In this document: positions 1 to 45,379 of the stretch, piece after piece | Layout of the letters: every line of letters begins with the position of its first letter | Numbering within the stretch: the stretch's first letter is position 1 | Source of the DNA: Pedosphaera sp. | GTDB taxonomy: Bacteria; Verrucomicrobiota; Verrucomicrobiia; Limisphaerales; Pedosphaeraceae | Assembly: GCA_028293325.1 (NCBI GenBank) | Contig: JAQGPA010000138.1 | Location: 1-45,379, forward strand | Direction: 5' to 3' | Length of the DNA stretch: 45,379 nt | Translations under genes and position numbers: made by a program | The notes under the pieces: generated by a model | What the model was told of the DNA's origin: nothing | What the model saw: only the letters and a program-made list of their open reading frames with translations | The model's database searches: none

Positions 1-181
1 CACTTCAGGCCCAATGCCCGTGACGTCACCCAGAGAAATGCCAATCCAGCCAACCATATTTTTGTAGCCCAGGTCGAATGACCGAAATCAAGAACACACA
101 ACCAAACGCCTTTGCGCGTTGAAAAGATTCTTTGCCAACCAACATCGACGAATCACATCGCTCATCAAAAACCACCACCGA

Positions 182-232
182 CTTCCCTCACCCTCGCCCA
201 TCCGATGGGAGAGGGCCGGGGTGAGGGTCCCC
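182..232. repeat. partial copy of an intergenic repeat family (hairpin module ccctcaccc...gggagagggccggggtgaggg)
   Basis: gggagagggccggggtgagggt is shared with 3479-3500 and 8937-8960. The flanking cctcaccc/gggtgagg form an inverted repeat. Confidence 0.5.
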
Positions 233-275
233 GGTTCTTGTTGCCTTCGCTTCGCCGGTTAACCCGCTGCCCGGA

Positions 276-1238
276 TTAGAAGTAACGCACGAACGTCTTC
301 TTCTTCAGCCGGTCAATCCATTTCTGCTGCAAGCGGGAACTTTCCCGTATCATCAAAGTGTTCTCGATTTCATCCCGCAGCTCAGCCAGCGGCTTATTGT
401 GCGCCGCCTGCCGCTCTTCCAATAGCACCAAAAAGCATGCCTGCGGCGTCTCAATCACCTCCGTGTATTCACCCGGCTTGAGTTTGGCCAGCGGCTCCAC
501 CAACGCCGTGTTCAGCACCTTGACCTCCTGCCACCCGTTCTCACCCCCTTGCGCGCGACCGGAACCATCCGAATAAACTGTCGCCATCTCCGCAAAAGCC
601 GCGCCGCCCTTGATCTGCAACAAAATTTCCTCCGCCCGCTTCTTGGCCGCGCCAGCCTCGTCCGACGTCAATTGGTTTAGCACAATGATCCGCGTCTTCA
701 CCTGGTCCGCCACTTTGTAATCCTCCAGATGTTCCTGGTAATAGACCTCAATTTTGTGCGGGGAAATAATCGGCTCCGGCACAAACTTATGCGTCATTTC
801 CTTGATGATCAGCGTGTCGCGCACCTGCTTGCGGAAAGTCTCATACGACATCCCTTCCTCCTGCAATTGCTTCGTAAACGCCACCCGGTCCGAAAACTTC
901 TCATGAATTTTATCCTGCACATATTCATCGATGATCGACTCCGGAATGTTAAACCCCGACGTGTGAAAATCGTGCAGAATCAATTCCCGTTGCAGCAACG
1001 TATCCATCGCATTGGTCACCATCCGCCCCATTTGCCGCTGATACTCGGCCGGTCGGGTCCGATACTCCTTCCGCAAATAATCCTCGGTTTGCGCCGTAAA
1101 TACCTCCACCTGCTGGTAAGTGACGAGCGCATCACTGACAATCACCTGGATGCCATCCGCCAATTCGGCGTGCAAACGCAATTCCGGGACGCTCACCAGA
1201 ACCGCAACCAACAACAGCCGCTTAAAAAAAGTTCTCAT
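276..1238 (-). CDS. SurA-like periplasmic peptidyl-prolyl cis-trans isomerase (parvulin/PpiC-type) with N-terminal signal peptide
   Basis: 320-aa ORF. Hydrophobic signal-like N-terminus (LLLVAVLVSVPELRLHA). SurA_N-like chaperone region followed by a PpiC rotamase-like region (RIIVLNQL...AEEILLQIKGGAAFAEMATVYSDGSGRAQGGENGW). TAA stop. Confidence 0.7.
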   Translation of the reverse strand: MRTFFKRLLLVAVLVSVPELRLHAELADGIQVIVSDALVTYQQVEVFTAQTEDYLRKEYRTRPAEYQRQMGRMVTNAMDTLLQRELILHDFHTSGFNIPESIIDEYVQDKIHEKFSDRVAFTKQLQEEGMSYETFRKQVRDTLIIKEMTHKFVPEPIISPHKIEVYYQEHLEDYKVADQVKTRIIVLNQLTSDEAGAAKKRAEEILLQIKGGAAFAEMATVYSDGSGRAQGGENGWQEVKVLNTALVEPLAKLKPGEYTEVIETPQACFLVLLEERQAAHNKPLAELRDEIENTLMIRESSRLQQKWIDRLKKKTFVRYF

Positions 1239-1315
1239 GCAACAGATATCACCAGATTACGGATTCCACCCCGCCCGGTCAAGCACCGCCCATCTCCTCC
1301 GCCCTCAATCTTTTC

Positions 1316-1425
1316 CCCTCGTCCTCGTCGTCGTCCTCGCTCATGGTTCGGAGTTCAAGCTTTGGCCTGCCCAAACCGCGCTCACCCGTCCGCCGTCTTG
1401 TCCGCCATAGCCTTGGCGAAGGCAG
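1316..1425. repeat. partial copy of the intergenic repeat family (modules ggagttcaagctt and cccgtccgcc...gtccgccatagccttggcgaagg), plus the tcctcgtcgtcgtcctcg motif
   Basis: ggagttcaagctt (1350-1362) is shared with 3307-3319 and 8648-8660 (ggagtccaagctt). gtccgccatagccttggcga is shared with 3526-3546 and 8910-8930. tcgtcctcgtcgtcgtcctcg recurs at 2799-2822. Confidence 0.55.
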
Positions 1426-1501
1426 ATCGTCGATCCCTTCTCCCCAAATTGGCTCTACCCAACGCCTTCCCCCTCCCGCCGGACCGGGGAAACACCCACA
1501 C

Positions 1502-1529
1502 TTGACGCCCTCCACCGCTCTGTTAGGGT
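1502..1529 (+). promoter_or_regulatory. candidate sigma70-type promoter (TTGACG - 16 nt - TAGGGT) for the leader peptide / DAHP synthase transcript
   Basis: TTGACG at 1502-1507 and TAGGGT at 1524-1529 read directly from sequence. The match to consensus is weak and untested. Confidence 0.25.
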
Positions 1530-1537
1530 TTGCCATA

Positions 1538-1624
1538 ATGAATTCGAGCCGCCTTTACTTTAAAAGCTGCTTTGCGGGCTGGTTTTACTTCAGCCCGGTA
1601 AGCTGGCGTGTGCGGCTGCGCTAG
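1538..1624 (+). CDS. 28-aa aromatic-rich leader peptide MNSSRLYFKSCFAGWFYFSPVSWRVRLR (putative attenuation leader for the downstream DAHP synthase)
   Basis: ATG 1538 lies 9 nt after AGGG. 8 of 28 residues are Phe/Tyr/Trp. The WFYF codons (1580-1591) lie in hairpin 1. The TAG stop at 1622-1624 is 22 nt upstream of an intrinsic terminator. The gene downstream encodes the first enzyme of aromatic amino acid synthesis. Confidence 0.45.
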   Translation: MNSSRLYFKSCFAGWFYFSPVSWRVRLR

Positions 1625-1673
1625 ACACCGAGAAATCTCAACCCAGCCGCAGGTCGCCACCTGCGGTTTTTTT
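1574..1673 (+). promoter_or_regulatory. attenuator RNA: hairpin 1 (1575-1581 / 1591-1597), possible antiterminator (1611-1618 pairs 1644-1651), terminator (1646-1654 / 1659-1666 + U7)
   Basis: Complementary segments read directly: cgggctg/cagcccg; tgcggctg/cagccgca; gccgcaggt/acctgcgg followed by ttttttt. The antiterminator and terminator are mutually exclusive because they share 1646-1651. Confidence 0.5.
1646..1673 (+). terminator. rho-independent terminator (8-bp GC stem, 4-nt loop, 7 U) immediately upstream of the DAHP synthase start
   Basis: ccgcaggt cgcc acctgcgg ttttttt. Confidence 0.6.
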
Positions 1674-1708
1674 GTGGAGACCGTGGCAGATTCGAACAAA
1701 TAGAAGTT

Positions 1709-2728
1709 ATGATTATTGTCCTTAAACCGAACATCTCGAAGAAAGACGAAGCTGCTGTCCTTAAGGAAATCAAGAAGCTCGGCTACAAACCGCATATCAT
1801 GCGCGGCGTCGCCCGCACCGTCATCGGCGCCATTGGCGACGAATTGACCCACCAATCCCTGGAAAGTCTCCCCAGCAACTTCCCCACGATCATCGAGAGC
1901 GTCATGCCGGTGCAAAAGCGCTACAAACTCGTCAGCCGCGAGGCCCATCCCGCCAATTCCACCGTGGACGTCCGCGGCCACCTCATCGGCGGCAAAAAAA
2001 TTCAGATCATGGCTGGCCCCTGCTCGGTTGAGAGCGAGAAGCAATTGCTCACCACCGCCCATGCCGTCAAGGCCGCCGGTGCCACCATCCTGCGCGGCGG
2101 TGCCTTCAAGCCCCGCACTTCCCCCTACGAATTTCAGGGTCTCGGCCTCAAAGGCTTGAAACTCCTCGACAAAGCCCGTCGCGAAACCGGCCTCGGCATC
2201 ATCACCGAATTACTCTCAGAAGATCACGCGGAAATGGTCGCCGAATTCACCGACATCATTCAAATCGGCGCCCGCAACTCCCAGAACTTCCAGTTGCTCA
2301 TCGCCGCCGCCAAGACCGGCAAACCCGTCCTCCTCAAGCGCGGCCTCTCCATGCGCATCGAGGAATGGCTCCTCGCCGGCGAATACGTCCTCTCCAACAA
2401 CAACCCGAACCTCATGTTCTGCGAACGCGGCATCCGCACCTTCGAGACCTACACCCGCAACACGCTCGATCTCTCCACCATTCCCATCATCAAGAAGGAA
2501 TCGCACTCGCCCATCGTCATCGACCCCAGCCAGGGCGCCGGTCGCGCTGACCTCGTCCTCGCCATGTGCAAAGGCTCCATCGCCATGGGTGCCGACGCCC
2601 TGTTGATTGAAGTCCATCCCAACCCGGCCGAAGCCTGGAGCGACGGCGCGCAACAAGTCTCCATCGAACTCTTCGGCAAACTGATGCGCGAACTCAAGCC
2701 CTTCATCGCCGCCGCCGGCCGCGAATAA
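1709..2728 (+). CDS. 3-deoxy-7-phosphoheptulonate (DAHP) synthase, class I-beta (KDO8P-synthase-like fold with N-terminal ferredoxin-like regulatory domain)
   Basis: 339 aa. N-terminal ~70-aa ACT/ferredoxin-like domain (MIIVLKPNISKKDEAAVLKEIKKLGYKPH) followed by a DAHPS/KDOPS catalytic barrel (GPCSVES, KPRTSPYEFQGLG, IGARNSQNF, CERGIRTFE, DPSQGAG). Length and layout match the Thermotoga-type AroG. TAA stop. Confidence 0.9.
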   Translation: MIIVLKPNISKKDEAAVLKEIKKLGYKPHIMRGVARTVIGAIGDELTHQSLESLPSNFPTIIESVMPVQKRYKLVSREAHPANSTVDVRGHLIGGKKIQIMAGPCSVESEKQLLTTAHAVKAAGATILRGGAFKPRTSPYEFQGLGLKGLKLLDKARRETGLGIITELLSEDHAEMVAEFTDIIQIGARNSQNFQLLIAAAKTGKPVLLKRGLSMRIEEWLLAGEYVLSNNNPNLMFCERGIRTFETYTRNTLDLSTIPIIKKESHSPIVIDPSQGAGRADLVLAMCKGSIAMGADALLIEVHPNPAEAWSDGAQQVSIELFGKLMRELKPFIAAAGRE

Positions 2729-2794
2729 TTTCGCATCAATCCATTCTCCTCCCTCGCCCCGCTCCAAGTGGGGCGGGGGACCTCAATCTTCTCT

Positions 2795-2950
2795 GATCGT
2801 CCTCGTCGTCGTCCTCGTCCTCGATCCTTTCCGCTTCAATGCAAGAACCGAACGCGAGCACAGAAGGCATCGAACGGCCAAAACCTGATTACGCCTTCCG
2901 TCTCCCTCTCCGCGTCCCGGCGTACTTGGCCGGGATGGGGAAAGGGTACG
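2795..2950. repeat. degenerate copy of the intergenic repeat family
   Basis: tttccgcttcaatgcaagaaccga resembles tttattccgcttcacctcaatcacaaccga (3371-3400). ccgggatggggaaagggtacggggtgagg resembles ccgatgggagagggccggggtgaggg. The tcgtcctcgtcgtcgtcctcg motif recurs here too. Confidence 0.4.
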
Positions 2951-3042
2951 GGGTGAGGTGCCACAACAAAATTCTCCCCCCGTCCGCTTCCCCCCATTCC
3001 AATCCCCCTTGAGCTTTTCCCCCGACACGCTATTTTCACCCC

Positions 3043-3270
3043 ATGCCGATTTACGAATTCCAATGCGGGAAATGTAAAAAAGAGAGTGAAATCCTCGTCC
3101 GCTCCAGCCAATGGGAAGGCACCCCTTGCCCGCACTGCGGCTCCACCAACCTGACCAAGAAACTCTCCGTCTTCGCCTCCAGCGCCGGCAACGATGACTC
3201 CGGCCCCTCCTGCAGCGGCACCCCCAGTTCCTGCGGCAAATGCGGCACCGGCAAACCGCACTCCCACTAA
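3043..3270 (+). CDS. FmdB-family zinc-ribbon protein (CxxC...CxxC, putative regulatory)
   Basis: 75 aa with MPIYEFQCGKCKK...CPHCGS followed by a Ser/Gly/Cys-rich tail, typical of FmdB/CxxC_CxxC_SSSS proteins. Confidence 0.7.
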   Translation: MPIYEFQCGKCKKESEILVRSSQWEGTPCPHCGSTNLTKKLSVFASSAGNDDSGPSCSGTPSSCGKCGTGKPHSH

Positions 3271-3295
3271 AATAATTAGTATTTAATCCTCCCGC

Positions 3296-3600
3296 GCCTC
3301 CTGGTTTGGAGTTCAAGCTTCAGCTTGTCCCCGCCTCGCCCCGCGCCAGCGGGAAGAAGGGCGCGCGGAATTTATTCCGCTTCACCTCAATCACAACCGA
3401 TGAGCTAACACTCGCAAGCCACGCTTTGCCACCCAACGCAATCCACTCCCCCAGTGACCCGTGCGGAAGCACTCGGACGGGAGAGGGCCGGGGTGAGGGT
3501 TCCGAAATTCTCCAATTCCGCCTTGTCCGCCATAGCCTTGGCGACGGTGGAACTCCGAATTCTACACTCCGAATTTGAATGCCCCGTGCGGAAGCACCTT
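3296..3600. repeat. near full-length copy (~300 bp) of the modular intergenic repeat element
   Basis: Contains all modules: ggagttcaagctt; gcgggaagaagggcgcgcggaatttattccgcttcacctcaatcac; gacccgtgcggaagcactcggacgggagagggccggggtgagggt; gtccgccatagccttggcga; and a second ccccgtgcggaagcacc. It aligns along its length with 8636-8962. Confidence 0.6.
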
Positions 3601-3659
3601 TTCCCACCTTCGTGATCTTCGTGGTGAAAATCCATCCCCCCTTGGCCGTGCGCAAGCAC

Positions 3660-4340
3660 CTACTGTAAACAAAGTTCCCGCGCCTTCACCTTCTGCAAAT
3701 CCGTCACTGCCCAATCCGGCTTGTGCGCCTTCAATTCCGCCAGCGTGGAACCGCCTGTCGCCACTGCCAGCACCCGCGCGTCAATCGCCCGCCCGCATTT
3801 AATATCCAGCGGCGTGTCGCCAATCACCACGATCTCATCCCCGCGCAAATTCTGCTGCAACAAATTCGCCCCCCGTTCCCGCGCCACAAAAGCAATCTGG
3901 TTGCGATCCTCATGGTCATCCGCAAATGCCCCGGTCGTGAAAAATTCCCACAGATTGAAACGACGCAGCTTGATCTCCGCCCCCAGCCGGATGTTCCCCG
4001 TCAACAGCCCGATGGTCGGCGGTTGCGGCAACCGTTGCAGTTCGTAAATAAGCCGCCAGACACCCGGACAAATCTCCCCGGTGGCAAACGATAGCATGTG
4101 ATCCAGCCAATAGACGTAGCAGTCGAAAAATTGGCGGAAATTCTCCGGCGTCGGCGCGATGCCATGCTTGAGGAAAAACTCCCGTGCCAGCCCGGTGTCG
4201 GTGCGCCCCGCGAAGTTGACGCTCTCGGTCAATTCCGGCACCTGAAATTGCGTCGCCAACGCACGCCCAAAAGCCCTGACACCCGCCCCGGCCGTGTGAA
4301 TCAACGTCCCGTCAATATCAAATAATACCAGCCTGACCAT
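3660..4340 (-). CDS. HAD-superfamily hydrolase (phosphoglycolate phosphatase-like)
   Basis: 226 aa. Motif I VLFDIDGTL at the N-terminus, motif III/IV (IGDTPLDIKCGRAIDARV). TAG stop. Confidence 0.75.
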   Translation of the reverse strand: MVRLVLFDIDGTLIHTAGAGVRAFGRALATQFQVPELTESVNFAGRTDTGLAREFFLKHGIAPTPENFRQFFDCYVYWLDHMLSFATGEICPGVWRLIYELQRLPQPPTIGLLTGNIRLGAEIKLRRFNLWEFFTTGAFADDHEDRNQIAFVARERGANLLQQNLRGDEIVVIGDTPLDIKCGRAIDARVLAVATGGSTLAELKAHKPDWAVTDLQKVKARELCLQ

Positions 4341-4468
4341 TCGTGAACAAAAATATCATTTGCCCGACGGTTTGCAATGCAATCCCGAAACCCGCGCCAT
4401 TTTTCGCCGCCACCGCCACCACGCCAAATCCGCAACCACCTCCCGCCCAACTTCGCCTTGCTCTTGGC

Positions 4469-4498
4469 TTGCGCCCACCTCCGTCCGCACCTTAAAAT
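4469..4498 (+). promoter_or_regulatory. candidate promoter for dnaE (TTGCGC - 18 nt - TAAAAT), implying a near-leaderless transcript
   Basis: Hexamers read from sequence. The dnaE ATG at 4505 is only ~7 nt after the -10 element. Speculative. Confidence 0.25.
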
Positions 4499-4504
4499 CA
4501 ACTC

Positions 4505-7500
4505 ATGTCACATGCTGACTTTGTCCATTTGCACCTGCACACCGAGTTTTCCCTGCTCGATGGTGCCTGCCGCCTTGACCGGCTCATGGACAAAGCCCAC
4601 GAACTTAAACTCCCTGCCCTCGCCATCACCGACCACGGCGTGCTCTATGGCGCAATTGATTTTTACAAGGCCGCGCGCGAAAAAGGCATCAAGCCCATCA
4701 TCGGCTGCGAAGTTTACGTGGCCCCCGGCAGCCGGTTCGACAAAAAGAGCAATAACGGCGGTCGCGACGTCTATAACCATCTCGTCCTGCTCGCCAAGGA
4801 TGAAACCGGCTACAAAAACCTCATCAAACTGGCCACCGCCGCCCATTTGGAGGGCTACTATTACAAGCCGCGCATCGATAAGGAACTGCTCGCCGCCCAC
4901 AAGGAAGGCCTCATTGCGCTCTCCGGCTGTCTCGCCAGCGAAATCCCGGAAAATATTCTCAAGGATCAGTTGCCCAAGGCCCGCGAATCACTCGATTGGT
5001 TCAAGCAAACGCTCGGCGCGGAAAATTTCTACCTCGAATTGCAGAACCACGGCATTCCGGAACAGGCCAAGGTCAATCGCCAGTTGATCCCCTGGGCCAA
5101 GGAGTTCGGCCTGAAACTCGTTGCCTCCAACGACGTCCATTACGTCGAGCAGGGCAACTCCCACGCGCACGACTGCCTCATCTGCATCGGCACGCAGGCG
5201 ATGCTCGCCGACACCAAGCGCATGACCTATGTGCCGGAGCAATTCTATCTGCGCTCCGCCGCCGAGATGAAGGCCCGTTTCAGCGAAACGCCCGAGGCCG
5301 TGCAAAATACCTTGGAAGTCGCGGAAAAATGCAACCTCGAGATCGAGTTTAACAAGCTCCATTACCCCGTCTTCCACCCGCCCGAGCATTTCACCCGTGA
5401 AGGTTTTCTCCGTCAACTGCTCGCGGAAGGCCTGCATCGCCGTTACACCATTCAGGCGGAAGCAAAAGGCCAGGAATTCATCATCACGTCCATTGCAGAT
5501 CCCACGCGACTGCCGACGTATCAAGCGCCGAATGAACCACCCCCTGCCAGCGGCTATGACCTTAACCATCCCGCCCTCGCCGCCGCCATCAAGGTGGTCA
5601 TCGACCGTTTACAGGTTGAACTCACGGTCATCGAAAAAACCGGTTTCATCTCCTACTTCCTCATCGTCGCGGATTTCATTCGTTATGGACGGGAAAAGGG
5701 CATCTCCTGCGTGGCTCGTGGTTCCGCCGCCGGTTCGCTTGTCACCTATCTACTCGACATCGCCAACGTGGACCCGATCCGTTACGGCCTCCTTTTCGAG
5801 CGCTTCCTGAATCCCGAACGCGTCAACCCGCCCGATATCGACATCGACTTCGCCGACGACCGCCGCGCCGATGTCATCGAATACGTCCGCAAAAAATACG
5901 GCAACGATTCCGTTGCCCAGATCGTGACCTTCGGCACGATGGGCGCCAAGTCCGTCGTGCGCGATGTCGGCCGCGTCATGGGCTTGAGCTACGGCGAATG
6001 CGACCGCCTGGCCAAGATGATCCCGACCGATTTGAAGATGGACTTGGCCAAGGCGCTGAAACAATCGCCGGAGCTCAAGACCGCTTACGACACCGAGGAA
6101 GTCACCCGCGAATTGATCGATACCGCTTTCGTGCTTGAGGACATCACTCGCAATGCCTCGGTCCACGCCGCCGGCGTCGTCATCGGCGATCAACCGCTCG
6201 TCAATCTGCTCCCGCTTAAGGTGGACGAGGACGGCACCCTGGTCACGCAATACGCGATGAACCCGGTCGGCGAACTCGGCCTGCTCAAAATGGATTTCCT
6301 CGGGTTGAAGACCCTGACCGTCATCCGCAACACCTGCGAGATGGTCAAGGCCACCAAGGGCATCGATGTCCCCATCGACAATCTGCCGCTCGATGACGCC
6401 AAGACCTACGACCTCCTGAATCACGCCCAGACGCTTGGCGTGTTCCAATTGGAATCCAGCGGGATGCGCGATTTGTGCCGCAAGTTTCAAATCAGCTCCG
6501 TCGAACACATCACGGCGTTGATCGCGCTCTACCGTCCCGGCCCGATGGACCTGATTCCAGAATTCATCAAACGCCGCCACGGCGAGGTGAAAATCGAATA
6601 CGAACACGCCTTGCTCGAACCGATTTGCCGCGAGACCTATGGCATCATGGTTTATCAGGAGCAGGTCATGCAAGCCACCCAGGTGCTGGCCGGCTACACG
6701 CTCGGCGGCGCTGATTTGTTGCGCCGCGCCATGGGCAAGAAAAAAGTCGAGGAAATGCAGAAGCAGCGCGACACCTTCGTGAAGGGTTGCGCCAAAACGA
6801 ACGGCATCGCCGCCGGCAAGGCCAACCAGATTTTCGATTTGCTGGAAAAATTCGCCGGTTACGGCTTCAACAAGTCGCACGCCGCCGCCTACGCCATCGT
6901 CGCCTATCAAACGGCCTATCTAAAGGCGAATTACCCCGTCGAGTTCCTCAGCGCCATGATGACGAACGACATGGGCGACACCAAGAAACTCGGCGAGTTC
7001 ATCAACGAAGCGCGCGTCATGAGCATCGAAGTGCTCCCGCCTGACGTCAACGAAAGTCAGATCGTCTTCGCCCCCGCGCGCAACGGCCAGGTCATCCGCT
7101 TCGGCATGGCCGCCATCAAAGGTGTGGGCGAAATCGCCGTCCAAAGCATTCTCGACGCCCGCAAACTGGCCGGCGAATTTAACACTCTCGCCAACCTCTG
7201 CGAACGCGTCGATATCCGCACCGTCAACCGCAAAGCCCTGGAAGCTCTCATCAAATCCGGCGCGTGCGACACCTTCAAGGAAACCCGCGCCACTTTGTTC
7301 GCGCAGATTGACCGCACGTTGACCCGCGCCGCCGGCATCATTCAGGATCGCCAGCGCGGCCAAAGTTCCATGTTCGGCATGCTCGAGGAAAAGACCGAGC
7401 ACAAGCCGGAGACCATCGCCAAACTGCCCGAATGGCCGCAGCACGAACTGCTCGCCGCCGAAAAAGAATTGCTCGGCTTCTACGTCACGGGCCATCCGCT

Positions 7501-8140
7501 CACGCCTTACGCGCCGTTGCTCCAGAAATACGCGCTCACGAACACCGCCGGGCTCGCGGCCCTGCCTAATCGCAGTCTGACCCGCATCGGCGGCTTGGTC
7601 GCGGTGGTGCAACACGGCGTTTCCAAAAAGAGCAACAAGCCTTACGCCATGGTCACGCTCGAGGATCTCGAAGGCTCCGTGCAGATCCTCTGCATGAACG
7701 AGAATTACGACAAATACCGCGAACTGCTGCAACTGAACAAAGCCATCCTGGTCGTGGCCGAGGTCAATACCGGCGACGACAAACCAAAACTCTTTCCGCA
7801 GGAAATGATGCCGCTGGAGGATGCGCCCCGCAAATACACCAAGCAGGTCCATTTCCGCCTCCACACCGGCCGCCTCGAACCCGACAATATCCTCTCCGTG
7901 CAGGAACTGGCGCTCGCTTACCCCGGTAAATGTCCCCTGTTCCTTTGCCTCACCCGCCCCACCGGCGAGATAATCTTTATCGAGACCCACGAGAAATTCT
8001 CCGTGGCTCCCTCCATGAAATTGCAGCAGGCCGCCGACGAACGTTTCGGCAACGAAACCTATTACGCCAAGGTGGACACCGCCTTACCCGAACGCACTCC
8101 GCGCCATTGGGAACAACGCCGTGGCAATGGCGACGATTAA
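4505..8140 (+). CDS. dnaE: DNA polymerase III subunit alpha
   Basis: 1211 aa. N-terminal PHP domain ([22 protein letters not shown]). Polymerase core and fingers ([22 protein letters not shown]). OB-fold C-terminal region. TAA stop. Confidence 0.97.
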
Positions 8141-8146
8141 CCATTT

Positions 8147-8617
8147 ATGGGGCCGCTTAAAATTTCAAATGAACCCGGCCCGAACGGTCGCCAAGGCGTC
8201 TGGGTAAAATTCGACGTCGGCGCGGAATCCACATTCGTTCCTTGCGAAGATTGGGTCGGCGTGGATTTGGACGGCACGCTCTCCCGCACCGACAACCCCG
8301 GTCATTTCGAGCCGCCTTATCCGCTCGGCGAACCGGTTCTGTCGATGGTGGAAATGGTCAAGAGCCTCCTCGCTGCCGGCGTGACCGTAAAAATCTTTTC
8401 CGCGCGCGCCTGTGAACCGGAAAACATTCCCCTCATTCAAGCCTGGGCGGAACGCCACGGCCTCGGCCGTCTGGAAGTCACCAACATGAAAGACTTCGGT
8501 CTCATCCGCTTCTACGACGACCGCGCCATCCAGATTCATCCCAACCTCGGCCTCTCCATCGCCGCCTCGCTGAACGCTTCTTCCCAAGCCCCGACCCAGC
8601 AATTTTATACGCGGTAA
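8147..8617 (+). CDS. small HAD-like phosphatase-fold protein (DxDGT motif; PNK-phosphatase / 5-prime-nucleotidase-like), function unknown
   Basis: 156 aa. VGVDLDGTLS motif I; the ATG is 7 nt after the dnaE stop. The assignment rests on a single motif, so confidence is modest. Confidence 0.45.
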   Translation: MGPLKISNEPGPNGRQGVWVKFDVGAESTFVPCEDWVGVDLDGTLSRTDNPGHFEPPYPLGEPVLSMVEMVKSLLAAGVTVKIFSARACEPENIPLIQAWAERHGLGRLEVTNMKDFGLIRFYDDRAIQIHPNLGLSIAASLNASSQAPTQQFYTR

Positions 8618-8635
8618 CGCAACCGCAGCCCCGCC

Positions 8636-8962
8636 GCCTCCGAGTTCGGAGTCCAAGCTTTAGCTTGTCCCCCAACCACCATCCCATCCGCAACAAAAGC
8701 AATCCGCCGCCGCCCGACGGGCCTGTGAGCTCCCAGAATCCCAAAATTTGCCAACGGTTATCCCCCGCCCCGCTTAAGCGGGAAGAAGGGAGCGCGGAAT
8801 TTATTCCGCTTCACCTTAATCACGACCGACAAGCAGAAACTTGCAAACCCCGTATCACCACCCGGCGCATCCCTTTTCCCTCTATGACCCGTGCGGACCC
8901 GTCCGCCGTAGCCTTGGCGAAGGGGGAAGCACTCCGACGGGAGAGGGCCGGGGTGAGGGTCA
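8636..8962. repeat. second near full-length copy of the modular intergenic repeat element (with a ~100-bp insertion relative to the 3296-3600 copy)
   Basis: ggagtccaagctttagcttgtcccc; gcgggaagaagggagcgcggaatttattccgcttcaccttaatcac; gacccgtgcgga; cccgtccgccgtagccttggcgaagg; gaagcactccgacgggagagggccggggtgagggt. Confidence 0.6.
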
Positions 8963-9004
8963 TCAAACACTCGTCCCGGTTGCATTTAGATTTCTTTATA
9001 TGTG

Positions 9005-10639
9005 CTAAGCCGCCTGCGTGGCCTTATCCGGCACTTCGTCGGCCCCTTCACCGGAGCCTTCGATGTGGACTTGTCGGTAGCCTCCGCGAGTTTTGAAATA
9101 GAGGATAATGAACAAGTAAAGGAGCGCGAGCGTGGCTGGTATCGCCGCTGTTACTTTAAGCGCCATGCGCCCGCCGTGGAGGTCGGCGTCGTGGACCTGA
9201 GTTTCCGCGGCAGTGCGAGTGTCCGGGGTCATGGAACGAATGGCCTTCACCTTGGTTCCGTCTAACCCCTGGATTTCGGGAAAGAACAGAAAATTATTGC
9301 GGGTTTCCGACTTGTATTGCTCGTAAACCGCCGGGGCTTTCTCCTTCAAATTTTGGGAGGCGTAATAATCCTGGTTGTAACCGATGCCCGGTCCGCCCAA
9401 CAAACCAGCGGAGAGCATCCCCACGCCGCCCATCGCTCCAATCGCGATGGCCCCGCCCTTGGGAAAACGTTCCGAGACGACGGCGAGCATCGTGGGCCAA
9501 AGGAAAGTTTTGCCGATGCCGTAAATGGTCGCAGCCAACACGACGTAAAGGCCGGTGGTTGCATTGCCGAGACAGGTCAAACCAATGGCGCCACAAGTCG
9601 CGCCCACGAACAACAATCCCAACGGGGAGATTTTGTGAACGATGGGCCCGGCGCAAAAGCGCAGGATGAACATCAGGCTCGAAGTATAAACGAACAGCAA
9701 AAGACCGTTGGCCGGGCTTGCCAGAATGTTCCCGGTGATGTTACCAATCCAACTGTCCGTCCCGAGTTCGACATAACCCAGCAACATGTGGCCGCAGAGC
9801 AACAGGGCCAACAGCAACGAGCCGAGCTTGAAGTTGGTGGCTGCGCCAAAGGCAGCCACAATTGCGCCCGCAAAAACAAAGCCGAGCCACCCGGGCAGAT
9901 GCAGACTGGTGAGCAAATCATTTTTAAACCAGAGGGCGAGCAGCAAACAAATGACGAGCGCGCCCGCGATGCCCAATTCCTTGAGCATGTCGAGATACTT
10001 CACGCCGTGAGCGCTGGCTTCAGACTTGGGGAATCTTTGGCCGAGACACATCGCGCCATAAAGAATCACCGGGATCAGGAACAAGGCCAGTTGCACTTCC
10101 CAACGCGCCTTGCCCACCATAAAGTAGGACGCCAAACCGCCGGATACCAGACCCGCAGGCCAGCCCGCATGAAGAATGTTGAGATAATGAGTCTTGTTTT
10201 TTGGAAAGAGCGTTGCGACAAGCGGGTTCACCACGCCCTCGCAGGTTCCATTGCCAATCGCAAAGAGGAACATCCCCCAGAAAAGACAAAGAAACGCTGC
10301 GTGTTTGGCGGCTTCCGGATTGCTGGCGTGCAGGGAATTGTAAATCGGCGATGCCGCCAACGTCACCACCGCCGAGAGAAAGTGCATGATGAACGCAAAA
10401 ATCATCAGGCGGCCGTAGCCAATCTTGTCCGCGATCAGCGCGCTCAGCAGGATGATAATGCCAAAACCGGTCAAACCGCCGCCGGTTATTTTGCCGAGGT
10501 CGGATTGCGTGAAGCCAAACTGGCCACCCCAATCTCCTAGAATGCCGGCACGAATTGAAAATCCGACTCCTGCCGCGAGAATGGCCATGAATCCAGCCCA
10601 GAGAAGTCTTTTCGAGTTTGGTGCGATGCCGGAATCCAT
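9005..10639 (-). CDS. MFS-type membrane transporter
   Basis: 544 aa, about 12-14 predicted hydrophobic helices with Gly-rich inter-helix motifs typical of the major facilitator superfamily. TAG stop. Confidence 0.8.
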   Translation of the reverse strand: MDSGIAPNSKRLLWAGFMAILAAGVGFSIRAGILGDWGGQFGFTQSDLGKITGGGLTGFGIIILLSALIADKIGYGRLMIFAFIMHFLSAVVTLAASPIYNSLHASNPEAAKHAAFLCLFWGMFLFAIGNGTCEGVVNPLVATLFPKNKTHYLNILHAGWPAGLVSGGLASYFMVGKARWEVQLALFLIPVILYGAMCLGQRFPKSEASAHGVKYLDMLKELGIAGALVICLLLALWFKNDLLTSLHLPGWLGFVFAGAIVAAFGAATNFKLGSLLLALLLCGHMLLGYVELGTDSWIGNITGNILASPANGLLLFVYTSSLMFILRFCAGPIVHKISPLGLLFVGATCGAIGLTCLGNATTGLYVVLAATIYGIGKTFLWPTMLAVVSERFPKGGAIAIGAMGGVGMLSAGLLGGPGIGYNQDYYASQNLKEKAPAVYEQYKSETRNNFLFFPEIQGLDGTKVKAIRSMTPDTRTAAETQVHDADLHGGRMALKVTAAIPATLALLYLFIILYFKTRGGYRQVHIEGSGEGADEVPDKATQAA

Positions 10640-10939
10640 ATATATATGTGTGTGGACGGTTTACTGCGGAACGTCGTTCATTATTCTTCCGGCATGGAAG
10701 CCACGACTGGCTGGTCCGGAAAGCTCAACGGTAAAGGCGATAAACTGAATGAACTCCCCAGCGCGCAAAGTGTCAACCGCAAAATGCCACCCCCCTCGTT
10801 TCCAATCGCTTCCACTTTAGAAATTAACAATTACGCTAACGTCGAGCAGCCCCTGCAACCGCTTAAACAAAAAAGGGACGGCGCGAAGTGCGCCGTCCCC
10901 CTGTTCTCACCCACCTCCCTGGCTTAGCTGCACAGCTTC

Positions 10940-12754
10940 TTAGCTACTTTTGGCAGCCGCTTTGGCAGTCGTTTGGTCACGGACCATCAAGCCGATGAGT
11001 CCATCCACCAATCCACTGCTCCCGTTCGTGCCGGTCACGGAAACATCCGGCACAATTCGCACGTTGCGCTCCCCCACGATCTGCATCAACTGCATCACCG
11101 TGTAGCCCTGCGCCCCGATCGCTTCCACGCCCACGCGATACGCTTCCGCTTTCGCATTGCCCGTGGCCCGGATGGCCTCAGCTTCGCCCAACGCCCGCAG
11201 CCGGGTGGCTTCCGCCTCGCCGGTCGCCTGCTTGATGTGCGCGCCCGCCTGCAACTCGGCGATGTTCACGCCCTGTTCCGCGCCCACCACCTGTTGCTGG
11301 ATATCCGCCACCGCGGTTTCCCGCACGAGTCGCTGCCGCTGCTTCTGCGCCGCTTCCTGCACCTCGTACGTCTTGCGTTGTTCTTCCGCGATCTTCCGTT
11401 CCGTTTGCGTCTCCATCAACGTCGCCGGCGGATTGATGTCTCCAATCAGCGTGTCAATCGCCTGCACGTCGTAAGCCGCCAACGCGACCCGGATATGCTG
11501 CGCCGCTTCCGTCTGCCGCTCGCTGCGCGCGCTCAGGAAGTCCAGCACCGTGTAGTGCTGCGCGGAATTGCGGAAATAATTTCCCACAATCGGCTGCAGC
11601 ACATGGTCCACCAGGTTCTGCATCGAACCCACCCGGGAGATCACCTTCGGCGCATCGAGCGCGCCCACATGGATGATCTGCGCCACGTCCAGGTTGAACC
11701 CGAACCCGTCGCGCGACCGCACCGTGATCGACGACAATTTTGCGTCATAATTATGGGACTCGGTCCGCGAGGCCCAGTTGAGCACGATATTCGTCGTCGG
11801 CACGCGTTCCACTTTCATGATGCGCGTGTTGACCGGATGTTTGCCCGGATACAGCGGCGTGACCCACACGCCTTTGTGACCCGTATTCACCAGGTCGCCA
11901 TGCTTAAACTCCAGACCGCTCACATCTTCATGTGCCATCCCCACAAACGAGATGACCACGCCAACATGCCCGATCGGAATCTCCAGCATCGGCACCTGTT
12001 CCACCTGGACAAACCACGGGTTCAGATTCCACGTGCCGGACAGCAGGATCTGCTCCTGCAATCCGCGCCGTCCGCCGCCCGCCAGAAATGCCTGCGCATT
12101 CTGGAAGTTGTCATGCGTCGGTATCAGCGGCCCGGCAATCTCGCCCTGCTCAATGGGCCGCCCGTCCAGCGTCGTCACAATGCCCACCCGATCCGGCAGC
12201 ACATGATGCAACAGCAGTTGTTCCGGCTGCATCCCATGTTGCTGCGCATCATAAGATGCGATGACCGTGAACAACGCCGTGTTGATCCGATACGTTCCCG
12301 CCGTGAGAATGCCCAACTGCCGGCCTTTCTCGCCGCCAGAAACCAGGAATTTCCGCGCATCCTGAAAGTTGTCGCAATCGACCACCTGGCCCAGGATGCG
12401 TTCCGAAGGTATGGCCGCGCCGTCCGCCGCCACCACCAACGCGATTTCACCCTGTGGCACCATGATCACGCCAACCTTGATGATCCGATACTGCCAACGC
12501 CAAAAACCGAAATGCAGTCCTGGCGCCAACGTATCCGCCTGATACCCTGCCTCGCCGCTCAAGGCAACGAGTTGACCTGGCTTAAGCGAACGTCCGGAGA
12601 ATCGCTTGATGACAATTCCCACCTGCCGCTCGCGAATCAGCACTGTGCCGAAGACCAACGGCCCAACCAGAAACAACAACGCGCAAACTGTGATTGCGCT
12701 AGCGATGAAAAACGATGATTCCACCGCTCCCACAAATGTAATGATAGCCAACAT
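10940..12754 (-). CDS. flotillin / SPFH (band-7) domain protein, YqiK-like
   Basis: N-terminal transmembrane helix, SPFH domain, then a long Ala/Glu/Gln-rich coiled-coil (AEQGVNIAELQAGAHIKQATGEAEATRLRALGEAEAIRATGNAKAEAYR). The start is placed at the internal ATG (MLAIITF...) preceded by GAAGG; the ORF-track start at 12883 is probably too far upstream. TAA stop. Confidence 0.8.
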   Translation of the reverse strand: MLAIITFVGAVESSFFIASAITVCALLFLVGPLVFGTVLIRERQVGIVIKRFSGRSLKPGQLVALSGEAGYQADTLAPGLHFGFWRWQYRIIKVGVIMVPQGEIALVVAADGAAIPSERILGQVVDCDNFQDARKFLVSGGEKGRQLGILTAGTYRINTALFTVIASYDAQQHGMQPEQLLLHHVLPDRVGIVTTLDGRPIEQGEIAGPLIPTHDNFQNAQAFLAGGGRRGLQEQILLSGTWNLNPWFVQVEQVPMLEIPIGHVGVVISFVGMAHEDVSGLEFKHGDLVNTGHKGVWVTPLYPGKHPVNTRIMKVERVPTTNIVLNWASRTESHNYDAKLSSITVRSRDGFGFNLDVAQIIHVGALDAPKVISRVGSMQNLVDHVLQPIVGNYFRNSAQHYTVLDFLSARSERQTEAAQHIRVALAAYDVQAIDTLIGDINPPATLMETQTERKIAEEQRKTYEVQEAAQKQRQRLVRETAVADIQQQVVGAEQGVNIAELQAGAHIKQATGEAEATRLRALGEAEAIRATGNAKAEAYRVGVEAIGAQGYTVMQLMQIVGERNVRIVPDVSVTGTNGSSGLVDGLIGLMVRDQTTAKAAAKSS

Positions 12755-13068
12755 AATGAACCTTCTGATGTGGTTGGCGCTCCGCGCGTTTGTTTGCACC
12801 CATGCCGGACGGCTGCACCGCCGGCACAGTTGCCGCGCAATGCGACAACGCTTACTCTGTTGGGGTGACCGTGAGTGCCGCAACTTGCGGCCTTAGAGGA
12901 TCGCCCTTCCAATTGCCGACGAGGTTAGCTGACGGGCTTGGTCCTGGAAGTGACCTTGGCCACGGTTACCCGCGGCCTTGCGCCCCATCCCCGGAATTTC
13001 TCCCGGGGAATTTGGTTCCCCCGCGCCAGCCCTCAGGAAGGAAGGCCGGCTTAGGCTGCTACTGTTTC

Positions 13069-13102
13069 ATACAATGCCCTATTCGCATGGCGAACGGGCA
13101 TT
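13069..13102. promoter_or_regulatory. 34-bp near-perfect palindrome acaatgccc-tattcgcatggcgaac-gggcattgt (candidate dimeric regulator operator or hairpin)
   Basis: Outer 9-bp arms are perfect reverse complements and the inner 16 nt is itself nearly palindromic. It lies in the ~900-bp divergent intergenic region between the flotillin gene and glnB. Confidence 0.3.
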
Positions 13103-13562
13103 GTCAATCAGCTCGCGGAAACCGCCGGAAAGGGAATGAAATAATTGGATGGAAGATGTTCACCAGCGCGTTGTTACAATGATCGTTCCAACGCCGCGCT
13201 ATTTTTGTAATCGGTGGGCGGTTATGGTGAAATGAGCGACGCCCGCCCGCACCTCCTCCGTACAAATAAAAACCGGGCTAATCAGTCAGGGGGTGACCGA
13301 GGAGCCCGGGGAATTTTCGAATTGGCACAACAGTAGGATTATGTAGAACTCCGATTCTGGTCTGTACCGAACCAGGACCGAAACTTAGTGGGCACTCAAA
13401 GAACAATTTCTATAACATGTGCCCGAAATTCAATAATGCTTACTGCGGATAATTAATCACGGATCCTAATAAATGTCAAAGGCCAAAATCAAGTATTAGC
13501 ACAACTTTATAACTTCATTACCAGCATTAGCTGCCTTTGATATTGCCTTCAACGCACACTAG

Positions 13563-14006
<444 letters not shown>

Positions 14007-14094
14007 TCATTTAAATTTCTCCTCCACACCTCAACTGCAATGGAGGGATTTTGTGCAATTGAAAACCTGCTGAACATCTAAATCTAAACTACGT

Positions 14095-14814
14095 ATGAGC
14101 ACAGGAAAAAGCGTAATTGATTCGGCCAAGAAACAAGGGGCCAAGATGGTGGACGTGAAGTTTGTGGACACCTTCGGCACCTGGCAGCACTTTAGCGTCC
14201 CCATGGGCGAGCTGACCGAGGAAGTTTTTGAAGAGGGCTTTGGTTTTGATGGCTCCTCCATCCGGGGTTGGAAAAGTATTGAAGCCTCCGACATGCTCGC
14301 GATGCCCGACCCCAATACGGCCTTCATCGATCCCTTCTGCGCAGTCCCAACTTTGAGCCTGACCTGCACCATCGCCGAGACAGGCACCAAGGAGGCTTAC
14401 AGCCGCGACCCGCGCGGCATCGCCCAACGCGGTGAAAAATATCTCAAGTCCACCGGTCTGGCCGATACCGCTGTGTTTGGACCCGAGGCCGAATTCTTCA
14501 TCTTCGACAACGTGCAGTATGATTCCAAGAGCAACGGCACCTTCTACAGTGTTGATTCCGAGGAAGCCGCCTGGAACACAGGTCGCGATGAGATGCCCAA
14601 CTTAGGCTACAAGATCCGCCACAAGGAGGGTTACTTCCCGGTCGCTCCCACGGACACCCAACAGGACATCCGCACCGAGATGTGTTTGGTGATGGAGAGC
14701 CTCGGGATCAAAGTGGAACGTCAGCATCATGAAGTGGCCACAGCCGGGCAGGCGGAAATCGACTTCCGCTTCGACACGCTGGTGAAGACCGCCGACAACA
14801 TGATGCTCTACTAG
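14095..14814 (+). CDS. glnA: glutamine synthetase type I, N-terminal 239-aa segment ending at an in-frame TAG
   Basis: GS beta-grasp and early catalytic domain (MVDVKFVDTFGTWQHF, DGSSIRGW, FGPEAEFFIF). Ends ...KTADNMMLY-TAG. Confidence 0.9.
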   Translation: MSTGKSVIDSAKKQGAKMVDVKFVDTFGTWQHFSVPMGELTEEVFEEGFGFDGSSIRGWKSIEASDMLAMPDPNTAFIDPFCAVPTLSLTCTIAETGTKEAYSRDPRGIAQRGEKYLKSTGLADTAVFGPEAEFFIFDNVQYDSKSNGTFYSVDSEEAAWNTGRDEMPNLGYKIRHKEGYFPVAPTDTQQDIRTEMCLVMESLGIKVERQHHEVATAGQAEIDFRFDTLVKTADNMMLY

Positions 14815-14862
14815 TATGTGATCAAAAACGTGGCCCGCTAGCACGGCAAGACGGCCACCTTC

Positions 14863-15507
14863 ATGCCCAAGCCTTTGTTCGGGGACAACGGCAGCGGCAT
14901 GCACACCCACCAATCATTGTGGAATAAGGGCAAGCCGCTGTTCGCAGGCAAGGAGTATGCGGGCCTCTCCCAGATGGCCTTGTACTACATTGGCGGCATC
15001 TTAAAACACGCCAAGGCCCTGTGCGCCATCTGCAATCCCACCACCAACAGCTACAAGCGCTTGGTGCCGGGCTACGAAGCACCCGTGAACCTGGCCTACT
15101 CGGCCCGGAATCGCAGTGCGGCCATTCGCATTCCTACCTTCAGCGAGAGTCCCAAGGCCAAGCGCATTGAGTATCGCCCGCCCGATCCCGCGGCCAATCC
15201 GTATCTCGCTTACACCGCGCTCTTGATGGCCGGTCTGGATGGCGTGCTCAACAAGATTGATCCGGGCGAGCCCTTGGACAAGAACATCTATGAATTGCCG
15301 CCCGAAGAGTTGGCCAAGGTGCCGAACGTGCCCAGCAGCTTGGGTGAAGCGTTGGATTGTTTGGAGAAGGATCACGCGTTCCTCTTGAAGGGCGACGTGT
15401 TCACGAAGGACTTTTTGGAAATGTGGGTCACGCACAAGCGCAAGGAACATGATGCCCTGCGTCTGCGCCCCCATCCCTATGAGTTCTTCCTCTACTACGA
15501 CGTGTAG
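14863..15507 (+). CDS. glnA: glutamine synthetase type I, C-terminal 214-aa segment, same frame as 14095-14814
   Basis: [50 protein letters not shown], canonical C-terminus ...FFLYYDV. Between the segments the frame reads TAG-YVIKNVAR-TAG-HGKTATF, colinear with E. coli YKYVVHNVAHRFGKTATF. Confidence 0.9.
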
Positions 15508-15522
15508 AAAAATCGGTTTTAC

Positions 15523-15554
15523 GAGGGCACCCCGCTCGCGAGGTGCCCTTTTTT
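15523..15554 (+). terminator. rho-independent terminator after glnA
   Basis: gggcacc (15525-15531) / ggtgccc (15542-15548) stem followed by tttttt (15549-15554). Confidence 0.7.
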
Positions 15555-15559
15555 GCGCC

Positions 15560-15937
15560 CTGAGAATTAAAGAAACGCCTGATTTTATTAGGTGAACGTG
15601 GATTGTGAATAACTCGTGAATAAAAGTTAATATGTTGTCCTCGTAACATGAACACGATTGGAATAAAAAGTAGCACCTCGGTGAGATTTCGTAAGCTGTC
15701 GTTTACTCTCGAAAAGTGCGAACCGGGATTTTTGGGTCGGATTATACGTAAGTAATTGAAACAAATGAATTTGCGCAGCGTAATTAGAGTCACGGCAGCG
15801 GTGAAGAATGGGTCTACGATTGATTTTGTTGGTTTGCCGGCGAATTCGGATTATAAAAGCATCGCAAAGGAAGTGTTACAGGCTCGTTACGGGGTTAGGT
15901 GAATAAAACGCCCGAAAATAGGGCGAATGGGATAATA
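15560..15937. other. AT-rich region upstream of dnaA with DnaA-box-like motifs (candidate oriC or dnaA autoregulatory region)
   Basis: tgtgaataa (15604-15612) is the reverse complement of TTATTCACA, which fits TTATNCACA. Near-matches cgtgaataa (15616-15624) and ggtgaataa (15898-15906). GC content is visibly lower than flanking genes. Confidence 0.35.
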
Positions 15938-17299
15938 ATGATGCAATCTTCTGCCGATAAAGTCTGGACTGCAGCGCAACAACAATTGCGCTCCATGTTG
16001 AGTCCGGACACTTTCAATCTCTGGTTCGCCCCGCTGCGCGCACAGACCCTGGATGCCGAATGCATCACCCTCGAGGTCGCCAATGATTTCTGCGAGGTCT
16101 GGCTTAAGGACAACTACATGGGCCTGCTGCAGGACGTGTTGTCGCGTTCTTCCGGCCAACCGATGCATGTTAAATTCAAAGTCGTGCCGGGTGGCGCTGT
16201 TGTCACCGCGCCCATCACGCACGCCAGCCACGCCAAAGCCAAGCCCGCGGAAACCGCCACCGAGCGCACCTCCGCTGAACTCGCGTTCAATCCCAAAAAC
16301 ACTTTCGACAGCTTCGTCGTTGGCAATAACAATAATTTCGCCCATGCCGCCGCCATGGCGGTCGCCCAGGCGCCCGGCAAATCCTACAATCCGCTGTTTC
16401 TTTATGGCGGTGTCGGTCTTGGCAAAACTCACTTGCTCCACGCCATCGGCCAGCATGTCGTCAGCCAAAGAAAAGGCGCGCGCGTTTCCTACGTCTCCTC
16501 GGAAAAATTTACCAACGAGTACATCGACGGCATCCAGAACAACCAACTCGCCCGTTTCCGGAAGAAATATCGCCAGACCGAAGTCTTGTTGATCGATGAC
16601 ATCCAATTCCTGGCCGGCAAGGAACGCATCCAGGAGGAATTTTTCCATACCTTCAACGCCCTGCACGAATCGCATAAACAAATCGTCCTCACGTGCGACC
16701 GTCCCGCCAGTGAAATCCAAAACCTCGAGCAACGCCTCGTCTCCCGTTTCGAATGGGGTTTGGTCACGGATTTGCAGCCGCCCGATATCGAGACTCGCCT
16801 GGCCATCCTGCGGAAAAAAGCCAAGTCTCTCGGCGTGGAACTGCCCGAGGAGATTATTAATTTCCTGGCGCATCGCATTCGCGCCAACATCCGCCGCCTG
16901 GAAGGCGCCTTGATCCGCGTCGCTTCCTACGCCTCGCTGACCGGCAAGAAATTGAGCATTGAAGTCGTGGAAGGCTTGTTGCGCGAAGTGCTGCACGAAG
17001 AAGGCCGCTTTTCCATCAACATTGAAGTCATCCAAAAGCGCGTGGCCGAGCATTATGATATTCGCCTGGCCGACATGACCAGCAAGCGCCGTCCGGAAAA
17101 TATCGCCTTTCCCCGTCAGGTGGCCATGTTCCTCTCCCGCCAAATGACGGAAAGCTCCCTCAACACCATCGGTGAAGCCTTTGGCGGACGCGATCACGGC
17201 ACTGTCCTCCACGCCTGCCGGCTCGTCAAAGACCGCATGGAAGTGGACGCCAATGTCCGCCAGGTGGTGCAATATCTGGAAAAGCAGTTGCTCCGTTGA
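15938..17299 (+). CDS. dnaA: chromosomal replication initiator protein DnaA
   Basis: N-terminal DnaA domain I (VWTAAQQQLRSMLSPDTFNLWFAPL). AAA+ Walker A GGVGLGKTHLL and Walker B LLIDDIQF. C-terminal DNA-binding domain IV (VAMFLSRQMTESSLNTIGEAFGGRDHGTVLHA). The start is placed at the ATG ATG pair; the ORF track begins at an upstream GTG. Confidence 0.95.
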   Translation: MMQSSADKVWTAAQQQLRSMLSPDTFNLWFAPLRAQTLDAECITLEVANDFCEVWLKDNYMGLLQDVLSRSSGQPMHVKFKVVPGGAVVTAPITHASHAKAKPAETATERTSAELAFNPKNTFDSFVVGNNNNFAHAAAMAVAQAPGKSYNPLFLYGGVGLGKTHLLHAIGQHVVSQRKGARVSYVSSEKFTNEYIDGIQNNQLARFRKKYRQTEVLLIDDIQFLAGKERIQEEFFHTFNALHESHKQIVLTCDRPASEIQNLEQRLVSRFEWGLVTDLQPPDIETRLAILRKKAKSLGVELPEEIINFLAHRIRANIRRLEGALIRVASYASLTGKKLSIEVVEGLLREVLHEEGRFSINIEVIQKRVAEHYDIRLADMTSKRRPENIAFPRQVAMFLSRQMTESSLNTIGEAFGGRDHGTVLHACRLVKDRMEVDANVRQVVQYLEKQLLR

Positions 17300-17335
17300 C
17301 AAACTTCGGGGTGGCTTCACATTAGAGCCCGAAGC

Positions 17336-18355
17336 TTGCAAAATTTAGCGACAACATCTTCTGCGACGCAATCTAACGAACCTGCCATCCAGGTTCGGGG
17401 CCTGACCAAGGCTTTCCGCACCTATAAAAAGGAACCGGGTTTTGGCGGTGCGCTTAAAGGACTCTTCCACCGTCGTTACGAGCAAACTTTTGCCGTTAAG
17501 GACGTGAATTTCTCCGTCGCTCCCGGCGAACTGGTTGGTTTTCTCGGCCCGAACGGCGCCGGCAAAACCACTACCCTAAAAATGCTCGCCGGCCTGCTTT
17601 ATCCCACCAGCGGCGAAGCGCACGTCCTCGGTTATGTGCCGTGGGAACGCAACGACGGCTATCGCCGCCAGTTCGCCCTGTTGCTCGGCCAAAAAAATCA
17701 GCTTTGGTGGGACCTGCCCGCCCGTGAATCGCTCGACCTCAACGCCAAAATCTACGGCATCCCCCGCGCTTCCTTCGAACGCACGGTGGCGGAAATGACC
17801 GAACTGCTCGGCGTCAAGGACAAGCTCAACGTCATGGTCCGCGAGCTCTCCCTCGGCGAACGGATGAAGATGGAACTCATCGCCGCCCTGTTGCACCAGC
17901 CCAAGGTGCTCTTTCTCGATGAACCCACCATCGGCCTCGACGTCATTTCCCAAAAAACCGTCCGCGAGTTCTTGCGGGAATATAACGCGAAGCAGAAAAC
18001 CACCATCCTGCTCACCAGCCATTACATGGCCGACATCCAGGAACTCTGCCGTCGCGTCATCATTATCGACCATGGCACCATCTTCTTCGACGGCCTGCTC
18101 AGCGACGTCGTGGATCGCTTCGCCGATTTTAAACTGATCACCATCCATTGCGACGGCGCGCCCGCCCGTCCCAAGGAAAGCCTCGCCCAATACGGCGAAT
18201 TGGTGGAGCAAAACGCCGACAGCCTCAAGTTCAAGGTCAAACGCGACCGCGTCATCCCCGTCTGCAAAGCTCTGCTCGACGACTTGCCCGTCAGCGACAT
18301 CGACATCGAAGAAGTCCCCATCGAGGACGTCATCCGCCAGATCTTTGCGCGGTAA
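17336..18355 (+). CDS. ABC transporter ATP-binding protein (ABC-2 / YbhF-like single ATPase)
   Basis: Walker A GPNGAGKTT, Q-loop, signature LSLGERMKMELIAAL, Walker B VLFLDEPT, H-loop TSHYM. The ORF begins with TTG at 17336, so the start is uncertain. No permease gene is adjacent. Confidence 0.85.
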   Translation: MQNLATTSSATQSNEPAIQVRGLTKAFRTYKKEPGFGGALKGLFHRRYEQTFAVKDVNFSVAPGELVGFLGPNGAGKTTTLKMLAGLLYPTSGEAHVLGYVPWERNDGYRRQFALLLGQKNQLWWDLPARESLDLNAKIYGIPRASFERTVAEMTELLGVKDKLNVMVRELSLGERMKMELIAALLHQPKVLFLDEPTIGLDVISQKTVREFLREYNAKQKTTILLTSHYMADIQELCRRVIIIDHGTIFFDGLLSDVVDRFADFKLITIHCDGAPARPKESLAQYGELVEQNADSLKFKVKRDRVIPVCKALLDDLPVSDIDIEEVPIEDVIRQIFAR

Positions 18356-18393
18356 GCGGTTTTGACGCCATGACCCGCCAAACTGGAATGAGT

Positions 18394-19074
18394 TTACTCC
18401 ACGCGGACGTTAGCCTCCAACGCCCGCACTTCAGCCAAACTGGCGTTCACTTCATTGCGCGGCAAATTTCCCGCCTCCAATGTGGCGTCACTCAGACGCA
18501 ACAGCCGTTCGTAGAACATAATTCCTTCGGAGATTAAAGCCGCATTGCCCGGCTCGACATCAAGCAGCGCAAATAACGCATCTTCCGCCTGCGCATAAGC
18601 CCCCATGCGTTCGTAATAACGCCACAACGCCGCCTGCGTGCGCGTCGGCAAAGGCGCATCCAGCAACTGCTGGCGCAATACTTCAATGCGGGGAACAAAA
18701 CCGGGAAGTTCCAGGTCCGTATCCTGCAATTGCAATGTCAGCAACAAGTTCAGCGCCTTCAGCAAACAGTCCTGACTTTGCGCCTCCCGCTGTGCCGCAG
18801 CATGAACCTGGCCGGCTTCCTGCAGCAAAGCCACCAGCAGCAGGCTTTTTTCGCGGAACACATGGGTCGGGTCGCCGACCGTGAGCTTCGCCAGCAGTTC
18901 AGTTTCGGAAAGCTGGCTGACCGCTTCCGCCCCGGTTCCGATCAGGTCAAGAAACGCCTGGTCCAGACCCGCGCCCGCCTCGGCATATTGCCGCGCGTCG
19001 AGTTGCCCCCGAATGCGCATGATGCTCTGCACGCACTGCTCGATCATGCGGAGAAGGTAATCCCGGCGAATCAT
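18394..19074 (-). CDS. conserved hypothetical protein (helical, no recognisable catalytic motif)
   Basis: 226-aa ORF with good coding periodicity, divergent from the 19345 cluster. No motif recognised with confidence. Confidence 0.45.
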   Translation of the reverse strand: MIRRDYLLRMIEQCVQSIMRIRGQLDARQYAEAGAGLDQAFLDLIGTGAEAVSQLSETELLAKLTVGDPTHVFREKSLLLVALLQEAGQVHAAAQREAQSQDCLLKALNLLLTLQLQDTDLELPGFVPRIEVLRQQLLDAPLPTRTQAALWRYYERMGAYAQAEDALFALLDVEPGNAALISEGIMFYERLLRLSDATLEAGNLPRNEVNASLAEVRALEANVRVE

Positions 19075-19344
19075 GCGTGTTTAAAGAGTAAATTTCCCAA
19101 GGCGACAGTCATTTTCGGGTCGGCGGTTTCAGCACCTTCCTTTCCTACACCAATTGGGCAAAACGGAGTGGTTGTCAATGCGCCAATTCGTCGAAACTTT
19201 TGCATCGTTTTTCGAAAAGTGGTGCGGAATATGCATCACTTTTCCAAAGGCCGCTTGTAATCGCAAAGGCCGTTTCTATAATGCAGAAAAAATGCGTGCT
19301 GTAGTAAATCAACCGGTGTTGCCTGTCAAACCCCTCGTTTTGGC

Positions 19345-20631
19345 ATGAAACGCAAAGCCACAACGGTCAATCGCCGCCCCTCCATCATGGTGCTGGGTGT
19401 CGGTTCCTTTGCCCATAGCGCCGCCCAGATCCTCCAGGACAATGGCGCGCAGGTTTCGACCTATCTGACGCGCAATTACGGCCATTTTCCACCGTCACTG
19501 GTCGGCCCCACCTACACCCAGGAGCGCTTTCCCAATCCCTGTTCGTTGCTCAAGGAAAAGCAGGTGGATTTGGTGCTGCCCATGTCCATTGATTGGGCAC
19601 AGGCGCCGTGGAAAGACGAATTGCTGGCCGGCAAGACCCCCATTTTTTGCCCCACCGGCGAAGGGATGCGCATCGAGCGCGAACGCGACTTTGCCCGCAA
19701 ACTTTGCCACGATTTCAAAATCCCCTTTCCCAAGGCGCATGTTGCGCCCAACCGTCTCGCCGCGGAAAAACTGCTCAAGCAACACGCCCGCCCTTACGTC
19801 ATCAAGAATCCGCTCTGCTCCCCGACGAGCCCCATTCACACCATTCTGTGCGAAACAGTGGAGGATACCCGCTCCTGGCTTAAGAACATCAATTACGCAG
19901 AAGGCGTCTTTCTCCAGGAATACATGGGTCGCGCCGAGGCGGGGCACATCGCGCTCATCAGCGGCGGTGAGATTTATCCGCTCGTCACGAACCAGGAATA
20001 CAAACGCGCCTTCTCTGGTGACATGGGCGTGGTCGCCGGCGCGCCGCTCGGCGGGTTGGTGGAAAAAGACCCGGGCGACAAATACGGCCTCGCCCGTACG
20101 TTGCTTAATCCGTTGCGACCCTGGTTTCGCGCCGTGAATTATCACGGCCCCATTCAGGTCACGGCGGTCTGCCGCAATCGCAAATGGTACGTCATCGAAT
20201 ATAATATTCGCATTGGCGTCACTTCCGGCGCCATGATCCTGCGGATGCTTGCCAATCCCATCGAGACCCTGCTGCGCACCGCGCAAAACAAAAAATTGGA
20301 CCTGAATTTCAAGCCCGATTGGAACTTTGGCTGTTCCGTTACACTCGCCGGCTACGGCTATCCCTACGTGCAACAACGCGGTCCGCAATTGCCGGTCGAA
20401 ACCACCGGACCATTTGACCCGGATTGCGATGTCTGGTGGAATGAAGTCGCGCGGAACGGCGATGGCAAATTATTCACCACGGGCCATCGCATCGCCGACG
20501 TCATTGCGTTCAGCCCGTCGCTGGACGGCGCGATCCAGAAGGCCTATGCGAACATCCGCAAAATTCGCAGCCTCGGCAGTTATCATCGGGTGGACATTGG
20601 CCGGAGTCTCTGGCCGCCGGGAAACAGCTAA
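19345..20631 (+). CDS. PurD-like ATP-grasp ligase (divergent phosphoribosylamine-glycine ligase family paralog)
   Basis: 428 aa, colinear with PurD. N-terminal Rossmann-like MVLGVGSFAHSAAQIL corresponds to PurD VLVIGSGGREHALA. Central ATP-grasp region. C-terminal ...YHRVDIGRSLW corresponds to PurD ...CRKDIGWRA. Several PurD signature residues are replaced, so it is probably not a bona fide purD. Confidence 0.55.
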   Translation: MKRKATTVNRRPSIMVLGVGSFAHSAAQILQDNGAQVSTYLTRNYGHFPPSLVGPTYTQERFPNPCSLLKEKQVDLVLPMSIDWAQAPWKDELLAGKTPIFCPTGEGMRIERERDFARKLCHDFKIPFPKAHVAPNRLAAEKLLKQHARPYVIKNPLCSPTSPIHTILCETVEDTRSWLKNINYAEGVFLQEYMGRAEAGHIALISGGEIYPLVTNQEYKRAFSGDMGVVAGAPLGGLVEKDPGDKYGLARTLLNPLRPWFRAVNYHGPIQVTAVCRNRKWYVIEYNIRIGVTSGAMILRMLANPIETLLRTAQNKKLDLNFKPDWNFGCSVTLAGYGYPYVQQRGPQLPVETTGPFDPDCDVWWNEVARNGDGKLFTTGHRIADVIAFSPSLDGAIQKAYANIRKIRSLGSYHRVDIGRSLWPPGNS

Positions 20632-20637
20632 ACCATA

Positions 20638-21837
20638 ATGTCGCAAACCATGTCTGAGACGATTCCAACTCGCGGCCCGCTGCCGCCCGAACCCGTCGTG
20701 ACCAAACGGCCGTCGCGCTCCGCGTGGATTGAGGTGGACTTGTCGCGGCTCCGGCAAAATTACCAGGCCATCAACCAGGACAGACCCAAAGGCGTTCAGT
20801 TTCTCTCCGTCATCAAAGACGAAGCCTATGGCCACGGAGCTTTCGCGGTGGGCAAGGTGGCCCTGGAATGCGGGGCCGCCTTCCTCGCGCTGAGCAATGT
20901 CGATGAAGCCCTGACGCTACGGCAGCGTGGCATTCAGTCGCCTCTCTTGTTGTTGGGCGAACGGCAGGCAGCCGAGTTGTCCTGTTGCATCGAGCATAAT
21001 TTGACCTGTTGCGTCAACGACCTCCACACCGCGGAAAAACTCGGCCAACTCGCCGCGAACGCCGGCCGCCGGGTGCCGGTTCATCTCAAAATCAACACCG
21101 GCATGAACCGTTATGGTATTCGTTGGACGGATGCCCTGCCGTTGGTCGAAAAAATCTGCGCCATCAAATCACTCGCGTTGGAAGGCGTCCTGAGCCATTT
21201 CTCAATGTCCGACGAACTGGACAAGACTTTTGCGCTGCTGCAGCTCGAACGCTTCACCCAGATCCTTTCGGGCATGGCCAAGCGCGGCCTCTCCGTGAAA
21301 TATCGCCACCTCTGCAACAGCGGCGGCTTTCTCGATCTCCCCCAGGCCCATTTCGACATGGTGCGCATCGGCATGCTGCAACTCGGCGTTTATCCTTCCA
21401 AGGTTTGCCGGCGCATCAACGGCATCGCGCCCATCATGTCGGTCAAGGCCCGCGTCGCCGCCCTGCAAAGCATTCAAAAGGACGACGTCGTCGGCTACGG
21501 CATGCGCTATCAAGCCGCATCGCCGCGCCGCATCGCCGTGATCCCCGTGGGTTACGGCGACGGCTTCCCGCGCGTTCGCAATCAGGGCTGCGTGCTCATC
21601 GGCGGCAAACGCGCCCCGCTCGTCGGCGGTGTGGCCATGGACGCCCTCACCGTGGATGTCACCGACTTGCCGGCCGTCCAACTCTGGGATGAAGTCGTGC
21701 TCATGGGCCGCCAGGGCACTGAGGAAATTTCCGTGAACGAAGTCGCGCAGTGGAAAAATTCCGTCTCCTACGACGTCCTCGCCGGCTGGCGCGCGCGCCT
21801 GCCGCGAATTTACGTCAATGAACCAGGCACCGCATGA
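20638..21837 (+). CDS. alr: alanine racemase (PLP-dependent, fold type III)
   Basis: PLP-lysine motif VIKDEAYGHG, a second-domain conserved Tyr region, 399 aa. The start is 6 nt after the upstream gene. Its stop overlaps the next start (ATGA). Confidence 0.85.
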   Translation: MSQTMSETIPTRGPLPPEPVVTKRPSRSAWIEVDLSRLRQNYQAINQDRPKGVQFLSVIKDEAYGHGAFAVGKVALECGAAFLALSNVDEALTLRQRGIQSPLLLLGERQAAELSCCIEHNLTCCVNDLHTAEKLGQLAANAGRRVPVHLKINTGMNRYGIRWTDALPLVEKICAIKSLALEGVLSHFSMSDELDKTFALLQLERFTQILSGMAKRGLSVKYRHLCNSGGFLDLPQAHFDMVRIGMLQLGVYPSKVCRRINGIAPIMSVKARVAALQSIQKDDVVGYGMRYQAASPRRIAVIPVGYGDGFPRVRNQGCVLIGGKRAPLVGGVAMDALTVDVTDLPAVQLWDEVVLMGRQGTEEISVNEVAQWKNSVSYDVLAGWRARLPRIYVNEPGTA

Positions 21838-22637
21838 AACTGCTTTTCTCCGAACATAAGGCCGACTACGCCCATTATATTTTTCCGTATGCCATCTGGG
21901 GCATTCCCGAGGCGGGTGAAACCCCGGGCGATTTCTTTAATCAAGGCTTTCTCCCCTCCTCGCGCGACCTGGACCGCTTCTATCTCTGCCGCCATGTGCG
22001 CGTCAATTTAAAGGATTACACCGCCTCCTCCGAGAACCGCCGTATCTTGCGCAAAGGCGATGGCATCACCGTCACGCTCATCCCGCGCGCGGAGTTCGAT
22101 TACAACGCCCAGCGCCGCGAGTTCTACAAAACCTATGCCGACATCAAGTTCGGCAAGGACATGATGACCTACGAGCGCCTCGATTCGCTCTTCAGCGGCA
22201 AGATCACCTCGCACCTCCTCGTTTTCACCGACACCAAATCCGGCGCGGAAATCGGCACCGTCACGCTCTACCTCGAGCAAAACCGGATGGCCTATTATTA
22301 CTACGCTTTTTACGACCTGAAGTATTACAGCCGCAATCTCGGCATGTTCATGATGACCTCCGCCGTGGAATTCTTCGCGGAACGCGGCTTGGAATCACTC
22401 TACCTGGGCTCCTGTTATTCCCAGAACGCGCTCTACAAAACCCAGTTCGAAGGCGCGCAATTTTTCAACGGTGTCCGCTGGTCCAATCTCCTCGACGAAT
22501 TGAAATATCTCATCCGCCGCGAAGACGGCGAAGTCCGCCAGCATCTTCTGGAAACCGAGGAATACCGCCAGCTCTTCTACGCCGCCGACCTCAGCAACAT
22601 CATCTCAGCCAGTCAATTTCAGGTGAAACTTAAATAG
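21834..22637 (+). CDS. ATE/Bpt-family aminoacyl-tRNA-protein transferase homolog (arginyl-/leucyl-transferase-like)
   Basis: 267 aa. The C-terminal region carries an ATE_C-like motif LGSCYSQNALYKTQF (cf. LGYYI...KxxYKxxF). GNAT-like fold length is typical of bacterial Bpt. Translationally coupled to alr. Confidence 0.55.
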   Translation: MKLLFSEHKADYAHYIFPYAIWGIPEAGETPGDFFNQGFLPSSRDLDRFYLCRHVRVNLKDYTASSENRRILRKGDGITVTLIPRAEFDYNAQRREFYKTYADIKFGKDMMTYERLDSLFSGKITSHLLVFTDTKSGAEIGTVTLYLEQNRMAYYYYAFYDLKYYSRNLGMFMMTSAVEFFAERGLESLYLGSCYSQNALYKTQFEGAQFFNGVRWSNLLDELKYLIRREDGEVRQHLLETEEYRQLFYAADLSNIISASQFQVKLK

Positions 22638-22729
22638 TGTTGCGCTGGGGGCCACGTCTGAACTCTTCAACCGCCTCCGGTTGGCAAATTGTATCGCTCG
22701 ACAGTTTTAACAATCTGGCGCGTCATGTA

Positions 22730-23410
22730 CTAGTCATTCCTGACCAGGCTGACTCTCCTAATATTGATTCTGCCGAACGGTAAATTCCGCGCGCGCTCCA
22801 GCATTGCGGCCAACTGTTCGCCGTCGTGCAGGTGGGCGTGAAACCGGACCACGGTCATGTGCGCGGTTTGCAGCCGATATCGCGTATCCACTCCTTCCGC
22901 CAGCCCGCGCAATCGAAGCTGCCGACGCAAGGAGTCACGCACCTCATTGAGCGCCTCGTTTTCCACAAAGCCCTGGATCATGATTGCGCCCGGGGACGCA
23001 GTAACGCCCTTAAATTGAATCCGGATCGGCGCCGCTTTCCGCAAGGCCATATCCACCGCCGCCATGTATTGCTCCGTTTTGGCAAAGAATCGCGCAGGCT
23101 CGACTGTCGCGGTAAACAGTGAAAGCAGCGTCAGGTGAAGTTCCGAAGGCGCATAATAATGTTGCTCCGGTTCCAGGGCTCTCAATTGCCCCAAAAATGC
23201 CGCGATGCGCTTGCGCACGTTGGAATCAGGCCGGGCAATCAACGTCAAACCGCGACGTCGGTCGGGCCTCCCCGCCGCCAGGACCGGATCCTGATCAATA
23301 TCCCCAGTCCGCAATTTCCCGACGGTTGCTTTCCACAATCGATCGTACCGATTTTGCATGCGTTGGCGAACATCGCTCCTGCTCACTTGATTCCGTCCGC
23401 GTTCGTTCAT
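22730..23410 (-). CDS. 2H phosphoesterase superfamily protein (LigT/ThpR-like 2-prime,5-prime RNA ligase / cyclic phosphodiesterase fold)
   Basis: Two H-x-T-x motifs, HLTL and HMTV, separated by about 90 aa, as in LigT. Confidence 0.55.
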   Translation of the reverse strand: MNERGRNQVSRSDVRQRMQNRYDRLWKATVGKLRTGDIDQDPVLAAGRPDRRRGLTLIARPDSNVRKRIAAFLGQLRALEPEQHYYAPSELHLTLLSLFTATVEPARFFAKTEQYMAAVDMALRKAAPIRIQFKGVTASPGAIMIQGFVENEALNEVRDSLRRQLRLRGLAEGVDTRYRLQTAHMTVVRFHAHLHDGEQLAAMLERARNLPFGRINIRRVSLVRND

Positions 23411-23476
23411 GTGCAGAAAAAACTATCTTCTGAATCTGCCGCGTCGGCCACATACGAATTAGAGCGACCCGAACGC

Positions 23477-24421
23477 TCAGGCCACTCCCACTTCCTGCGG
23501 CCCTTTGCCGCCGTTAACCAGAAAGAGCACTGCCATGCGCACGGCCAGGCCGTTGGTGACCTGCTCCAAAATCACGGACCGGCCGCAGTCGGCGATTTCG
23601 CTGTCGATCTCCACACCGCGGTTGATCGGGCCGGGATGCATGATGAGCGCGTCGGGTTTGGTAAGTGCGAGCCGTTTTTTGTTCAACCCAAACAGGCTCG
23701 AGTATTCGCCGAGGCTCGGGAACATCGATTTGCGCTGCCGTTCGTGCTGGATGCGCAGCAGGTTGATGATATCCGCATCGGCAATGGCTTCCTCCACGTT
23801 ATAAGTCACGCGACATCCCATCTGCTCAAACACTTTGGGCACCAGCGTGGAAGGACCGCAAAGCGTCACGCGGGCACCGAGTTTCAATAAGGCCCAAATG
23901 TTCGAGCGGGCCACGCGGCTGTACAGGATGTCGCCTAGGATGGTGACGTTCAGCCCGGCAATCTTCCCTTTCTTTTCCAAAATCGTAAATGTGTCGAGCA
24001 ACGCCTGCGTCGGATGCTCATGCGCCCCGTCGCCGGCATTGACCACGCTCGACTTGAGAAACCGGGAGAGAAAATGTGGCGCCCCCGTGGCGCTGTGGCG
24101 AATAATGATAATGTCCGCGTTGAGCGCCTCCAGATTGCGCGCGGTGTCCTTCAGCGTCTCCCCTTTTTTCAACGACGAAGCCTCAGCCGTGAAATTAATC
24201 ACATCCGCCGTGAGCCGCTGCGCCGCCAGTTCAAAGCTGATGCGGGTGCGGGTGGAGGGCTCGATGAACAGATTGACAACCGTCTTGCCGCGTAACGCCG
24301 GGACTTTCTTGATTGCGCGCTCGCCCACCGCCTTGAAGGCGCGGGCCGTGTCCAGCACGGTGATAATCTCCTCCGGCGTGAGGGATTCAATATCCAGCAA
24401 ATCTTTTCGTTTCCAGCTCAT
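23477..24421 (-). CDS. pyrB: aspartate carbamoyltransferase catalytic subunit
   Basis: STRTR carbamoyl-phosphate motif, HPTQ, and HPGP near the C-terminus. 314 aa. Confidence 0.95.
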
Positions 24422-24427
24422 GATGGT

Positions 24428-24964
24428 TCAGGTTCTTTCCAGCTGCACGGAATCCTCTTCGCCGCCGGCTTCGGTGAGTTTCACCCGAATGTTTTCGGCC
24501 ACGGCGGTGGGCACGTTCTTGCCGACGAAATCGGCCTTGATCGGCAGTTCGCGGTGCCCCCGGTCAATCAGCACGGCGAGTTGGATGCGTTGCGGGCGGC
24601 CAAAATCGTTGAGCGCATCCATGGCTGCGCGCACGGTCCGTCCCCGGAAAAGCACGTCATCCACGAGCACCACGGTCTTGCCGGTGACATCGAATGGTAT
24701 CGCTGTGGGATGCACCTTGGGCGTGATGTGCTGGTGCAAATCGTCCCGGTGCATGCTCACATCCAGGCTCCCCAACGGCACCGCGTGACCCCAAATCCCG
24801 GCCAGGATGGCGGCCAACCGTTGCGCGAGTGTCACCCCGCCGCTCTGGATGCCGATGATGACCACCGCGGTGCTCGTGTCATTGCGCTCCGCGATTTCAT
24901 GGGCGATGCGCGTCAGTGCGCGTTGGATGGCCGAGCCGTTGAGGATAAGCGTGGTTTCAGACAT
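24428..24964 (-). CDS. pyrR: bifunctional pyrimidine operon regulator / uracil phosphoribosyltransferase PyrR
   Basis: 178 aa. PRTase motif VVLVDDVLFRGRT, typical PyrR length, located 6 nt upstream of pyrB. Confidence 0.95.
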   Translation of the reverse strand: MSETTLILNGSAIQRALTRIAHEIAERNDTSTAVVIIGIQSGGVTLAQRLAAILAGIWGHAVPLGSLDVSMHRDDLHQHITPKVHPTAIPFDVTGKTVVLVDDVLFRGRTVRAAMDALNDFGRPQRIQLAVLIDRGHRELPIKADFVGKNVPTAVAENIRVKLTEAGGEEDSVQLERT

Positions 24965-25020
24965 GGGAAAACTCCAGGGGATGTTGCCCTCGTTGCGTGT
25001 GCGGCGTCGAGGCCAGGGGC

Positions 25021-25110
25021 AATAAAAAAGCGAACCCGCGTGACGCCGGTTCGCTGCAATAAAAGGTAAGTTGGTTCATGGCATCCTTGGCAACCTCTCG
25101 GATTGCGTTA
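25021..25110 (-). promoter_or_regulatory. pyr leader attenuator: PyrR-binding loop (minus-strand RNA AAUCCGAGAGGUUGCC, plus coordinates 25089-25104) followed by an intrinsic terminator (25024-25054)
   Basis: The minus-strand RNA contains UCCGAGAGG, matching the conserved PyrR box (UCCnGAGAGG). The downstream hairpin gcgaaccggcgucacgcggguucgc + UUUUUU precedes the pyrR start. Confidence 0.6.
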
Positions 25111-25147
25111 AAGGAGGCAGAATTAAATTTAAACTATTTAAACCGGC

Positions 25148-25387
25148 CTAGCTCGGAGCGTGCCGATTTCTCCGCCACTTGGAACGATGCTTCATGATCC
25201 AGTCGGTCAGTGCGCGCTCAAACCCGATGTCCTTGCCCGCCTTTTCCGATTCGATCCATTTATGTTTGAGAATTTCCTCGCGCTCGGCCTGGAACTCGCG
25301 GTAGAGAGAGGAATTCTTTAACAAGTCATTCCCGGTCGGAGAATCTTTAGTGTCGTTAGACATAGTTGCCAAAGTCGATTGCAACAA
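25148..25387 (-). CDS. small conserved hypothetical protein (79 aa; EREEILKHKWIESEKAGKDIGFERALTDWI...)
   Basis: Short ORF with a strongly charged, helical composition lying directly upstream of the pyr leader. The start may instead be the internal Met (MSNDTK...). Confidence 0.4.
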   Translation of the reverse strand: MLQSTLATMSNDTKDSPTGNDLLKNSSLYREFQAEREEILKHKWIESEKAGKDIGFERALTDWIMKHRSKWRRNRHAPS

Positions 25388-25490
25388 TTATGAAACATAT
25401 CTCGTGCCAAGACAACTCTAATCTGACCTCACAGGGCGCGGAGACTACGGACTCCCAATCTCGGTAATACTACTACACAATTCACAATTG

Positions 25491-26537
25491 TCATCCAAGT
25501 CTTTGGCGCAGCATTTCTGCAACACGAATAAAGGCCTGACCGGGAGGCTTTTCCGGTGCAGAAACCACCACCGGCACCCCTTCATCGCCCCCAATTCGAA
25601 TCTCTGTAAATATTGGAATCTCACCTAGAAAAGTCGTCTTTTGGCGCTCTGCTTCCTGCCGTCCGCCCCCATGTCCAAAAATCTCCACTCTATCGCCGTT
25701 GGGTGCAGTGAAATAGCTCATGTTCTCAATGATCCCCAGTATCGGCACATTGACCTTCTCGAACATGGCAATCCCCTTGCGCACCACTCCCAGCGACGCC
25801 TCCTGCGGCGTGGTCACAATCACGCCGCCATCCAACGGGACGGTCTGGCACAGGGAGAGTTGCGCGTCCCCGGTTCCCGGCGGCAGGTCCACGAACAAAT
25901 AATCCAATTCACCCCAGGCCACAGCAGTCACGAATTGTTGAATGGTCTTCATGATCATCGGCCCGCGCCAGATGACCGGACTGTCGCCCTCAATCAAAAA
26001 ACCCATGCTCATGAGTTTCACCCCATGGCTGACCGGCGGCACCATCATGGTTTCGTCTTCGGTGACGGTCGGTTTTTTCTGCGTCCCCATCATCAGCGGA
26101 ATGCTCGGCCCGTAAATATCGCAATCCAACAAACCCACTCGCAACCCAAGATGTTGCAACGCGCAGGCGAGATTGACCGAGGTGGTTGATTTGCCCACGC
26201 CACCCTTCCCGCTCGCCACGGCCACGATGCGCTGGATGCCTGGCACCTTGTTCTGATTCTGCCATGGACTCTGCGCCGACGCCGCTTGCGGCCCCGTTGG
26301 CGCCTTGACCTCGACATGCACCAGGTTGACACCCGGTAACGCTTTCAACGCCCGTTCGCTCTCAGTTTTGATTTGTTGCGCCACCTCCGGCGTGCCGGAC
26401 GTCAATTGCAGCGAGACACTGACCGCCCCGTCCTTGGCGTTGATCTGTTTCACCAGCCCAAAGGAGACGATATCGCGGCTGTAACCGGGATATTTCACGC
26501 TGCTGAGCGCACTTTTAATTTGTTCTTCGGTAATCAT
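25491..26537 (-). CDS. apbC: Mrp/NBP35-family iron-sulfur cluster carrier ATPase (ApbC)
   Basis: N-terminal DUF59-like domain, P-loop AVASGKGGVGKST, and the CxxC Fe-S ligand motif region. 348 aa. Confidence 0.9.
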   Translation of the reverse strand: MITEEQIKSALSSVKYPGYSRDIVSFGLVKQINAKDGAVSVSLQLTSGTPEVAQQIKTESERALKALPGVNLVHVEVKAPTGPQAASAQSPWQNQNKVPGIQRIVAVASGKGGVGKSTTSVNLACALQHLGLRVGLLDCDIYGPSIPLMMGTQKKPTVTEDETMMVPPVSHGVKLMSMGFLIEGDSPVIWRGPMIMKTIQQFVTAVAWGELDYLFVDLPPGTGDAQLSLCQTVPLDGGVIVTTPQEASLGVVRKGIAMFEKVNVPILGIIENMSYFTAPNGDRVEIFGHGGGRQEAERQKTTFLGEIPIFTEIRIGGDEGVPVVVSAPEKPPGQAFIRVAEMLRQRLG

Positions 26538-26611
26538 GATTCAAATTGCGGAGTTACGATTGCCAATCGCGGCTGGAAACGCAAGGCCGGTGACCGCACA
26601 TTTTTGGCCTT

Positions 26612-27853
26612 TCAATGGACAGATTTGGTTGCGCCGGCCGCCTCTTCCCTGGGTTGGAGCACCGAATCGATGGTCCCGTGCTGAAATTCATCCCACAACG
26701 GCGACAACCCGCGCAGCTTCTTCACCACCTTCTCAAAAGTCTCCGCCACGTATTCCATTTCCTCACTGGTATTCTCCTTACCGAGCGATATCACAAGGTT
26801 CCCCTGTGCCAACGCATGGTCAAGCCCGGTGGCCTCCAGCACATGCGAGACCTTCAACGCCTTGCTGATGCAACTGGGCCCGCTTGCCGCCGCAATGCCT
26901 TGCATATCCAGCAACAACAACATCCCCTCGCCCTCCACAAACTCCACGCTCACATTCAGATTTGTGCTGATGCGCTGCGGCCCAGGCTCCGGCCCGTTCA
27001 GTTTGATGTAAGGAATGCGCGCCTTAAGACTCTCCCACAACTTGCGCTGCAAGTTTGCGGTATGGGCAATCCGGCGCGGCATCTCGCGCAAAGCAATCTC
27101 CGCCGCCACGCCCGCACCCACAATGGCCGGCACGTTCTCCGTCCCCGCACGTCGACCTTCTTCCTGGCTCCCGCCCTGCTGAATCCCATTCAACCGCGCC
27201 CGCCGATTGCGGTACAAAACTCCCACGCCTTTCGGCCCGTAAAAACGATGCGGAGAAAGTGAGAGCAACCCCGCGCCCATCGCCTGCACATCCACCGGCA
27301 ACCAACCGCCGCTCGCCACCGCATCCACAAAAAACGGAATCCCCCGTTCCCCAGCCAGCGCGCCAATCTCACGAATTGGCTCAATGGTCCCTAACTCATG
27401 GTTCACGTGATGCACACAAACCAAAATGGTCTGCTCCGTCAGCGCGGCCCGCACCTGTTCCGGATCCACGAACCCGGCCGCGTCCACCTTGATCTTCGTG
27501 CAGGTGAACCCCTGCTTTTCCAGAAATTCAATGGAGTTGAGCACCGACAAATGCTCCGTGGCGCTCACCACGATATGATTCCCCTTGCGCTGCCGCGCGT
27601 ACGCCGTTCCTTTTACCGCCAGATTGGCCGATTCCGTCGCGCCGGATGTAAAGATGATGTCTTCGGGCGATTCCGCATTAATGAGCGCCGCGATTTGCGA
27701 TCGCGCCTTGCCCAACGCATCACGCGCTCGTAAGCCGTGGCGATGCAGCGACGCCGGCGCGCCAAAATGCTCCGTGAAGTACGGCGTCATCGCTTCCAGC
27801 ACGGCCGGTAAAACCGGTGTGGTGGTTTGGTGGTCTAAAAATACGTGGCGCAT
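26612..27853 (-). CDS. cysteine desulfurase (class V aminotransferase, IscS/NifS family)
   Basis: PLP-lysine region (SLSPHRFYGPKGVG), the GTENV motif and an active-site Cys loop (SGPSCIS). 413 aa. TGA stop. Confidence 0.85.
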   Translation of the reverse strand: MRHVFLDHQTTTPVLPAVLEAMTPYFTEHFGAPASLHRHGLRARDALGKARSQIAALINAESPEDIIFTSGATESANLAVKGTAYARQRKGNHIVVSATEHLSVLNSIEFLEKQGFTCTKIKVDAAGFVDPEQVRAALTEQTILVCVHHVNHELGTIEPIREIGALAGERGIPFFVDAVASGGWLPVDVQAMGAGLLSLSPHRFYGPKGVGVLYRNRRARLNGIQQGGSQEEGRRAGTENVPAIVGAGVAAEIALREMPRRIAHTANLQRKLWESLKARIPYIKLNGPEPGPQRISTNLNVSVEFVEGEGMLLLLDMQGIAAASGPSCISKALKVSHVLEATGLDHALAQGNLVISLGKENTSEEMEYVAETFEKVVKKLRGLSPLWDEFQHGTIDSVLQPREEAAGATKSVH

Positions 27854-27967
27854 CGTGAAATCCCCGCCGGAAGTGGCGCATCGCCGCCCCTTCAGCCGTT
27901 CAATCCAATGTAGAAGCGGTGCCTTTTAAGTCAAAGGATTTCGCCGGTCCGACCCGCTTGAACCAAT

Positions 27968-27996
27968 TTTGACCCGCGCGGAAACAAGGACTACAC
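27968..27996 (+). promoter_or_regulatory. candidate sigma70-type promoter TTGACC - 17 nt - TACACT upstream of the decarboxylase gene
   Basis: Hexamers read from sequence. The ATG at 28012 is about 15 nt downstream of the -10 element. Confidence 0.3.
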
Positions 27997-28011
27997 TCAT
28001 TATGGCCGCCT

Positions 28012-29658
28012 ATGAAAAAGATAACCACCATCGGCGAATATCTCATCGCACAACTTCATGCGCATGGCGTGAGCCATGTCTTCGGCATCCCCGGCGATTA
28101 TGTGCTCGGCTTCTACGACCAACTCTCCAAAAGCAAACTCGTCCGCGTGGTGAACACCTGCGATGAACAAGGCGCGGGATTTGCCGCCGATGCCTACGCG
28201 CGCATCCGCGGCCTCGGCGCGGTTTGCATCACGTACTGTGTCGGTGGCTTAAAGGTCGCCAACACCACGGCGGAAGCCTACGCCGAAAAATCCCCCGTGG
28301 TCGTCATCAGCGGCGCGCCTGGCATGAAGGAGCGCGAGAAAAATCCCCTGCTCCATCACAAGGTGAAGGAGTTCGATACGCAGAAAAAAGTTTTCGAGCA
28401 GCTCACCGTGGCTTCCACGGTCCTGAGCGATCCCCAAACCGCCTTTCAGGAAATCGACCGCGTCCTGCACGCCGCCCTGCGTTACAAGCGTCCGGTTTAT
28501 ATTGAACTGCCGCGCGACCTCGTGTTTGCCCCCGGTATTCCGTATCACCGGCCGCAGGAAATTCATGAGCAGAGCGACGCCGCCACTCTGCGCGCCGCGC
28601 TTGCCGAAGCCGAGACCATGATCAACCGGGCCCGTCAACCCGTCATTCTCGCTGACGTGGAAGTCCACCGTTTCGCTTTGCAAGACACCCTGCTCCGGCT
28701 CGTCCGCAAAACCAACATCCCCGTGGCCACCACCGTTCTGGGCAAGTCCGTCGTCGGCGAACAACATCCGTTTTATCTCGGCGTCTATGAAGGCGCGCTC
28801 GGCCGTGACGACGTGCGGCGCTACGTGGAGGGCAGCGATTGCGTCCTCATGCTTGGCGCGTTCCTGACCGACATCAATCTCGGCATTTACACCGCGCAAC
28901 TCGATCCGCTCCGCACCATTTACGCCAACAGCGAGAAACTTTCCATTCGCTATCACACCTATGACAGCGTCCGATTCAAGGATTTCATGCGCGGCCTGCT
29001 CAAGCTGCGCCTGCGTCATCGCGCGCTGGGCAAAATTCCCAAACCGCCGCCGCGCGGCGAATTCGGTGTGCGTTCCGGCGATACCCCCGTCACCATCAAA
29101 AGACTTTTTCAGCGCCTGAACGATTTTCTCAACGAGAACACCATGGTCGTGGCGGACGTCGGGGACGCGCTGTTCGGCGCGACCGATTTGTTCATCCGGC
29201 ATCGCACGGAATTCTTGGGGCCGGCGTATTACGCGTCGATGGGTTTTGCCGTGCCCGCGAGCATCGGCGCACAACTGGCAAATCCCAAATTGCGTCCCGT
29301 CGTCCTGGTCGGCGATGGCGCCTTCCAGATGACCGGCATGGAACTCTCCACCTCCGTGCGTTACGGCCTGAATCCCATCGTGATTTTATTGAATAATTTT
29401 GGCTACGGCACCGAACGCCACATGCAGGATGGCGCTTACAACGATGTGCTCCTCTGGCATTACAGCAAGCTGACAGAAGTTTTTGGCGCGGGTCATGGCT
29501 TCGTGGTGAAGACCGAAGCGCAACTCAACGAAGCGCTGTTGGCATCGCGCAAATGGACGAAAAGTTTTTGCCTGCTCGACGTGCAACTCGATCCCCACGA
29601 CCGCTCCCCCGCCTTGCAACGTCTTGCCGATCGGTTGGCACTCCGCTTATCGACTTGA
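28012..29658 (+). CDS. thiamine-diphosphate-dependent 2-keto acid decarboxylase (indolepyruvate/phenylpyruvate/pyruvate decarboxylase family)
   Basis: 548 aa. N-terminal Pyr domain (GIPGDY...CDEQGAGFAADAYAR), central domain, and TPP-binding motif GDGAFQMTGMEL...NN. Confidence 0.85.
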   Translation: MKKITTIGEYLIAQLHAHGVSHVFGIPGDYVLGFYDQLSKSKLVRVVNTCDEQGAGFAADAYARIRGLGAVCITYCVGGLKVANTTAEAYAEKSPVVVISGAPGMKEREKNPLLHHKVKEFDTQKKVFEQLTVASTVLSDPQTAFQEIDRVLHAALRYKRPVYIELPRDLVFAPGIPYHRPQEIHEQSDAATLRAALAEAETMINRARQPVILADVEVHRFALQDTLLRLVRKTNIPVATTVLGKSVVGEQHPFYLGVYEGALGRDDVRRYVEGSDCVLMLGAFLTDINLGIYTAQLDPLRTIYANSEKLSIRYHTYDSVRFKDFMRGLLKLRLRHRALGKIPKPPPRGEFGVRSGDTPVTIKRLFQRLNDFLNENTMVVADVGDALFGATDLFIRHRTEFLGPAYYASMGFAVPASIGAQLANPKLRPVVLVGDGAFQMTGMELSTSVRYGLNPIVILLNNFGYGTERHMQDGAYNDVLLWHYSKLTEVFGAGHGFVVKTEAQLNEALLASRKWTKSFCLLDVQLDPHDRSPALQRLADRLALRLST

Positions 29659-29672
29659 AACACCACCGCCAG

Positions 29673-30881
29673 CTAACTGCGAACCAATTTCCCATCGCGT
29701 AGCAAGCGATACTGCTGACCGCGCCATTCGATGTGGTTGCCGAAAAATGCCAGCAACCAAAGCGCGAATTGCAACAGATCCTTCACCGGCACCAGCCATG
29801 CATATAGACCCGATCGGCCCATCGGCGCCAAACGCTTTTGCAAAGCCAGGGCCATCACCATGCGCACCAGCACGCAAATACCGAACATCGCCAGCACTCC
29901 GGGCACCGGTCGCGCCAGCAACCAAAGCAGCGGCCAGAATGTTGCGTTGCTCAAAATACTGAAAGCGTACGGAAGTGGCTTGCATGCACGAATCGTGCGG
30001 GACCAGCGGAGTTGATGCGACCAAACCTCGGGCCAGCCCATCGGTGGCGAGAAGCAATCAACCACCACCGGACACAGCGCAATACTTTTGCCGGTGCGGA
30101 CAATCCGGTTGCCCAGTTGAAAATCATCCGCCAAATAATCCGCCAGCGCCTCGAAGCCGCCGATCTTCGCCAGTTGTTCCCGGCGCGTCACCATGACGGC
30201 GCCCAAAGCGAAGTCGAGCGGTTGCATGCTCCGGCCCTGCAAAACCTGGCTCCAAAAATCGGCATTGATGGCGATGGCCTCACAACGCATCGCCACGGTC
30301 GCCGGGTTGGCCAGGCGATAAAACGAATTAACCAAACCTATCTCTGGATCACGGAGGGGCGCGACCGCGTTGAGCAAATAATCAGGCGCGACAAACACAT
30401 CCGCATCGCTCACTACAATGATTTCATTTCGGGCCTGCCGCAGAAGTTGAATGAGGGTCGAGACCTTGGCATTCACGCCCAGCGATTCTTCACAGAGAAC
30501 AAGTTGGGCATTGCAACCCGGATAGGCCTTAATGAGCTGGGACACCCCTTCCACAGCCGGATCGTGCGGCGAAGAAACCCCCATAAGCACTTGTACCGCA
30601 CCGCCATAATCCTGTTTTAGCCAGCTCCCCAGGCAATCATGGGTTTTTTCATCCCATCCCTTCAAAGGCTTCAACAAGGTCACCGGCGGCACATAATCGC
30701 GGTCTTTTACCCGTTGGTGCAGGGGAAAAGGCCACGTTACAACCCATTGCCAAAGCGTAAGTAACAAGCTTAGGAGGGCTAAAAATGCCAGGGCAAAAAC
30801 CACAGCACGTTTGTTAGACGGTGCGAGGCAATTGGGCAAGCGCCATTTCAACGAAATTGGCCTTTTTGGACAAATCGCCAT
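29673..30881 (-). CDS. family-2 glycosyltransferase (GT21 / ceramide-glucosyltransferase-like), membrane-associated
   Basis: DxD-type motifs (VVSDADV), a Q-x-x-R-W motif (HQLRWSRT), and an N-terminal TM helix. The start is placed at the internal ATG (MAICPK...) because the ORF-track start at 30947 lies only 17 bp from the divergent neighbour. Confidence 0.65.
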   Translation of the reverse strand: MAICPKRPISLKWRLPNCLAPSNKRAVVFALAFLALLSLLLTLWQWVVTWPFPLHQRVKDRDYVPPVTLLKPLKGWDEKTHDCLGSWLKQDYGGAVQVLMGVSSPHDPAVEGVSQLIKAYPGCNAQLVLCEESLGVNAKVSTLIQLLRQARNEIIVVSDADVFVAPDYLLNAVAPLRDPEIGLVNSFYRLANPATVAMRCEAIAINADFWSQVLQGRSMQPLDFALGAVMVTRREQLAKIGGFEALADYLADDFQLGNRIVRTGKSIALCPVVVDCFSPPMGWPEVWSHQLRWSRTIRACKPLPYAFSILSNATFWPLLWLLARPVPGVLAMFGICVLVRMVMALALQKRLAPMGRSGLYAWLVPVKDLLQFALWLLAFFGNHIEWRGQQYRLLRDGKLVRS

Positions 30882-30964
30882 TGACCTGAGTGCCCGGAAA
30901 TGATTAAAAAACCCACTACCCAACAGCCTAAAATGGCGGTTAACCACAAATCTAAAGCATCCTT

Positions 30965-32020
30965 ATGGCGGACAGACTACGTTGCGCGGTGATCGGGGCA
31001 GGTGCCATTGGTTTGGAACATCTTAACAGCCTTTCGCAGTGCCATCGTGGCACGGCCGTGGCCATCGCGGAGAGCAATCCCGCCCGCGCCAAGGAAGCTT
31101 CCGATCGATTTAAAATCGCCCGCAGCTATTCCGATTACCGCGAATTGCTTGAACAGGCGGACATCGACGCCGTCACCATCGCACTGCCGAATCATCTCCA
31201 CGCGCCAGTGGCCATTGAAGCCTTGCGCGCGCGCAAGCACGTGCTCATCGAGAAGCCCATGGCGATGAATGCCAAGGAAGCTTCCAAAATCATCGATACC
31301 GCGGCGAAAATGCGGCGCACCATCATGGTCGCCCAAAATTACCGCTTCCATCGCCAAACACAACTGGCCCGCGCACTCATTCAACGCGGCGACCTCGGCG
31401 AGATTTATCACGCCCGCTGTTTCTGGCTGCGCCGCAGCGGCATTCCCCGCATCGGCTCCTGGTTCACGCAGAAGAAATTTGCCGGCGGCGGCGCCACCAA
31501 CGATATCGGCTCACACATGCTCGATGCCTGTCTGCACCTGATGGACGATTTCAACGTGAGCAGCGTTTCTGGCCAAACTCACTCGCGTTTCGGTCCGCGC
31601 GGCCTCGGCGAAGGTTCCTGCGGCAAAAGCGAAATCGATCCCGCCAAACCATTTGACGTGGATGATTACGGCGTGGCGCTCCTCAAAATGAAAAACGGTC
31701 ACACGGTCAATTTCGAGGTGAGTTGGGCCGCGCATCAACCGACCGATGCCCGCGAATATGGCGTCGACTTATTGGGCACCCAGGCCGGTCTCTCGCTTTA
31801 TCCGGCACGTCTCTTCCGCAACGGCGTCAATGGTTACGAAACCACGCACTTGGCGGCCCAGAAAGTTCCTCATCCGGAAGATCGCGTGCATCATTTCGTA
31901 AACTGCGTGCTGGATGGCAAGAAATCCCTCGTGCCGGTCGAGGAGTCCCTGAAGGTCCAGCAAATCCTGGATGCCATTGCCACCTCCGCCGCCACCGGCA
32001 AGGAAGTCCGGTTGAGATAA
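30965..32020 (+). CDS. Gfo/Idh/MocA-family NAD(P)-dependent oxidoreductase
   Basis: N-terminal Rossmann motif VIGAGAIGLEH and the EKP motif (HVLIEKPMA). 351 aa. Confidence 0.85.
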   Translation: MADRLRCAVIGAGAIGLEHLNSLSQCHRGTAVAIAESNPARAKEASDRFKIARSYSDYRELLEQADIDAVTIALPNHLHAPVAIEALRARKHVLIEKPMAMNAKEASKIIDTAAKMRRTIMVAQNYRFHRQTQLARALIQRGDLGEIYHARCFWLRRSGIPRIGSWFTQKKFAGGGATNDIGSHMLDACLHLMDDFNVSSVSGQTHSRFGPRGLGEGSCGKSEIDPAKPFDVDDYGVALLKMKNGHTVNFEVSWAAHQPTDAREYGVDLLGTQAGLSLYPARLFRNGVNGYETTHLAAQKVPHPEDRVHHFVNCVLDGKKSLVPVEESLKVQQILDAIATSAATGKEVRLR

Positions 32021-32096
32021 CCCCCGCCACCTGCGGGTCCCCCAACGCAATTTGTTTTAGACAATTCAGCCGTCCACCGGCGTCACTAATTCAGAC

Positions 32097-32609
32097 ATGC
32101 CGGCATTCATCGAACTTGAGCAGCTTTACGATGACCATGCCCCGGCATTGTTCGCCTTCCTGCTCAACTTCACCCGCAACGAAGCGGATACCCGCGATGT
32201 CCTCCAGGAACTCTTCATCAAGCTGGCCCGCAAGCCCGATTCCCTCGCCAATATCCGCGACCCGCGCGCCTTTCTGCTCCATCTCGCCCATAATCTGGCC
32301 ATCGACCTCATGCGCCGGCGCGGGACGCGCGAGAAGCATTACGAGCAACTGGCCGCGGAAAGCGAAAATCTCTTTGCCGCTTCAGCCAACCCGGATCAAC
32401 AGGAATTCCGCTCGGCGCTAACCCGGGCATTGGGTGAATTGCCCGCCGACCAGCGCGCGGTGGTTCACTTGAAACTTTGGGAAGGCCTGACCTTTGAACA
32501 AATTGCTACCGCGCTGGATCTCTCCGCCAACACCGCTGCCAGCCGCTATCGCTACGGCCTAGACAAATTGCGCGAGCGCCTGCGTCCACTCTATGAAGAA
32601 ATCAAATGA
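32097..32609 (+). CDS. ECF-type RNA polymerase sigma factor (sigma-70 regions 2 and 4)
   Basis: Region 2 (DTRDVLQELFIKL) and a region 4 helix-turn-helix (LTFEQIATALDLSANTAASRYRYG). 170 aa. Confidence 0.85.
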   Translation: MPAFIELEQLYDDHAPALFAFLLNFTRNEADTRDVLQELFIKLARKPDSLANIRDPRAFLLHLAHNLAIDLMRRRGTREKHYEQLAAESENLFAASANPDQQEFRSALTRALGELPADQRAVVHLKLWEGLTFEQIATALDLSANTAASRYRYGLDKLRERLRPLYEEIK

Positions 32610-33042
32610 TTTGAAGCCGATGAACCCGGACGATTTCGAACAACAACTCCAGCGCCAACCGCTGCGCCCACTTCCCGCCGATTGGCGCGCCGACATCTTG
32701 CAGACGGCCCGGGCCGCCGCTTCGCAAACCTCAACTTCGAATCCGCAACCCGTTCGCCAATCCTTTCTCGCCACTCTCCTCTGGCCCTGCCCCCAAGCCT
32801 GGGCCGGACTTGCCGCCGTCTGGCTGGCGCTCCTGGCCCTGAATTTTACAACGACCGACCAGCCGGCGACCGCCGCCGAAACCAAAACCCAGCGCTCGCC
32901 GCAACTGCTCGCGGCCTTGCGAGAACAGGAACGCATGTTAGCGGAACTCCTCCAACCGTGGGAACCGCAGGCGGCTGAACCGCCGAAACCCGCAAACCAT
33001 CAGCCCCGGAGCGAACGACAGAGAACGACCGCTTTCGCCTGA
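32593..33042 (+). CDS. putative anti-sigma factor (single-pass membrane protein) overlapping the ECF sigma gene by 17 nt
   Basis: 149 aa. Cytoplasmic N-terminus, one hydrophobic helix (LAAVWLALLALNF), Pro/Gln-rich C-terminus. The position and overlap are typical of ECF anti-sigma partners. Confidence 0.45.
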   Translation: MKKSNDLKPMNPDDFEQQLQRQPLRPLPADWRADILQTARAAASQTSTSNPQPVRQSFLATLLWPCPQAWAGLAAVWLALLALNFTTTDQPATAAETKTQRSPQLLAALREQERMLAELLQPWEPQAAEPPKPANHQPRSERQRTTAFA

Positions 33043-33064
33043 AACATCCCGCACTTCATTTTTT

Positions 33065-34732
33065 ATGAACGAACCCAGCACCAGCATTTGGAAACGACAG
33101 ATTATTCCTGAATTGGGCGTATTCAGGTTCTTTCGCTGGCTTTTCAGTTGGCGGATGATTCGCCGCTATCTGTTCTGCCTCGCCTGCCTGGTCACGTTGC
33201 TTGCGCTGTTCTACGCCGAGGAAAACTGGCGCGGCAGGCATGCTTGGGAAAAATATAAGCGCGAAGCCATCGCGCGCGGTGAGCAGTTCAATGTCTCCGC
33301 CTTCATTCCGCCAACGGTCCCGGACGACCAAAACTTTGCCGCCACCCCCTTCTTCGCATCGCTCTTTGATTTCAAGCCTGGCACCCAGGAGGCCCGCGAC
33401 ACCAATGCAACCCGTCGCTTTGCGGAATTTCAGTCACACCATTACCCATCCCCAGCCGCCGCTGAATCAAAGGCTCCCAAGGCAACCCCGGTCAATAGCT
33501 GGGTCCGCCATCAACCAAATCTGCCGTTCTGGTATTCGGAATTTGTCCAATCCACCAACAAGGTTTCTCACTCCGCCTCTGACCTTGCGTTGACCAATGC
33601 CAGTCCTCAAGAAGCGGCACGTGACATCATGACCGCGCTGGCTTTTGCCAATCCGGTGCTGGACGAAATACGAACCACCAGCCAGCGGCCGGCTTCACGT
33701 TTCAATATCCGCTACGAGAACGATGATCCGGCGGCAATCCTGCTGCCGCATCTCGCCGGGTTGAAGGAAATCACAGTAATTCTGCAAACCCGCGCCTTCG
33801 CGGAGTTGACCCTCGGCCAGACGAACGAAGCCTTTGATGACTTGATCCTGTCACTCCGCATGACCGATGCGCTCAAGGATGAGCCCATTATCATTTCGCA
33901 ACTGGTTCGCTCTGCCCAATTGAATATTGCCATTTTGCCAATCTATCAGGGACTCGTGGATCACCAATGGACGGAACCGCAATTGCGGGCGTTGCAGGAA
34001 AAACTGGAGCATTTTGATTTTTGCAACGACGGCCAGCGCGCGCTCCAGTCGGAACGTGTTTTTTTTGGTGGCGGGATATTCGAATTCCTTCGGCACGCAC
34101 CCAGCAATTACAAGTTGCTTTTCTTCGTAAGTGGCGCACCAGATGACCAGCTAGGCGGTAATAGCATTTCGGGACAGGCCATCGGCTTTGGCATGGCCAT
34201 CGCTCCAAAGGGTTGGTCGTATTTTGAACAACTCAACTACACTCGCACCTACGGCGACTTGCTGCTGCCGATTATCGATTCCGAGAACCGCCGCATCAAC
34301 CCCGCTCTTTGCGCCAAGGCCGACCAGCAGCTCGGCGGCGAATTGAAACGCAGTCCTCGCAAGTTGTTCTTTCATCACCAGGTCTTTTCCGCCTTGTTGC
34401 TTCCCGCCCTGGCCAACATTGTTCAAAAAACGGCACGCACCCAGACCGCCGCAGATGAGACAGTGCTGGCGTGCGCGCTGGAGCGTTATCGCCTGGCACA
34501 TGGACAATTTCCCGAAACGCTCGACGCCCTCATGCCGCAGTTCATCAGCCAACTCCCGCACGACGTCATCAATGGCCAATCGTATCACTACCGGCTCACG
34601 TCCGACGGCCAATTCGTCCTCTATTCCGTCGGCTGGAATGAAACCGACGACGGCGGCACAGTTGCCACAACCACGACTGGCTCCACTGATTTCAAAAACG
34701 GCGACTGGGTCTGGCAATATCCCACCCGCTAA
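33065..34732 (+). CDS. hypothetical membrane-anchored protein (555 aa), probably exported; co-oriented with the sigma/anti-sigma pair
   Basis: N-terminal TM helix (YLFCLACLVTLLALFYA). No recognised catalytic motif. Confidence 0.5.
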   Translation: MNEPSTSIWKRQIIPELGVFRFFRWLFSWRMIRRYLFCLACLVTLLALFYAEENWRGRHAWEKYKREAIARGEQFNVSAFIPPTVPDDQNFAATPFFASLFDFKPGTQEARDTNATRRFAEFQSHHYPSPAAAESKAPKATPVNSWVRHQPNLPFWYSEFVQSTNKVSHSASDLALTNASPQEAARDIMTALAFANPVLDEIRTTSQRPASRFNIRYENDDPAAILLPHLAGLKEITVILQTRAFAELTLGQTNEAFDDLILSLRMTDALKDEPIIISQLVRSAQLNIAILPIYQGLVDHQWTEPQLRALQEKLEHFDFCNDGQRALQSERVFFGGGIFEFLRHAPSNYKLLFFVSGAPDDQLGGNSISGQAIGFGMAIAPKGWSYFEQLNYTRTYGDLLLPIIDSENRRINPALCAKADQQLGGELKRSPRKLFFHHQVFSALLLPALANIVQKTARTQTAADETVLACALERYRLAHGQFPETLDALMPQFISQLPHDVINGQSYHYRLTSDGQFVLYSVGWNETDDGGTVATTTTGSTDFKNGDWVWQYPTR

Positions 34733-34742
34733 CGCCAACCTC

Positions 34743-36440
34743 CTAATCCTTCGCGCTCAGCGAACCAATCACCCCACCCGGCGCGTGATAACTGTGGCAG
34801 GTCGCACAACCACTCGCCACCCCGCCCTTGGGACTGTGACATTCCACACAACTTGATTTGCTCGGCAGCAGCACATCCGCCGTCTCACGACTCCGCTCTA
34901 CGTCATGGCATTTGGCGCAAGCCATATTGATATGCTTTGCGTGATTGAATTGGCCGCGAATCAACCACCGCGTCATTTGAACCGGCGGCACAATGTCCGG
35001 CGCGGCGTCCGCGCCGGTCGCTTTAACCTCATGGCAATACGCACATCCGGGGTATCGCGCACGGGCGGGTTGCTCTCCGTCGCCGGTTTTCTCCATCGGG
35101 CCGTTGTGGGCATCGCTGAAGAAAACCTGCTGTTCCAAATTCTCACCCGCCAGGGCTTGCTTCCGCAGTCCCGCCATTTGCAGTTTCACAAATGCGTCCA
35201 ATTCAACCTGCGTCGTCAGGCCCTTCTTGTTGCGCCCATATTCCGCGTATTGCGCGGGCAGGCTGCGCAGAAAAGCGCGCGCAAACTCCGCGTTCCCGTG
35301 CGGAATCGACAACTCCGGATTCTTCTCGTCGAATTGCAGCGAGTGGCAAACCTTGCAATTCTGCTCGTAGGAAACCGGCTGATAATACAAACCCGTCGCG
35401 TCCGGTTTATGACAGGTGGCGCAATCCAGTTTTTTGCCGTTCACGGATGGAATGTTCGGCGAGCCCAGATGCAGTTGATGATTAAATTTGAGCGTGTCGG
35501 GATCGCGCAGCTTTTCAGCCAGCACTTGAAATTCCGGATGATCGGTCGCAAAGGTGTGGATCACCTTCGTGTAACCCTGCTCCGGTCGCGGCGCCTTGAA
35601 CATCGTCCACCCAAGGTCGGGCCGATAATCAAATGCCGCCGCCGGAAGCTCCTTGCCTCTCTGGAACGAGGCTTGCATGACCTGCCCATCTGCATGACAC
35701 GAGGCGCAATTCGCATCTTCCGGCCGCTGCATCACCATTCCTTGATGTTCCCGATGGCACGCGGAGCAGGAATGGTCGCGCACCACGTTCGGTTCATGAA
35801 AATTGTGACGTTGATGACAAGTCTGGCAGGACGCGTCAATCGCCGTCAACCCCGTGTTCGTCGTGGCCAGCAGCTTGTGAAACTCCAGCAATGCCGGATC
35901 CGCTCCCGCCGCGGAACCCAGCCAGCGGGCCGGTCCCGCGCCGGCCGCGCCGTGACACGCCGCGCAATCCTGCCCGTTGCCGCCCGCGCCCCGATGCATC
36001 CGCGCGAATGCCTCCGTGGAATGTTGCGCGGACAGCCTTCCGGGATTGATGAATTGCGAACGAAAGGGTCCGCTCAACGATACCAGCAACACCGCCACCG
36101 TGAGCATCACCACCACCCGAGTGAACACCTTCCGTTTTGCGCGCAAGCTGCGGACTGGCTGGCATTTGGTAATGGCCCGGCAGCAGGTGCCGTCGGGCAA
36201 CGGCCCGGTTTCGCACGCCCCGCCAAACTCCGCCGTGCGCGTGCAACGATAGCGCCCCTTCGTTTCTCCCTCCTTGAGTTCAAGCACCGGCCGGCATTCA
36301 AACGTCGCGCGGCACCGGCCGCTGGGATCGGGCCCGATGCGACAACATTGCCCCTTCGCCGCCTTGCCGCAAATCCAATCCTGGTTGGGCCGCGCATACT
36401 GGCTGGCGTCAAATTGAGGCGCGGGCAATTGCTCTTTCAC
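34743..36440 (-). CDS. decaheme c-type cytochrome with N-terminal Cys-rich (cytoplasmic?) domain and one TM helix
   Basis: Ten CxxCH motifs (CAACHG, CQTCHQ, CSACHR, CASCHA, CATCHK, CKVCHS, CAYCHE, CAKCHD, CVECHS, CATCHS). N-terminal ~95 aa hold 10 Cys in two tandem C...CC...C...C-(R/Q)P units before the TM VVVMLTVAVLLVSL. The start overlaps the upstream gene's stop (ATGA). Confidence 0.85.
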   Translation of the reverse strand: MKEQLPAPQFDASQYARPNQDWICGKAAKGQCCRIGPDPSGRCRATFECRPVLELKEGETKGRYRCTRTAEFGGACETGPLPDGTCCRAITKCQPVRSLRAKRKVFTRVVVMLTVAVLLVSLSGPFRSQFINPGRLSAQHSTEAFARMHRGAGGNGQDCAACHGAAGAGPARWLGSAAGADPALLEFHKLLATTNTGLTAIDASCQTCHQRHNFHEPNVVRDHSCSACHREHQGMVMQRPEDANCASCHADGQVMQASFQRGKELPAAAFDYRPDLGWTMFKAPRPEQGYTKVIHTFATDHPEFQVLAEKLRDPDTLKFNHQLHLGSPNIPSVNGKKLDCATCHKPDATGLYYQPVSYEQNCKVCHSLQFDEKNPELSIPHGNAEFARAFLRSLPAQYAEYGRNKKGLTTQVELDAFVKLQMAGLRKQALAGENLEQQVFFSDAHNGPMEKTGDGEQPARARYPGCAYCHEVKATGADAAPDIVPPVQMTRWLIRGQFNHAKHINMACAKCHDVERSRETADVLLPSKSSCVECHSPKGGVASGCATCHSYHAPGGVIGSLSAKD

Positions 36441-37273
36441 CGCGCGCCCCCCGAGAAGGCGTAAACCAAAATGATGTGAACGATGGAAAAGATGAGCAGG
36501 CTGTAGGTCAGCGGAATATGCACGAACAACCAGCCGCGCAACGAGAGTTGCAGCGCATGATGATAATCCAATCCATCCTTCTGCCGCACCAGTTCGGCGA
36601 TTTTCTCCAATGTCTCCCGCTCCTTCGCGTCTGAATAACGGTTCAGGTCGCTAATCTTGTTGAGCAGCAGGTTCAACGGCCGGCGCACTTCCAAAAAGTG
36701 CAGCGAAAGATTCTGCGGCCTCTCAAAAAAGTCCTTCAACTGGGTGATGTAAAAATTTGCAATCGTAGGCGAGCGCGCCTCGCTCACCGATTGTAACGCC
36801 AACGCCTCCGCCTGTTGCTGAAAGCCGCGGCGAATCGCCGGAATCCGCTCATACAATATTTCACCGCCGCGTGTCGTCAGCCGCTTCGGAATCGACCGCG
36901 AGACGAATAATCCCCACACCCCGCTCAACGTCACCAGCACATACAGCCATGCGAGTGTCCCCTGAAACCAGCCGGTCGGCATTTTATAACTGATATGAAT
37001 CGCAAACAAAATCACCGTCAGCAACCCGGCATAAATATGAAATTGCAGCCAGCTTTCCGACGAGCCGAGCGGCAGGAACGGCAATTTCTTGCGCCCGTTA
37101 TACGCGGTCAACACCAGCATTACCGCGAACAGCACCCAGCCGGAAACATAACTTAGGCGCGGCATCACTCCGGCATACTTCGCATGCTCGGCCATCGCCC
37201 ACGCACCGAATGCCACCAGCATCCCCAGCCCCATCCAGCGTTGTCGGGTGAAGGAGGTCATCGCTTCAGCCAC
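36437..37273 (-). CDS. ferric-reductase-like (FRD/MsrQ-like) di-heme-b transmembrane protein
   Basis: 6 predicted TM helices. Two H-x13-H pairs in TM helices: HIYAGLLTVILFAIH and HIPLTYSLLIFSIVH, the spacing diagnostic of bis-heme ferric reductase domains. Confidence 0.6.
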   Translation of the reverse strand: MAEAMTSFTRQRWMGLGMLVAFGAWAMAEHAKYAGVMPRLSYVSGWVLFAVMLVLTAYNGRKKLPFLPLGSSESWLQFHIYAGLLTVILFAIHISYKMPTGWFQGTLAWLYVLVTLSGVWGLFVSRSIPKRLTTRGGEILYERIPAIRRGFQQQAEALALQSVSEARSPTIANFYITQLKDFFERPQNLSLHFLEVRRPLNLLLNKISDLNRYSDAKERETLEKIAELVRQKDGLDYHHALQLSLRGWLFVHIPLTYSLLIFSIVHIILVYAFSGGAR

Positions 37274-38997
37274 TTTGCGAACGTGTCCAGATCATTTAGA
37301 TTCATCCGTTTCAACGCGCCGTGCGGACACGCCCGCTCGCACGATGGCCCGCCAATTTGCTCCACGCACAAATCGCACTTCGTGGCCTTGATGATCGGTT
37401 TCATTTCCTTGTCCACCATCAACTCCCCTTCGCCATCACGAATTTCCACCATGCGAATCGCATCGTAAGGACAATTGTTGAAACACGCCTTGCAGCCAAT
37501 GCACGTGGTCGGATTAATGACCACCTCGCCGCCAAACGCATCGCGGTGAATTGCCCCGGTCGGGCAGCCAATCATGCAAACCGGATCCACGCAATGCATG
37601 CACGCGTTGGCCACCATGATCTTGCCGTTGGTCAAACCGTGGCGCAAAAAGCGCGGGTTGTTATCATGTGACGCCGCGCAGGCCCGCACGCAATCATCGC
37701 ACCGCGTGCAGCGATCCAAATCAATCAACATCGACGCCGTGCCGTTAAAGAAACGGTTCTCCGTCAAAAACTCCAGCGTGTCCGCCCCGATCTTGGCGGC
37801 GGCATCCGTTTGGTTTTCGATTTCGTTCAGGACAAAGGCGTCATCCTCCACCTGCACCGGCGGTGGCAGTTTGGCCTTCGGCACCGTGGGCAGCACGATG
37901 GTTTCCATGATCGCCGTCGGAATCACCAGCACATGCGTGTAGCCGATGGACCGCAGGGTGTGTTGCAGCGGGACGGGGTTGCCGGGATTGCGCCAGTTGT
38001 GCACGATTTCCGCCAGCCCGTAATCGCGCCCCGCGCCGAGATAATTCAACGTCCGGTGTCCATGCCCAAACTTCTGGCTCAACCGCGCAAAGCCCGCGCG
38101 AATCAGCACCACCCCGTTGGGATAATCCCCTTCCTGGGCCACGACCGGTTCCTTTTCCGCCTGGCCCGCGTGCCCCGCCTGCGCGAGCCGTTTGTAATCA
38201 CCCGACCAATCATAGTCGCCGTACGTGCCGAATTCCGTGCGCGCCATCACCTTCTGCAAATCGGCGTCGGACAGATGCTGAAAGATCGGGATTTCGCGCA
38301 AGTGCGCCGCCAAAGCCCGCTCACGATAAATCTTATCAATGTGCGCCCGCAATTTGTCGTCGTAACGCATCAGGTCGCGCAGCCCCTGCCAGCGAATCTC
38401 CAACAGTTCGGTGTTGTCATCCTGGGCAAACACCGTGGCCGTGCGCGGCATGCGGCTCAACGCGGCAATCTCGCCAAAGAAATCACCCGGGTTGAGCACC
38501 GCCGTGCGATGCGCATCCAGGATGCGCGGCACATCCTGCAAAAAGATTTTGACCTGGTCGCCTTCATCCTTGCGCGCGCCAACGCGGGCATCCTGTTTCA
38601 ATTGGGAAGGCTTGAATCTTTCCGGTTCACGCGAATTGGACCAGAGCTGCGCCAGCACGCGCAGCAATCCTTTCCGCACCGGTTCGCGCCGGCCCAGGAC
38701 GGATGCGGGCAATTCGGGATTGAGCACCACACGCACACCGCCGGACACGACCATGAATGCGGAAGTGCCGTGATCGCCCGCGCGCACCACGATTTCACCC
38801 TGGCGATAACGCCGCAGGCGGGTGTCGTGTTGCAGAATGTCGCGCAGAGCCAGTCGCTTTGGAAAACCCTCGGGGTTCATCTCGTTGAACGGCGCGAGTC
38901 CCTGGATAAGCTCTGCCAACGCCGCCGGCATGTCGGGATCAAACGATGCGTCCCAGCGTTGCGGTCGTTCCAAAATAAGTGGTAAGGCGGCAGGCAT
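37258..38997 (-). CDS. cyclic-nucleotide-binding domain protein fused to a poly-4Fe-4S ferredoxin domain
   Basis: cNMP-binding motif GDFFGEIAALSRMPRTATVFA plus a second degenerate cNMP-like domain. C-terminal CTRCDDCVRAC, CMHCVDPVCMIGCP, CIGCKACFNNCP, CDLCVEQIGGPSCERACP (four 4Fe-4S cluster motifs). 579 aa. Confidence 0.8.
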   Translation of the reverse strand: MPAALPLILERPQRWDASFDPDMPAALAELIQGLAPFNEMNPEGFPKRLALRDILQHDTRLRRYRQGEIVVRAGDHGTSAFMVVSGGVRVVLNPELPASVLGRREPVRKGLLRVLAQLWSNSREPERFKPSQLKQDARVGARKDEGDQVKIFLQDVPRILDAHRTAVLNPGDFFGEIAALSRMPRTATVFAQDDNTELLEIRWQGLRDLMRYDDKLRAHIDKIYRERALAAHLREIPIFQHLSDADLQKVMARTEFGTYGDYDWSGDYKRLAQAGHAGQAEKEPVVAQEGDYPNGVVLIRAGFARLSQKFGHGHRTLNYLGAGRDYGLAEIVHNWRNPGNPVPLQHTLRSIGYTHVLVIPTAIMETIVLPTVPKAKLPPPVQVEDDAFVLNEIENQTDAAAKIGADTLEFLTENRFFNGTASMLIDLDRCTRCDDCVRACAASHDNNPRFLRHGLTNGKIMVANACMHCVDPVCMIGCPTGAIHRDAFGGEVVINPTTCIGCKACFNNCPYDAIRMVEIRDGEGELMVDKEMKPIIKATKCDLCVEQIGGPSCERACPHGALKRMNLNDLDTFAKWLKR

Positions 38998-39004
38998 GCG
39001 GATA

Positions 39005-40309
39005 TCAGGCGTCGAGAACGATACTACCGCGGGGTTTGCAAATGCACGTCAGGCACGAACCGCTTTCCGGCTTCTCGCCCGGTTCGCTCACATAGTCCAC
39101 GTCCCCGGATTTGATGGCGACCAGGCAACTTCCGCAACTCCCCGCCCGGCAGCCGGAATCAATCCGCACTCCGTTTTCCAATGCAAAATCGAGCAGCGAC
39201 CCCGTGCCGGGCTGCCATTGGCATTTCTTGCCCGACCGGCTGAACATGACTTCGATGGCCGCCACGCCCGCCTCGGCGGCTGGCGCCACTGGCGCGGCCT
39301 TCTTCTTCACTGTCGCCGGTCCAAATGCTTCGAAAAAGACACTCTTCTCCGGCACGCCCCATGCCTCGAGGCCGTCCGAAATGCTTTTCATAAACGCGCC
39401 ATTGCCACAGAGAAAATAATCGTAATTGTTGGACGGCAGCAGTTCCTTGAACAATTCCACGCACACCCGCCCTTCATGATGGTAATCAGTCCCTTTGCAG
39501 TCCTCCGCGTCCGGCCGGCTGTAACAGACATGCAAATGAATATTCTCATTTGCCGCCGCCAACCGTGCCATTTCCTCCTTGTGAATATGCTCCTTACGAT
39601 TCCGCGCGCCGAAGAAAAACCAGACCTCCCGCTTCGACCCGATCGCCGCAATCGCGTTGGCCATGCTCAACATCGGCGTCACTCCCACGCCGCCGGACAC
39701 CAGCACCACCGGCGCTTCCTTGGCCATATCCAGGAAGAAGTTCCCGCCCGGCGCTTTCACATCCAGTATGTCGCCTTCCTTCACGCGATCGTAGAAATAA
39801 CTCGAAGCCACGCCGGACGGCAGTTCGGGACGATTCGGCGGCGGCGGCTCTTTCTTGATCGTCACGCGATAATAATCGGTGCGATGCGGACTGTCCGAAA
39901 GCGAGTAACAACGCACCACCGGCTTGCCAATGCCCGGAATATTCAATTGAAATGTGATGTATTGCCCCGGTTTGTAAGGCGGCAGCGGCTTGCCATCGTG
40001 CGGCGCCAGATAAAAAGCGCAGACGCCATCGCATTCCTTGACCTTTTTGGCGACCTGAAATTTCCGATACCCATTCCACACCAACCGGGCCTGCTCGACC
40101 TCGCGACACTGCATTGCCGCGGCCTTGACGAGCAATTGCAGCCGTTCCCGGCTGTGTTTCTGATGCTCGCGCTCGAAATAAACCCGCCGGATGGTGATGT
40201 AGAGCAGCAGCAATCCTTGCAGCAAAAGAATTCCCAGCAGCGCGTAACCGAACGCCAGCCCAACACTCCCGCCCAGCGCCCGATGCAAGCTGTCGATAAT
40301 TGATTGCAT
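39005..40309 (-). CDS. membrane-anchored FAD/NAD(P)H oxidoreductase (ferredoxin-NADP-reductase-like) with C-terminal 2Fe-2S ferredoxin domain
   Basis: N-terminal TM (LAFGYALLGILLLQGLLLLYI). FAD-binding R-x-Y-S (VRCYSLS). NAD-binding GGVGVTPMLSM. C-terminal plant-type ferredoxin Cys cluster CRAGSCGSC...C. 434 aa. Confidence 0.8.
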   Translation of the reverse strand: MQSIIDSLHRALGGSVGLAFGYALLGILLLQGLLLLYITIRRVYFEREHQKHSRERLQLLVKAAAMQCREVEQARLVWNGYRKFQVAKKVKECDGVCAFYLAPHDGKPLPPYKPGQYITFQLNIPGIGKPVVRCYSLSDSPHRTDYYRVTIKKEPPPPNRPELPSGVASSYFYDRVKEGDILDVKAPGGNFFLDMAKEAPVVLVSGGVGVTPMLSMANAIAAIGSKREVWFFFGARNRKEHIHKEEMARLAAANENIHLHVCYSRPDAEDCKGTDYHHEGRVCVELFKELLPSNNYDYFLCGNGAFMKSISDGLEAWGVPEKSVFFEAFGPATVKKKAAPVAPAAEAGVAAIEVMFSRSGKKCQWQPGTGSLLDFALENGVRIDSGCRAGSCGSCLVAIKSGDVDYVSEPGEKPESGSCLTCICKPRGSIVLDA

Positions 40310-41557
40310 TGTCTCACTGATTTGTCTAACAAATCGATTGTGCTGAGTAAACTTCTAAGTGACCCCCGTCCGCGGCACGCTGCTTTTTTTTCGCAACCAC
40401 TCAAATCGCTTCCCGAATTCCGGCCTCCGTTTGGGGCGACACTGCTCCTGGGCGCGGCTCTTTTTGTCCTCGCCAGCCCGGTCAAAGCGGAGGGACCCGC
40501 CCTCACGCCGCCTAAGTTTCTTGGCGAGCTCAGTTGCAGTTCCTCCAGTTGCCACGGCGGGGCAGGTGAGAAGCGAAGCCAGTTTATCACCTGGTCCCGG
40601 CGCGATTTCCATACCCGCTCCTACGCCACGCTGACCACCGCCCGTTCTGCCCGCATCGCGGAATCACTTAAAATCAGCGCCCCCACGCAAAGCGCCCGTT
40701 GCACGGTCTGCCACGCTCCCTTTCAAACCGCCCTTCCCGCGCAATTGGCTGCAGACGTCGATTTCACCAAAGGCGTCTCATGCGAAACCTGCCATGGCCC
40801 GGCCGAAAACTGGTTGCGTTCGCATACCCGCCCCGATTGGACCCATCAGGATCGCGTCCACGCCGGCATGCGTGACTTGCAGGACTTGTATGTGCGCGCC
40901 AACAATTGTGTCGCCTGCCACCAAAACGTCGAGGCCGACCTCCTGCGCGCGGGCCATCCCGAACTCATCTTTGAACTCGACGGCCAATCAGTGACCGAAC
41001 CAAAACATTGGCACGAACTGGCTGGCTGGTCGGGCGCGCAAACCTGGCTCGTCGGCCAGGCCGCCGCCTTGCGCGAAATGAGCTGGCAGTTAACCCGCGA
41101 AAAATCCCCCACCGAAAGCATGACCCAACGCTGGGCCGCGTTGCTTTGGCTGCTCCAACAAACAGCATCATCCCCCGCCGCTCCCATTGATCCAACTCCC
41201 GATAACTTGTCGTTCACCCAAAAATGGGCCGACCAACTCGCGCGCGAAACCGCCGCAACCCCGTGGACGCCCGAATCCACCCGCAAATATCTGACCACCC
41301 TCGCCGGCACCGCCGAATCCTTCCGCGCAAAATCTTCCTCGCAACCCATTCAAGCCCGCCGCGCCGAAAGATTAGCCCTCGCGCTGGACCGCTTGGTCAC
41401 AAGTTTGAACGACAAGCAAACTGCCAATCGCCTCGACCCATTCTTGAACAAGTTATTCAAAGACGCCCAATCCCTGCCCGACTTCAACCCCAACCAATTT
41501 GCCGCCCATTTGGAAGAGTTCGCGAAATGCCTTCCCGTCTCCCTTGCTGTTAAATAG
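40304..41557 (+). CDS. tetraheme c-type cytochrome (exported)
   Basis: CSSSSCHG (CxxxxCH), CTVCHA, CETCHG, CVACHQ, and a signal-peptide-like LLLGAALFVLASPVKA. The ORF-track ATG at 40304 overlaps the divergent gene's start, so the true start is probably a downstream non-ATG codon before the signal peptide. Confidence 0.65.
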   Translation: MHCLTDLSNKSIVLSKLLSDPRPRHAAFFSQPLKSLPEFRPPFGATLLLGAALFVLASPVKAEGPALTPPKFLGELSCSSSSCHGGAGEKRSQFITWSRRDFHTRSYATLTTARSARIAESLKISAPTQSARCTVCHAPFQTALPAQLAADVDFTKGVSCETCHGPAENWLRSHTRPDWTHQDRVHAGMRDLQDLYVRANNCVACHQNVEADLLRAGHPELIFELDGQSVTEPKHWHELAGWSGAQTWLVGQAAALREMSWQLTREKSPTESMTQRWAALLWLLQQTASSPAAPIDPTPDNLSFTQKWADQLARETAATPWTPESTRKYLTTLAGTAESFRAKSSSQPIQARRAERLALALDRLVTSLNDKQTANRLDPFLNKLFKDAQSLPDFNPNQFAAHLEEFAKCLPVSLAVK

Positions 41558-41813
41558 GCCCACCGCTTCCGCCATCCGTAAGTTCCAAACCTGGCTGGGC
41601 AGCTAAACCTGCAAGGAAGAAGAAGCTTGCTTCTTTAATGCAGTAAGGAAAATTACAGCAGCAATTGGGCAGGCTCTACCAATGGAACGTGCCCAAGCGA
41701 CCCATGGCCGCCTTGAACTTCCTGCGCCGGACTGCATTATATGTTATATGGCTAAGGCCGACCTGCGCAGAGTTGTGACGAGACAGCCCTTTTAAGGTCG
41801 GGAATGCTGCTGA

Positions 41814-44714
41814 ATGAAGCGCCATTTTCATTTTATAACCATCCTGGCTGTCCTTGCCGCCGTTTATTTTCTGGCCGGCAAATTTGGACTATCACTTGCT
41901 TTCATCAATGCCAGCGCCACTGCGGTGTGGCCGCCCACCGGCATCGCCCTCGTCGCCGTGCTGTTTTGGGGATACCGGGTATGGCCTGCCATATTTTTAG
42001 CCGCTTTCCTGGTGAACTTTACCACCGCCGGTTCTTTTGCGACTTCGCTGGGCATCGCCGCCGGCAACACGCTCGAAGCCCTGCTCGGCGGATGGTTGGT
42101 CAACCGCTATGCCCAGGGCACGGACGCACTCAATCAGCCCAAAACCGTTTTTAAGTTCGTCCTTCTGGCCGGCATGCTCAGCACCATGGTGAGCGCCACC
42201 TTGGGACTCGCCTCCCTTTCGCTGGGCGGATTCAGTCCTTGGGCAAACTTCGGCTCAATTTGGTTGACCTGGTGGATTGGAAATCTGGTCAGCAATATTG
42301 TGGTGGCGCCGCTGTTGTTGGTTTGGAGGGTCAGACCCTATCCGCGTTTGAAACCGTCGCAGGCTTTCGAAGCCGTACTGCTGTTCGCAAGCGTCATATT
42401 GTTTGGTCAAACCGTTTTTGGTGGCTGGCTTATTCCCAGGGGCAGCGGTTACACTCTTGAATACCTCGTGATTCCGCCACTTTTGTGGGCGGCTTGGCGC
42501 TTCGGCTTGCGCGGGGCCTCGGTGGTGATCGTCACCCTATCCTTAATCGCCATCGGGGGCACCCTTCGGGGCTCCGGCCCGTTTGCCCGGCAAGACCACA
42601 ATACCGGTCTGCTGCTGTTGCAAATTTTCATGGCGGCCATCGCGCTCACCGCGCTCGTGCTGGCCGCGGTGATTCGGGAGCGAAATCAAAACCTCAGCCG
42701 GCTCACCATGCAGTATGCTGTGGGGCGCGCCCTGGCCGAGTCCGCGACGCCGGCCGAGGCGAGCAGGAGAATCCTGCCGCTGGTCTGCTCCGCGTTGGAA
42801 TGGGAACTGGGCGCGACTTGGATGGTGGACGAGCACGCCCGGGTCTTGCGGCCCGTGGATTTCTGGCATTCGCCTTCGGTAATCGTGGCGGAATTTGAGG
42901 CGCTCACCCGCAGCACCACCTTTCCACCAGGCGTGGGGCTGCCCGGAGAAATCTGGGCCCGGGGCGAGTCTCACTGGATTTCAGATGTAACCCTGAGCAA
43001 TAATTTCCCCCGCATCCCCATGGCCTTGCGCAACGGCCTGCATGCGGGCTTTGGCTTTCCCATCTCGGCCGGCAACAAAATTCTGGGCGTGATGGAATTT
43101 TTCAGCCGCAATGTCCGTCCGCCGGACCAGGATCTGTTGGATACCTACACCGCCATTGGCCGGCAAATCGGCCAGTTCATTGAACGCAAACAGGCGGAAG
43201 TGGCATTGTCGGAAAGCAACGCACTCAAAACCGGAATCCTGCGGTCCGCCTTGGATTGCATCATCACCATGGACCAGGCCGGGAGGATCGTTGAGTTTAA
43301 TCCCGCTGCCGAAATGACTTTTGGCTATCGCCGGGACGAAGTCATCGGTCGTCTCATGGCCGAAGTCATCATTCCGCCCCACTTGCGGGAGGCGCACACC
43401 CGCGGCCTGGCCCGCTACCTAACCACAGGCGAAGGACCGGTCTTGGGCAAACGGATTGAAATGACGGGCATGCGCTCGGATTCCACCCTGTTTGCCCTGG
43501 AATTGACGATCACGCGGATTGAGCTGGAGGGGCCGCCCCTGTTTGCCGGGTTTATGCGGGACATTACCACCGTGAAGCAGGCCGAGGCCGCTCTGCGCCA
43601 ATCGGCAGAGCGGCTCCGGTTTATGGCGGAATCCATGCCGCAAAAAATCTTCACGGCCAAACCGGATGGCACTGTCGATTATTTCAACCAGCAATGGACG
43701 GCGTTCACTGGCCTCCCCTTTGAACAGATTCGCGGCTGGGGTTGGACACAATTTATTCATCCCGATGAGGTGGCGGAAAATGTGCGCCGCTGGCGCCACT
43801 CGCTCGAAACCGGCGATCCTTTTCAAATGGAGCACCGGTTCCGCCGTGCCGATGGCCTCTACCGCTGGCACCTGAGCCGCGCCCACGCGCTGCGCGACGA
43901 CACCGGCCAGGTGCTCATGTGGATTGGCTCGGACACCGACATCGAAGATCAAAAGCGCGCGGAACAGAACCTGGAGCGGGTCGTGGCTGAGCGCACCGCT
44001 AAACTGCAGGAAACGATTGGCGACCTGGAAGCGTTCTCCTATAGCATCTCGCACGACCTGCGCGCCCCCTTGCGGTCCATGACGGGATACATCCGGATCA
44101 TCCAGGAAGATTTTAGCGACAAAGTTGGGCCGACGGTCAATGGCTACCTCACGCGCATCTCCACCGCCGCCGCGCGCATGGACAAACTCATTCAGGACGT
44201 GCTCACCTTGAGCCGCATGGCTCGCATTAATTTGCAACTGCAACCGGTGGACATGGAGAAACTTTTCCGCGGTGTGTTGGATGTGTACCCCAATCTGCAA
44301 CCCCCGCACGCCGAGATTCGAATTGAAAGCCCGCTGCCACCAGTCCTGGGCAACGAGGCGGCCTTGACCCAATCCATTTCCAATCTTCTGGGTAACGCGG
44401 TCAAGTTTGTCGCGCCGGGCGTGCTCCCCCAAGTGCGGGTTTGGGCGCAGGAAAAAGGCGACTGCATCCGCTTTTATTTCCAGGACAACGGCATTGGCAT
44501 CGCCCCCGATCATCAAGAGCGCATTTTCAACATGTTTGAGCGACTCCATTCCACCACCGACTATCCGGGCACCGGCATTGGCCTGGCCATCGTCCGCAAG
44601 TCAGTCGAACTCATGGGCGGCAAAGCCGGCGTCGAATCAGAGCCGGGCAAAGGCAGCACATTCTGGTTGGAATTAAATCGCGCAACACCGCTGGAAACAC
44701 CCGGGTCCGGTTAG
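41814..44714 (+). CDS. multi-domain sensor histidine kinase (MASE1-like membrane domain, GAF, two or three PAS, HisKA, HATPase_c)
   Basis: N-terminal polytopic membrane region; GAF-like (LGATWMVDEHARVLRPVDFW); PAS (ILRSALDCIITMDQAGRIVEFNPAAE..., PQKIFTAKPDGTVDYFNQQW); H-box SHDLRAPL; G-boxes GTGIGLAIV. 966 aa, TAG stop. No response regulator gene is adjacent. Confidence 0.9.
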   Translation: MKRHFHFITILAVLAAVYFLAGKFGLSLAFINASATAVWPPTGIALVAVLFWGYRVWPAIFLAAFLVNFTTAGSFATSLGIAAGNTLEALLGGWLVNRYAQGTDALNQPKTVFKFVLLAGMLSTMVSATLGLASLSLGGFSPWANFGSIWLTWWIGNLVSNIVVAPLLLVWRVRPYPRLKPSQAFEAVLLFASVILFGQTVFGGWLIPRGSGYTLEYLVIPPLLWAAWRFGLRGASVVIVTLSLIAIGGTLRGSGPFARQDHNTGLLLLQIFMAAIALTALVLAAVIRERNQNLSRLTMQYAVGRALAESATPAEASRRILPLVCSALEWELGATWMVDEHARVLRPVDFWHSPSVIVAEFEALTRSTTFPPGVGLPGEIWARGESHWISDVTLSNNFPRIPMALRNGLHAGFGFPISAGNKILGVMEFFSRNVRPPDQDLLDTYTAIGRQIGQFIERKQAEVALSESNALKTGILRSALDCIITMDQAGRIVEFNPAAEMTFGYRRDEVIGRLMAEVIIPPHLREAHTRGLARYLTTGEGPVLGKRIEMTGMRSDSTLFALELTITRIELEGPPLFAGFMRDITTVKQAEAALRQSAERLRFMAESMPQKIFTAKPDGTVDYFNQQWTAFTGLPFEQIRGWGWTQFIHPDEVAENVRRWRHSLETGDPFQMEHRFRRADGLYRWHLSRAHALRDDTGQVLMWIGSDTDIEDQKRAEQNLERVVAERTAKLQETIGDLEAFSYSISHDLRAPLRSMTGYIRIIQEDFSDKVGPTVNGYLTRISTAAARMDKLIQDVLTLSRMARINLQLQPVDMEKLFRGVLDVYPNLQPPHAEIRIESPLPPVLGNEAALTQSISNLLGNAVKFVAPGVLPQVRVWAQEKGDCIRFYFQDNGIGIAPDHQERIFNMFERLHSTTDYPGTGIGLAIVRKSVELMGGKAGVESEPGKGSTFWLELNRATPLETPGSG

Positions 44715-44877
44715 ACACTAAAAACTTGCGGCGGGAAGAAACGGGTCACGTGGTTGTTTCGGAGCGATAGAAGGGGCGAATGAGGCATTGATTGGCAGAA
44801 ATGACCGGATCAGCCGATGAGTCCGGGATGCGCTTGATGCATACAGGCGAGCAAACTGAGGCCAATGAATCCCTGCG

Positions 44878-45300
44878 TTGCCGAGCCAGCGCTACCAGAG
44901 AAACGCGTTGGAGCCGCCCTGGCTTGCATCCCCTGCCGGAATAAATTTGTGCCGTATGCATCGCGATCACACCAGCGCCGAATCAGGGACCCTCCAGCTT
45001 TTGACTCAATATTCCCCGGCCTTTGCGTGGAGCGGCGTCGGTCACATGGTAATTGCCGCTGAGACGTACCGGCAGCTATCTCCAGAGTTGCAAACGCGAG
45101 TGGCAAAGATTTTGAAGGCGCATCCCGATTATGAGAAGTGGCAGCAGTCTCACGCCAAGGCAGGATCGGAAGAGGTGGATCTGGCCACGTTCATTTTCAT
45201 GCGGGCATCCACCTGGCCGGATGAAATTCGACGCGGGGCCGGGAGCGATAAGCAGTATGATCACTCACACTGGCATTATGTGGATTATGGCAGGAGGTGA
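44878..45300 (+). CDS. S1/P1-nuclease-family protein, N-terminal ~140-aa portion only (truncated or frameshifted)
   Basis: WSGVGHMVIAAETY (N-terminal Trp/His zinc ligands of S1/P1 nucleases after a signal-like segment), ...RASTWPDEIRR...HSHWHYVDY (conserved WaDeiR and WHYvD motifs). The ORF stops at TGA (45298-45300) where homologs continue for ~130 aa more. No alternative frame continues the homology. Confidence 0.45.
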   Translation: MPSQRYQRNALEPPWLASPAGINLCRMHRDHTSAESGTLQLLTQYSPAFAWSGVGHMVIAAETYRQLSPELQTRVAKILKAHPDYEKWQQSHAKAGSEEVDLATFIFMRASTWPDEIRRGAGSDKQYDHSHWHYVDYGRR

Positions 45301-45379
45301 GCGCCAAGGAAAGGACCGCCGGGGGACGGTTGTTGTAGGACTTTTGGAGGTTACGCGTAGGTCTAATGCACGTTGATCC

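Follow-up and report, generated by a model that had tools for sequence, protein, structure and literature searches.

The sequence directly 5' of aroF in Pedosphaera sp. is, in our judgment, probably a ribosome-mediated transcription attenuator, in which a leader peptide would set DAHP synthase expression by how much charged Phe-, Tyr- and Trp-tRNA is available. The DNA analyzed, called the window here, is positions 1-45,379 (45,379 nucleotides) of the forward strand of contig JAQGPA010000138.1, from assembly GCA_028293325.1. Three features by which leader-peptide attenuators are recognized are found: a reading frame rich in codons for the end products, an intrinsic terminator between that frame and the gene, and an antiterminator that cannot form together with the terminator. 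An attenuator had already been proposed in a preliminary description of this DNA, and comparison with orthologous Verrucomicrobiota loci supports it, as 73 of 80 such loci (AroF identity 78-94%; a protein search aimed at remoter AroF relatives listed only proteins of at least 83% identity) keep the reading frame, hairpin, antiterminator and terminator, and the helices co-vary. Absence of the leader frame or hairpins from orthologous loci had been named as grounds for giving up the proposal; the opposite was found, with seven of the 80 loci lacking the element.

Downstream gene, putative promoter and leader reading frame

The regulated gene (1709-2728, + strand) encodes a class I-beta DAHP synthase, AroF, with an N-terminal ferredoxin-like regulatory domain. 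The protein matches Pfam PF00793 (DAHP_synth_1) and, at its N-terminus, the ferredoxin-like PF18152, and it passes NCBIfam NF006421 with 448.8 bits against a cut-off of 335, in agreement with the original assignment as a DAHP synthase with an ACT/ferredoxin-like N-terminal domain. The T-run of the terminator is separated from the ATG at 1709 by 35 nt, the spacing first reported. Because this gap is so short and no separate aroF promoter is apparent in it on inspection by eye, aroF expression most likely relies on read-through of the terminator. The aroF mRNA has no Shine-Dalgarno sequence. Among the window ORFs scanned against Pfam, no other attenuators or aromatic pathway genes are apparent; the 555-aa ORF at 33065-34732 and several other window ORFs match no Pfam family.

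A -35 promoter hexamer, TTGACG (1502-1507, + strand), and an extended -10 element, TGtTAGGGT (1521-1529, + strand, with the -10 hexamer at 1524-1529), precede the leader. Of 71 loci, 66 have the pattern TTGAC-N16-18-TAnnnT 5' of the leader start, with the TG extension in 53 of those 66, giving a conserved consensus of TTGAC-N16-TGnTAnnnT that ends 6-8 nt 5' of the ATG or GTG start. The distance from the -10 hexamer to the start codon is 6-8 nt in 54 of 66 loci and 8 nt in the window, and a count over both strands of about 525 kb gave no more than 89 copies of this promoter-like pattern, mostly at aroF leaders. Placing the -10 hexamer so close to the start codon implies that the transcript would begin at or next to that codon, and it is from this spacing that we infer both the transcription start and the translation of a leaderless mRNA. 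A leaderless mRNA thus appears to be the template for the leader peptide, and GTG would be the start codon in 45 of the 71 leaders. These GTG starts count against the proposed mechanism, because GTG initiation on leaderless mRNA works poorly in E. coli.

Repeats at 1303-1450 are dispersed intergenic modules that lie 5' of the -35 hexamer and are not conserved at other loci. We considered them as a possible part of the element and ruled them out on both counts. An earlier worry about a repeat copy at 1313-1440 falls away as well, as these modules sit 5' of the conserved promoter and outside the element.

The leader ORF (1538-1624, + strand) runs for 28 codons from an ATG at 1538-1540 to a TAG at 1622-1624 and encodes MNSSRLYFKSCFAGWFYFSPVSWRVRLR. 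As the preliminary description had noted, eight of its codons are aromatic (Y7, F8, F12, W15, F16, Y17, F18 and W23), among them the presumed regulatory run W-F-Y-F (TGG TTT TAC TTC) at 1580-1591 (+ strand). At least eight aromatic codons out of 27 would be expected with a binomial probability of 3e-4. Runs of at least four aromatic codons, on the other hand, number four over all six frames of the window where two are expected, so the run alone is not significant, and the significance of the element comes from its position and its conservation in orthologous loci, not from window statistics. That count of four against two is also what would favor an accidental short ORF beside an ordinary terminator, if the window is taken alone; since the whole architecture is kept in 73 of 80 orthologous loci and was found nowhere else in about 525 kb, chance is refuted by the comparative data, and we assign it a negligible probability.

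The leader frame is open in all 71 leaders, over lengths of 20-32 codons, while the other two frames contain stops in 67 and 48 of the 71. Phenylalanine, tyrosine and tryptophan together make up 23.9% of the residues of these leaders, as compared with 4.9% in AroF and 7.7% in 21 window genes, and all three occur in 66 of the 71. Orthologues have aromatic runs at the same place as the W-F-Y-F run (YFFYWF, WYYF, FYFYFW, WFYF), and F, Y and W codons replace one another there as the nucleotide sequence varies. The comparison of related loci suggested at the outset found the aromatic run to be conserved, both alternative helices to co-vary, and compensatory changes in two loci, L072 and L077. Conserved residues outside the run are an N-terminal MN(S) and an R/Q-F-S motif; a proline is often found two codons past the run (FSP, FWP, FGP), with FTNA instead in L016. 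TTT accounts for 80% of the leader Phe codons versus 48% in window genes. We discarded a general preference of the leaders for rare codons, as this holds for Phe alone; TAT, at 54% versus 45%, is not enriched.

Alternative helices and their compensatory changes

The aromatic codons fall within a hairpin, P1 (1566-1607, + strand), where they occupy the loop and the 3' arm; the upper stem of P1 pairs CGGGCTG at 1575-1581 with its perfect complement CAGCCCG at 1591-1597. The hairpin reported earlier at 1575-1581/1591-1597 is therefore real, and forms the top of the longer one. The energy of P1 is -21.7 kcal/mol in the window, with a median of -15.8 kcal/mol across loci. Its arms pair better within a locus than between different loci (z = -5.1, with 0 of 5000 permutations as good), and the minimum free energy of the ORF lies below that of codon-order shuffles at a median z of -3.4; column-based covariation of P1 in a MAFFT alignment is only modest. 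The lower stem of P1 overlaps segment 2, described below, in many loci and merely abuts it in the window. Folding of 1530-1680 gives z = -2.49, and an outer pairing in the window, 1545-1552/1612-1620, is seen solely in a low-frequency minimum-free-energy structure. A conserved pairing of segment 1 with segment 2, which would act as an anti-antiterminator when the leader goes untranslated, is thus not clearly evident in the window.

Segment 2 (1608-1618, + strand) is the 5' strand of the predicted antiterminator, with the core TGCGGCTG at 1611-1618, and pairs with segment 3 (1644-1654, + strand), which contains a CCGCAGG core and takes part in both structures, pairing with segment 2 in the antiterminator and with segment 4 in the terminator. 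The core of segment 2 is the exact complement of CAGCCGCA at 1644-1651, just as the preliminary description had it, and the extended duplex is worth -16.4 kcal/mol. The predicted intrinsic terminator (1646-1673, + strand) has a stem at 1646-1654/1659-1667, a CGCC loop at 1655-1658 and a T-run at 1667-1673. Its stem energy of -16.0 kcal/mol and the T7 that follows the stem bear out the view that a strong terminator is present, and the sharing of segment 3 makes it exclusive with the 1611-1618/1644-1651 pairing.

Antiterminator pairing was found in 67 of 67 loci tested, at a median of -19.3 kcal/mol. The pairing uses 10 nt (median) of the 5' arm of the terminator. The gap between the end of segment 2 and the leader stop codon has a median of 3 nt, which is also its length in the window. 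A hairpin with a T-run is present in 67 of 71 loci, and the terminator motif CCGCAGG..CCTGCGG occurs once in the window and once per locus, always upstream of aroF.

Because the helices shift register between leader subtypes, we compared pairing energies within the same locus to those between different loci in permutation tests. RNAalifold, run on the MAFFT alignment, recovered only the terminator (9 pairs), and column-based pair counts for the antiterminator and P1 in the register of the window were only modestly above controls. By the permutation test, segments 2 and 3 give z = -7.8 for same-locus against mixed pairing. The CCGCAGG core of segment 3 is almost invariant across loci, but L072 and L077 have an A-to-G change in segment 3 that is matched by T-to-C changes in both segment 2 and segment 4. 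This triple compensation indicates that the pairing itself is selected, and the need for segment 3 to pair with both of its partners explains the conservation of sequence.

That conservation, unusually high for simple helices in both the terminator stem and segment 2, could also be taken to mean that a small ligand (a riboswitch) or an RNA-binding protein recognizing CCGCAGG and TGCGGCTGCG switches the terminator, the ORF being incidental; P1, as a conserved structured hairpin, would suit such a model. The dual pairing of segment 3 accounts for the conservation without a ligand, however, and the changes in L072 and L077 show that it is the pairing that is selected. An incidental ORF is also difficult to reconcile with a frame that stays open in 71 of 71 leaders despite changes in length, with the other two frames closed, with F, Y and W codons that interchange despite nucleotide change, and with a start codon at a fixed spacing from the promoter. 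As there is, in addition, no match to a riboswitch, T-box or other Rfam family in the region and the ten loci scanned, we regard a ligand or protein switch as very unlikely.

Immediately 3' of the T-run is segment 5, GTGGAGACCGT (1674-1684, + strand), which is complementary to 1652-1660, the end of the terminator's 5' arm and the loop, or alternatively to 1663-1671. Its same-locus pairing exceeds mixed pairing with z = -6.8 (0 of 5000 permutations as good), and it is paired in the read-through-length fold. This fifth conserved segment and leaderless translation are two points that go beyond the preliminary description.

Ribosome position and the proposed switch

A ribosome stalled at the first codon of the aromatic run would leave segment 2 fully outside its footprint in 88% of loci; the share of loci in which stalling leaves segment 2 free is 72-88%, and the window fits the required geometry fully. 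Once it has reached the stop codon, the ribosome would cover half or more of segment 2 in 61% of loci; in the window, with the stop codon in the A site, the whole segment would be covered.

Folding with and without a ribosome mask, also suggested at the outset, bore out the proposal in the window and failed to do so in most other loci. In the window, the terminator forms with a probability of 0.95 when the ribosome stands on the stop codon, and with one as low as 0.37 when it is stalled. Across the loci, equilibrium folding with ribosome masks favors the terminator in every state; its median probability is 0.94 under stalling against 0.96 with the stop codon reached, and a switch is seen in just 7% of loci. 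We therefore discarded equilibrium folding as proof of the mechanism. In a co-transcriptional approximation, segment 3 is sequestered with a value of 0.82 in the stalled state, 0.60 with the ribosome at the stop codon and 0.65 without a ribosome, which separates the states only weakly. With no ribosome modeled, segment 3 is still sequestered in 64% of loci. Given that equilibrium folding does not reproduce the switch and that the co-transcriptional states are so weakly separated, the switch would have to be kinetic.

As we picture it, a promoter of the sigma-70 type, with its -35 at 1502-1507 and its extended -10 at 1521-1529, would start the transcript at or next to 1538, and a ribosome would load on the 5' end of the transcript without a Shine-Dalgarno sequence and translate the 28-codon leader, with its aromatic codons in the loop and 3' arm of P1. 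Stalling and the response of read-through are likewise inferred. Were aromatic aminoacyl-tRNA scarce, the ribosome would stall at W-F-Y-F (1580-1591) with its footprint ending before 1608; segment 2 (1608-1618) could then pair with segment 3 (1644-1654) once that was transcribed, no terminator would form, and polymerase would enter aroF. With the tRNAs charged, the ribosome would reach the stop at 1622-1624 and cover segment 2, leaving segments 3 and 4 to pair, and transcription would terminate at 1667-1673. Allosteric feedback through the ferredoxin-like domain of the enzyme would add a second layer of control. This domain is not known to sense Trp.

A further way for the leader to act would be for the nascent peptide to sense free aromatic amino acids within the ribosome, rather than tRNA charging. 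In systems of the TnaC type, a free amino acid induces stalling at the stop codon and blocks Rho-dependent termination, so that abundance induces expression. The conserved peptide positions and the proline often found two codons past the run would fit with sensing of this kind, although RNA pairing can explain that conservation, the Pro and Ala-Gly codons forming the two arms of P1, and the proline is not universal (FTNA in L016). The direction is also wrong, for an abundant amino acid would cause stalling and hence read-through of a biosynthetic gene; furthermore, a ribosome at the stop codon would cover segment 2, and the terminator here is intrinsic, whereas termination in tna is Rho-dependent. 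Sensing by the nascent peptide is thus highly unlikely, and we continue with attenuation by tRNA charging.

A more elaborate reading of the same element would be a leaderless, often GTG-initiated attenuator of five segments, in which one peptide integrates the charging of all three aromatic tRNAs, that for Trp included, and segment 5 has a second function. Segment 5 might lock the read-through fold, or might expose the U-tract as an enhancer of aroF translation. We put this joint reading forward tentatively and consider it, as a whole, rather doubtful. If true, it would describe the first attenuation system in the Verrucomicrobiota, and one in which 70S leaderless initiation couples transcription and translation in this phylum.

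Distribution and relation to known attenuators

The full architecture of promoter, start codon, short ORF and terminator occurs 56 times in about 525 kb, and all 56 occurrences are aroF leaders. This bears on the possibility that the small ORF and its terminator stand on their own, as a small protein gene or as a trans-acting terminated sRNA, with aroF expressed only by constitutive leak and nothing being sensed. Sinorhizobium rnTrpL and peTrpL provide a precedent for a terminated attenuator RNA and a leader peptide with trans functions; the peptide residues conserved outside the aromatic run, MN(S) and R/Q-F-S, and the thermodynamic dominance of the terminator in every modeled state would also agree with such a unit. 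A stand-alone gene would have no purpose for a co-varying antiterminator that overlaps the terminator's 5' arm and abuts the stop codon, however, nor would it account for an enrichment that is specific to aromatic codons or for an element that is always directly 5' of a DAHP synthase gene and nowhere else in the ~525 kb. An independent unit is therefore unlikely, though a trans role could exist alongside attenuation.

With regard to the preferred reading, leader-peptide attenuation, what we describe is very likely a known mechanism in a new lineage; our literature searches found no report of attenuation in the Verrucomicrobiota. The closest known system is the aroR-aroF pair of Corynebacterium glutamicum, in which an aroR leader (Phe-Tyr-Phe) attenuates aroF and stalling raises terminator read-through (Neshat et al. 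2014, as related in PMC11802643 and PMC4046766). Consecutive aromatic codons precede a DAHP synthase gene there as they do here. The analogy documented is a functional one, and there are differences: C. glutamicum belongs to the Actinobacteria, its leader has no Trp codon and reportedly responds to Phe and not to Tyr, and the Verrucomicrobiota runs are longer, with F, Y and W intermixed. The enterobacterial pheL-pheA and trpL-trpEDCBA systems (the Yanofsky model) resemble the present element in having an ORF with regulatory codons under a hairpin, an antiterminator masked at the stop codon and an intrinsic terminator. They differ in having a Shine-Dalgarno site, in sensing one amino acid and in controlling genes of the terminal pathways, while the element here is apparently leaderless and often begins with GTG. 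The DAHP synthases of E. coli are instead under the TyrR and TrpR repressors (PMC11802643). Attenuators have also been predicted computationally before operons headed by DAHP synthase genes, for example aroA(I-beta)>tyrA of Thermus thermophilus and aroA(I-alpha)>tyrA of Vibrio (from the Merino database, cited in PMC1173090). Like the present element, these are terminator/antiterminator pairs 5' of DAHP synthase genes, but they are from other taxa, and PMC1173090 gives no sensing mechanism and no leader peptide for them.

As the mechanism is a textbook one, the gain is in breadth of knowledge and in annotation, with no new principle. The element would regulate the entry step of aromatic synthesis in a large and mostly uncultured soil and freshwater group, the Pedosphaera/Limisphaerales-like Verrucomicrobiota, and one leader would combine Phe, Tyr and Trp codons for an enzyme of the common pathway. 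It also suggests what the sigma-70-type promoter consensus of the Verrucomicrobiota is likely to be, and that leaderless translation occurs there. The roughly 70 diverse members make up a new family of RNA and leader peptide that is absent from Rfam and should be useful for genome annotation. An Rfam scan of 1200-1800 in the window gave only two chance-level matches (E = 3.8 and 4), scans of six orthologous loci and of four leaders from metagenomes found nothing that reached the gathering score except a tRNA, and no leader, riboswitch or T-box family of Rfam was matched (the Trp, Leu, His and Thr leaders, the Leu/phe leader and Bacteroid-trp among them).

The terminator motif, run against metagenomes, mostly picked up generic terminators; it also recovered six additional aroF leaders and, besides these, four leader-peptide attenuators. 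Two of the four, L102 and L147, precede a class I-alpha DAHP synthase; their leaders (MN..RFYFYFGYYF..GLP..) resemble the Verrucomicrobiota leader and likewise stand before a DAHP synthase gene, but they come from AT-rich organisms, have a Shine-Dalgarno-like site and serve another class of enzyme (AroFGH type). Of the other two, L082 has a WWW leader before a TrpB-like gene, and L194 has a YYYY leader before a tRNA and tyrS. That all four have the CCGCAGG/CCTGCGG terminator core follows from the design of the search pattern; what they share with the Verrucomicrobiota element is the logic of attenuation.

The leader element upstream of aroF

The gene that starts at the plus-strand ATG 1709, aroF, encodes a class I-beta DAHP synthase (Pfam PF00793 and PF18152; NCBIfam NF006421 above cut-off), and the N-terminal ferredoxin-like domain previously ascribed to it is present as PF18152. 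Upstream, a leader ORF on the same strand (ATG 1538 to TAG 1622-1624) encodes the peptide MNSSRLYFKSCFAGWFYFSPVSWRVRLR with eight aromatic codons, among them the run W-F-Y-F at 1580-1591, where the preliminary description had placed them. The hairpin that it had drawn over these codons, with the perfectly complementary stem CGGGCTG/CAGCCCG (1575-1581/1591-1597), is the top part of a longer plus-strand hairpin, P1 (1566-1607; -21.7 kcal/mol). Two alternative plus-strand helices follow, both at the coordinates first proposed. In the antiterminator, segments 2 and 3 share the core TGCGGCTG/CAGCCGCA (1611-1618/1644-1651), whose strands are exact complements, within an extended duplex of -16.4 kcal/mol (1608-1618/1644-1654). 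In the terminator, segment 3 pairs instead with segment 4 (stem 1646-1654/1659-1667, loop CGCC, T-run 1667-1673; -16.0 kcal/mol), ending 35 nt from the aroF ATG. The upstream neighbor is divergent (SurA/PpiC-like, minus strand 276-1238), and thus the plus-strand terminator ends no upstream gene.

The fold of 1530-1680 has a z of -2.49, and the terminator motif CCGCAGG/CCTGCGG occurs once in the 45-kb window, while runs of at least four aromatic codons number four in its six frames against two expected. The window alone is suggestive; at the level of sequence, it is the comparison of loci that is decisive for more than chance.

Conservation and covariation at orthologous loci

Scanning one genome per species gave 80 orthologous loci (AroF 78-94% identity), nearly all labeled Verrucomicrobiota, Pedosphaera or Limisphaerales. 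Leader ORF and hairpins are kept: the complete element lies 5' of aroF in 70 of the 80, and a further 3/80 (L009, L019, L034) hold a partial copy cut by a contig end. Seven lack the element: L030, L044, L059, L069, L073 and L078 show no trace of it, and L058 has kept the promoter and terminator and lost the aromatic leader ORF (region 2300-2500). L039 (380-522) is a variant of another kind, which has kept the leader peptide MIRCFARFSSFAGWFYYRAAGLRS and lost the canonical terminator.

The 71 leaders, the window's among them, are 20-32 codons long (median 28), and the remaining two frames contain stops in 67/71 and 48/71. Phenylalanine, tyrosine and tryptophan make up 23.9% of their residues, compared with 4.9% of AroF and 7.7% of 21 window genes; all three occur in 66 of the 71, in runs typified by YFFYWF, WYYF, FYFYFW and WFYF, with F:Y:W at 154:94:62 in the densest six-codon windows. 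The stop codon varies (TGA 31, TAG 22, TAA 18), although its position is constant at about 85 nt 5' of the aroF ATG. TTT accounts for 80% of leader Phe codons, 48% of those in the 21 window genes and 22% of those in aroF; Tyr codon choice shows no skew. The TTT preference could reflect selection for slow decoding, or merely the U-rich loop of P1.

P1 was found in almost all loci (median -15.8 kcal/mol), with the aromatic codons lying in its U-rich loop and 3' arm. Its stem sequences differ between loci (GGGCTG/CAGCCC, TTGGTA/TACCAA, GGCGAA/TTCGCC, GCGGT/ACCGC), and same-locus arms pair better than mixed-locus arms (z = -5.1; 0/5000 permutations). The leader ORFs also fold far more strongly than codon-order shuffles (median z = -3.4). 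Of the 71 loci, 67 have a terminator hairpin followed by a T-run (-9 to -26 kcal/mol), with a near-invariant CCGCAGG/CCTGCGG core in one copy per locus, always 5' of aroF. An antiterminator duplex was found in all 67 loci tested (median -19.3 kcal/mol) between the last 20 or so nucleotides of the leader ORF and the terminator 5' arm with the bases preceding it; at the median it takes 10 nt of that arm and leaves 3 nt between its 5' strand and the leader stop codon. Its variable extension co-varies (GTTGAG/CTCAAC in L068, TTGGCT/AGCCAA in L054, CTTCGGG/ACCGAAG in L067), with pairing of -19.6 kcal/mol within loci versus -17.4 in mixed pairs (z = -7.8; 0/5000 permutations). In L072 and L077 an A-to-G change in the segment 3 core is matched by T-to-C changes in both segment 4 and segment 2, a compensation that supports both alternative helices as predicted and accounts for the near-invariance of the core, one strand of which has to fit two partners.

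With a structure-agnostic MAFFT alignment the column-based signal is modest: 75% of antiterminator cells are paired versus 28-51% with slid partners, and 58% versus 35-52% for P1. RNAalifold on that alignment recovered the terminator but neither P1 nor the antiterminator. The leaders form two subtypes by their 3' ends (...CTTGCGGCTGCGnTAA and ...CCTGCGCnnnGGGCTGnnnTGA), and the modest signal arises because the helix register shifts between them. Conservation and covariation at the orthologous loci thus support the attenuator interpretation, and what precedes the DAHP synthase gene is very probably a genuine leader-peptide attenuator, conserved across these loci.

Probable promoter and translation start, and the proposed switch

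In 66 of the 71 loci the leader start codon is preceded by a promoter pattern, TTGAC-N16-18-TAnnnT, which has a TG extension in 53 of the 66. The window's copy, on the plus strand, has -35 TTGACG at 1502-1507 and extended -10 TGtTAGGGT at 1521-1529, 8 nt from the leader ATG; this distance is 6-8 nt in 54/66 loci. Leader start codons are GTG in 45 and ATG in 26, and the -10 leaves no space for a Shine-Dalgarno sequence before them. We infer that the leader mRNA would be leaderless, its 5' end being the start codon; Shine-Dalgarno scarcity has been described for some Verrucomicrobia (PMC10783764). With 89 sites on both strands of about 525 kb, the majority at aroF leaders, this pattern is rare. 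The complete architecture (a promoter with a start codon 5-9 nt after it, an ORF of 8-45 codons, and a terminator) matched 56 times in that sequence, 56/56 being aroF leaders. By eye, no separate aroF promoter is apparent in the 35 nt between T-run and start codon, so aroF expression most likely depends on read-through of the leader terminator.

When the aromatic run's first codon occupies the ribosomal A site, the segment 2 core is wholly free in 88% of loci, and when its last codon does, in 72%; with the stop codon there, the ribosome masks half of the core or more in 61% of loci, and in the window the whole core. This geometry fits the classical attenuation model. Folding of the window with ribosome-footprint masks gives the terminator a probability of 0.95 for a ribosome at the stop codon, 0.37-0.95 for a stalled one and 0.51 for none, but across loci equilibrium folding favors the terminator in every ribosome state, with switching in 7%. 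A co-transcriptional approximation, in which the RNA was ended before the terminator 3' arm, separates the states weakly (segment 3 sequestration 0.82 stalled, 0.60 at the stop codon, 0.65 without a ribosome). As both models discriminate poorly, the decision would have to be kinetic, as in other attenuators, with the antiterminator forming before the terminator.

Directly after the T-run lies segment 5 (1674-1684, plus strand), complementary to 1652-1660 (5' arm end and loop) or alternatively to 1663-1671. The matching position was compared in L001-L080: pairing co-varies across loci, being better within loci than in mixed pairs (z = -6.8), and at some of them the segment duplicates the terminator 3' arm, such as GTGACCTGC in L013. 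At read-through length the window fold extends the antiterminator to 1604-1618/1644-1659 and pairs 1663-1671 with 1676-1684. Segment 5 might hold the RNA in its read-through fold or leave the U-tract exposed.

Related leaders and genomic surroundings

The mechanism is of the classical leader-peptide class, as in trpL and pheL. The nearest functional analogue is Corynebacterium glutamicum aroR, a Phe-Tyr-Phe leader 5' of aroF that reacts when Phe is limiting (PMC11802643, PMC4046766). For Thermus and Vibrio, attenuators have been predicted before operons led by DAHP synthase (PMC1173090). The present element is set apart by its lineage, its mixed F/Y/W run, its fifth conserved segment and a start that appears to be leaderless and is often GTG. 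An Rfam scan of window 1200-1800, six orthologous loci and four metagenome leaders gave no family match for the leader element, and our literature search turned up no description of attenuation in Verrucomicrobiota, although an earlier mention, as in the 2010 survey by Lopatovskaya et al., is possible.

When metagenomes were scanned for the terminator motif, six further aroF leaders were recovered, and besides these four leaders before other genes. Two of the four, on the minus strand of AT-rich contigs (L102, match at 321-348 after reorientation; L147, 751-778), resemble the Verrucomicrobiota leader (MN..RFYFYFGYYF..GLP..); each has a Shine-Dalgarno-like site and a leader (MNFCGADKFYFYFGYYFSTGLPVIR and MNLCLTDRFYFYFGYYFYTGLPVLR), followed by a GCCGCAGGC..GCCTGCGGC terminator and the gene for a DAHP synthase of class I-alpha (AroFGH type). 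Here a relative of the Verrucomicrobiota leader seems to stand before another class of the enzyme. In L194 (match at 523-548 after reorientation) a minus-strand leader, MSNMSRYYYYASSLCFTCGLKVG, with four successive Tyr codons (YYYY), precedes a terminator, then a tRNA gene (Rfam tRNA) and the tyrosine--tRNA ligase gene tyrS (TIGR00234). It probably controls tyrS as an attenuator that senses Tyr, and is absent from Rfam. The WWW-bearing leader MKQMLNIWWWRNSFVKTGGWA of L082 (minus strand of an AT-rich contig, match at 8920-8945 after reorientation) lies with its terminator 5' of a TrpB-like PLP enzyme gene and reached no Rfam gathering score.

Dispersed repeat modules, 30-60 nt long and 76-90% identical, occupy intergenic sequence (window 1303-1450, 2781-2817, 3298-3339, 3518-3575, and 201-231 with 3473-3503) flanking aroF and neighboring genes; they lie outside the attenuator and lack conservation at orthologous loci. 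Glutamine synthetase is split over adjacent plus-strand ORFs, 14095-14814 (Gln-synt_N and part of Gln-synt_C) and 14863-15507 (the remaining Gln-synt_C); the gene could be frameshifted or a pseudogene, or the assembly could be wrong here. The window also holds dnaE (4505-8140) and dnaA (15899-17299, plus strand); given dnaA, the chromosomal replication origin is probably nearby.

Follow-up and report, generated by a model that had tools for sequence, protein, structure and literature searches.

Decoding of UAG as pyrrolysine (pylTSBCD), a lysine derivative, is found in methanogens and in some Firmicutes and Deltaproteobacteria. In the classical amber mutants and suppressors of E. coli (supE/supF) a single-base change to TAG kills the gene product unless a mutant tRNA with the anticodon CUA is present. 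According to PMC12626013, UAG can serve both as stop and as sense codon in pyrrolysine-encoding organisms. Phages using code 15 have reassigned TAG throughout their genomes with the aid of suppressor tRNAs (bioRxiv 10.1101/2021.08.26.457843), and in-frame stops are common in bacterial genomes as short-lived polymorphisms (PMC7918605).

Herein, the glutamine synthetase gene of an uncultured Verrucomicrobium is described, which carries two premature TAG codons. The window, i.e. the whole stretch of DNA that was analysed, is the entire 45,379-bp contig of the NCBI MAG 'Pedosphaera sp.' (locus tags JWR19_). It represents an ordinary Verrucomicrobial chromosome segment encoding, among others, SurA, DAHP synthase, DnaE, GlnB, GlnA, DnaA, alanine racemase, ATCase, multihaem cytochromes and a sensor kinase. 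The features of the locus are as follows.

13668..14006, plus strand: glnB (P-II nitrogen regulator), intact, directly 5' of glnA; PF00543 positions 1-102 of 102, protein identical in the sister strains L001 and L002
14095..15507, plus strand: glnA, type I glutamine synthetase, 470 codons and terminal TAG, with two in-frame TAGs; matches to TIGR00653 and to glutamine synthetase structures in the PDB
14095..14814, plus strand: N-terminal glnA fragment, 239 aa, the sole product expected with the standard code; exact match to MDB6018491.1
14757..14955, plus strand: raised divergence from L001 over ~200 nt with both TAGs inside; 14 of the 28 glnA differences
14812..14814, plus strand: first premature TAG, codon 240, AAG (Lys) to TAG by A-to-T at 14812; palindrome ACTAGT at 14810-14815
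14839..14841, plus strand: second premature TAG, codon 249, AAG (Lys) to TAG by A-to-T at 14839; palindrome GCTAGC at 14837-14842
14863..15507, plus strand: C-terminal glnA open reading frame, 214 aa, beginning at Met257 of the intact protein; exact match to MDB6018492.1
15523..15554, plus strand: hairpin and T run resembling an intrinsic terminator, 16 nt past the terminal TAG of glnA; -18.7 kcal/mol, z = -3.0, followed by UUUUUU

Translation of the frame from the ATG at 14095 to the terminal TAG at 15505-15507 revealed exactly two internal in-frame TAGs, spaced by 27 nt. The open reading frames on both sides of them share one frame, and the gene length of 1413 nt is the same as in the intact 470-codon glnA of L001, without indel or frameshift. 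With the stops read as Lys, the protein matches TIGR00653 (the NCBIfam model for type I glutamate-ammonia ligase, curated cut-off 429 bits) over model positions 2-462 of 462 at 698 bits. This is a full-length family match above the cut-off, as expected for a type I glutamine synthetase. Furthermore, the 470 restored residues align end to end with glutamine synthetase structures of the PDB (E down to 2.9e-201). In the standard code the gene lacks an uninterrupted frame for the full enzyme, and the C-terminal open reading frame is probably not a genuine translation unit. The terminal TAG coincides exactly with the end of the 470-residue homologues; the strong terminator-like hairpin and T run, which follow 16 nt on, show it to be the true end of the gene.

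Each premature TAG lies within a 6-bp palindrome with a CTAG core, a tetranucleotide of which the window has only 12 copies (0.61 of the expected number), and the base 3' of the stop differs between the first (TAG-T) and the second site (TAG-C). The sole other GCTAGC of the window (12698-12703) is located inside an SPFH gene and reads GCTGGC in the sister strain L002 (G-to-A at 12701). No stop is made by this difference, which is probably a coincidence. The same gene, encoding a 647-aa SPFH/Band-7 domain protein (10940-12883, minus strand), is directly preceded at its 5' side by a c-di-AMP (ydaO-type) riboswitch (12899-13067, minus strand; 61.8 bits versus a gathering score of 38), and it is an uncommon gene for this riboswitch class.

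Several observations were made elsewhere on the contig. Immediately 3' of glnA lies dnaA (15938-17299, plus strand); a 484-aa open reading frame on the minus strand (15887-17341) was rejected as a gene, being antisense of dnaA. The GC skew is negative throughout, reaching -0.24 at the left end, and since neither a skew switch nor a cluster of DnaA boxes was found, no origin is evident in the window. Between the genes for DAHP synthase and a HAD hydrolase (2730-3660, ~930 nt) only open reading frames with atypical codon-position composition and no Pfam match were seen. The NCBI accession numbering has room for three CDS at this place, and the TAG of the HAD hydrolase is followed by an in-frame open stretch of 84 codons. 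A redox cluster (34743-41557) comprises two multihaem c-type cytochromes (MtrC/MtrF-like and c554-like), a DUF4405 membrane protein, a cNMP-binding 4Fe-4S protein and an FNR-like FAD/NAD/2Fe-2S reductase. At the right end, an S1/P1-nuclease-like open reading frame (44878-45300, plus strand) covers only positions 1-65 of 258 of the Pfam profile and ends with a TGA 79 nt from the contig end, where a frameshift or poor sequence quality may be responsible.

In order to establish the ancestral state of the two codons, glnA was compared with its relatives. The closest sequence, L001, is a JGI metagenome contig with an identical GlnB and an intact glnA of 98.0% DNA identity. It has AAG at both sites, and each stop of the window corresponds to a single A-to-T change (CAAG to CTAG). 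At the first site L001 reads CTCTACAAGTATGTG and the window CTCTACTAGTATGTG, and at the second site L001 reads GCCCGCAAGCACGGC and the window GCCCGCTAGCACGGC. Position 14812 is A in all ten more distant relatives compared, and position 14839 is either A or C in these ten (AAG or CGN). At the protein level, codon 240 encodes Lys in 131 of 131 full-length homologues, and codon 249 encodes Lys in 99, Arg in 28, Gln in three and Ser in one of them; the Synechocystis enzyme (3NG0) has Lys at both positions. The preliminary description of this DNA had noted two in-frame TAGs 27 nt apart at positions occupied by Lys and Arg in E. coli GlnA, in one frame and with no other lesion, and all of these statements agree with the present results.

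No stop was found anywhere in glnA among the 81 related loci listed (80 species-representative genome loci and L001); TAG at the same codons of orthologous genes, which the preliminary description had suggested to look for, did not turn up. Among the species-representative matches listed, the closest glnA (92% protein identity) belongs to CALRJY020000005.1, a MAG labelled 'Chitinophaga pinensis', and the similarity suggests that this bin may be mislabelled or contaminated. A degenerate pattern with TAG at both codons gave zero matches in 241 million metagenome records, and the same pattern with the stop bases left free matched two contigs, both AAG/AAG. No other short GlnA ending in ...NMMLY was found in protein clusters, and a collection of 15 billion proteins contains neither the Lys/Lys form of the protein nor the product with a single stop. 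Thus, glnA exhibits derived premature stops at codons that are sense in intact orthologues, as is characteristic of a nonsense-disrupted gene. Both stops are present in the deposited record and are unique to it.

That the stops belong to the public record follows from the submitters' annotation, in which the two halves of glnA appear as separate proteins, MDB6018491.1 (239 aa, entitled 'MAG: Glutamine synthetase, type [Pedosphaera sp.]') and MDB6018492.1 (214 aa). The TAGs could nevertheless be an error of this record. The true glnA would then read AAG/AAG, and the TAGs would stem from sequencing, assembly, consensus calling, polishing or a promoted minority variant. We regard such an error as the main rival to a genuine null allele, possible but clearly the less probable of the two. 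It is consistent with an allele that was found nowhere else in the searches, with a gene free of any decay and normally indispensable, and with the report that many in-frame stops are artefacts (PMC7918605). Furthermore, the stops lie in the part of glnA in which strains diverge more strongly and in which haplotypes may have been mixed during assembly; mixing cannot, however, create bases that are carried by no strain.

The general quality of the contig argues against an error. In the other 30 confidently called genes of the window (12,457 codons) no internal stop was detected, the gene calls across the window gave no frameshifts, and the genes are complete by Pfam coverage. In the Logan assembly of run SRR13312996, a contig of 4,283 bp is 100% identical to positions 18241-22523 of the window, and this identity shows that the strain is present in the run and that, at least in this segment, the MAG contig reproduces the reads faithfully. 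At such an error rate, two random errors both making TAG within 27 nt would be very unlikely. A miscall linked to the sequence motif was rejected as well, with 87 unchanged RCAAGY in the window, one of them (GGC AAG CCG) in glnA itself. Neither the truncated nor the intact GlnA was found in the Logan assembly of this run, which leaves the TAGs unconfirmed by this independent assembly. However, the assembly is patchy over the entire contig (about half of the tested contig genes are present), and therefore its silence at glnA is uninformative.

With respect to the age of the changes, the remainder of the gene is instructive. A loss of glnA function long ago with independent accumulation of the stops under relaxed selection would agree with two nonsense codons in one gene, a textbook mark of pseudogenes, and with the second synthetase of relatives described below. 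Yet a strain of 98% identity has an intact gene, 24 of the 26 other differences from L001 are synonymous, and no rare residue was found in the GlnA of the window among 131 homologues. Further signs of relaxed selection (frameshifts, indels, rare residues or an excess of non-synonymous change) were sought in glnA and not found. AAG-to-TAG is a small class, with 28 out of 4,230 conceivable single-base changes in the gene, and the naive probability of two independent changes of this kind within nine codons is ~1e-4 even with neutral evolution. Slow decay is accordingly considered very unlikely, in line with the earlier expectation that pseudogene drift would not give such a pattern. The absence of decay is compatible only with a very recent event. 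The identity of the two changes and their spacing of 27 nt, in a gene that shows no other decay, indicate one recent event (or one error) as the source of both.

Among the differences from sister strains transitions predominate and A-to-T is a rare class. Between 14757 and 14955 the divergence from L001 amounts to ~7%, compared to ~1% elsewhere. As these differences are mostly synonymous and both states are found in relatives, the tract looks like ordinary recombination rather than hypermutation. Candidate mechanisms for the pair itself were considered in turn. Template switching in a quasi-palindrome was suggested by the arms 14827-14842 and 14846-14861, which gain three pairs relative to L001 (14839, 14850 and 14855). 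It was judged too weak, with the adjacent pair 14840/14848 still mismatched and nothing comparable at the first site. Gene conversion from a donor inside the window was rejected, given that no similar 15-mer was detected at up to three mismatches, chance matches aside, and no second copy of the stop-bearing segment exists in the window. Since both changes occurred at adenines, a diversity-generating retroelement was also considered and rejected; the window contains neither a template repeat nor a reverse transcriptase domain. None of quasi-palindrome template switching, gene conversion and adenine-directed retroelement mutagenesis thus provided a convincing mutational mechanism.

A different question is whether the TAGs are read through. 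In this case either an amber suppressor that evolved from tRNA-Lys(CUU) and inserts Lys, or a Pyl-like system, would decode UAG at some efficiency, the full-length enzyme would still be made and the TAGs might throttle glutamine synthetase output. We consider suppression or recoding of any such kind unlikely. A more specific form of it also appears quite unlikely, namely that the strain has recently gained a Lys-inserting amber suppressor, through a change of tRNA-Lys from CUU to CUA, or some other decoder of UAG, and that the TAGs are thereby read as Lys with reduced efficiency. In favour of decoding, glnA is otherwise fully intact, and both TAGs are at Lys codons, as would be the case by chance for ~9% of random TAG pairs (unweighted). 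Insertion of Lys at the stops would give back the wild-type protein, but the coincidence is only a hint of such a suppressor. The ambiguous use of UAG as stop and sense in pyrrolysine-encoding organisms, as given in PMC12626013, would also be compatible with such decoding.

The remaining tests argued in the opposite direction. TAG terminates nine of the 31 window genes (29%; TGA 13, TAA 9), including glnA just before its terminator hairpin, and is thus not avoided as a terminator as it would be after reassignment by a suppressor. As the preliminary description had recognized, TAG is a true terminator for glnA, the HAD hydrolase, the MFS transporter, the Bpt-like gene and the sensor kinase. Reassignment would also be expected to place in-frame TAGs in many genes, and none occurs in the 30 other genes of the window. 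A search for other split genes, with stops flanked by long open stretches, yielded nothing but antisense frames and neighbouring genes. Outside glnA, 0 of the 290 AAG codons of these 30 genes became TAG, compared to 2 of 28 in glnA (Fisher p = 0.0075), and tolerance of TAG through suppression leaves the confinement of both to a single stretch of 27 nt unexplained. At neither codon is TAG conserved, as it would be in orthologues under pyrrolysine recoding; no relative has it there, and the 98%-identical strain and all 81 related loci listed have sense codons. ARAGORN found no tRNA in the 45-kb window, in 34 related loci no tRNA next to glnA had the anticodon CUA, and pylT, pylS and pylBCD were not seen within the window. 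The RNA fold around the stops is no better than that of shuffled sequence (z = -0.65), no Rfam family was found near glnA, and the bases following the two stops differ. Two serial stops would moreover square any partial readthrough efficiency. In a literature search on pyrrolysine and amber codons in Verrucomicrobia, the top-ranked papers did not mention this group. In summary, no sign of recoding or of gene decay accompanies the stops, and the idea of regulatory readthrough is unsupported. If suppression were true after all, glnA output would depend on suppressor activity, and the locus would be a natural, incipient instance of a stop codon being captured by a free-living bacterium. It would show the genetic code at an early stage of change.

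The preliminary description had left three explanations unranked. Recent inactivation with a further synthetase elsewhere and an error or strain-specific mutation both fit, given that the stops are derived, unique and very recent and that a second glutamine synthetase occurs in a relative whose gene order is the same. Programmed readthrough or suppression found no support in the tests made, with TAG unconserved, absent inside the other window genes and not avoided, and with neither a tRNA in the window nor a conspicuous RNA structure. In the relative L086, whose GlnA is 90% identical, a GlnII-type synthetase is encoded ~89 kb away from glnA on one contig of 901,757 bp, on which the order glnB-glnA-dnaA-ABC ATPase is kept. 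In L006, a related Verrucomicrobia MAG, a GlnII (eukaryote-like) synthetase at 3-782 (plus strand) is located directly 5' of glnA, where the window has glnB. GlnII is common in Verrucomicrobiota MAGs, and with a second synthetase of this type in relatives, a null allele of glnA may be tolerated.

On balance, we favour with moderate confidence a null allele of glnA that arose very recently and is specific to this strain; most likely both TAGs go back to one clustered event. In the lineage sampled by the MAG, two Lys AAG codons 27 nt apart would have changed to TAG by the identical A-to-T transversion in CAAG context, most likely simultaneously, as a mutation cluster. With the standard code, which is apparently in use elsewhere in this organism, translation would end at codon 240. 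The predicted product is a 239-residue fragment without most of the catalytic domain, and the interrupted copy would yield no active type I glutamine synthetase. The cell would rely on another synthetase or on environmental glutamine. Herein we infer that the reads carry the stops, that one event accounts for both and that a second synthetase compensates. Against the null allele, it has to be considered that the second synthetase is known only from relatives and that a mechanism for two identical transversions 27 nt apart is lacking, the quasi-palindrome being weak at the second site and absent at the first. Furthermore, two stops at Lys are mildly unexpected for random nonsense changes and would be explained by a Lys-inserting suppressor. 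If the null allele holds, the consequences beyond this genome are small: no working type I glutamine synthetase should be assigned to the MAG, and one more nonsense-disrupted gene is added to those of MAGs. At the same time, the glnA pair might serve as a neat illustration of how double mutations can arise in a cluster.

In comparison with the known systems, the locus shares with pyrrolysine decoding an in-frame TAG in an otherwise intact gene, and both sites are Lys codons. It differs from it in that no pyl genes and no tRNA-CUA occur within 45 kb, glnA is not a methylamine methyltransferase, its orthologues do not share the TAGs, and the window shows no depletion of TAG among its terminators. 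Code-15 phages likewise have in-frame TAG where relatives have sense codons. There, however, many genes are broken by TAG and the genome carries a suppressor tRNA, whereas here 30 genes with 12,457 codons are free of it and the window is a bacterial chromosome segment with dnaA and dnaE. The features of pyrrolysine recoding and TAG reassignment for which glnA was inspected, namely conserved TAG, TAG in many genes and TAG avoidance, are absent. Single-base changes to TAG connect glnA with the E. coli amber mutants, but the latter arose from mutagenesis and selection in culture, whereas glnA comes from an uncultured environmental genome with no suppressor seen in the 45-kb window. Among known categories, in-frame nonsense polymorphisms or young pseudogenes, which are widespread in bacterial genomes and usually short-lived, come closest (Belinky et al. 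2021, PMC7918605). Like these cases, glnA carries its stops in a conserved gene shaped by selection with hardly any surrounding divergence; unlike them, it has two identical nonsense changes 27 nt apart in a core gene of nitrogen assimilation. Meaningful stops are shared by at least two species in that study, whereas the glnA stops are confined to one record. The lesion is of an ordinary kind, in an unusual double form.

Follow-up and report, generated by a model that had tools for sequence, protein, structure and literature searches.

A conserved alanine racemase-linked gene triad of Verrucomicrobiota with a possible role in peptidoglycan-linked aminoacyl transfer

Described systems and the conserved triad

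In Enterococcus faecium, the D-aspartate ligase Asl(fm) is reportedly encoded with an aspartate racemase, as Bellais et al. are said to have described in 2006 (J Biol Chem), and the ligase reportedly attaches this D-amino acid to a peptidoglycan (PG) precursor, at its side-chain amine. An ATP-grasp ligase is used for the D-amino acid there because tRNA transferases of the Fem type are known to accept only L-amino acids and glycine. The locus described here, from a soil Verrucomicrobium, likewise encodes an amino-acid racemase together with an ATP-grasp ligase; the two pairs differ in ATP-grasp subfamily, in racemase family and in host, that of Asl(fm) being Gram-positive. The ligase-like protein, P1, shares a four-domain ATP-grasp architecture with PurD (glycinamide ribonucleotide synthetase, EC 6.3.4.13; 1GSO, 2IP4, 2YS6, 2QK4), the two being colinear over about 410 residues; yet the Arg/Glu pair that contacts PRA in PurD is Phe/Ala in P1, the Asp/Glu pair that contacts glycine is Val/Ser, and P1 is linked to alr without any pur-gene context. 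A third protein, P3, bears a weak but consistent similarity to Bpt and eukaryotic ATE1 (PF04376/PF04377), with which it has in common a GNAT core, a Tyr-Lys pair and the SLGK and SENRRxxRK segments. However, its first 50 residues are without detectable counterpart in these enzymes, and the genomic context of its family is the cell wall, not N-degron machinery. Compared with FemX/FemABX/MurM (PF02388), P3 is about 100 residues shorter and Bpt/ATE-derived, and its family is found in Bacteroidota and Verrucomicrobiota, diderm phyla in which no interpeptide bridges are expected. Unlike MprF/aminoacyl-phosphatidylglycerol synthase (6LV0, 4V36; identity 11-12%), P3 is soluble and carries no flippase or membrane domain.

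The window (the whole stretch of 45,379 nucleotides that was analysed) holds P1, alr and P3 as three co-directional ORFs (table 1). An earlier note on this DNA had read them as three such genes with a 6-nt gap and a 4-nt overlap, and the ORF coordinates agree: 6 nt separate P1 from alr, and the TGA of alr overlaps the ATG of P3 in an ATGA at 21834-21837. Co-translation, which the same note drew from the overlap, fits the window but is not universal, since the median alr-to-P3 gap in related loci is about 76 nt; in L158 and L159 both junctions of the triad are overlaps, of 8 nt and 4 nt. A sigma-70-like site lies about 63 nt 5' of the P1 start codon, and as the regional count of promoter-like sites is not above shuffled expectation, it is only a candidate. 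The second gene is the canonical PLP alanine racemase that the note had taken it for, with 338 bits against TIGR00492 (cut-off 168), 204 bits for Ala_racemase_N and 134 bits for Ala_racemase_C in Pfam, and a PLP lysine (sviKdeayghg) and catalytic tyrosine (vvgYgmry) that align with those of solved alanine racemases (8ZPE). By homology, Alr is shown to interconvert L-Ala and D-Ala.

Table 1. Positions of the triad and of adjoining features in the window
Feature	Coordinates	Strand	Description
Sigma-70-like promoter candidate	19255..19282	+	TTGTAA, 16 nt spacer, TATAAT; 10/12 matches
P1	19345..20631	+	PurD-lineage ATP-grasp carboxylate-amine ligase paralogue, 428 aa, stop TAA
alr	20638..21837	+	PLP-dependent alanine racemase, 399 aa, N-terminal extension of ~25 aa
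P3	21834..22637	+	Cys-less Bpt/ATE-superfamily GNAT-fold protein, 267 aa; putative aminoacyl-tRNA-dependent aminoacyl transferase
2H phosphoesterase (LigT/ThpR-like)	22730..23410	-	Pfam 2_5_RNA_ligase2, 37 bits; convergent neighbour only

Synteny was assessed in 80 related loci, 73 of them informative for alr and 53 for P1. The unit is conserved, and relatives with the same arrangement do exist: alr lies upstream of P3 on the same strand in 67/73 loci, and P1 lies upstream in 46/53. Among the window neighbours, dnaA, DUF6483, the 2H phosphoesterase and pyrR recur in 0/80 related loci; for the ABC ATPase, pyrB and mrp there are only 4, 2 and 1 matches, most of them weak. The 2H phosphoesterase gene reported to abut the cluster is thus real, but it is no member of the conserved unit. 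Because the linkage of alr and P1 to P3 is kept while the other neighbours are essentially absent, the three-gene arrangement is under selection and is more than a chance juxtaposition, with part of the synteny inherited, given that the Verrucomicrobial loci all come from one order-level clade.

At 66-77% identity, the triad occurs in the genomes of at least 313 species, and across the order the median identity is 69% for both P1 and P3 against 63% for Alr; that the two are better conserved than Alr is typical of proteins with a core function. This bears on a reading that takes up the "tailoring pathway" of the earlier note and in which the triad, by analogy with tRNA-dependent and ATP-grasp enzymes of peptide natural products, would make a soluble small molecule unrelated to the wall, for instance a dipeptide containing D-Ala or a conjugate of an amino acid. 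Such a product is unlikely: this spread and conservation are unlike those of accessory metabolite clusters, no transporter, tailoring, regulator or resistance gene is conserved alongside the triad in the loci examined, and relatives of P3 reside within dcw and PG-recycling operons, as set out below.

P3 and the genomic contexts of its family

The placement of P3 in the ATE/Bpt aminoacyl-tRNA transferase superfamily, made in the earlier note from its motif, holds, though below all curated cut-offs. The ATE_C match reaches 21.7 bits (gathering score 25), and the NCBIfam arginyltransferase/Bpt models (NF002341-7) reach at most 43 bits against cut-offs of 170-358, the Bpt-type models aligning across residues 51-220; within the P3 family, 50 of the 60 members match ATE_C at E <=0.01, the best at E = 3e-10. 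Pfam returned no ATE_N domain in P3, residues 1-60 contain no Cys4 metal site or conserved Cys motif (the one Cys there is non-conserved), and in hhalign the N-terminal segment of ATE1 finds no counterpart in P3. When the 60-member family profile was aligned by hhalign with S. cerevisiae ATE1 (its sequence verified against 8E3S), P3 132-206 paired with ATE1 235-308 at a probability of 58%, a match confined to the C-terminal core. Within it, Y201-K202 of P3 fall on Y303-K304 of ATE1; the 60 relatives share only four invariant columns, of which Y201 and K202 make up two. In K. lactis Ate1 both Y303F and K304A are inactive, and K304 is equivalent to K305 of FemX (PMC9351520). The arginine-pocket positions of ATE1 (S255, S273, E277 and Y289) are Y155, M173, A177 and L189 in P3; the predicted donor pocket is hydrophobic, resembling that reported for the Leu-transferring Bpt, and the pocket for an acidic N-terminus may also be gone. 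P3 retains the SLGK motif and the Arg/Lys-rich SENRRxxRK segment, a possible equivalent of the tRNA-binding helix in ATE1. Its GFLPSS stretch resembles GFRRSG, by eye only.

Structurally, P3 is closest to MprF, ATE1 and FemX, in a model of moderate confidence (mean pLDDT 68) that leaves residues 1-51 unmodelled, and FemAB (PF02388) finds no sequence match in P3 or in any of its 60 relatives. From fold and conserved residues only, we infer that P3 would use an aminoacyl-tRNA as donor.

The P3 family is an uncharacterised one that recurs among cell-wall genes in two phyla. In Bacteroidota, distant P3-like genes sit within the dcw cluster, in the order ftsW-murG-[P3-like]-251 aa-ftsA-ftsZ, as seen in Marinilongibacter aquaticus and, at identities that fall to about 53%, in about 31 metagenome loci. 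In other loci of this phylum (L082, L155, L156 and, in part, L128), a P3-like gene follows Peptidase_S66 (LdcA-like), an MR_MLE dipeptide-epimerase-like gene and Peptidase_S13 (PBP4) and so closes an ldcA-epimerase-dacB operon, the run being preceded in L155 by a glmS-like gene. A GlmM-type mutase stands directly 5' of the P3-like gene in L065 (Verrucomicrobia) and in L153, a MurC/Mpl-like ligase overlaps its start in L130, NlpC/P60 lies directly 3' of it in L154, and mreB is its divergent neighbour in three loci. PG genes were found nowhere near the P3-like gene in L151, L152, L157, L119 and others, and in a Verrucomicrobial locus, L068, clpP-clpX lies directly upstream, which hints at proteolysis instead. 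Among the targets that the earlier note had offered (a metabolite, a cell-wall precursor or a protein N-terminus), these contexts point to the cell wall. P1 does not occur in the Bacteroidota contexts, and of the 46 loci where it lies upstream, 22 have other genes (0.7-6.6 kb) between it and alr; its functional tie to P3 is therefore weaker than that between alr and P3.

The clpP-clpX pair is the contextual argument for P3 as a Bpt-type N-degron transferase, which would append Leu or another destabilising residue to the N-termini of proteins for Clp degradation and leave the adjacency to alr and P1 without mechanistic meaning. The retained catalytic Tyr-Lys would suit such an enzyme, as would the restriction of sequence-family matches to ATE_C and the bacterial arginyltransferase/Bpt models and the naming of many members by JGI as arginyl- or leucyl-tRNA-protein transferase. 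Yet the scores stay far below the curated Bpt cut-offs, neither ATE_N nor a conserved N-terminal Cys motif was detected, the recurrent neighbours of the family are PG genes and not clpS, clpA or aat, and the linkage to alr persists despite reshuffled flanks. We thus regard this function as quite improbable. Very improbable, too, is that P3 is an ordinary acyl-CoA-dependent GNAT N-acetyltransferase, acting for example on D-Ala, an amino sugar or a murein fragment.

P1, a PurD relative with altered binding residues

The earlier note had described P1 as colinear with PurD but lacking several PurD signature residues, and profile scores and residue alignment confirm both points. P1 scores 104.1 bits with TIGR00877 (purD), below the curated equivalog cut-off of 288, while remaining colinear with model positions 3-421 and keeping the N-B-A-C domain order; in Pfam it matches GARS_A (31.9 bits) and GARS_C (42.2 bits), and GARS_N matches neither P1 nor any of the 120 homologues closest to it. 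Against solved PurDs it scores 42-94 bits, whereas these score 215-777 bits against E. coli PurD, and its identity to PurDs from five phyla is only 22-28%. A Foldseek search with the P1 model, which is of low confidence, returned PurD structures as its top 15 matches.

In PurD, GGREHA supplies an Arg and a Glu for contact with the phosphate and ribose of PRA (PMC2978367), the contacts for PRA and glycine have been named (PMC2978367, PMC8880213), and the GLAAGKG B-loop over the ATP gamma-phosphate is conserved among PurDs (PMC2978367). The residues that are swapped in P1 are conserved from bacteria to human in PurDs (PMC2978367, PMC8880213; solved-PurD comparison). In P1, GGREHA reads GSFAHS (by hhalign, E. 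coli G7-N-G-G-R11-E12-H-A against P1 G18-V-G-S-F22-A23-H-S); RFGDPE reads R289-I-G-V292-T-S294, with loss of the glycine-binding/general-base Asp and Glu; QDHKR, whose Asp is counted with these residues, reads Q-E218-Y-K220-R; the B-loop reads N155-P-L-C-S-P-T-S-P163; and HAGT reads WNEV. The replacements, F22, A23, V292, S294 and NPLCSPTSP included, are themselves invariant among 20 family members. Conversely, R114, K154, E192, E198, K220, E285, N287, R289 and R382 are kept, and with them the ATP-grasp core: the lysines and glutamates for ATP, the Mg ligands of E-x-N, R289 as the acyl-phosphate Arg and R382 as that of the C domain. The residue check proposed earlier thus separates replaced PRA and glycine contacts from retained ATP, Mg and acyl-phosphate residues, and by its sequence P1 falls beyond the orthologues of PurD. 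Neither the window nor 159 loci, each covering 10 kb on either side of the matched gene, contained a canonical purD, regions too small for this absence to be informative, and no pur genes lie near P1 in the window or in any locus examined.

That P1 is nonetheless the divergent but functional PurD of the lineage, adjacent to alr by inherited synteny, is scarcely tenable: PurD is its only detectable homology, at full-length colinearity, and the source annotation is phosphoribosylamine-glycine ligase, but its score is about one-third of the curated cut-off, R11/E12 (E. coli numbering), the RFGDPE Asp and Glu, GLAAGKG and HAGT are swapped for invariant others, the pur genes are missing from its surroundings, and it stays linked to alr-P3 as the flanks change.

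A tentative function for the triad

Overall, we tentatively propose, with a probability of roughly 45%, that P3 is a peptidoglycan-linked tRNA-dependent aminoacyl transferase, coupled here to D-Ala supply and to a neofunctionalised ligase, in a conserved operon of Limisphaerales/Pedosphaera-type Verrucomicrobiota whose most likely target would be PG precursors or murein peptides. In a FemX-like role played with Bpt/ATE-derived hardware, P3 would pass the aminoacyl group of a charged tRNA onto a cell-wall intermediate, at a free amine. P1 would be a ligase driven by ATP that has kept acyl-phosphate formation and lost the binding of glycine and phosphoribosylamine; it would probably join an amino acid to the same or a neighbouring acceptor, D-Ala made by Alr being the obvious candidate. 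The racemase and ATP-grasp D-Asp ligase of E. faecium provide a precedent for this proposed pairing of P1 and Alr. Counting against a PG target, these phyla are commonly taken to have PG of the unbranched mDAP type. A broader claim is doubtful, namely that the P3 family forms an unrecognised Bpt/ATE-derived PG-modifying lineage in Bacteroidota and Verrucomicrobiota, to which Limisphaerales also recruited a PurD-derived ligase for D-Ala or another amino acid.

If the proposal is true, tRNA-dependent cell-wall chemistry would have a third evolutionary solution, beside FemABX/MurM for the wall and MprF for membrane lipids, operating in Gram-negative phyla whose PG is taken to be plain. Under the broader claim, an undescribed aminoacyl branch or modification would be expected on the stem peptide or an amino-sugar precursor in these phyla. 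The proposal would also give a function to the gene that many division clusters of Cytophagia type carry between murG and the gene at the ftsQ position. P1, for its part, would represent a neofunctionalisation of PurD, otherwise a strictly single-function purine enzyme; this matters for annotation, as hundreds of metagenomic P1 copies are named phosphoribosylamine-glycine ligase, the label that public sources give to P1 homologues. Relatives of P3 are named GNAT N-acetyltransferase by NCBI.

Layout and synteny of the triad

Re-reading of the ORFs and junctions placed the three co-directional genes exactly where the earlier note had put them: a PurD-lineage ATP-grasp protein (P1), an alanine racemase (alr) and a Bpt/ATE-like GNAT-fold protein, a putative aminoacyl-tRNA transferase (P3). 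The racemase passes the alanine-racemase equivalog (338 bits vs 168), has both Pfam domains, and its PLP lysine and catalytic tyrosine align with those of solved racemases. A candidate sigma-70-like hexamer pair, a kind of site not enriched in the region, lies 63 nt 5' of P1; an Rfam search of the window found no riboswitch or leader RNA 5' of the operon, its sole match lying elsewhere in the window.

The best 80 genome loci fetched (66-77% identity) all derive from Verrucomicrobiia/Limisphaerales-type MAGs, and the window genes were located in them by tblastn. The tightest link is the alr-P3 pair, with alr 5' of P3 on the same strand in 67 of the 73 loci with enough sequence (median gap about 76 nt). 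P1 is found 5' of alr, same strand, in 46 of 53 loci; the gap between them is at most 400 nt in 24 loci, and in 22 other genes take up 0.7-6.6 kb between the two. In two fetched loci (L158 and L159) overlaps occur among all three genes. Median identity to the window proteins is 69% for P1 and P3 vs 63% for Alr. By tblastn, dnaA, pyrR and the DUF6483 and 2H phosphoesterase genes flanking the cluster occur in none of the 80 loci, and the ABC ATPase, pyrB and mrp gave 4, 2 and 1 matches, mostly weak. Since the triad is present and the flanking genes are missing in relatives, the triad stays together while its surroundings are reshuffled. The DUF6483 gene is not kept beside the cluster, and of the convergent phosphoesterase that the earlier note saw abutting it, the gene and its adjacency are genuine but not conserved: this adjacency is specific to the source genome of the window.

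No further partner gene sits consistently beside the triad across the Verrucomicrobial loci. Recurrent neighbours (a response regulator, the tRNA-dihydrouridine synthase Dus, a radical SAM enzyme resembling ThiH, a membrane protein lacking annotation, a ROK protein and a member of the aconitase family) vary in position and strand, and none is specific to peptidoglycan (PG). Dus and a stand-alone response-regulator receiver adjoin the triad in L158, L159 and about 18-27 of the 80 Verrucomicrobial loci (L001-L080), in variable placement and orientation, and both are missing from the window. The gene most often inserted between P1 and alr, on the opposite strand, encodes a polytopic membrane protein of roughly 590 aa that has no match in Pfam. 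The alr-P3 cluster also appears (67-70% identity) in MAGs titled Bifidobacteriaceae, Candidatus Sulfopaludibacter, Limnocylindrales, Acidiferrales and Aquilonibacter, which are probably mislabelled or contaminated bins.

Positions of the features discussed, in the window and in fetched loci (L numbers)
Feature	Location	Strand	Remarks
P1	window 19345-20631	+	ORF, 428 aa
alr	window 20638-21837	+	ORF, 399 aa; start 6 nt past P1 stop
P3	window 21834-22637	+	ORF, 267 aa; ATG overlaps alr TGA (ATGA)
2H phosphoesterase, LigT/ThpR-like	window 22730-23410	-	genuine ORF, convergent, abuts cluster
DUF6483 protein	window 18394-19074	-	70 bits; divergent neighbour upstream of P1
dnaE	window 4505-8140	+	
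SPFH/Band_7-domain protein	window 10940-12883	-	ORF, 647 aa
c-di-AMP (ydaO-type) riboswitch	window 12899-13067	-	61.8 bits vs gathering score 38
dnaA	window 15899-17299	+	
Dus and response-regulator receiver	L158 8398-9976; L159 7216-8794		
Polytopic membrane protein	L024 6703-8481	-	also about 20 other loci
alr-P3 in oddly titled MAG records	L009, L025, L036, L055, L059, L062, L072, L073, L075, L077		
P3-like in partial dcw cluster	L081 3720-10265; L085-L108, L112, L113, L142, others		Cytophagia-type Bacteroidota
S66-MR_MLE-S13-P3-like operon	L082 2633-7277; L155 1-5786; L156 1617-5750; L128 (partly)		

Cell-wall genes beside distant P3 relatives

A profile built on the 'GFLPYSG' subgroup of P3 (alignment A4, proteins of about 255 aa) retrieved Bacteroidota and Calditrichota proteins. 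In the division/cell-wall (dcw) cluster of Marinilongibacter aquaticus the order is ftsW, murG, a distant P3 family member (P3-like), a 251-aa protein, ftsA and ftsZ. About 31 of 66 metagenome loci repeat this order, the identity of their P3-like proteins falling to about 53%; these 66 loci were obtained with a narrower alignment (A5, not A4) and are biased to one Bacteroidota subgroup. In this Cytophagia-type arrangement, P3-like fills the slot usually murC's, between murG and ftsQ, the 251-aa protein, without Pfam match, occupies the ftsQ position, and mscL/DUF3078, rather than murD, precedes ftsW. In other lineages, P3-like closes an operon of Peptidase_S66 (an LdcA-like murein tetrapeptide carboxypeptidase), MR_MLE (L-Ala-D/L-Glu epimerase/DgcA-like, that is, dipeptide-epimerase-like) and Peptidase_S13 (PBP4/DacB), preceded in L155 by a glmS-like gene; the operon resembles a module for recycling murein peptides, in which P3-like is an unexplained fourth enzyme. 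A GlmM-type phosphohexosamine mutase lies directly 5' of a P3 homologue in L153 and in the Verrucomicrobial L065, in L130 the gene of a MurC/Mpl-like Mur ligase and the start of P3-like overlap, NlpC/P60 is found 3' of P3-like in L154, and three loci have mreB divergently beside it. Some P3-like loci have nothing wall-related nearby, and in one Verrucomicrobial locus clpP-clpX lie 5' of the gene. Together with the linkage to alr, these contexts make PG synthesis and recycling the recurring theme of the P3 family across two superphyla.

It is plausible to hypothesize that P3 would take an aminoacyl-tRNA whose residue is small or hydrophobic and acylate with it some free amine on a PG intermediate; candidate acceptors are an amino-sugar phosphate, the amine of the diamino acid in the stem peptide, and the N-terminus of a free murein peptide. 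Alr, by homology, supplies or removes D-Ala. P1, judging from the residues retained and lost, would form an acyl-phosphate from a non-glycine carboxylate and join it to an amine other than phosphoribosylamine (PRA), with D-Ala as the first candidate substrate because the neighbouring gene is alr. A precedent is found in E. faecium, where a racemase is paired with a D-Asp ligase of the ATP-grasp type. We place the probability of such a PG link for the cluster at 0.45. The tailoring pathway suggested in the earlier note, read as one for a soluble small molecule, seems improbable beside the dcw and recycling contexts.

The putative transferase core of P3

Window P3 alone matches ATE_C and Acetyltransf_6 just under the gathering scores, and its residues 51-220 align with seven NCBIfam models of bacterial arginyltransferases (Bpt-type), at at most 43 bits vs cut-offs of at least 170. 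The family is nonetheless large: 2,631 proteins of a 90%-clustered collection are related at E ≤1e-3 (the best 120 are 70-81% identical to P3), with 578 representatives at 50% clustering, and at least 313 species genomes in GTDB have relatives. In an alignment of 60 diverse members sharing 25-54% identity with P3, 50 match ATE_C (best E-value 3e-10), and no columns other than R56, Y201, K202 and G213 are invariant. When the 60-member profile was compared by hhalign with S. cerevisiae ATE1 (sequence verified against 8E3S), P3 132-206 fell on ATE1 235-308 (E 1e-4, probability 58%), and Y201-K202 on Y303-K304. The Y303F and K304A forms of K. lactis Ate1 have no activity, and its K304 corresponds to the FemX catalytic K305 and to the lysines of aminoacyl-phosphatidylglycerol synthases (PMC9351520). 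The ATE1 arginine pocket (S255, S273, E277, Y289) corresponds to Y155, M173, A177 and L189 in P3, hydrophobic donor-pocket positions like those described for the Leu-transferring Bpt. P3 gave no Pfam match to ATE_N and has no conserved Cys motif, and hhalign found no match between its family profile and the ATE1 N-terminal segment; because of the latter, an equivalence of ATE1 GFRRSG with P3 GFLPSS is not claimed. A P3 profile search of PDB sequences gave no more than weak ATE1 matches (E about 2), and a plasmid search found no P3 relative. With the core kept and ATE_N missing, P3 thus branches off the Bpt/ATE superfamily as a Cys-less form, its transferase core intact and its acceptor site probably different.

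A Bpt-type N-degron transferase would share the catalytic dyad, yet P3 fails the ATE/Bpt thresholds and N-domain features, and we consider this role quite unlikely. An acyl-CoA GNAT is slightly less likely still. P3 may resemble FemX in fold and context, but not in sequence.

P1 as a PurD relative, and other features of the window

The only Pfam matches of P1, barely over threshold, are GARS_A and GARS_C, with none to GARS_N; the NCBIfam purD equivalog (TIGR00877) aligns end to end, at 104 bits vs a cut-off of 288. Solved PurDs score 42-94 bits against P1, vs 215-777 bits (Thermotoga to human) against E. coli PurD, and PurDs of five phyla are 22-28% identical to P1 homologues. In an alignment of the family profile of P1 with E. 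coli PurD (checked against 1GSO: 429 residues, one mismatch), we took substrate-contact roles from structural papers (PMC2978367; PMC8880213). The ATP/Mg/acyl-phosphate residues are kept (R114, K154, E192, E198, K220, E285, N287, R289 and C-domain R382), whereas all PurD-specific substrate contacts are replaced: G-G-R-E-H-A by G-S-F22-A23-H-S, R-F-G-D-P-E by R-I-G-V292-T-S294, the B-loop G-L-A-A-G-K-G by P-L-C-S-P-T-S-P, H-A-G-T by W-N-E-V, and G-P-N-T-G-G-M-G by G-V-V-A-G-A-P-L-G-G. The replacement residues are invariant among 20 family members (71-82% identity), which argues for a new active site under constraint, not a decaying one. PurD structures were the top 15 Foldseek matches of the P1 AlphaFold model (pLDDT 57, shallow alignment), a low-confidence model used for nearest fold only, not residue geometry. 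The kept ATP core, the replaced contacts and the PurD fold together mark P1 as a PurD-lineage ATP-grasp ligase whose carboxylate and amine substrates probably differ from PurD's. P1 lacks four of the five PurD sequence and structure features tested, and by these it is not a PurD; a true PurD in incidental synteny is very improbable.

With E. coli PurD as query, tblastn of the fetched loci (10 kb each side of the matched gene) and the window recovered P1 homologues only, and with E. coli DdlB it gave no match there; the plasmid search returned canonical purD only, at 22-25% identity. Four cysteines (C121, C158, C169, C361) are invariant in the P1 family, one of them within NPLCSPTSPIH (155-165), the segment that stands in place of the Gly-rich B-loop of ATP-grasp enzymes; they may form a metal or redox site.

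A literature search of incomplete coverage found no account of the P3 family or its PG association, and a PVC dcw paper does not cover Pedosphaera. The boldest proposal, that diderm phyla have a new lineage of enzymes modifying PG in a tRNA-dependent way and that a PurD has been neofunctionalised, is tentative and, in our estimate, rather doubtful.

Elsewhere in the window, less than 8 kb separates dnaE from dnaA; a stretch of low GC content at 13-16 kb holds 8 DnaA-box matches (≤1 mismatch) vs 4.8 expected, that is, no enrichment, and cumulative GC skew has no turning point within the window. The ydaO-type riboswitch lies directly 5' of the SPFH/Band_7 ORF, an unusual cargo for this class.

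Follow-up and report, generated by a model that had tools for sequence, protein, structure and literature searches.

Background

The closest described gene set is ptdABCDEFG, a penta/tetra/deca-heme operon named in a 2023–24 preprint that calls its function "completely unknown" (bioRxiv 10.1101/2023.11.21.568154). Besides a pentaheme cytochrome (A) and a porin (B), it encodes a FAD/NAD(P) oxidoreductase (C), a tetraheme cytochrome (D), a cNMP-binding Fe-S protein (E), a 'ferric reductase-like' membrane protein (F) and a decaheme cytochrome (G). The published hosts are all marine or saline (20 of 20), and nitrite oxidizers carry ptd genes (same preprint).

For the flavoprotein, the nearest counterparts are NqrF, which has an FNR module, a plant-type 2Fe-2S domain and an N-terminal TM anchor, and phthalate dioxygenase reductase, in which the FNR module precedes Fer2; the NqrF order differs. 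In the FNR-Fer2 reductases phthalate dioxygenase reductase, BenC, MMOR and NqrF the characterized direction is from NAD(P)H to Fe-S. Periplasmic multiheme c cytochromes are coupled to a membrane b cytochrome in Tmc/Hmc and in CbcL, ImcH and CymA, complexes that give periplasmic or extracellular electron paths their entry at the inner membrane. In sulfate reducers, Tmc/Hmc combine NarI-type b cytochromes with HdrD-like CCG Fe-S proteins as cytoplasmic subunits and move electrons inward, and CbcL, ImcH and CymA of metal reducers take electrons from quinol. An FNR module and cNMP-binding domains, both present in the locus described here, are not known from any of these.

NOX/ferric reductases, and MsrQ with Fre, join an FNR-type NAD(P)H flavoprotein to a membrane protein whose TM3 and TM5 each carry an H-x13-H pair, and Fre with MsrQ is the precedent for splitting the reductase from the di-heme membrane protein (PMC5676040). 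DUF4405 proteins, too, have a TM bundle with four conserved His at its centre, and heme b binding has been demonstrated for one such protein (PMC11334425).

A ptdCDEFG locus in Pedosphaera

The window, a 45,379-nt stretch of Pedosphaera sp. DNA, contains four co-directional minus-strand genes (g1–g4) and a divergent cytochrome gene, g5 (Table 1). Checking the ORFs confirmed this arrangement as set out in an earlier note on the DNA, including overlaps of 16 nt between g2 and g3 and of 4 nt between g3 and g4; the latter reads GTGA. The gap between g1 and g2, given there as 8 nt, measures 7 nt (38998–39004).

Table 1. Genes and features of the locus, with positions in the window
Feature	Position	Residues	Strand	Description
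g1, PtdC-like	39005–40309	434 aa	minus	Membrane-anchored FNR-type reductase with C-terminal 2Fe-2S ferredoxin domain
g1 TM anchor	40175–40276	12–45	minus	N-terminal
g1 FAD/NAD module	39314–40066	82–332	minus	Pfam
g1 Fer2	39008–39238	358–434	minus	Pfam
g2, PtdE-like	37258–38997	579 aa	minus	Cytoplasmic; cNMP-binding domains, then four-cluster polyferredoxin
g2 phosphate-binding cassette	38434–38487	171–188	minus	cNMP_binding
g2 Fe-S region	37273–37728	424–575	minus	Cys motifs
g3, PtdF-like	36437–37273	278 aa	minus	Putative di-heme b membrane protein
g3 TM3, H79/H93	36995–37060		minus	H-x13-H
g3 helical insert, ~120 residues	36542–36901	125–244	minus	Predicted; presumed cytoplasmic
g3 TM5, H252/H266	36455–36541		minus	H-x13-H
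g4, PtdG-like	34743–36440	565 aa	minus	Bitopic decaheme cytochrome c
g4 8-Cys domain	36141–36440	1–100	minus	Presumed cytoplasmic
g4 TM	36072–36128	105–123	minus	Predicted
g4 periplasmic ten-heme domain	34794–35966	159–549	minus	CXXCH motifs
g5, PtdD-like	~40304/40340–41557		plus	Divergent; periplasmic tetraheme cytochrome, c554-like

The locus is the ptdC-D-E-F-G part of ptdABCDEFG. All five gene types are present, and the E-F-G order is identical. The earlier note had taken this gene combination to be undescribed, which the preprint overturns (bioRxiv 10.1101/2023.11.21.568154). A contig labelled Halobacteriovoraceae has the exact published A-B-C-D-E-F-G order, and its F-position protein falls in the g3 family. 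The Verrucomicrobiota version differs in that ptdD, located between C and E in the published operon, is divergent, and in that ptdA and ptdB are absent from the window and, to a distance of 8 kb, from 81 Verrucomicrobiota loci; an acceptor or an outer-membrane module is likewise missing from the window and from the same distance in relatives. Judged by record titles, this version occurs in Verrucomicrobiota of soil, peat, groundwater and lakes, unlike the published one. We regard the Verrucomicrobiota copy as a soil and freshwater version of ptd without the outer-membrane half.

Of 80 species-level Verrucomicrobiota loci, essentially all that have sufficient flank keep the five-gene order, and the flanking genes are not common to these loci. 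In 58 of 81 loci g5 adjoins g1, the remainder being mostly cut by contig ends. The g1–g5 set also occurs in other phyla, and it is found in other lineages with g3 at 34–36% identity. The shared order with unshared flanks indicates a conserved unit. That unrelated redox genes were juxtaposed by chance is vanishingly improbable: it is refuted by the order in ~80 species with differing flanks, and also by recurrence across phyla, the overlapping coding regions and a PtdE-PtdF gene fusion (below). The domain logic that the earlier note had read into the four-gene operon holds, on domain matches, synteny and recurrence in other phyla.

Subunits and their cofactor motifs

The g1 product is a membrane-anchored FNR-like reductase with a C-terminal 2Fe-2S ferredoxin, as proposed: besides the TM anchor, Pfam matches were found to FAD_binding_6 (3.8e-08), NAD_binding_1 (7.7e-19) and Fer2 (1.5e-12). 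In 66 homologs, conservation is at least 95% for the Fer2 Cys and for the RCYS, GxGxTP and CG motifs. Residues 60–334 align with flavohemoglobin over its reductase half (NCBIfam 2.8e-79; PDB 1cqx/3ozu 3.5e-51), although g1 has no globin domain. While g1 shares all three elements of NqrF and the domain order of phthalate dioxygenase reductase, it differs from both in this flavohemoglobin-type FNR module and in its partner subunits. At one locus, L083, PtdC carries an FHA domain.

The g2 product was likewise correctly described as a cNMP-binding protein with four 4Fe-4S motifs. It matches cNMP_binding (7.1e-24) over three stretches plus Fer4 families, and no signal peptide was found in it. The four Cys motifs of its Fe-S region are of the HycB/NrfC/DmsB four-cluster type, resembling HycB3, HydN, NrfC and DmsB. 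None of the 16 Cys varies among 72 homologs, which indicates four 4Fe-4S clusters; this sequence-based count is new, the preprint having given PtdE two. Also newly noted, from sequence, is a canonical cNMP-binding cassette conserved in PtdE, with G171, G175, E176, A179, L180, R182 and R185 invariant in the same 72 homologs. Among the relatives we found a natural PtdE-PtdF fusion (P0238), not noted before, which puts the Fe-S chain right against the b-type membrane protein on its cytoplasmic side. Minimal variants of the locus retain just E-F plus G.

Two H-x13-H motifs had been reported in g3, and both are there (His79/His93 and His252/His266). Among 141 relatives, down to 31% identity, H79, H93 and H266 do not vary and H252 is at least 90% conserved; in the 25 most distant relatives, none of the four varies. 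The AlphaFold2 model (mean pLDDT 95.5, pTM 0.88) places the two pairs on confidently modelled TM helices running in the same direction. The count of six TM helices did not stand; five are predicted, along with the cytoplasmic helical insert of ~120 residues.

Assignment of g3 to the NOX/ferric-reductase family likewise fails. Ferric_reduct was not matched by g3 of the window, hhalign against E. coli MsrQ was not significant, PDB fold searches returned no NOX, STEAP or MsrQ structure, and the model has five TM helices rather than six; the best heme-protein fold matches were CybB and a hydrogenase b subunit. The sole Pfam match of g3 is to DUF4405, below threshold (22.1 bits, cut-off 26.7), and its relatives have weak matches to DUF4405 (49/141), Ni_hydr_CYTB (17/141) and Ferric_reduct (14/141). 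We treat g3, whose family comprises 1727 clusters at 50% identity, as a divergent protein, putatively of the di-heme-b type, that conserves four His. Compared with the DUF4405, PepSY-like and MsrQ-like flavinylation-associated cytochromes, the locus has no ApbE or flavinylated partner, and has Fe-S proteins and c-type cytochromes instead.

The description of g4 as a decaheme cytochrome was right: its 10 CXXCH motifs are all conserved in 67 homologs, and it matches Pfam multiheme families. Overlooked was an N-terminal domain upstream of the TM helix, newly noted here, with eight Cys (C24, C33, C43, C49, C66, C76, C86 and C93) that do not vary among 72 homologs. It is retained in the distant loci L084, L087 and L088; structure prediction gave no usable model of it (pLDDT 36). 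PtdG was considered periplasmic in the preprint, whereas this subunit is membrane-anchored, with the 8-Cys domain presumably in the cytoplasm. The divergent tetraheme cytochrome, g5, has three CXXCH motifs and one CX4CH (C78-x4-C83-H84), all conserved in 49 homologs, and matches Cytochrome_C554 (2.7e-10). Translation probably begins at GTG 40340 or close to it, and a signal peptide lies at about residues 42–62.

A candidate electron path and its alternatives

We read the locus, with a probability of roughly 0.55, as the inner-membrane half of a Ptd-type system without ptdAB, forming a wire, perhaps gated by cNMP, that leads from NAD(P)H to multiheme cytochromes. Between NAD(P)H and the tetraheme cytochrome, the carriers would be, in order, FAD, the 2Fe-2S cluster, four 4Fe-4S clusters, two b hemes and ten c hemes. 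The PtdC-like flavoprotein would oxidize NAD(P)H and pass single electrons via FAD to its own 2Fe-2S cluster, and the PtdE-like protein would relay them along its four clusters. Crossing of the membrane would fall to two bis-His b hemes of the PtdF-like protein, stacked as expected for H-x13-H pairs of the NOX/MsrQ type, with H79 and H252 holding the heme near the cytoplasm and H93 and H266 that near the periplasm. The ten c hemes of membrane-anchored PtdG would then take the electrons and hand them to the soluble PtdD-like cytochrome. We infer the outward direction; a membrane potential negative inside favours outward electron movement. The final acceptor would be encoded outside the locus, for example Fe(III), humic quinones or a periplasmic reductase; cultured Limisphaera, of the same phylum, reduces Fe(III) (PMC13608581). 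Relative to NOX and MsrQ, the locus would insert one 2Fe-2S and four 4Fe-4S clusters between flavin and hemes and would deliver electrons to a multiheme cytochrome, not to O2, Fe-chelate or MsrP, and g3 is modelled with five TM helices and a large insert on the cytoplasmic side. PtdE, through its cNMP-binding domains, may gate a wire that would otherwise short-circuit the membrane, and the PtdG 8-Cys domain and PtdF insert could be docking pieces for PtdE.

To our knowledge, the characterized inner-membrane entries to extracellular electron transfer are quinol dehydrogenases. This counts for an unlikely arrangement in which PtdF is a menaquinol/menaquinone oxidoreductase and the wire is not quinone-independent: PtdC and PtdE would feed NAD(P)H electrons to the pool as an alternative NADH dehydrogenase, and PtdG would draw from quinol like CymA, CbcL and ImcH. 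The CybB and hydrogenase b subunit folds fit such a role, as do the weak matches of g3 relatives to Ni_hydr_CYTB, a family of quinone-reactive b cytochromes, and a recent paper reports a ubiquinone cofactor for MsrQ (PMC12525009). However, a quinone-site motif was not identified, the polyferredoxin-b cytochrome fusion and the dedicated FNR-Fer2 donor would make a complete wire without quinone, and the minimal variants keep only E-F and G. We think it improbable that electrons instead run inward, from a periplasmic donor through c cytochromes and b hemes to a cytoplasmic acceptor or NAD(P)+, much as in Tmc/Hmc. The architecture does parallel those complexes in having multiheme c on the periplasmic side, a b cytochrome in the membrane and an Fe-S protein in the cytoplasm, there are weak NCBIfam similarities to TmcA and HmcB, and the nitrite oxidizers with ptd genes need reverse electron flow. 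But going from c heme to NAD(P)H potential against an inside-negative membrane potential would be strongly unfavourable, the locus appears to lack an energy-coupling subunit, and the hosts are heterotrophic-type Verrucomicrobiota.

We also give little credence to a role in periplasmic maintenance or sensing, whereby a small NAD(P)H flux would serve repair or detoxification enzymes, as in MsrPQ, or the cNMP/Fe-S protein would report redox state. Such a role has the MsrQ/Fre precedent (PMC5676040), and it would suit the presence of regulatory domains in cytoplasmic subunits (cNMP-binding in PtdE, FHA in PtdC of L083), the descent of the PtdC module from flavohemoglobin-type reductases and the lack of an outer-membrane partner in the Verrucomicrobiota loci. 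Against it, no repair enzyme was found syntenic with the locus, fourteen c hemes would be a large investment for a repair shuttle, and in the full operon elsewhere the pentaheme and porin-like proteins point to the cell surface.

Gene cluster and its relation to ptdABCDEFG

The ORF list and re-translation confirmed a cluster of four co-directional minus-strand genes (g1–g4) and one divergent gene (g5). Neighboring genes overlap by 16 nt (g2/g3) and 4 nt (g3/g4) as first read, while the g1/g2 gap, put at 8 nt in the earlier note, measured 7 nt. Pfam and NCBIfam searches bore out the domain calls for g1, g2 and g4. In promoter and terminator scans, site counts were no higher than in shuffles.

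Features of the cluster and of the remainder of the window
Feature	Coordinates	Strand	Description	Basis
g1	39005-40309	-	434 aa	ORF list, re-translation
g2	37258-38997	-	579 aa	ORF list, re-translation
g3	36437-37273	-	278 aa	ORF list, re-translation
g4	34743-36440	-	565 aa	ORF list, re-translation
g4 8-Cys domain	36141-36440	-	residues 1-100, ahead of single TM helix	
g5	40304-41557	+	divergent ORF; likely start near GTG 40340	
dnaE	4505-8140	+	DNA polymerase III alpha	
SPFH/Band-7 domain protein	10940-12883	-	647 aa	
c-di-AMP riboswitch	12899-13067	-		Rfam RF00379, 61.8 bits, E 4.8e-12
Glutamine synthetase, first ORF	14095-14814	+	Gln-synt_N and start of Gln-synt_C	
Glutamine synthetase, second ORF	14863-15507	+	remaining Gln-synt_C	
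dnaA	15899-17299	+		
Mrp/NUBPL-like	25491-26537			
Cysteine desulfurase-like	26612-27853			
Three ORFs converging on g4 end	32097-34732	+	putative ECF-type sigma-like (170 aa), overlapping 149-aa ORF, 555-aa protein	
Sensor kinase	41814-44714	+	MASE1-GAF-PAS-PAS-HisKA-HATPase	

The earlier note held that this gene combination had not been described. The set has in fact been named, as the ptdABCDEFG operon, in a preprint (bioRxiv 10.1101/2023.11.21.568154) that describes PtdA as a pentaheme protein with a beta-sandwich, PtdB as a porin, PtdD as a periplasmic tetraheme cytochrome, PtdE as a cyclic nucleotide-binding protein with 4Fe-4S clusters, PtdF as a transmembrane ferric reductase-like protein and PtdG as a decaheme cytochrome. 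Its function there "remains completely unknown". The 20 organisms in its Table S7 are without exception marine or saline; one is a marine Verrucomicrobiales MAG, and several are cultured species, e.g. Roseibium aggregatum and Sulfidibacter corallicola. Our full-text literature search found no second paper with the gene set or the ptd name.

Judged by architecture and by homology to loci of identical architecture, the window genes appear to correspond to ptdC (g1, an FAD/NAD(P)-binding oxidoreductase), ptdE (g2, cyclic nucleotide-binding with 4Fe-4S motifs), ptdF (g3), ptdG (g4, a decaheme gene directly after and overlapping that for PtdF) and ptdD (g5, a periplasmic-type tetraheme cytochrome, but divergent relative to the published order). 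A Halobacteriovoraceae-labelled contig with a g3 relative has the exact A–G order, and the protein at its F position (P0226) matched g3 over its full length (E 8e-50, 35% identity). The F genes of three relatives' loci, L087, L088 and L089, belong to the same family as g3. These loci also encode a 5-heme protein of ∼600 aa and a signal-peptide protein of ∼470 aa ending in Phe, the latter without a Pfam match and porin-like. Querying with the L088 and L089 proteins (tblastn) gave no PtdA- or PtdB-like gene in the 45-kb window or in 81 Verrucomicrobiota loci; such genes may lie elsewhere in these genomes. Compared with published ptd, the window cluster is without the outer-membrane half and has ptdD divergent.

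One other candidate, the porin-multiheme cluster of freshwater and bog Verrucomicrobia, was rejected as it combines an 8-heme cytochrome with a porin and has none of the window's genes; its inner-membrane step was left open (PMC5615132). Cultured Limisphaera, of the same phylum, respires ferric citrate and ferrihydrite with loosely assigned multiheme cytochromes, and the window's cluster is not described in that study (PMC13608581).

Conservation and variant loci

A scan using one genome per species found g3 relatives in 504 species-level genomes. The best 80 of the 504 were almost all labelled Verrucomicrobiota (Limisphaerales or Pedosphaera-like), and record labels suggest soil, peat, bog, groundwater and lake habitats. 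The cluster type is common in Verrucomicrobiota of apparently non-saline habitats. Gene-neighborhood conservation, a check named in the earlier note, was borne out in Verrucomicrobiota: in tblastn searches of these 80 loci with all five window proteins, the order g5(divergent)-g1-g2-g3-g4 recurred wherever relatives' contigs were long enough. In the same searches, the relatives' loci did not share the genes that flank the window's cluster, namely those for the 555-aa protein and the MASE1 kinase. When flank ORFs were clustered all against all, no sixth gene proved to be linked throughout, and only an HbpS-like protein (31 loci) and antisense shadow ORFs emerged. In L036 the HbpS-like protein (10476-12080, minus strand) has 535 aa with heme-degrading/GlcG-like domains and lies convergently downstream of the decaheme gene; it occurs in 30 other Verrucomicrobiota loci and is absent from the window.

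Distant members, at 34–36% identity of g3, kept the five-gene set with variations. L084 has c554, g2, g3 and g4 genes all co-directional. In L083 the g2, g3 and g4 genes come after a g1 with an added FHA domain; this FNR-Fer2 protein (1444-3189) has the FHA (phosphothreonine-binding) domain at its N-terminus as well as two hydrophobic segments, a hint that the same wire receives another regulatory input there. L082 encodes a natural fusion of g2- and g3-like (PtdE-PtdF-like) proteins in a single polypeptide of 843 aa (P0238, 8001-10532), followed only by a multiheme cytochrome gene, with no FNR (g1) or c554 (g5) gene within 8 kb. In L089 (4981-12692) the FNR and cNMP/Fe-S modules are absent, and a TM-anchored 2Fe-2S ferredoxin alone (156 aa, 46% identical to the g1 C-terminus) replaces g1 and g2; the cluster comprises pentaheme, porin-like protein, ferredoxin, c554, PtdF-like protein and decaheme. 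Conserved order, unshared flanks and recurrence in distant members together exclude a chance juxtaposition of redox genes. Of all the parts, the b-type membrane protein and the decaheme form the core that does not vary. F and G, usually with E, define a minimal core for biochemical reconstitution.

Reductase and iron-sulfur protein

Behind an N-terminal hydrophobic anchor, g1 has FAD_binding_6, NAD_binding_1 and Fer2 domains. Residues 60-334 resemble the reductase half of flavohemoglobin (NCBIfam 2.8e-79; PDB 1cqx/3ozu 3.5e-51) and likewise match NqrF; family searches found no globin domain in g1. Phthalate dioxygenase reductase (2pia) has the same FNR-then-Fer2 domain order. Conservation in 66 homologs reaches at least 95% for the RxYS, GxGxxP and CG motifs as well as for the Fer2 cysteines, and a TM anchor is also found in a Nitrospinota-labelled homolog.

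In g2, cNMP_binding matches (7.1e-24, three stretches) precede an Fe-S domain of the HycB/HydN/NrfC/DmsB type; Fer4 families match as well, and HycB3 was matched at 2.1e-17. The cysteine motifs are CxxCxxCxxxC, CxxCx4CxxxCP, CxxCxxCxxxCP and CxxCx8CxxxCP. All 16 motif cysteines are invariant in 72 homologs, distant ones included. Sixteen invariant cysteines in four classical motifs indicate four 4Fe-4S clusters, and thus a predicted four-cluster ferredoxin of the HycB/HydN/NrfC/DmsB type.

The first cNMP-binding domain of g2 has a canonical phosphate-binding cassette, FFGEIAALSRMPRTATV (pattern FGE-x-AAL-x-R-x-PR-T-A), in which G175, E176, A179, L180, R182 and R185 are invariant in the 72 homologs. 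It has the features of the cyclic nucleotide-binding cassette of PKA/CAP type, and ligand binding is predicted. The second domain is degenerate, without the Arg-Thr/Ser-Ala part.

Membrane protein g3

The g3 protein carries two H-x13-H pairs, H79/H93 and H252/H266, as the earlier note had seen; in place of the six TM helices given there, five were predicted. Across 141 sequences, down to 31% identity, H79, H93 and H266 are invariant and H252 is conserved in at least 90%; G45, G118, G121 and W248 are likewise invariant. In the 25 most distant members all four histidines are invariant. AlphaFold2 gave a very confident, all-helical model (mean pLDDT 95.5, pTM 0.88) with helices at 2-33, 40-63, 72-93 and 102-134, a helical region at 141-212 and a long helix at 216-273. 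From this model, together with hydropathy, positive-inside loops and the fusion to an Fe-S/cNMP-binding protein, we infer five TM helices, with the N-terminus inside and the C-terminus outside; the ∼120 residues that separate TM4 from TM5 would form a helical insert on the cytoplasmic side. The Fe-S/cNMP-binding part of the fusion has no signal peptide and should therefore be cytoplasmic. TM3 and TM5, which carry the two His pairs, would run in the same direction, placing H79 and H252 near the cytoplasmic face and H93 and H266 near the periplasmic face.

The H-x13-H spacing had been read as that of the NOX/ferric-reductase family. Profile, hhalign and fold tests were all negative and did not support membership. 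The sole Pfam match of g3 was to DUF4405 (PF14358), below threshold at 22.1 bits against a cut-off of 26.7; Ferric_reduct (PF01794) gave no match at E≤0.1. Weak matches among the 141 relatives were to DUF4405 (49), Ni_hydr_CYTB (17) and Ferric_reduct (14, the best at 2.6e-4). The g3 family did not align significantly by hhalign with E. coli MsrQ (E 0.16, probability 0.4%) or with YodB; within the non-significant MsrQ alignment, W-x-Q-x-H...H falls on the same His pair of g3. A Foldseek search with the g3 model found no significant solved structure and no similarity of NOX, STEAP or MsrQ type, and sequence searches of the PDB with g3 or g4 as query gave no match. Heme b binding has been shown for one DUF4405 protein, a proposed transmembrane electron carrier (PMC11334425). 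The description that suits g3 best is that of a divergent protein of the di-heme-b kind outside the classified families, and it may work like a ferric-reductase domain. Its family is large and entirely uncharacterised, with 1727 clusters at 50% identity; in a 90%-clustered database 1539 matches were found, the closest labelled Pedosphaera or Verrucomicrobiae.

Cytochromes

The decaheme protein g4 matches multiheme families, and its 10 CXXCH motifs are all conserved in homologs. Ahead of its TM helix lies a domain with eight invariant cysteines, arranged as C-x8-C-x9-C-x5-C and C-x9-C-x9-C-x6-C. This 8-Cys domain has no Pfam match. Distant loci from different phyla retain it, but the decaheme of L089, the sole locus also without g2, lacks it. 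Structure prediction from nine homolog fragments gave an unusable model (pLDDT 36). Since the heme domain of g4 must be periplasmic, the 8-Cys domain before the TM helix should be cytoplasmic. Thus g4 would be a bitopic protein and could make contact with the polyferredoxin.

The g5 protein is c554-like with a signal-peptide-like N-terminus. Its heme sites, three CXXCH and one CX4CH, are all conserved in homologs.

Several of these features were not found in the ptd preprint (bioRxiv 10.1101/2023.11.21.568154): for PtdE, the four predicted Fe-S clusters and the conserved cNMP cassette; for PtdF, the model with five TM helices plus insert and the absence of relatives among solved structures; for PtdG, any mention of the 8-Cys domain; and, among variant loci, the E-F fusion found in nature and the Fer2-only form.

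Proposed electron flow and its possible control

Of the electron conduit proposed in the earlier note, the wire logic and the synteny stand, while NOX-family membership and undescribed status fall away. An outward wire is the most economical reading. Electrons would pass from NAD(P)H to FAD and 2Fe-2S in g1, then through the four 4Fe-4S clusters of g2, the two b hemes of g3 and the ten c hemes of g4 to the tetraheme g5 and on to an acceptor not encoded in the locus. Candidate surfaces on which g2 might dock are the g3 insert between TM4 and TM5 and the g4 8-Cys domain. Such a wire would dissipate both reducing power and membrane potential, a rationale for gates, and the PtdE cNMP-binding cassette and, in one lineage, the PtdC FHA domain would be placed to serve as these.

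A rival reading has electrons flowing inward, as in Tmc/Hmc. All characterised FNR-Fer2 reductases known to us carry electrons from NAD(P)H to Fe-S. This precedent argues for the outward direction, as do potentials running downhill from NAD(P)H to the c hemes and a negative-inside membrane potential, which aids electron exit and opposes reverse flow. Another rival is quinone coupling through PtdF; the quinone pool is the starting point of every characterised route known to us that leads to acceptors in the periplasm or outside the cell. The third rival is a role in repair or sensing at low flux, as with MsrPQ.

Returning to the outward wire, our fullest version of it is tentative, with a probability of roughly 0.3: a cNMP-gated, quinone-independent inner-membrane wire that exports NAD(P)H electrons through an unclassified five-TM di-heme-b family and a decaheme with a cytoplasmic 8-Cys metal domain, widespread in soil and freshwater Verrucomicrobiota without a dedicated outer-membrane partner, and forming the missing inner-membrane entry for Fe(III)/humic reduction or for fermentative disposal of reducing power. 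If true, metabolism would be coupled to outside acceptors in a different manner, by a conserved wire that leads from NAD(P)H to cytochromes without quinones and is under second-messenger control. The window copy indicates that the inner-membrane half exists alone in apparently non-saline habitats, which widens the ecological range claimed for ptd. The cultured carriers of Table S7 make the wire hypothesis directly testable.

Genomic surroundings

The remainder of the window is ordinary chromosomal DNA near dnaA and dnaE; the presence of both genes places the cluster in core chromosomal DNA, ∼18 kb from dnaA. The large sensor kinase adjoining the tetraheme gene is not syntenic with the cluster, with three weak matches in 81 loci. 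The three ORFs that converge on the end of g4 are not conserved beside the cluster elsewhere; the 555-aa protein among them has a weak C-terminal pseudopilin (T2SSG/GspG) match. An Fe-S assembly pair, Mrp/NUBPL-like and cysteine desulfurase-like, lies nearby. Glutamine synthetase is split over two adjacent ORFs, which could be due to a frameshift, to a stop codon in frame or to an error in sequencing. The c-di-AMP riboswitch lies directly upstream of the gene for the SPFH/Band-7 domain protein.
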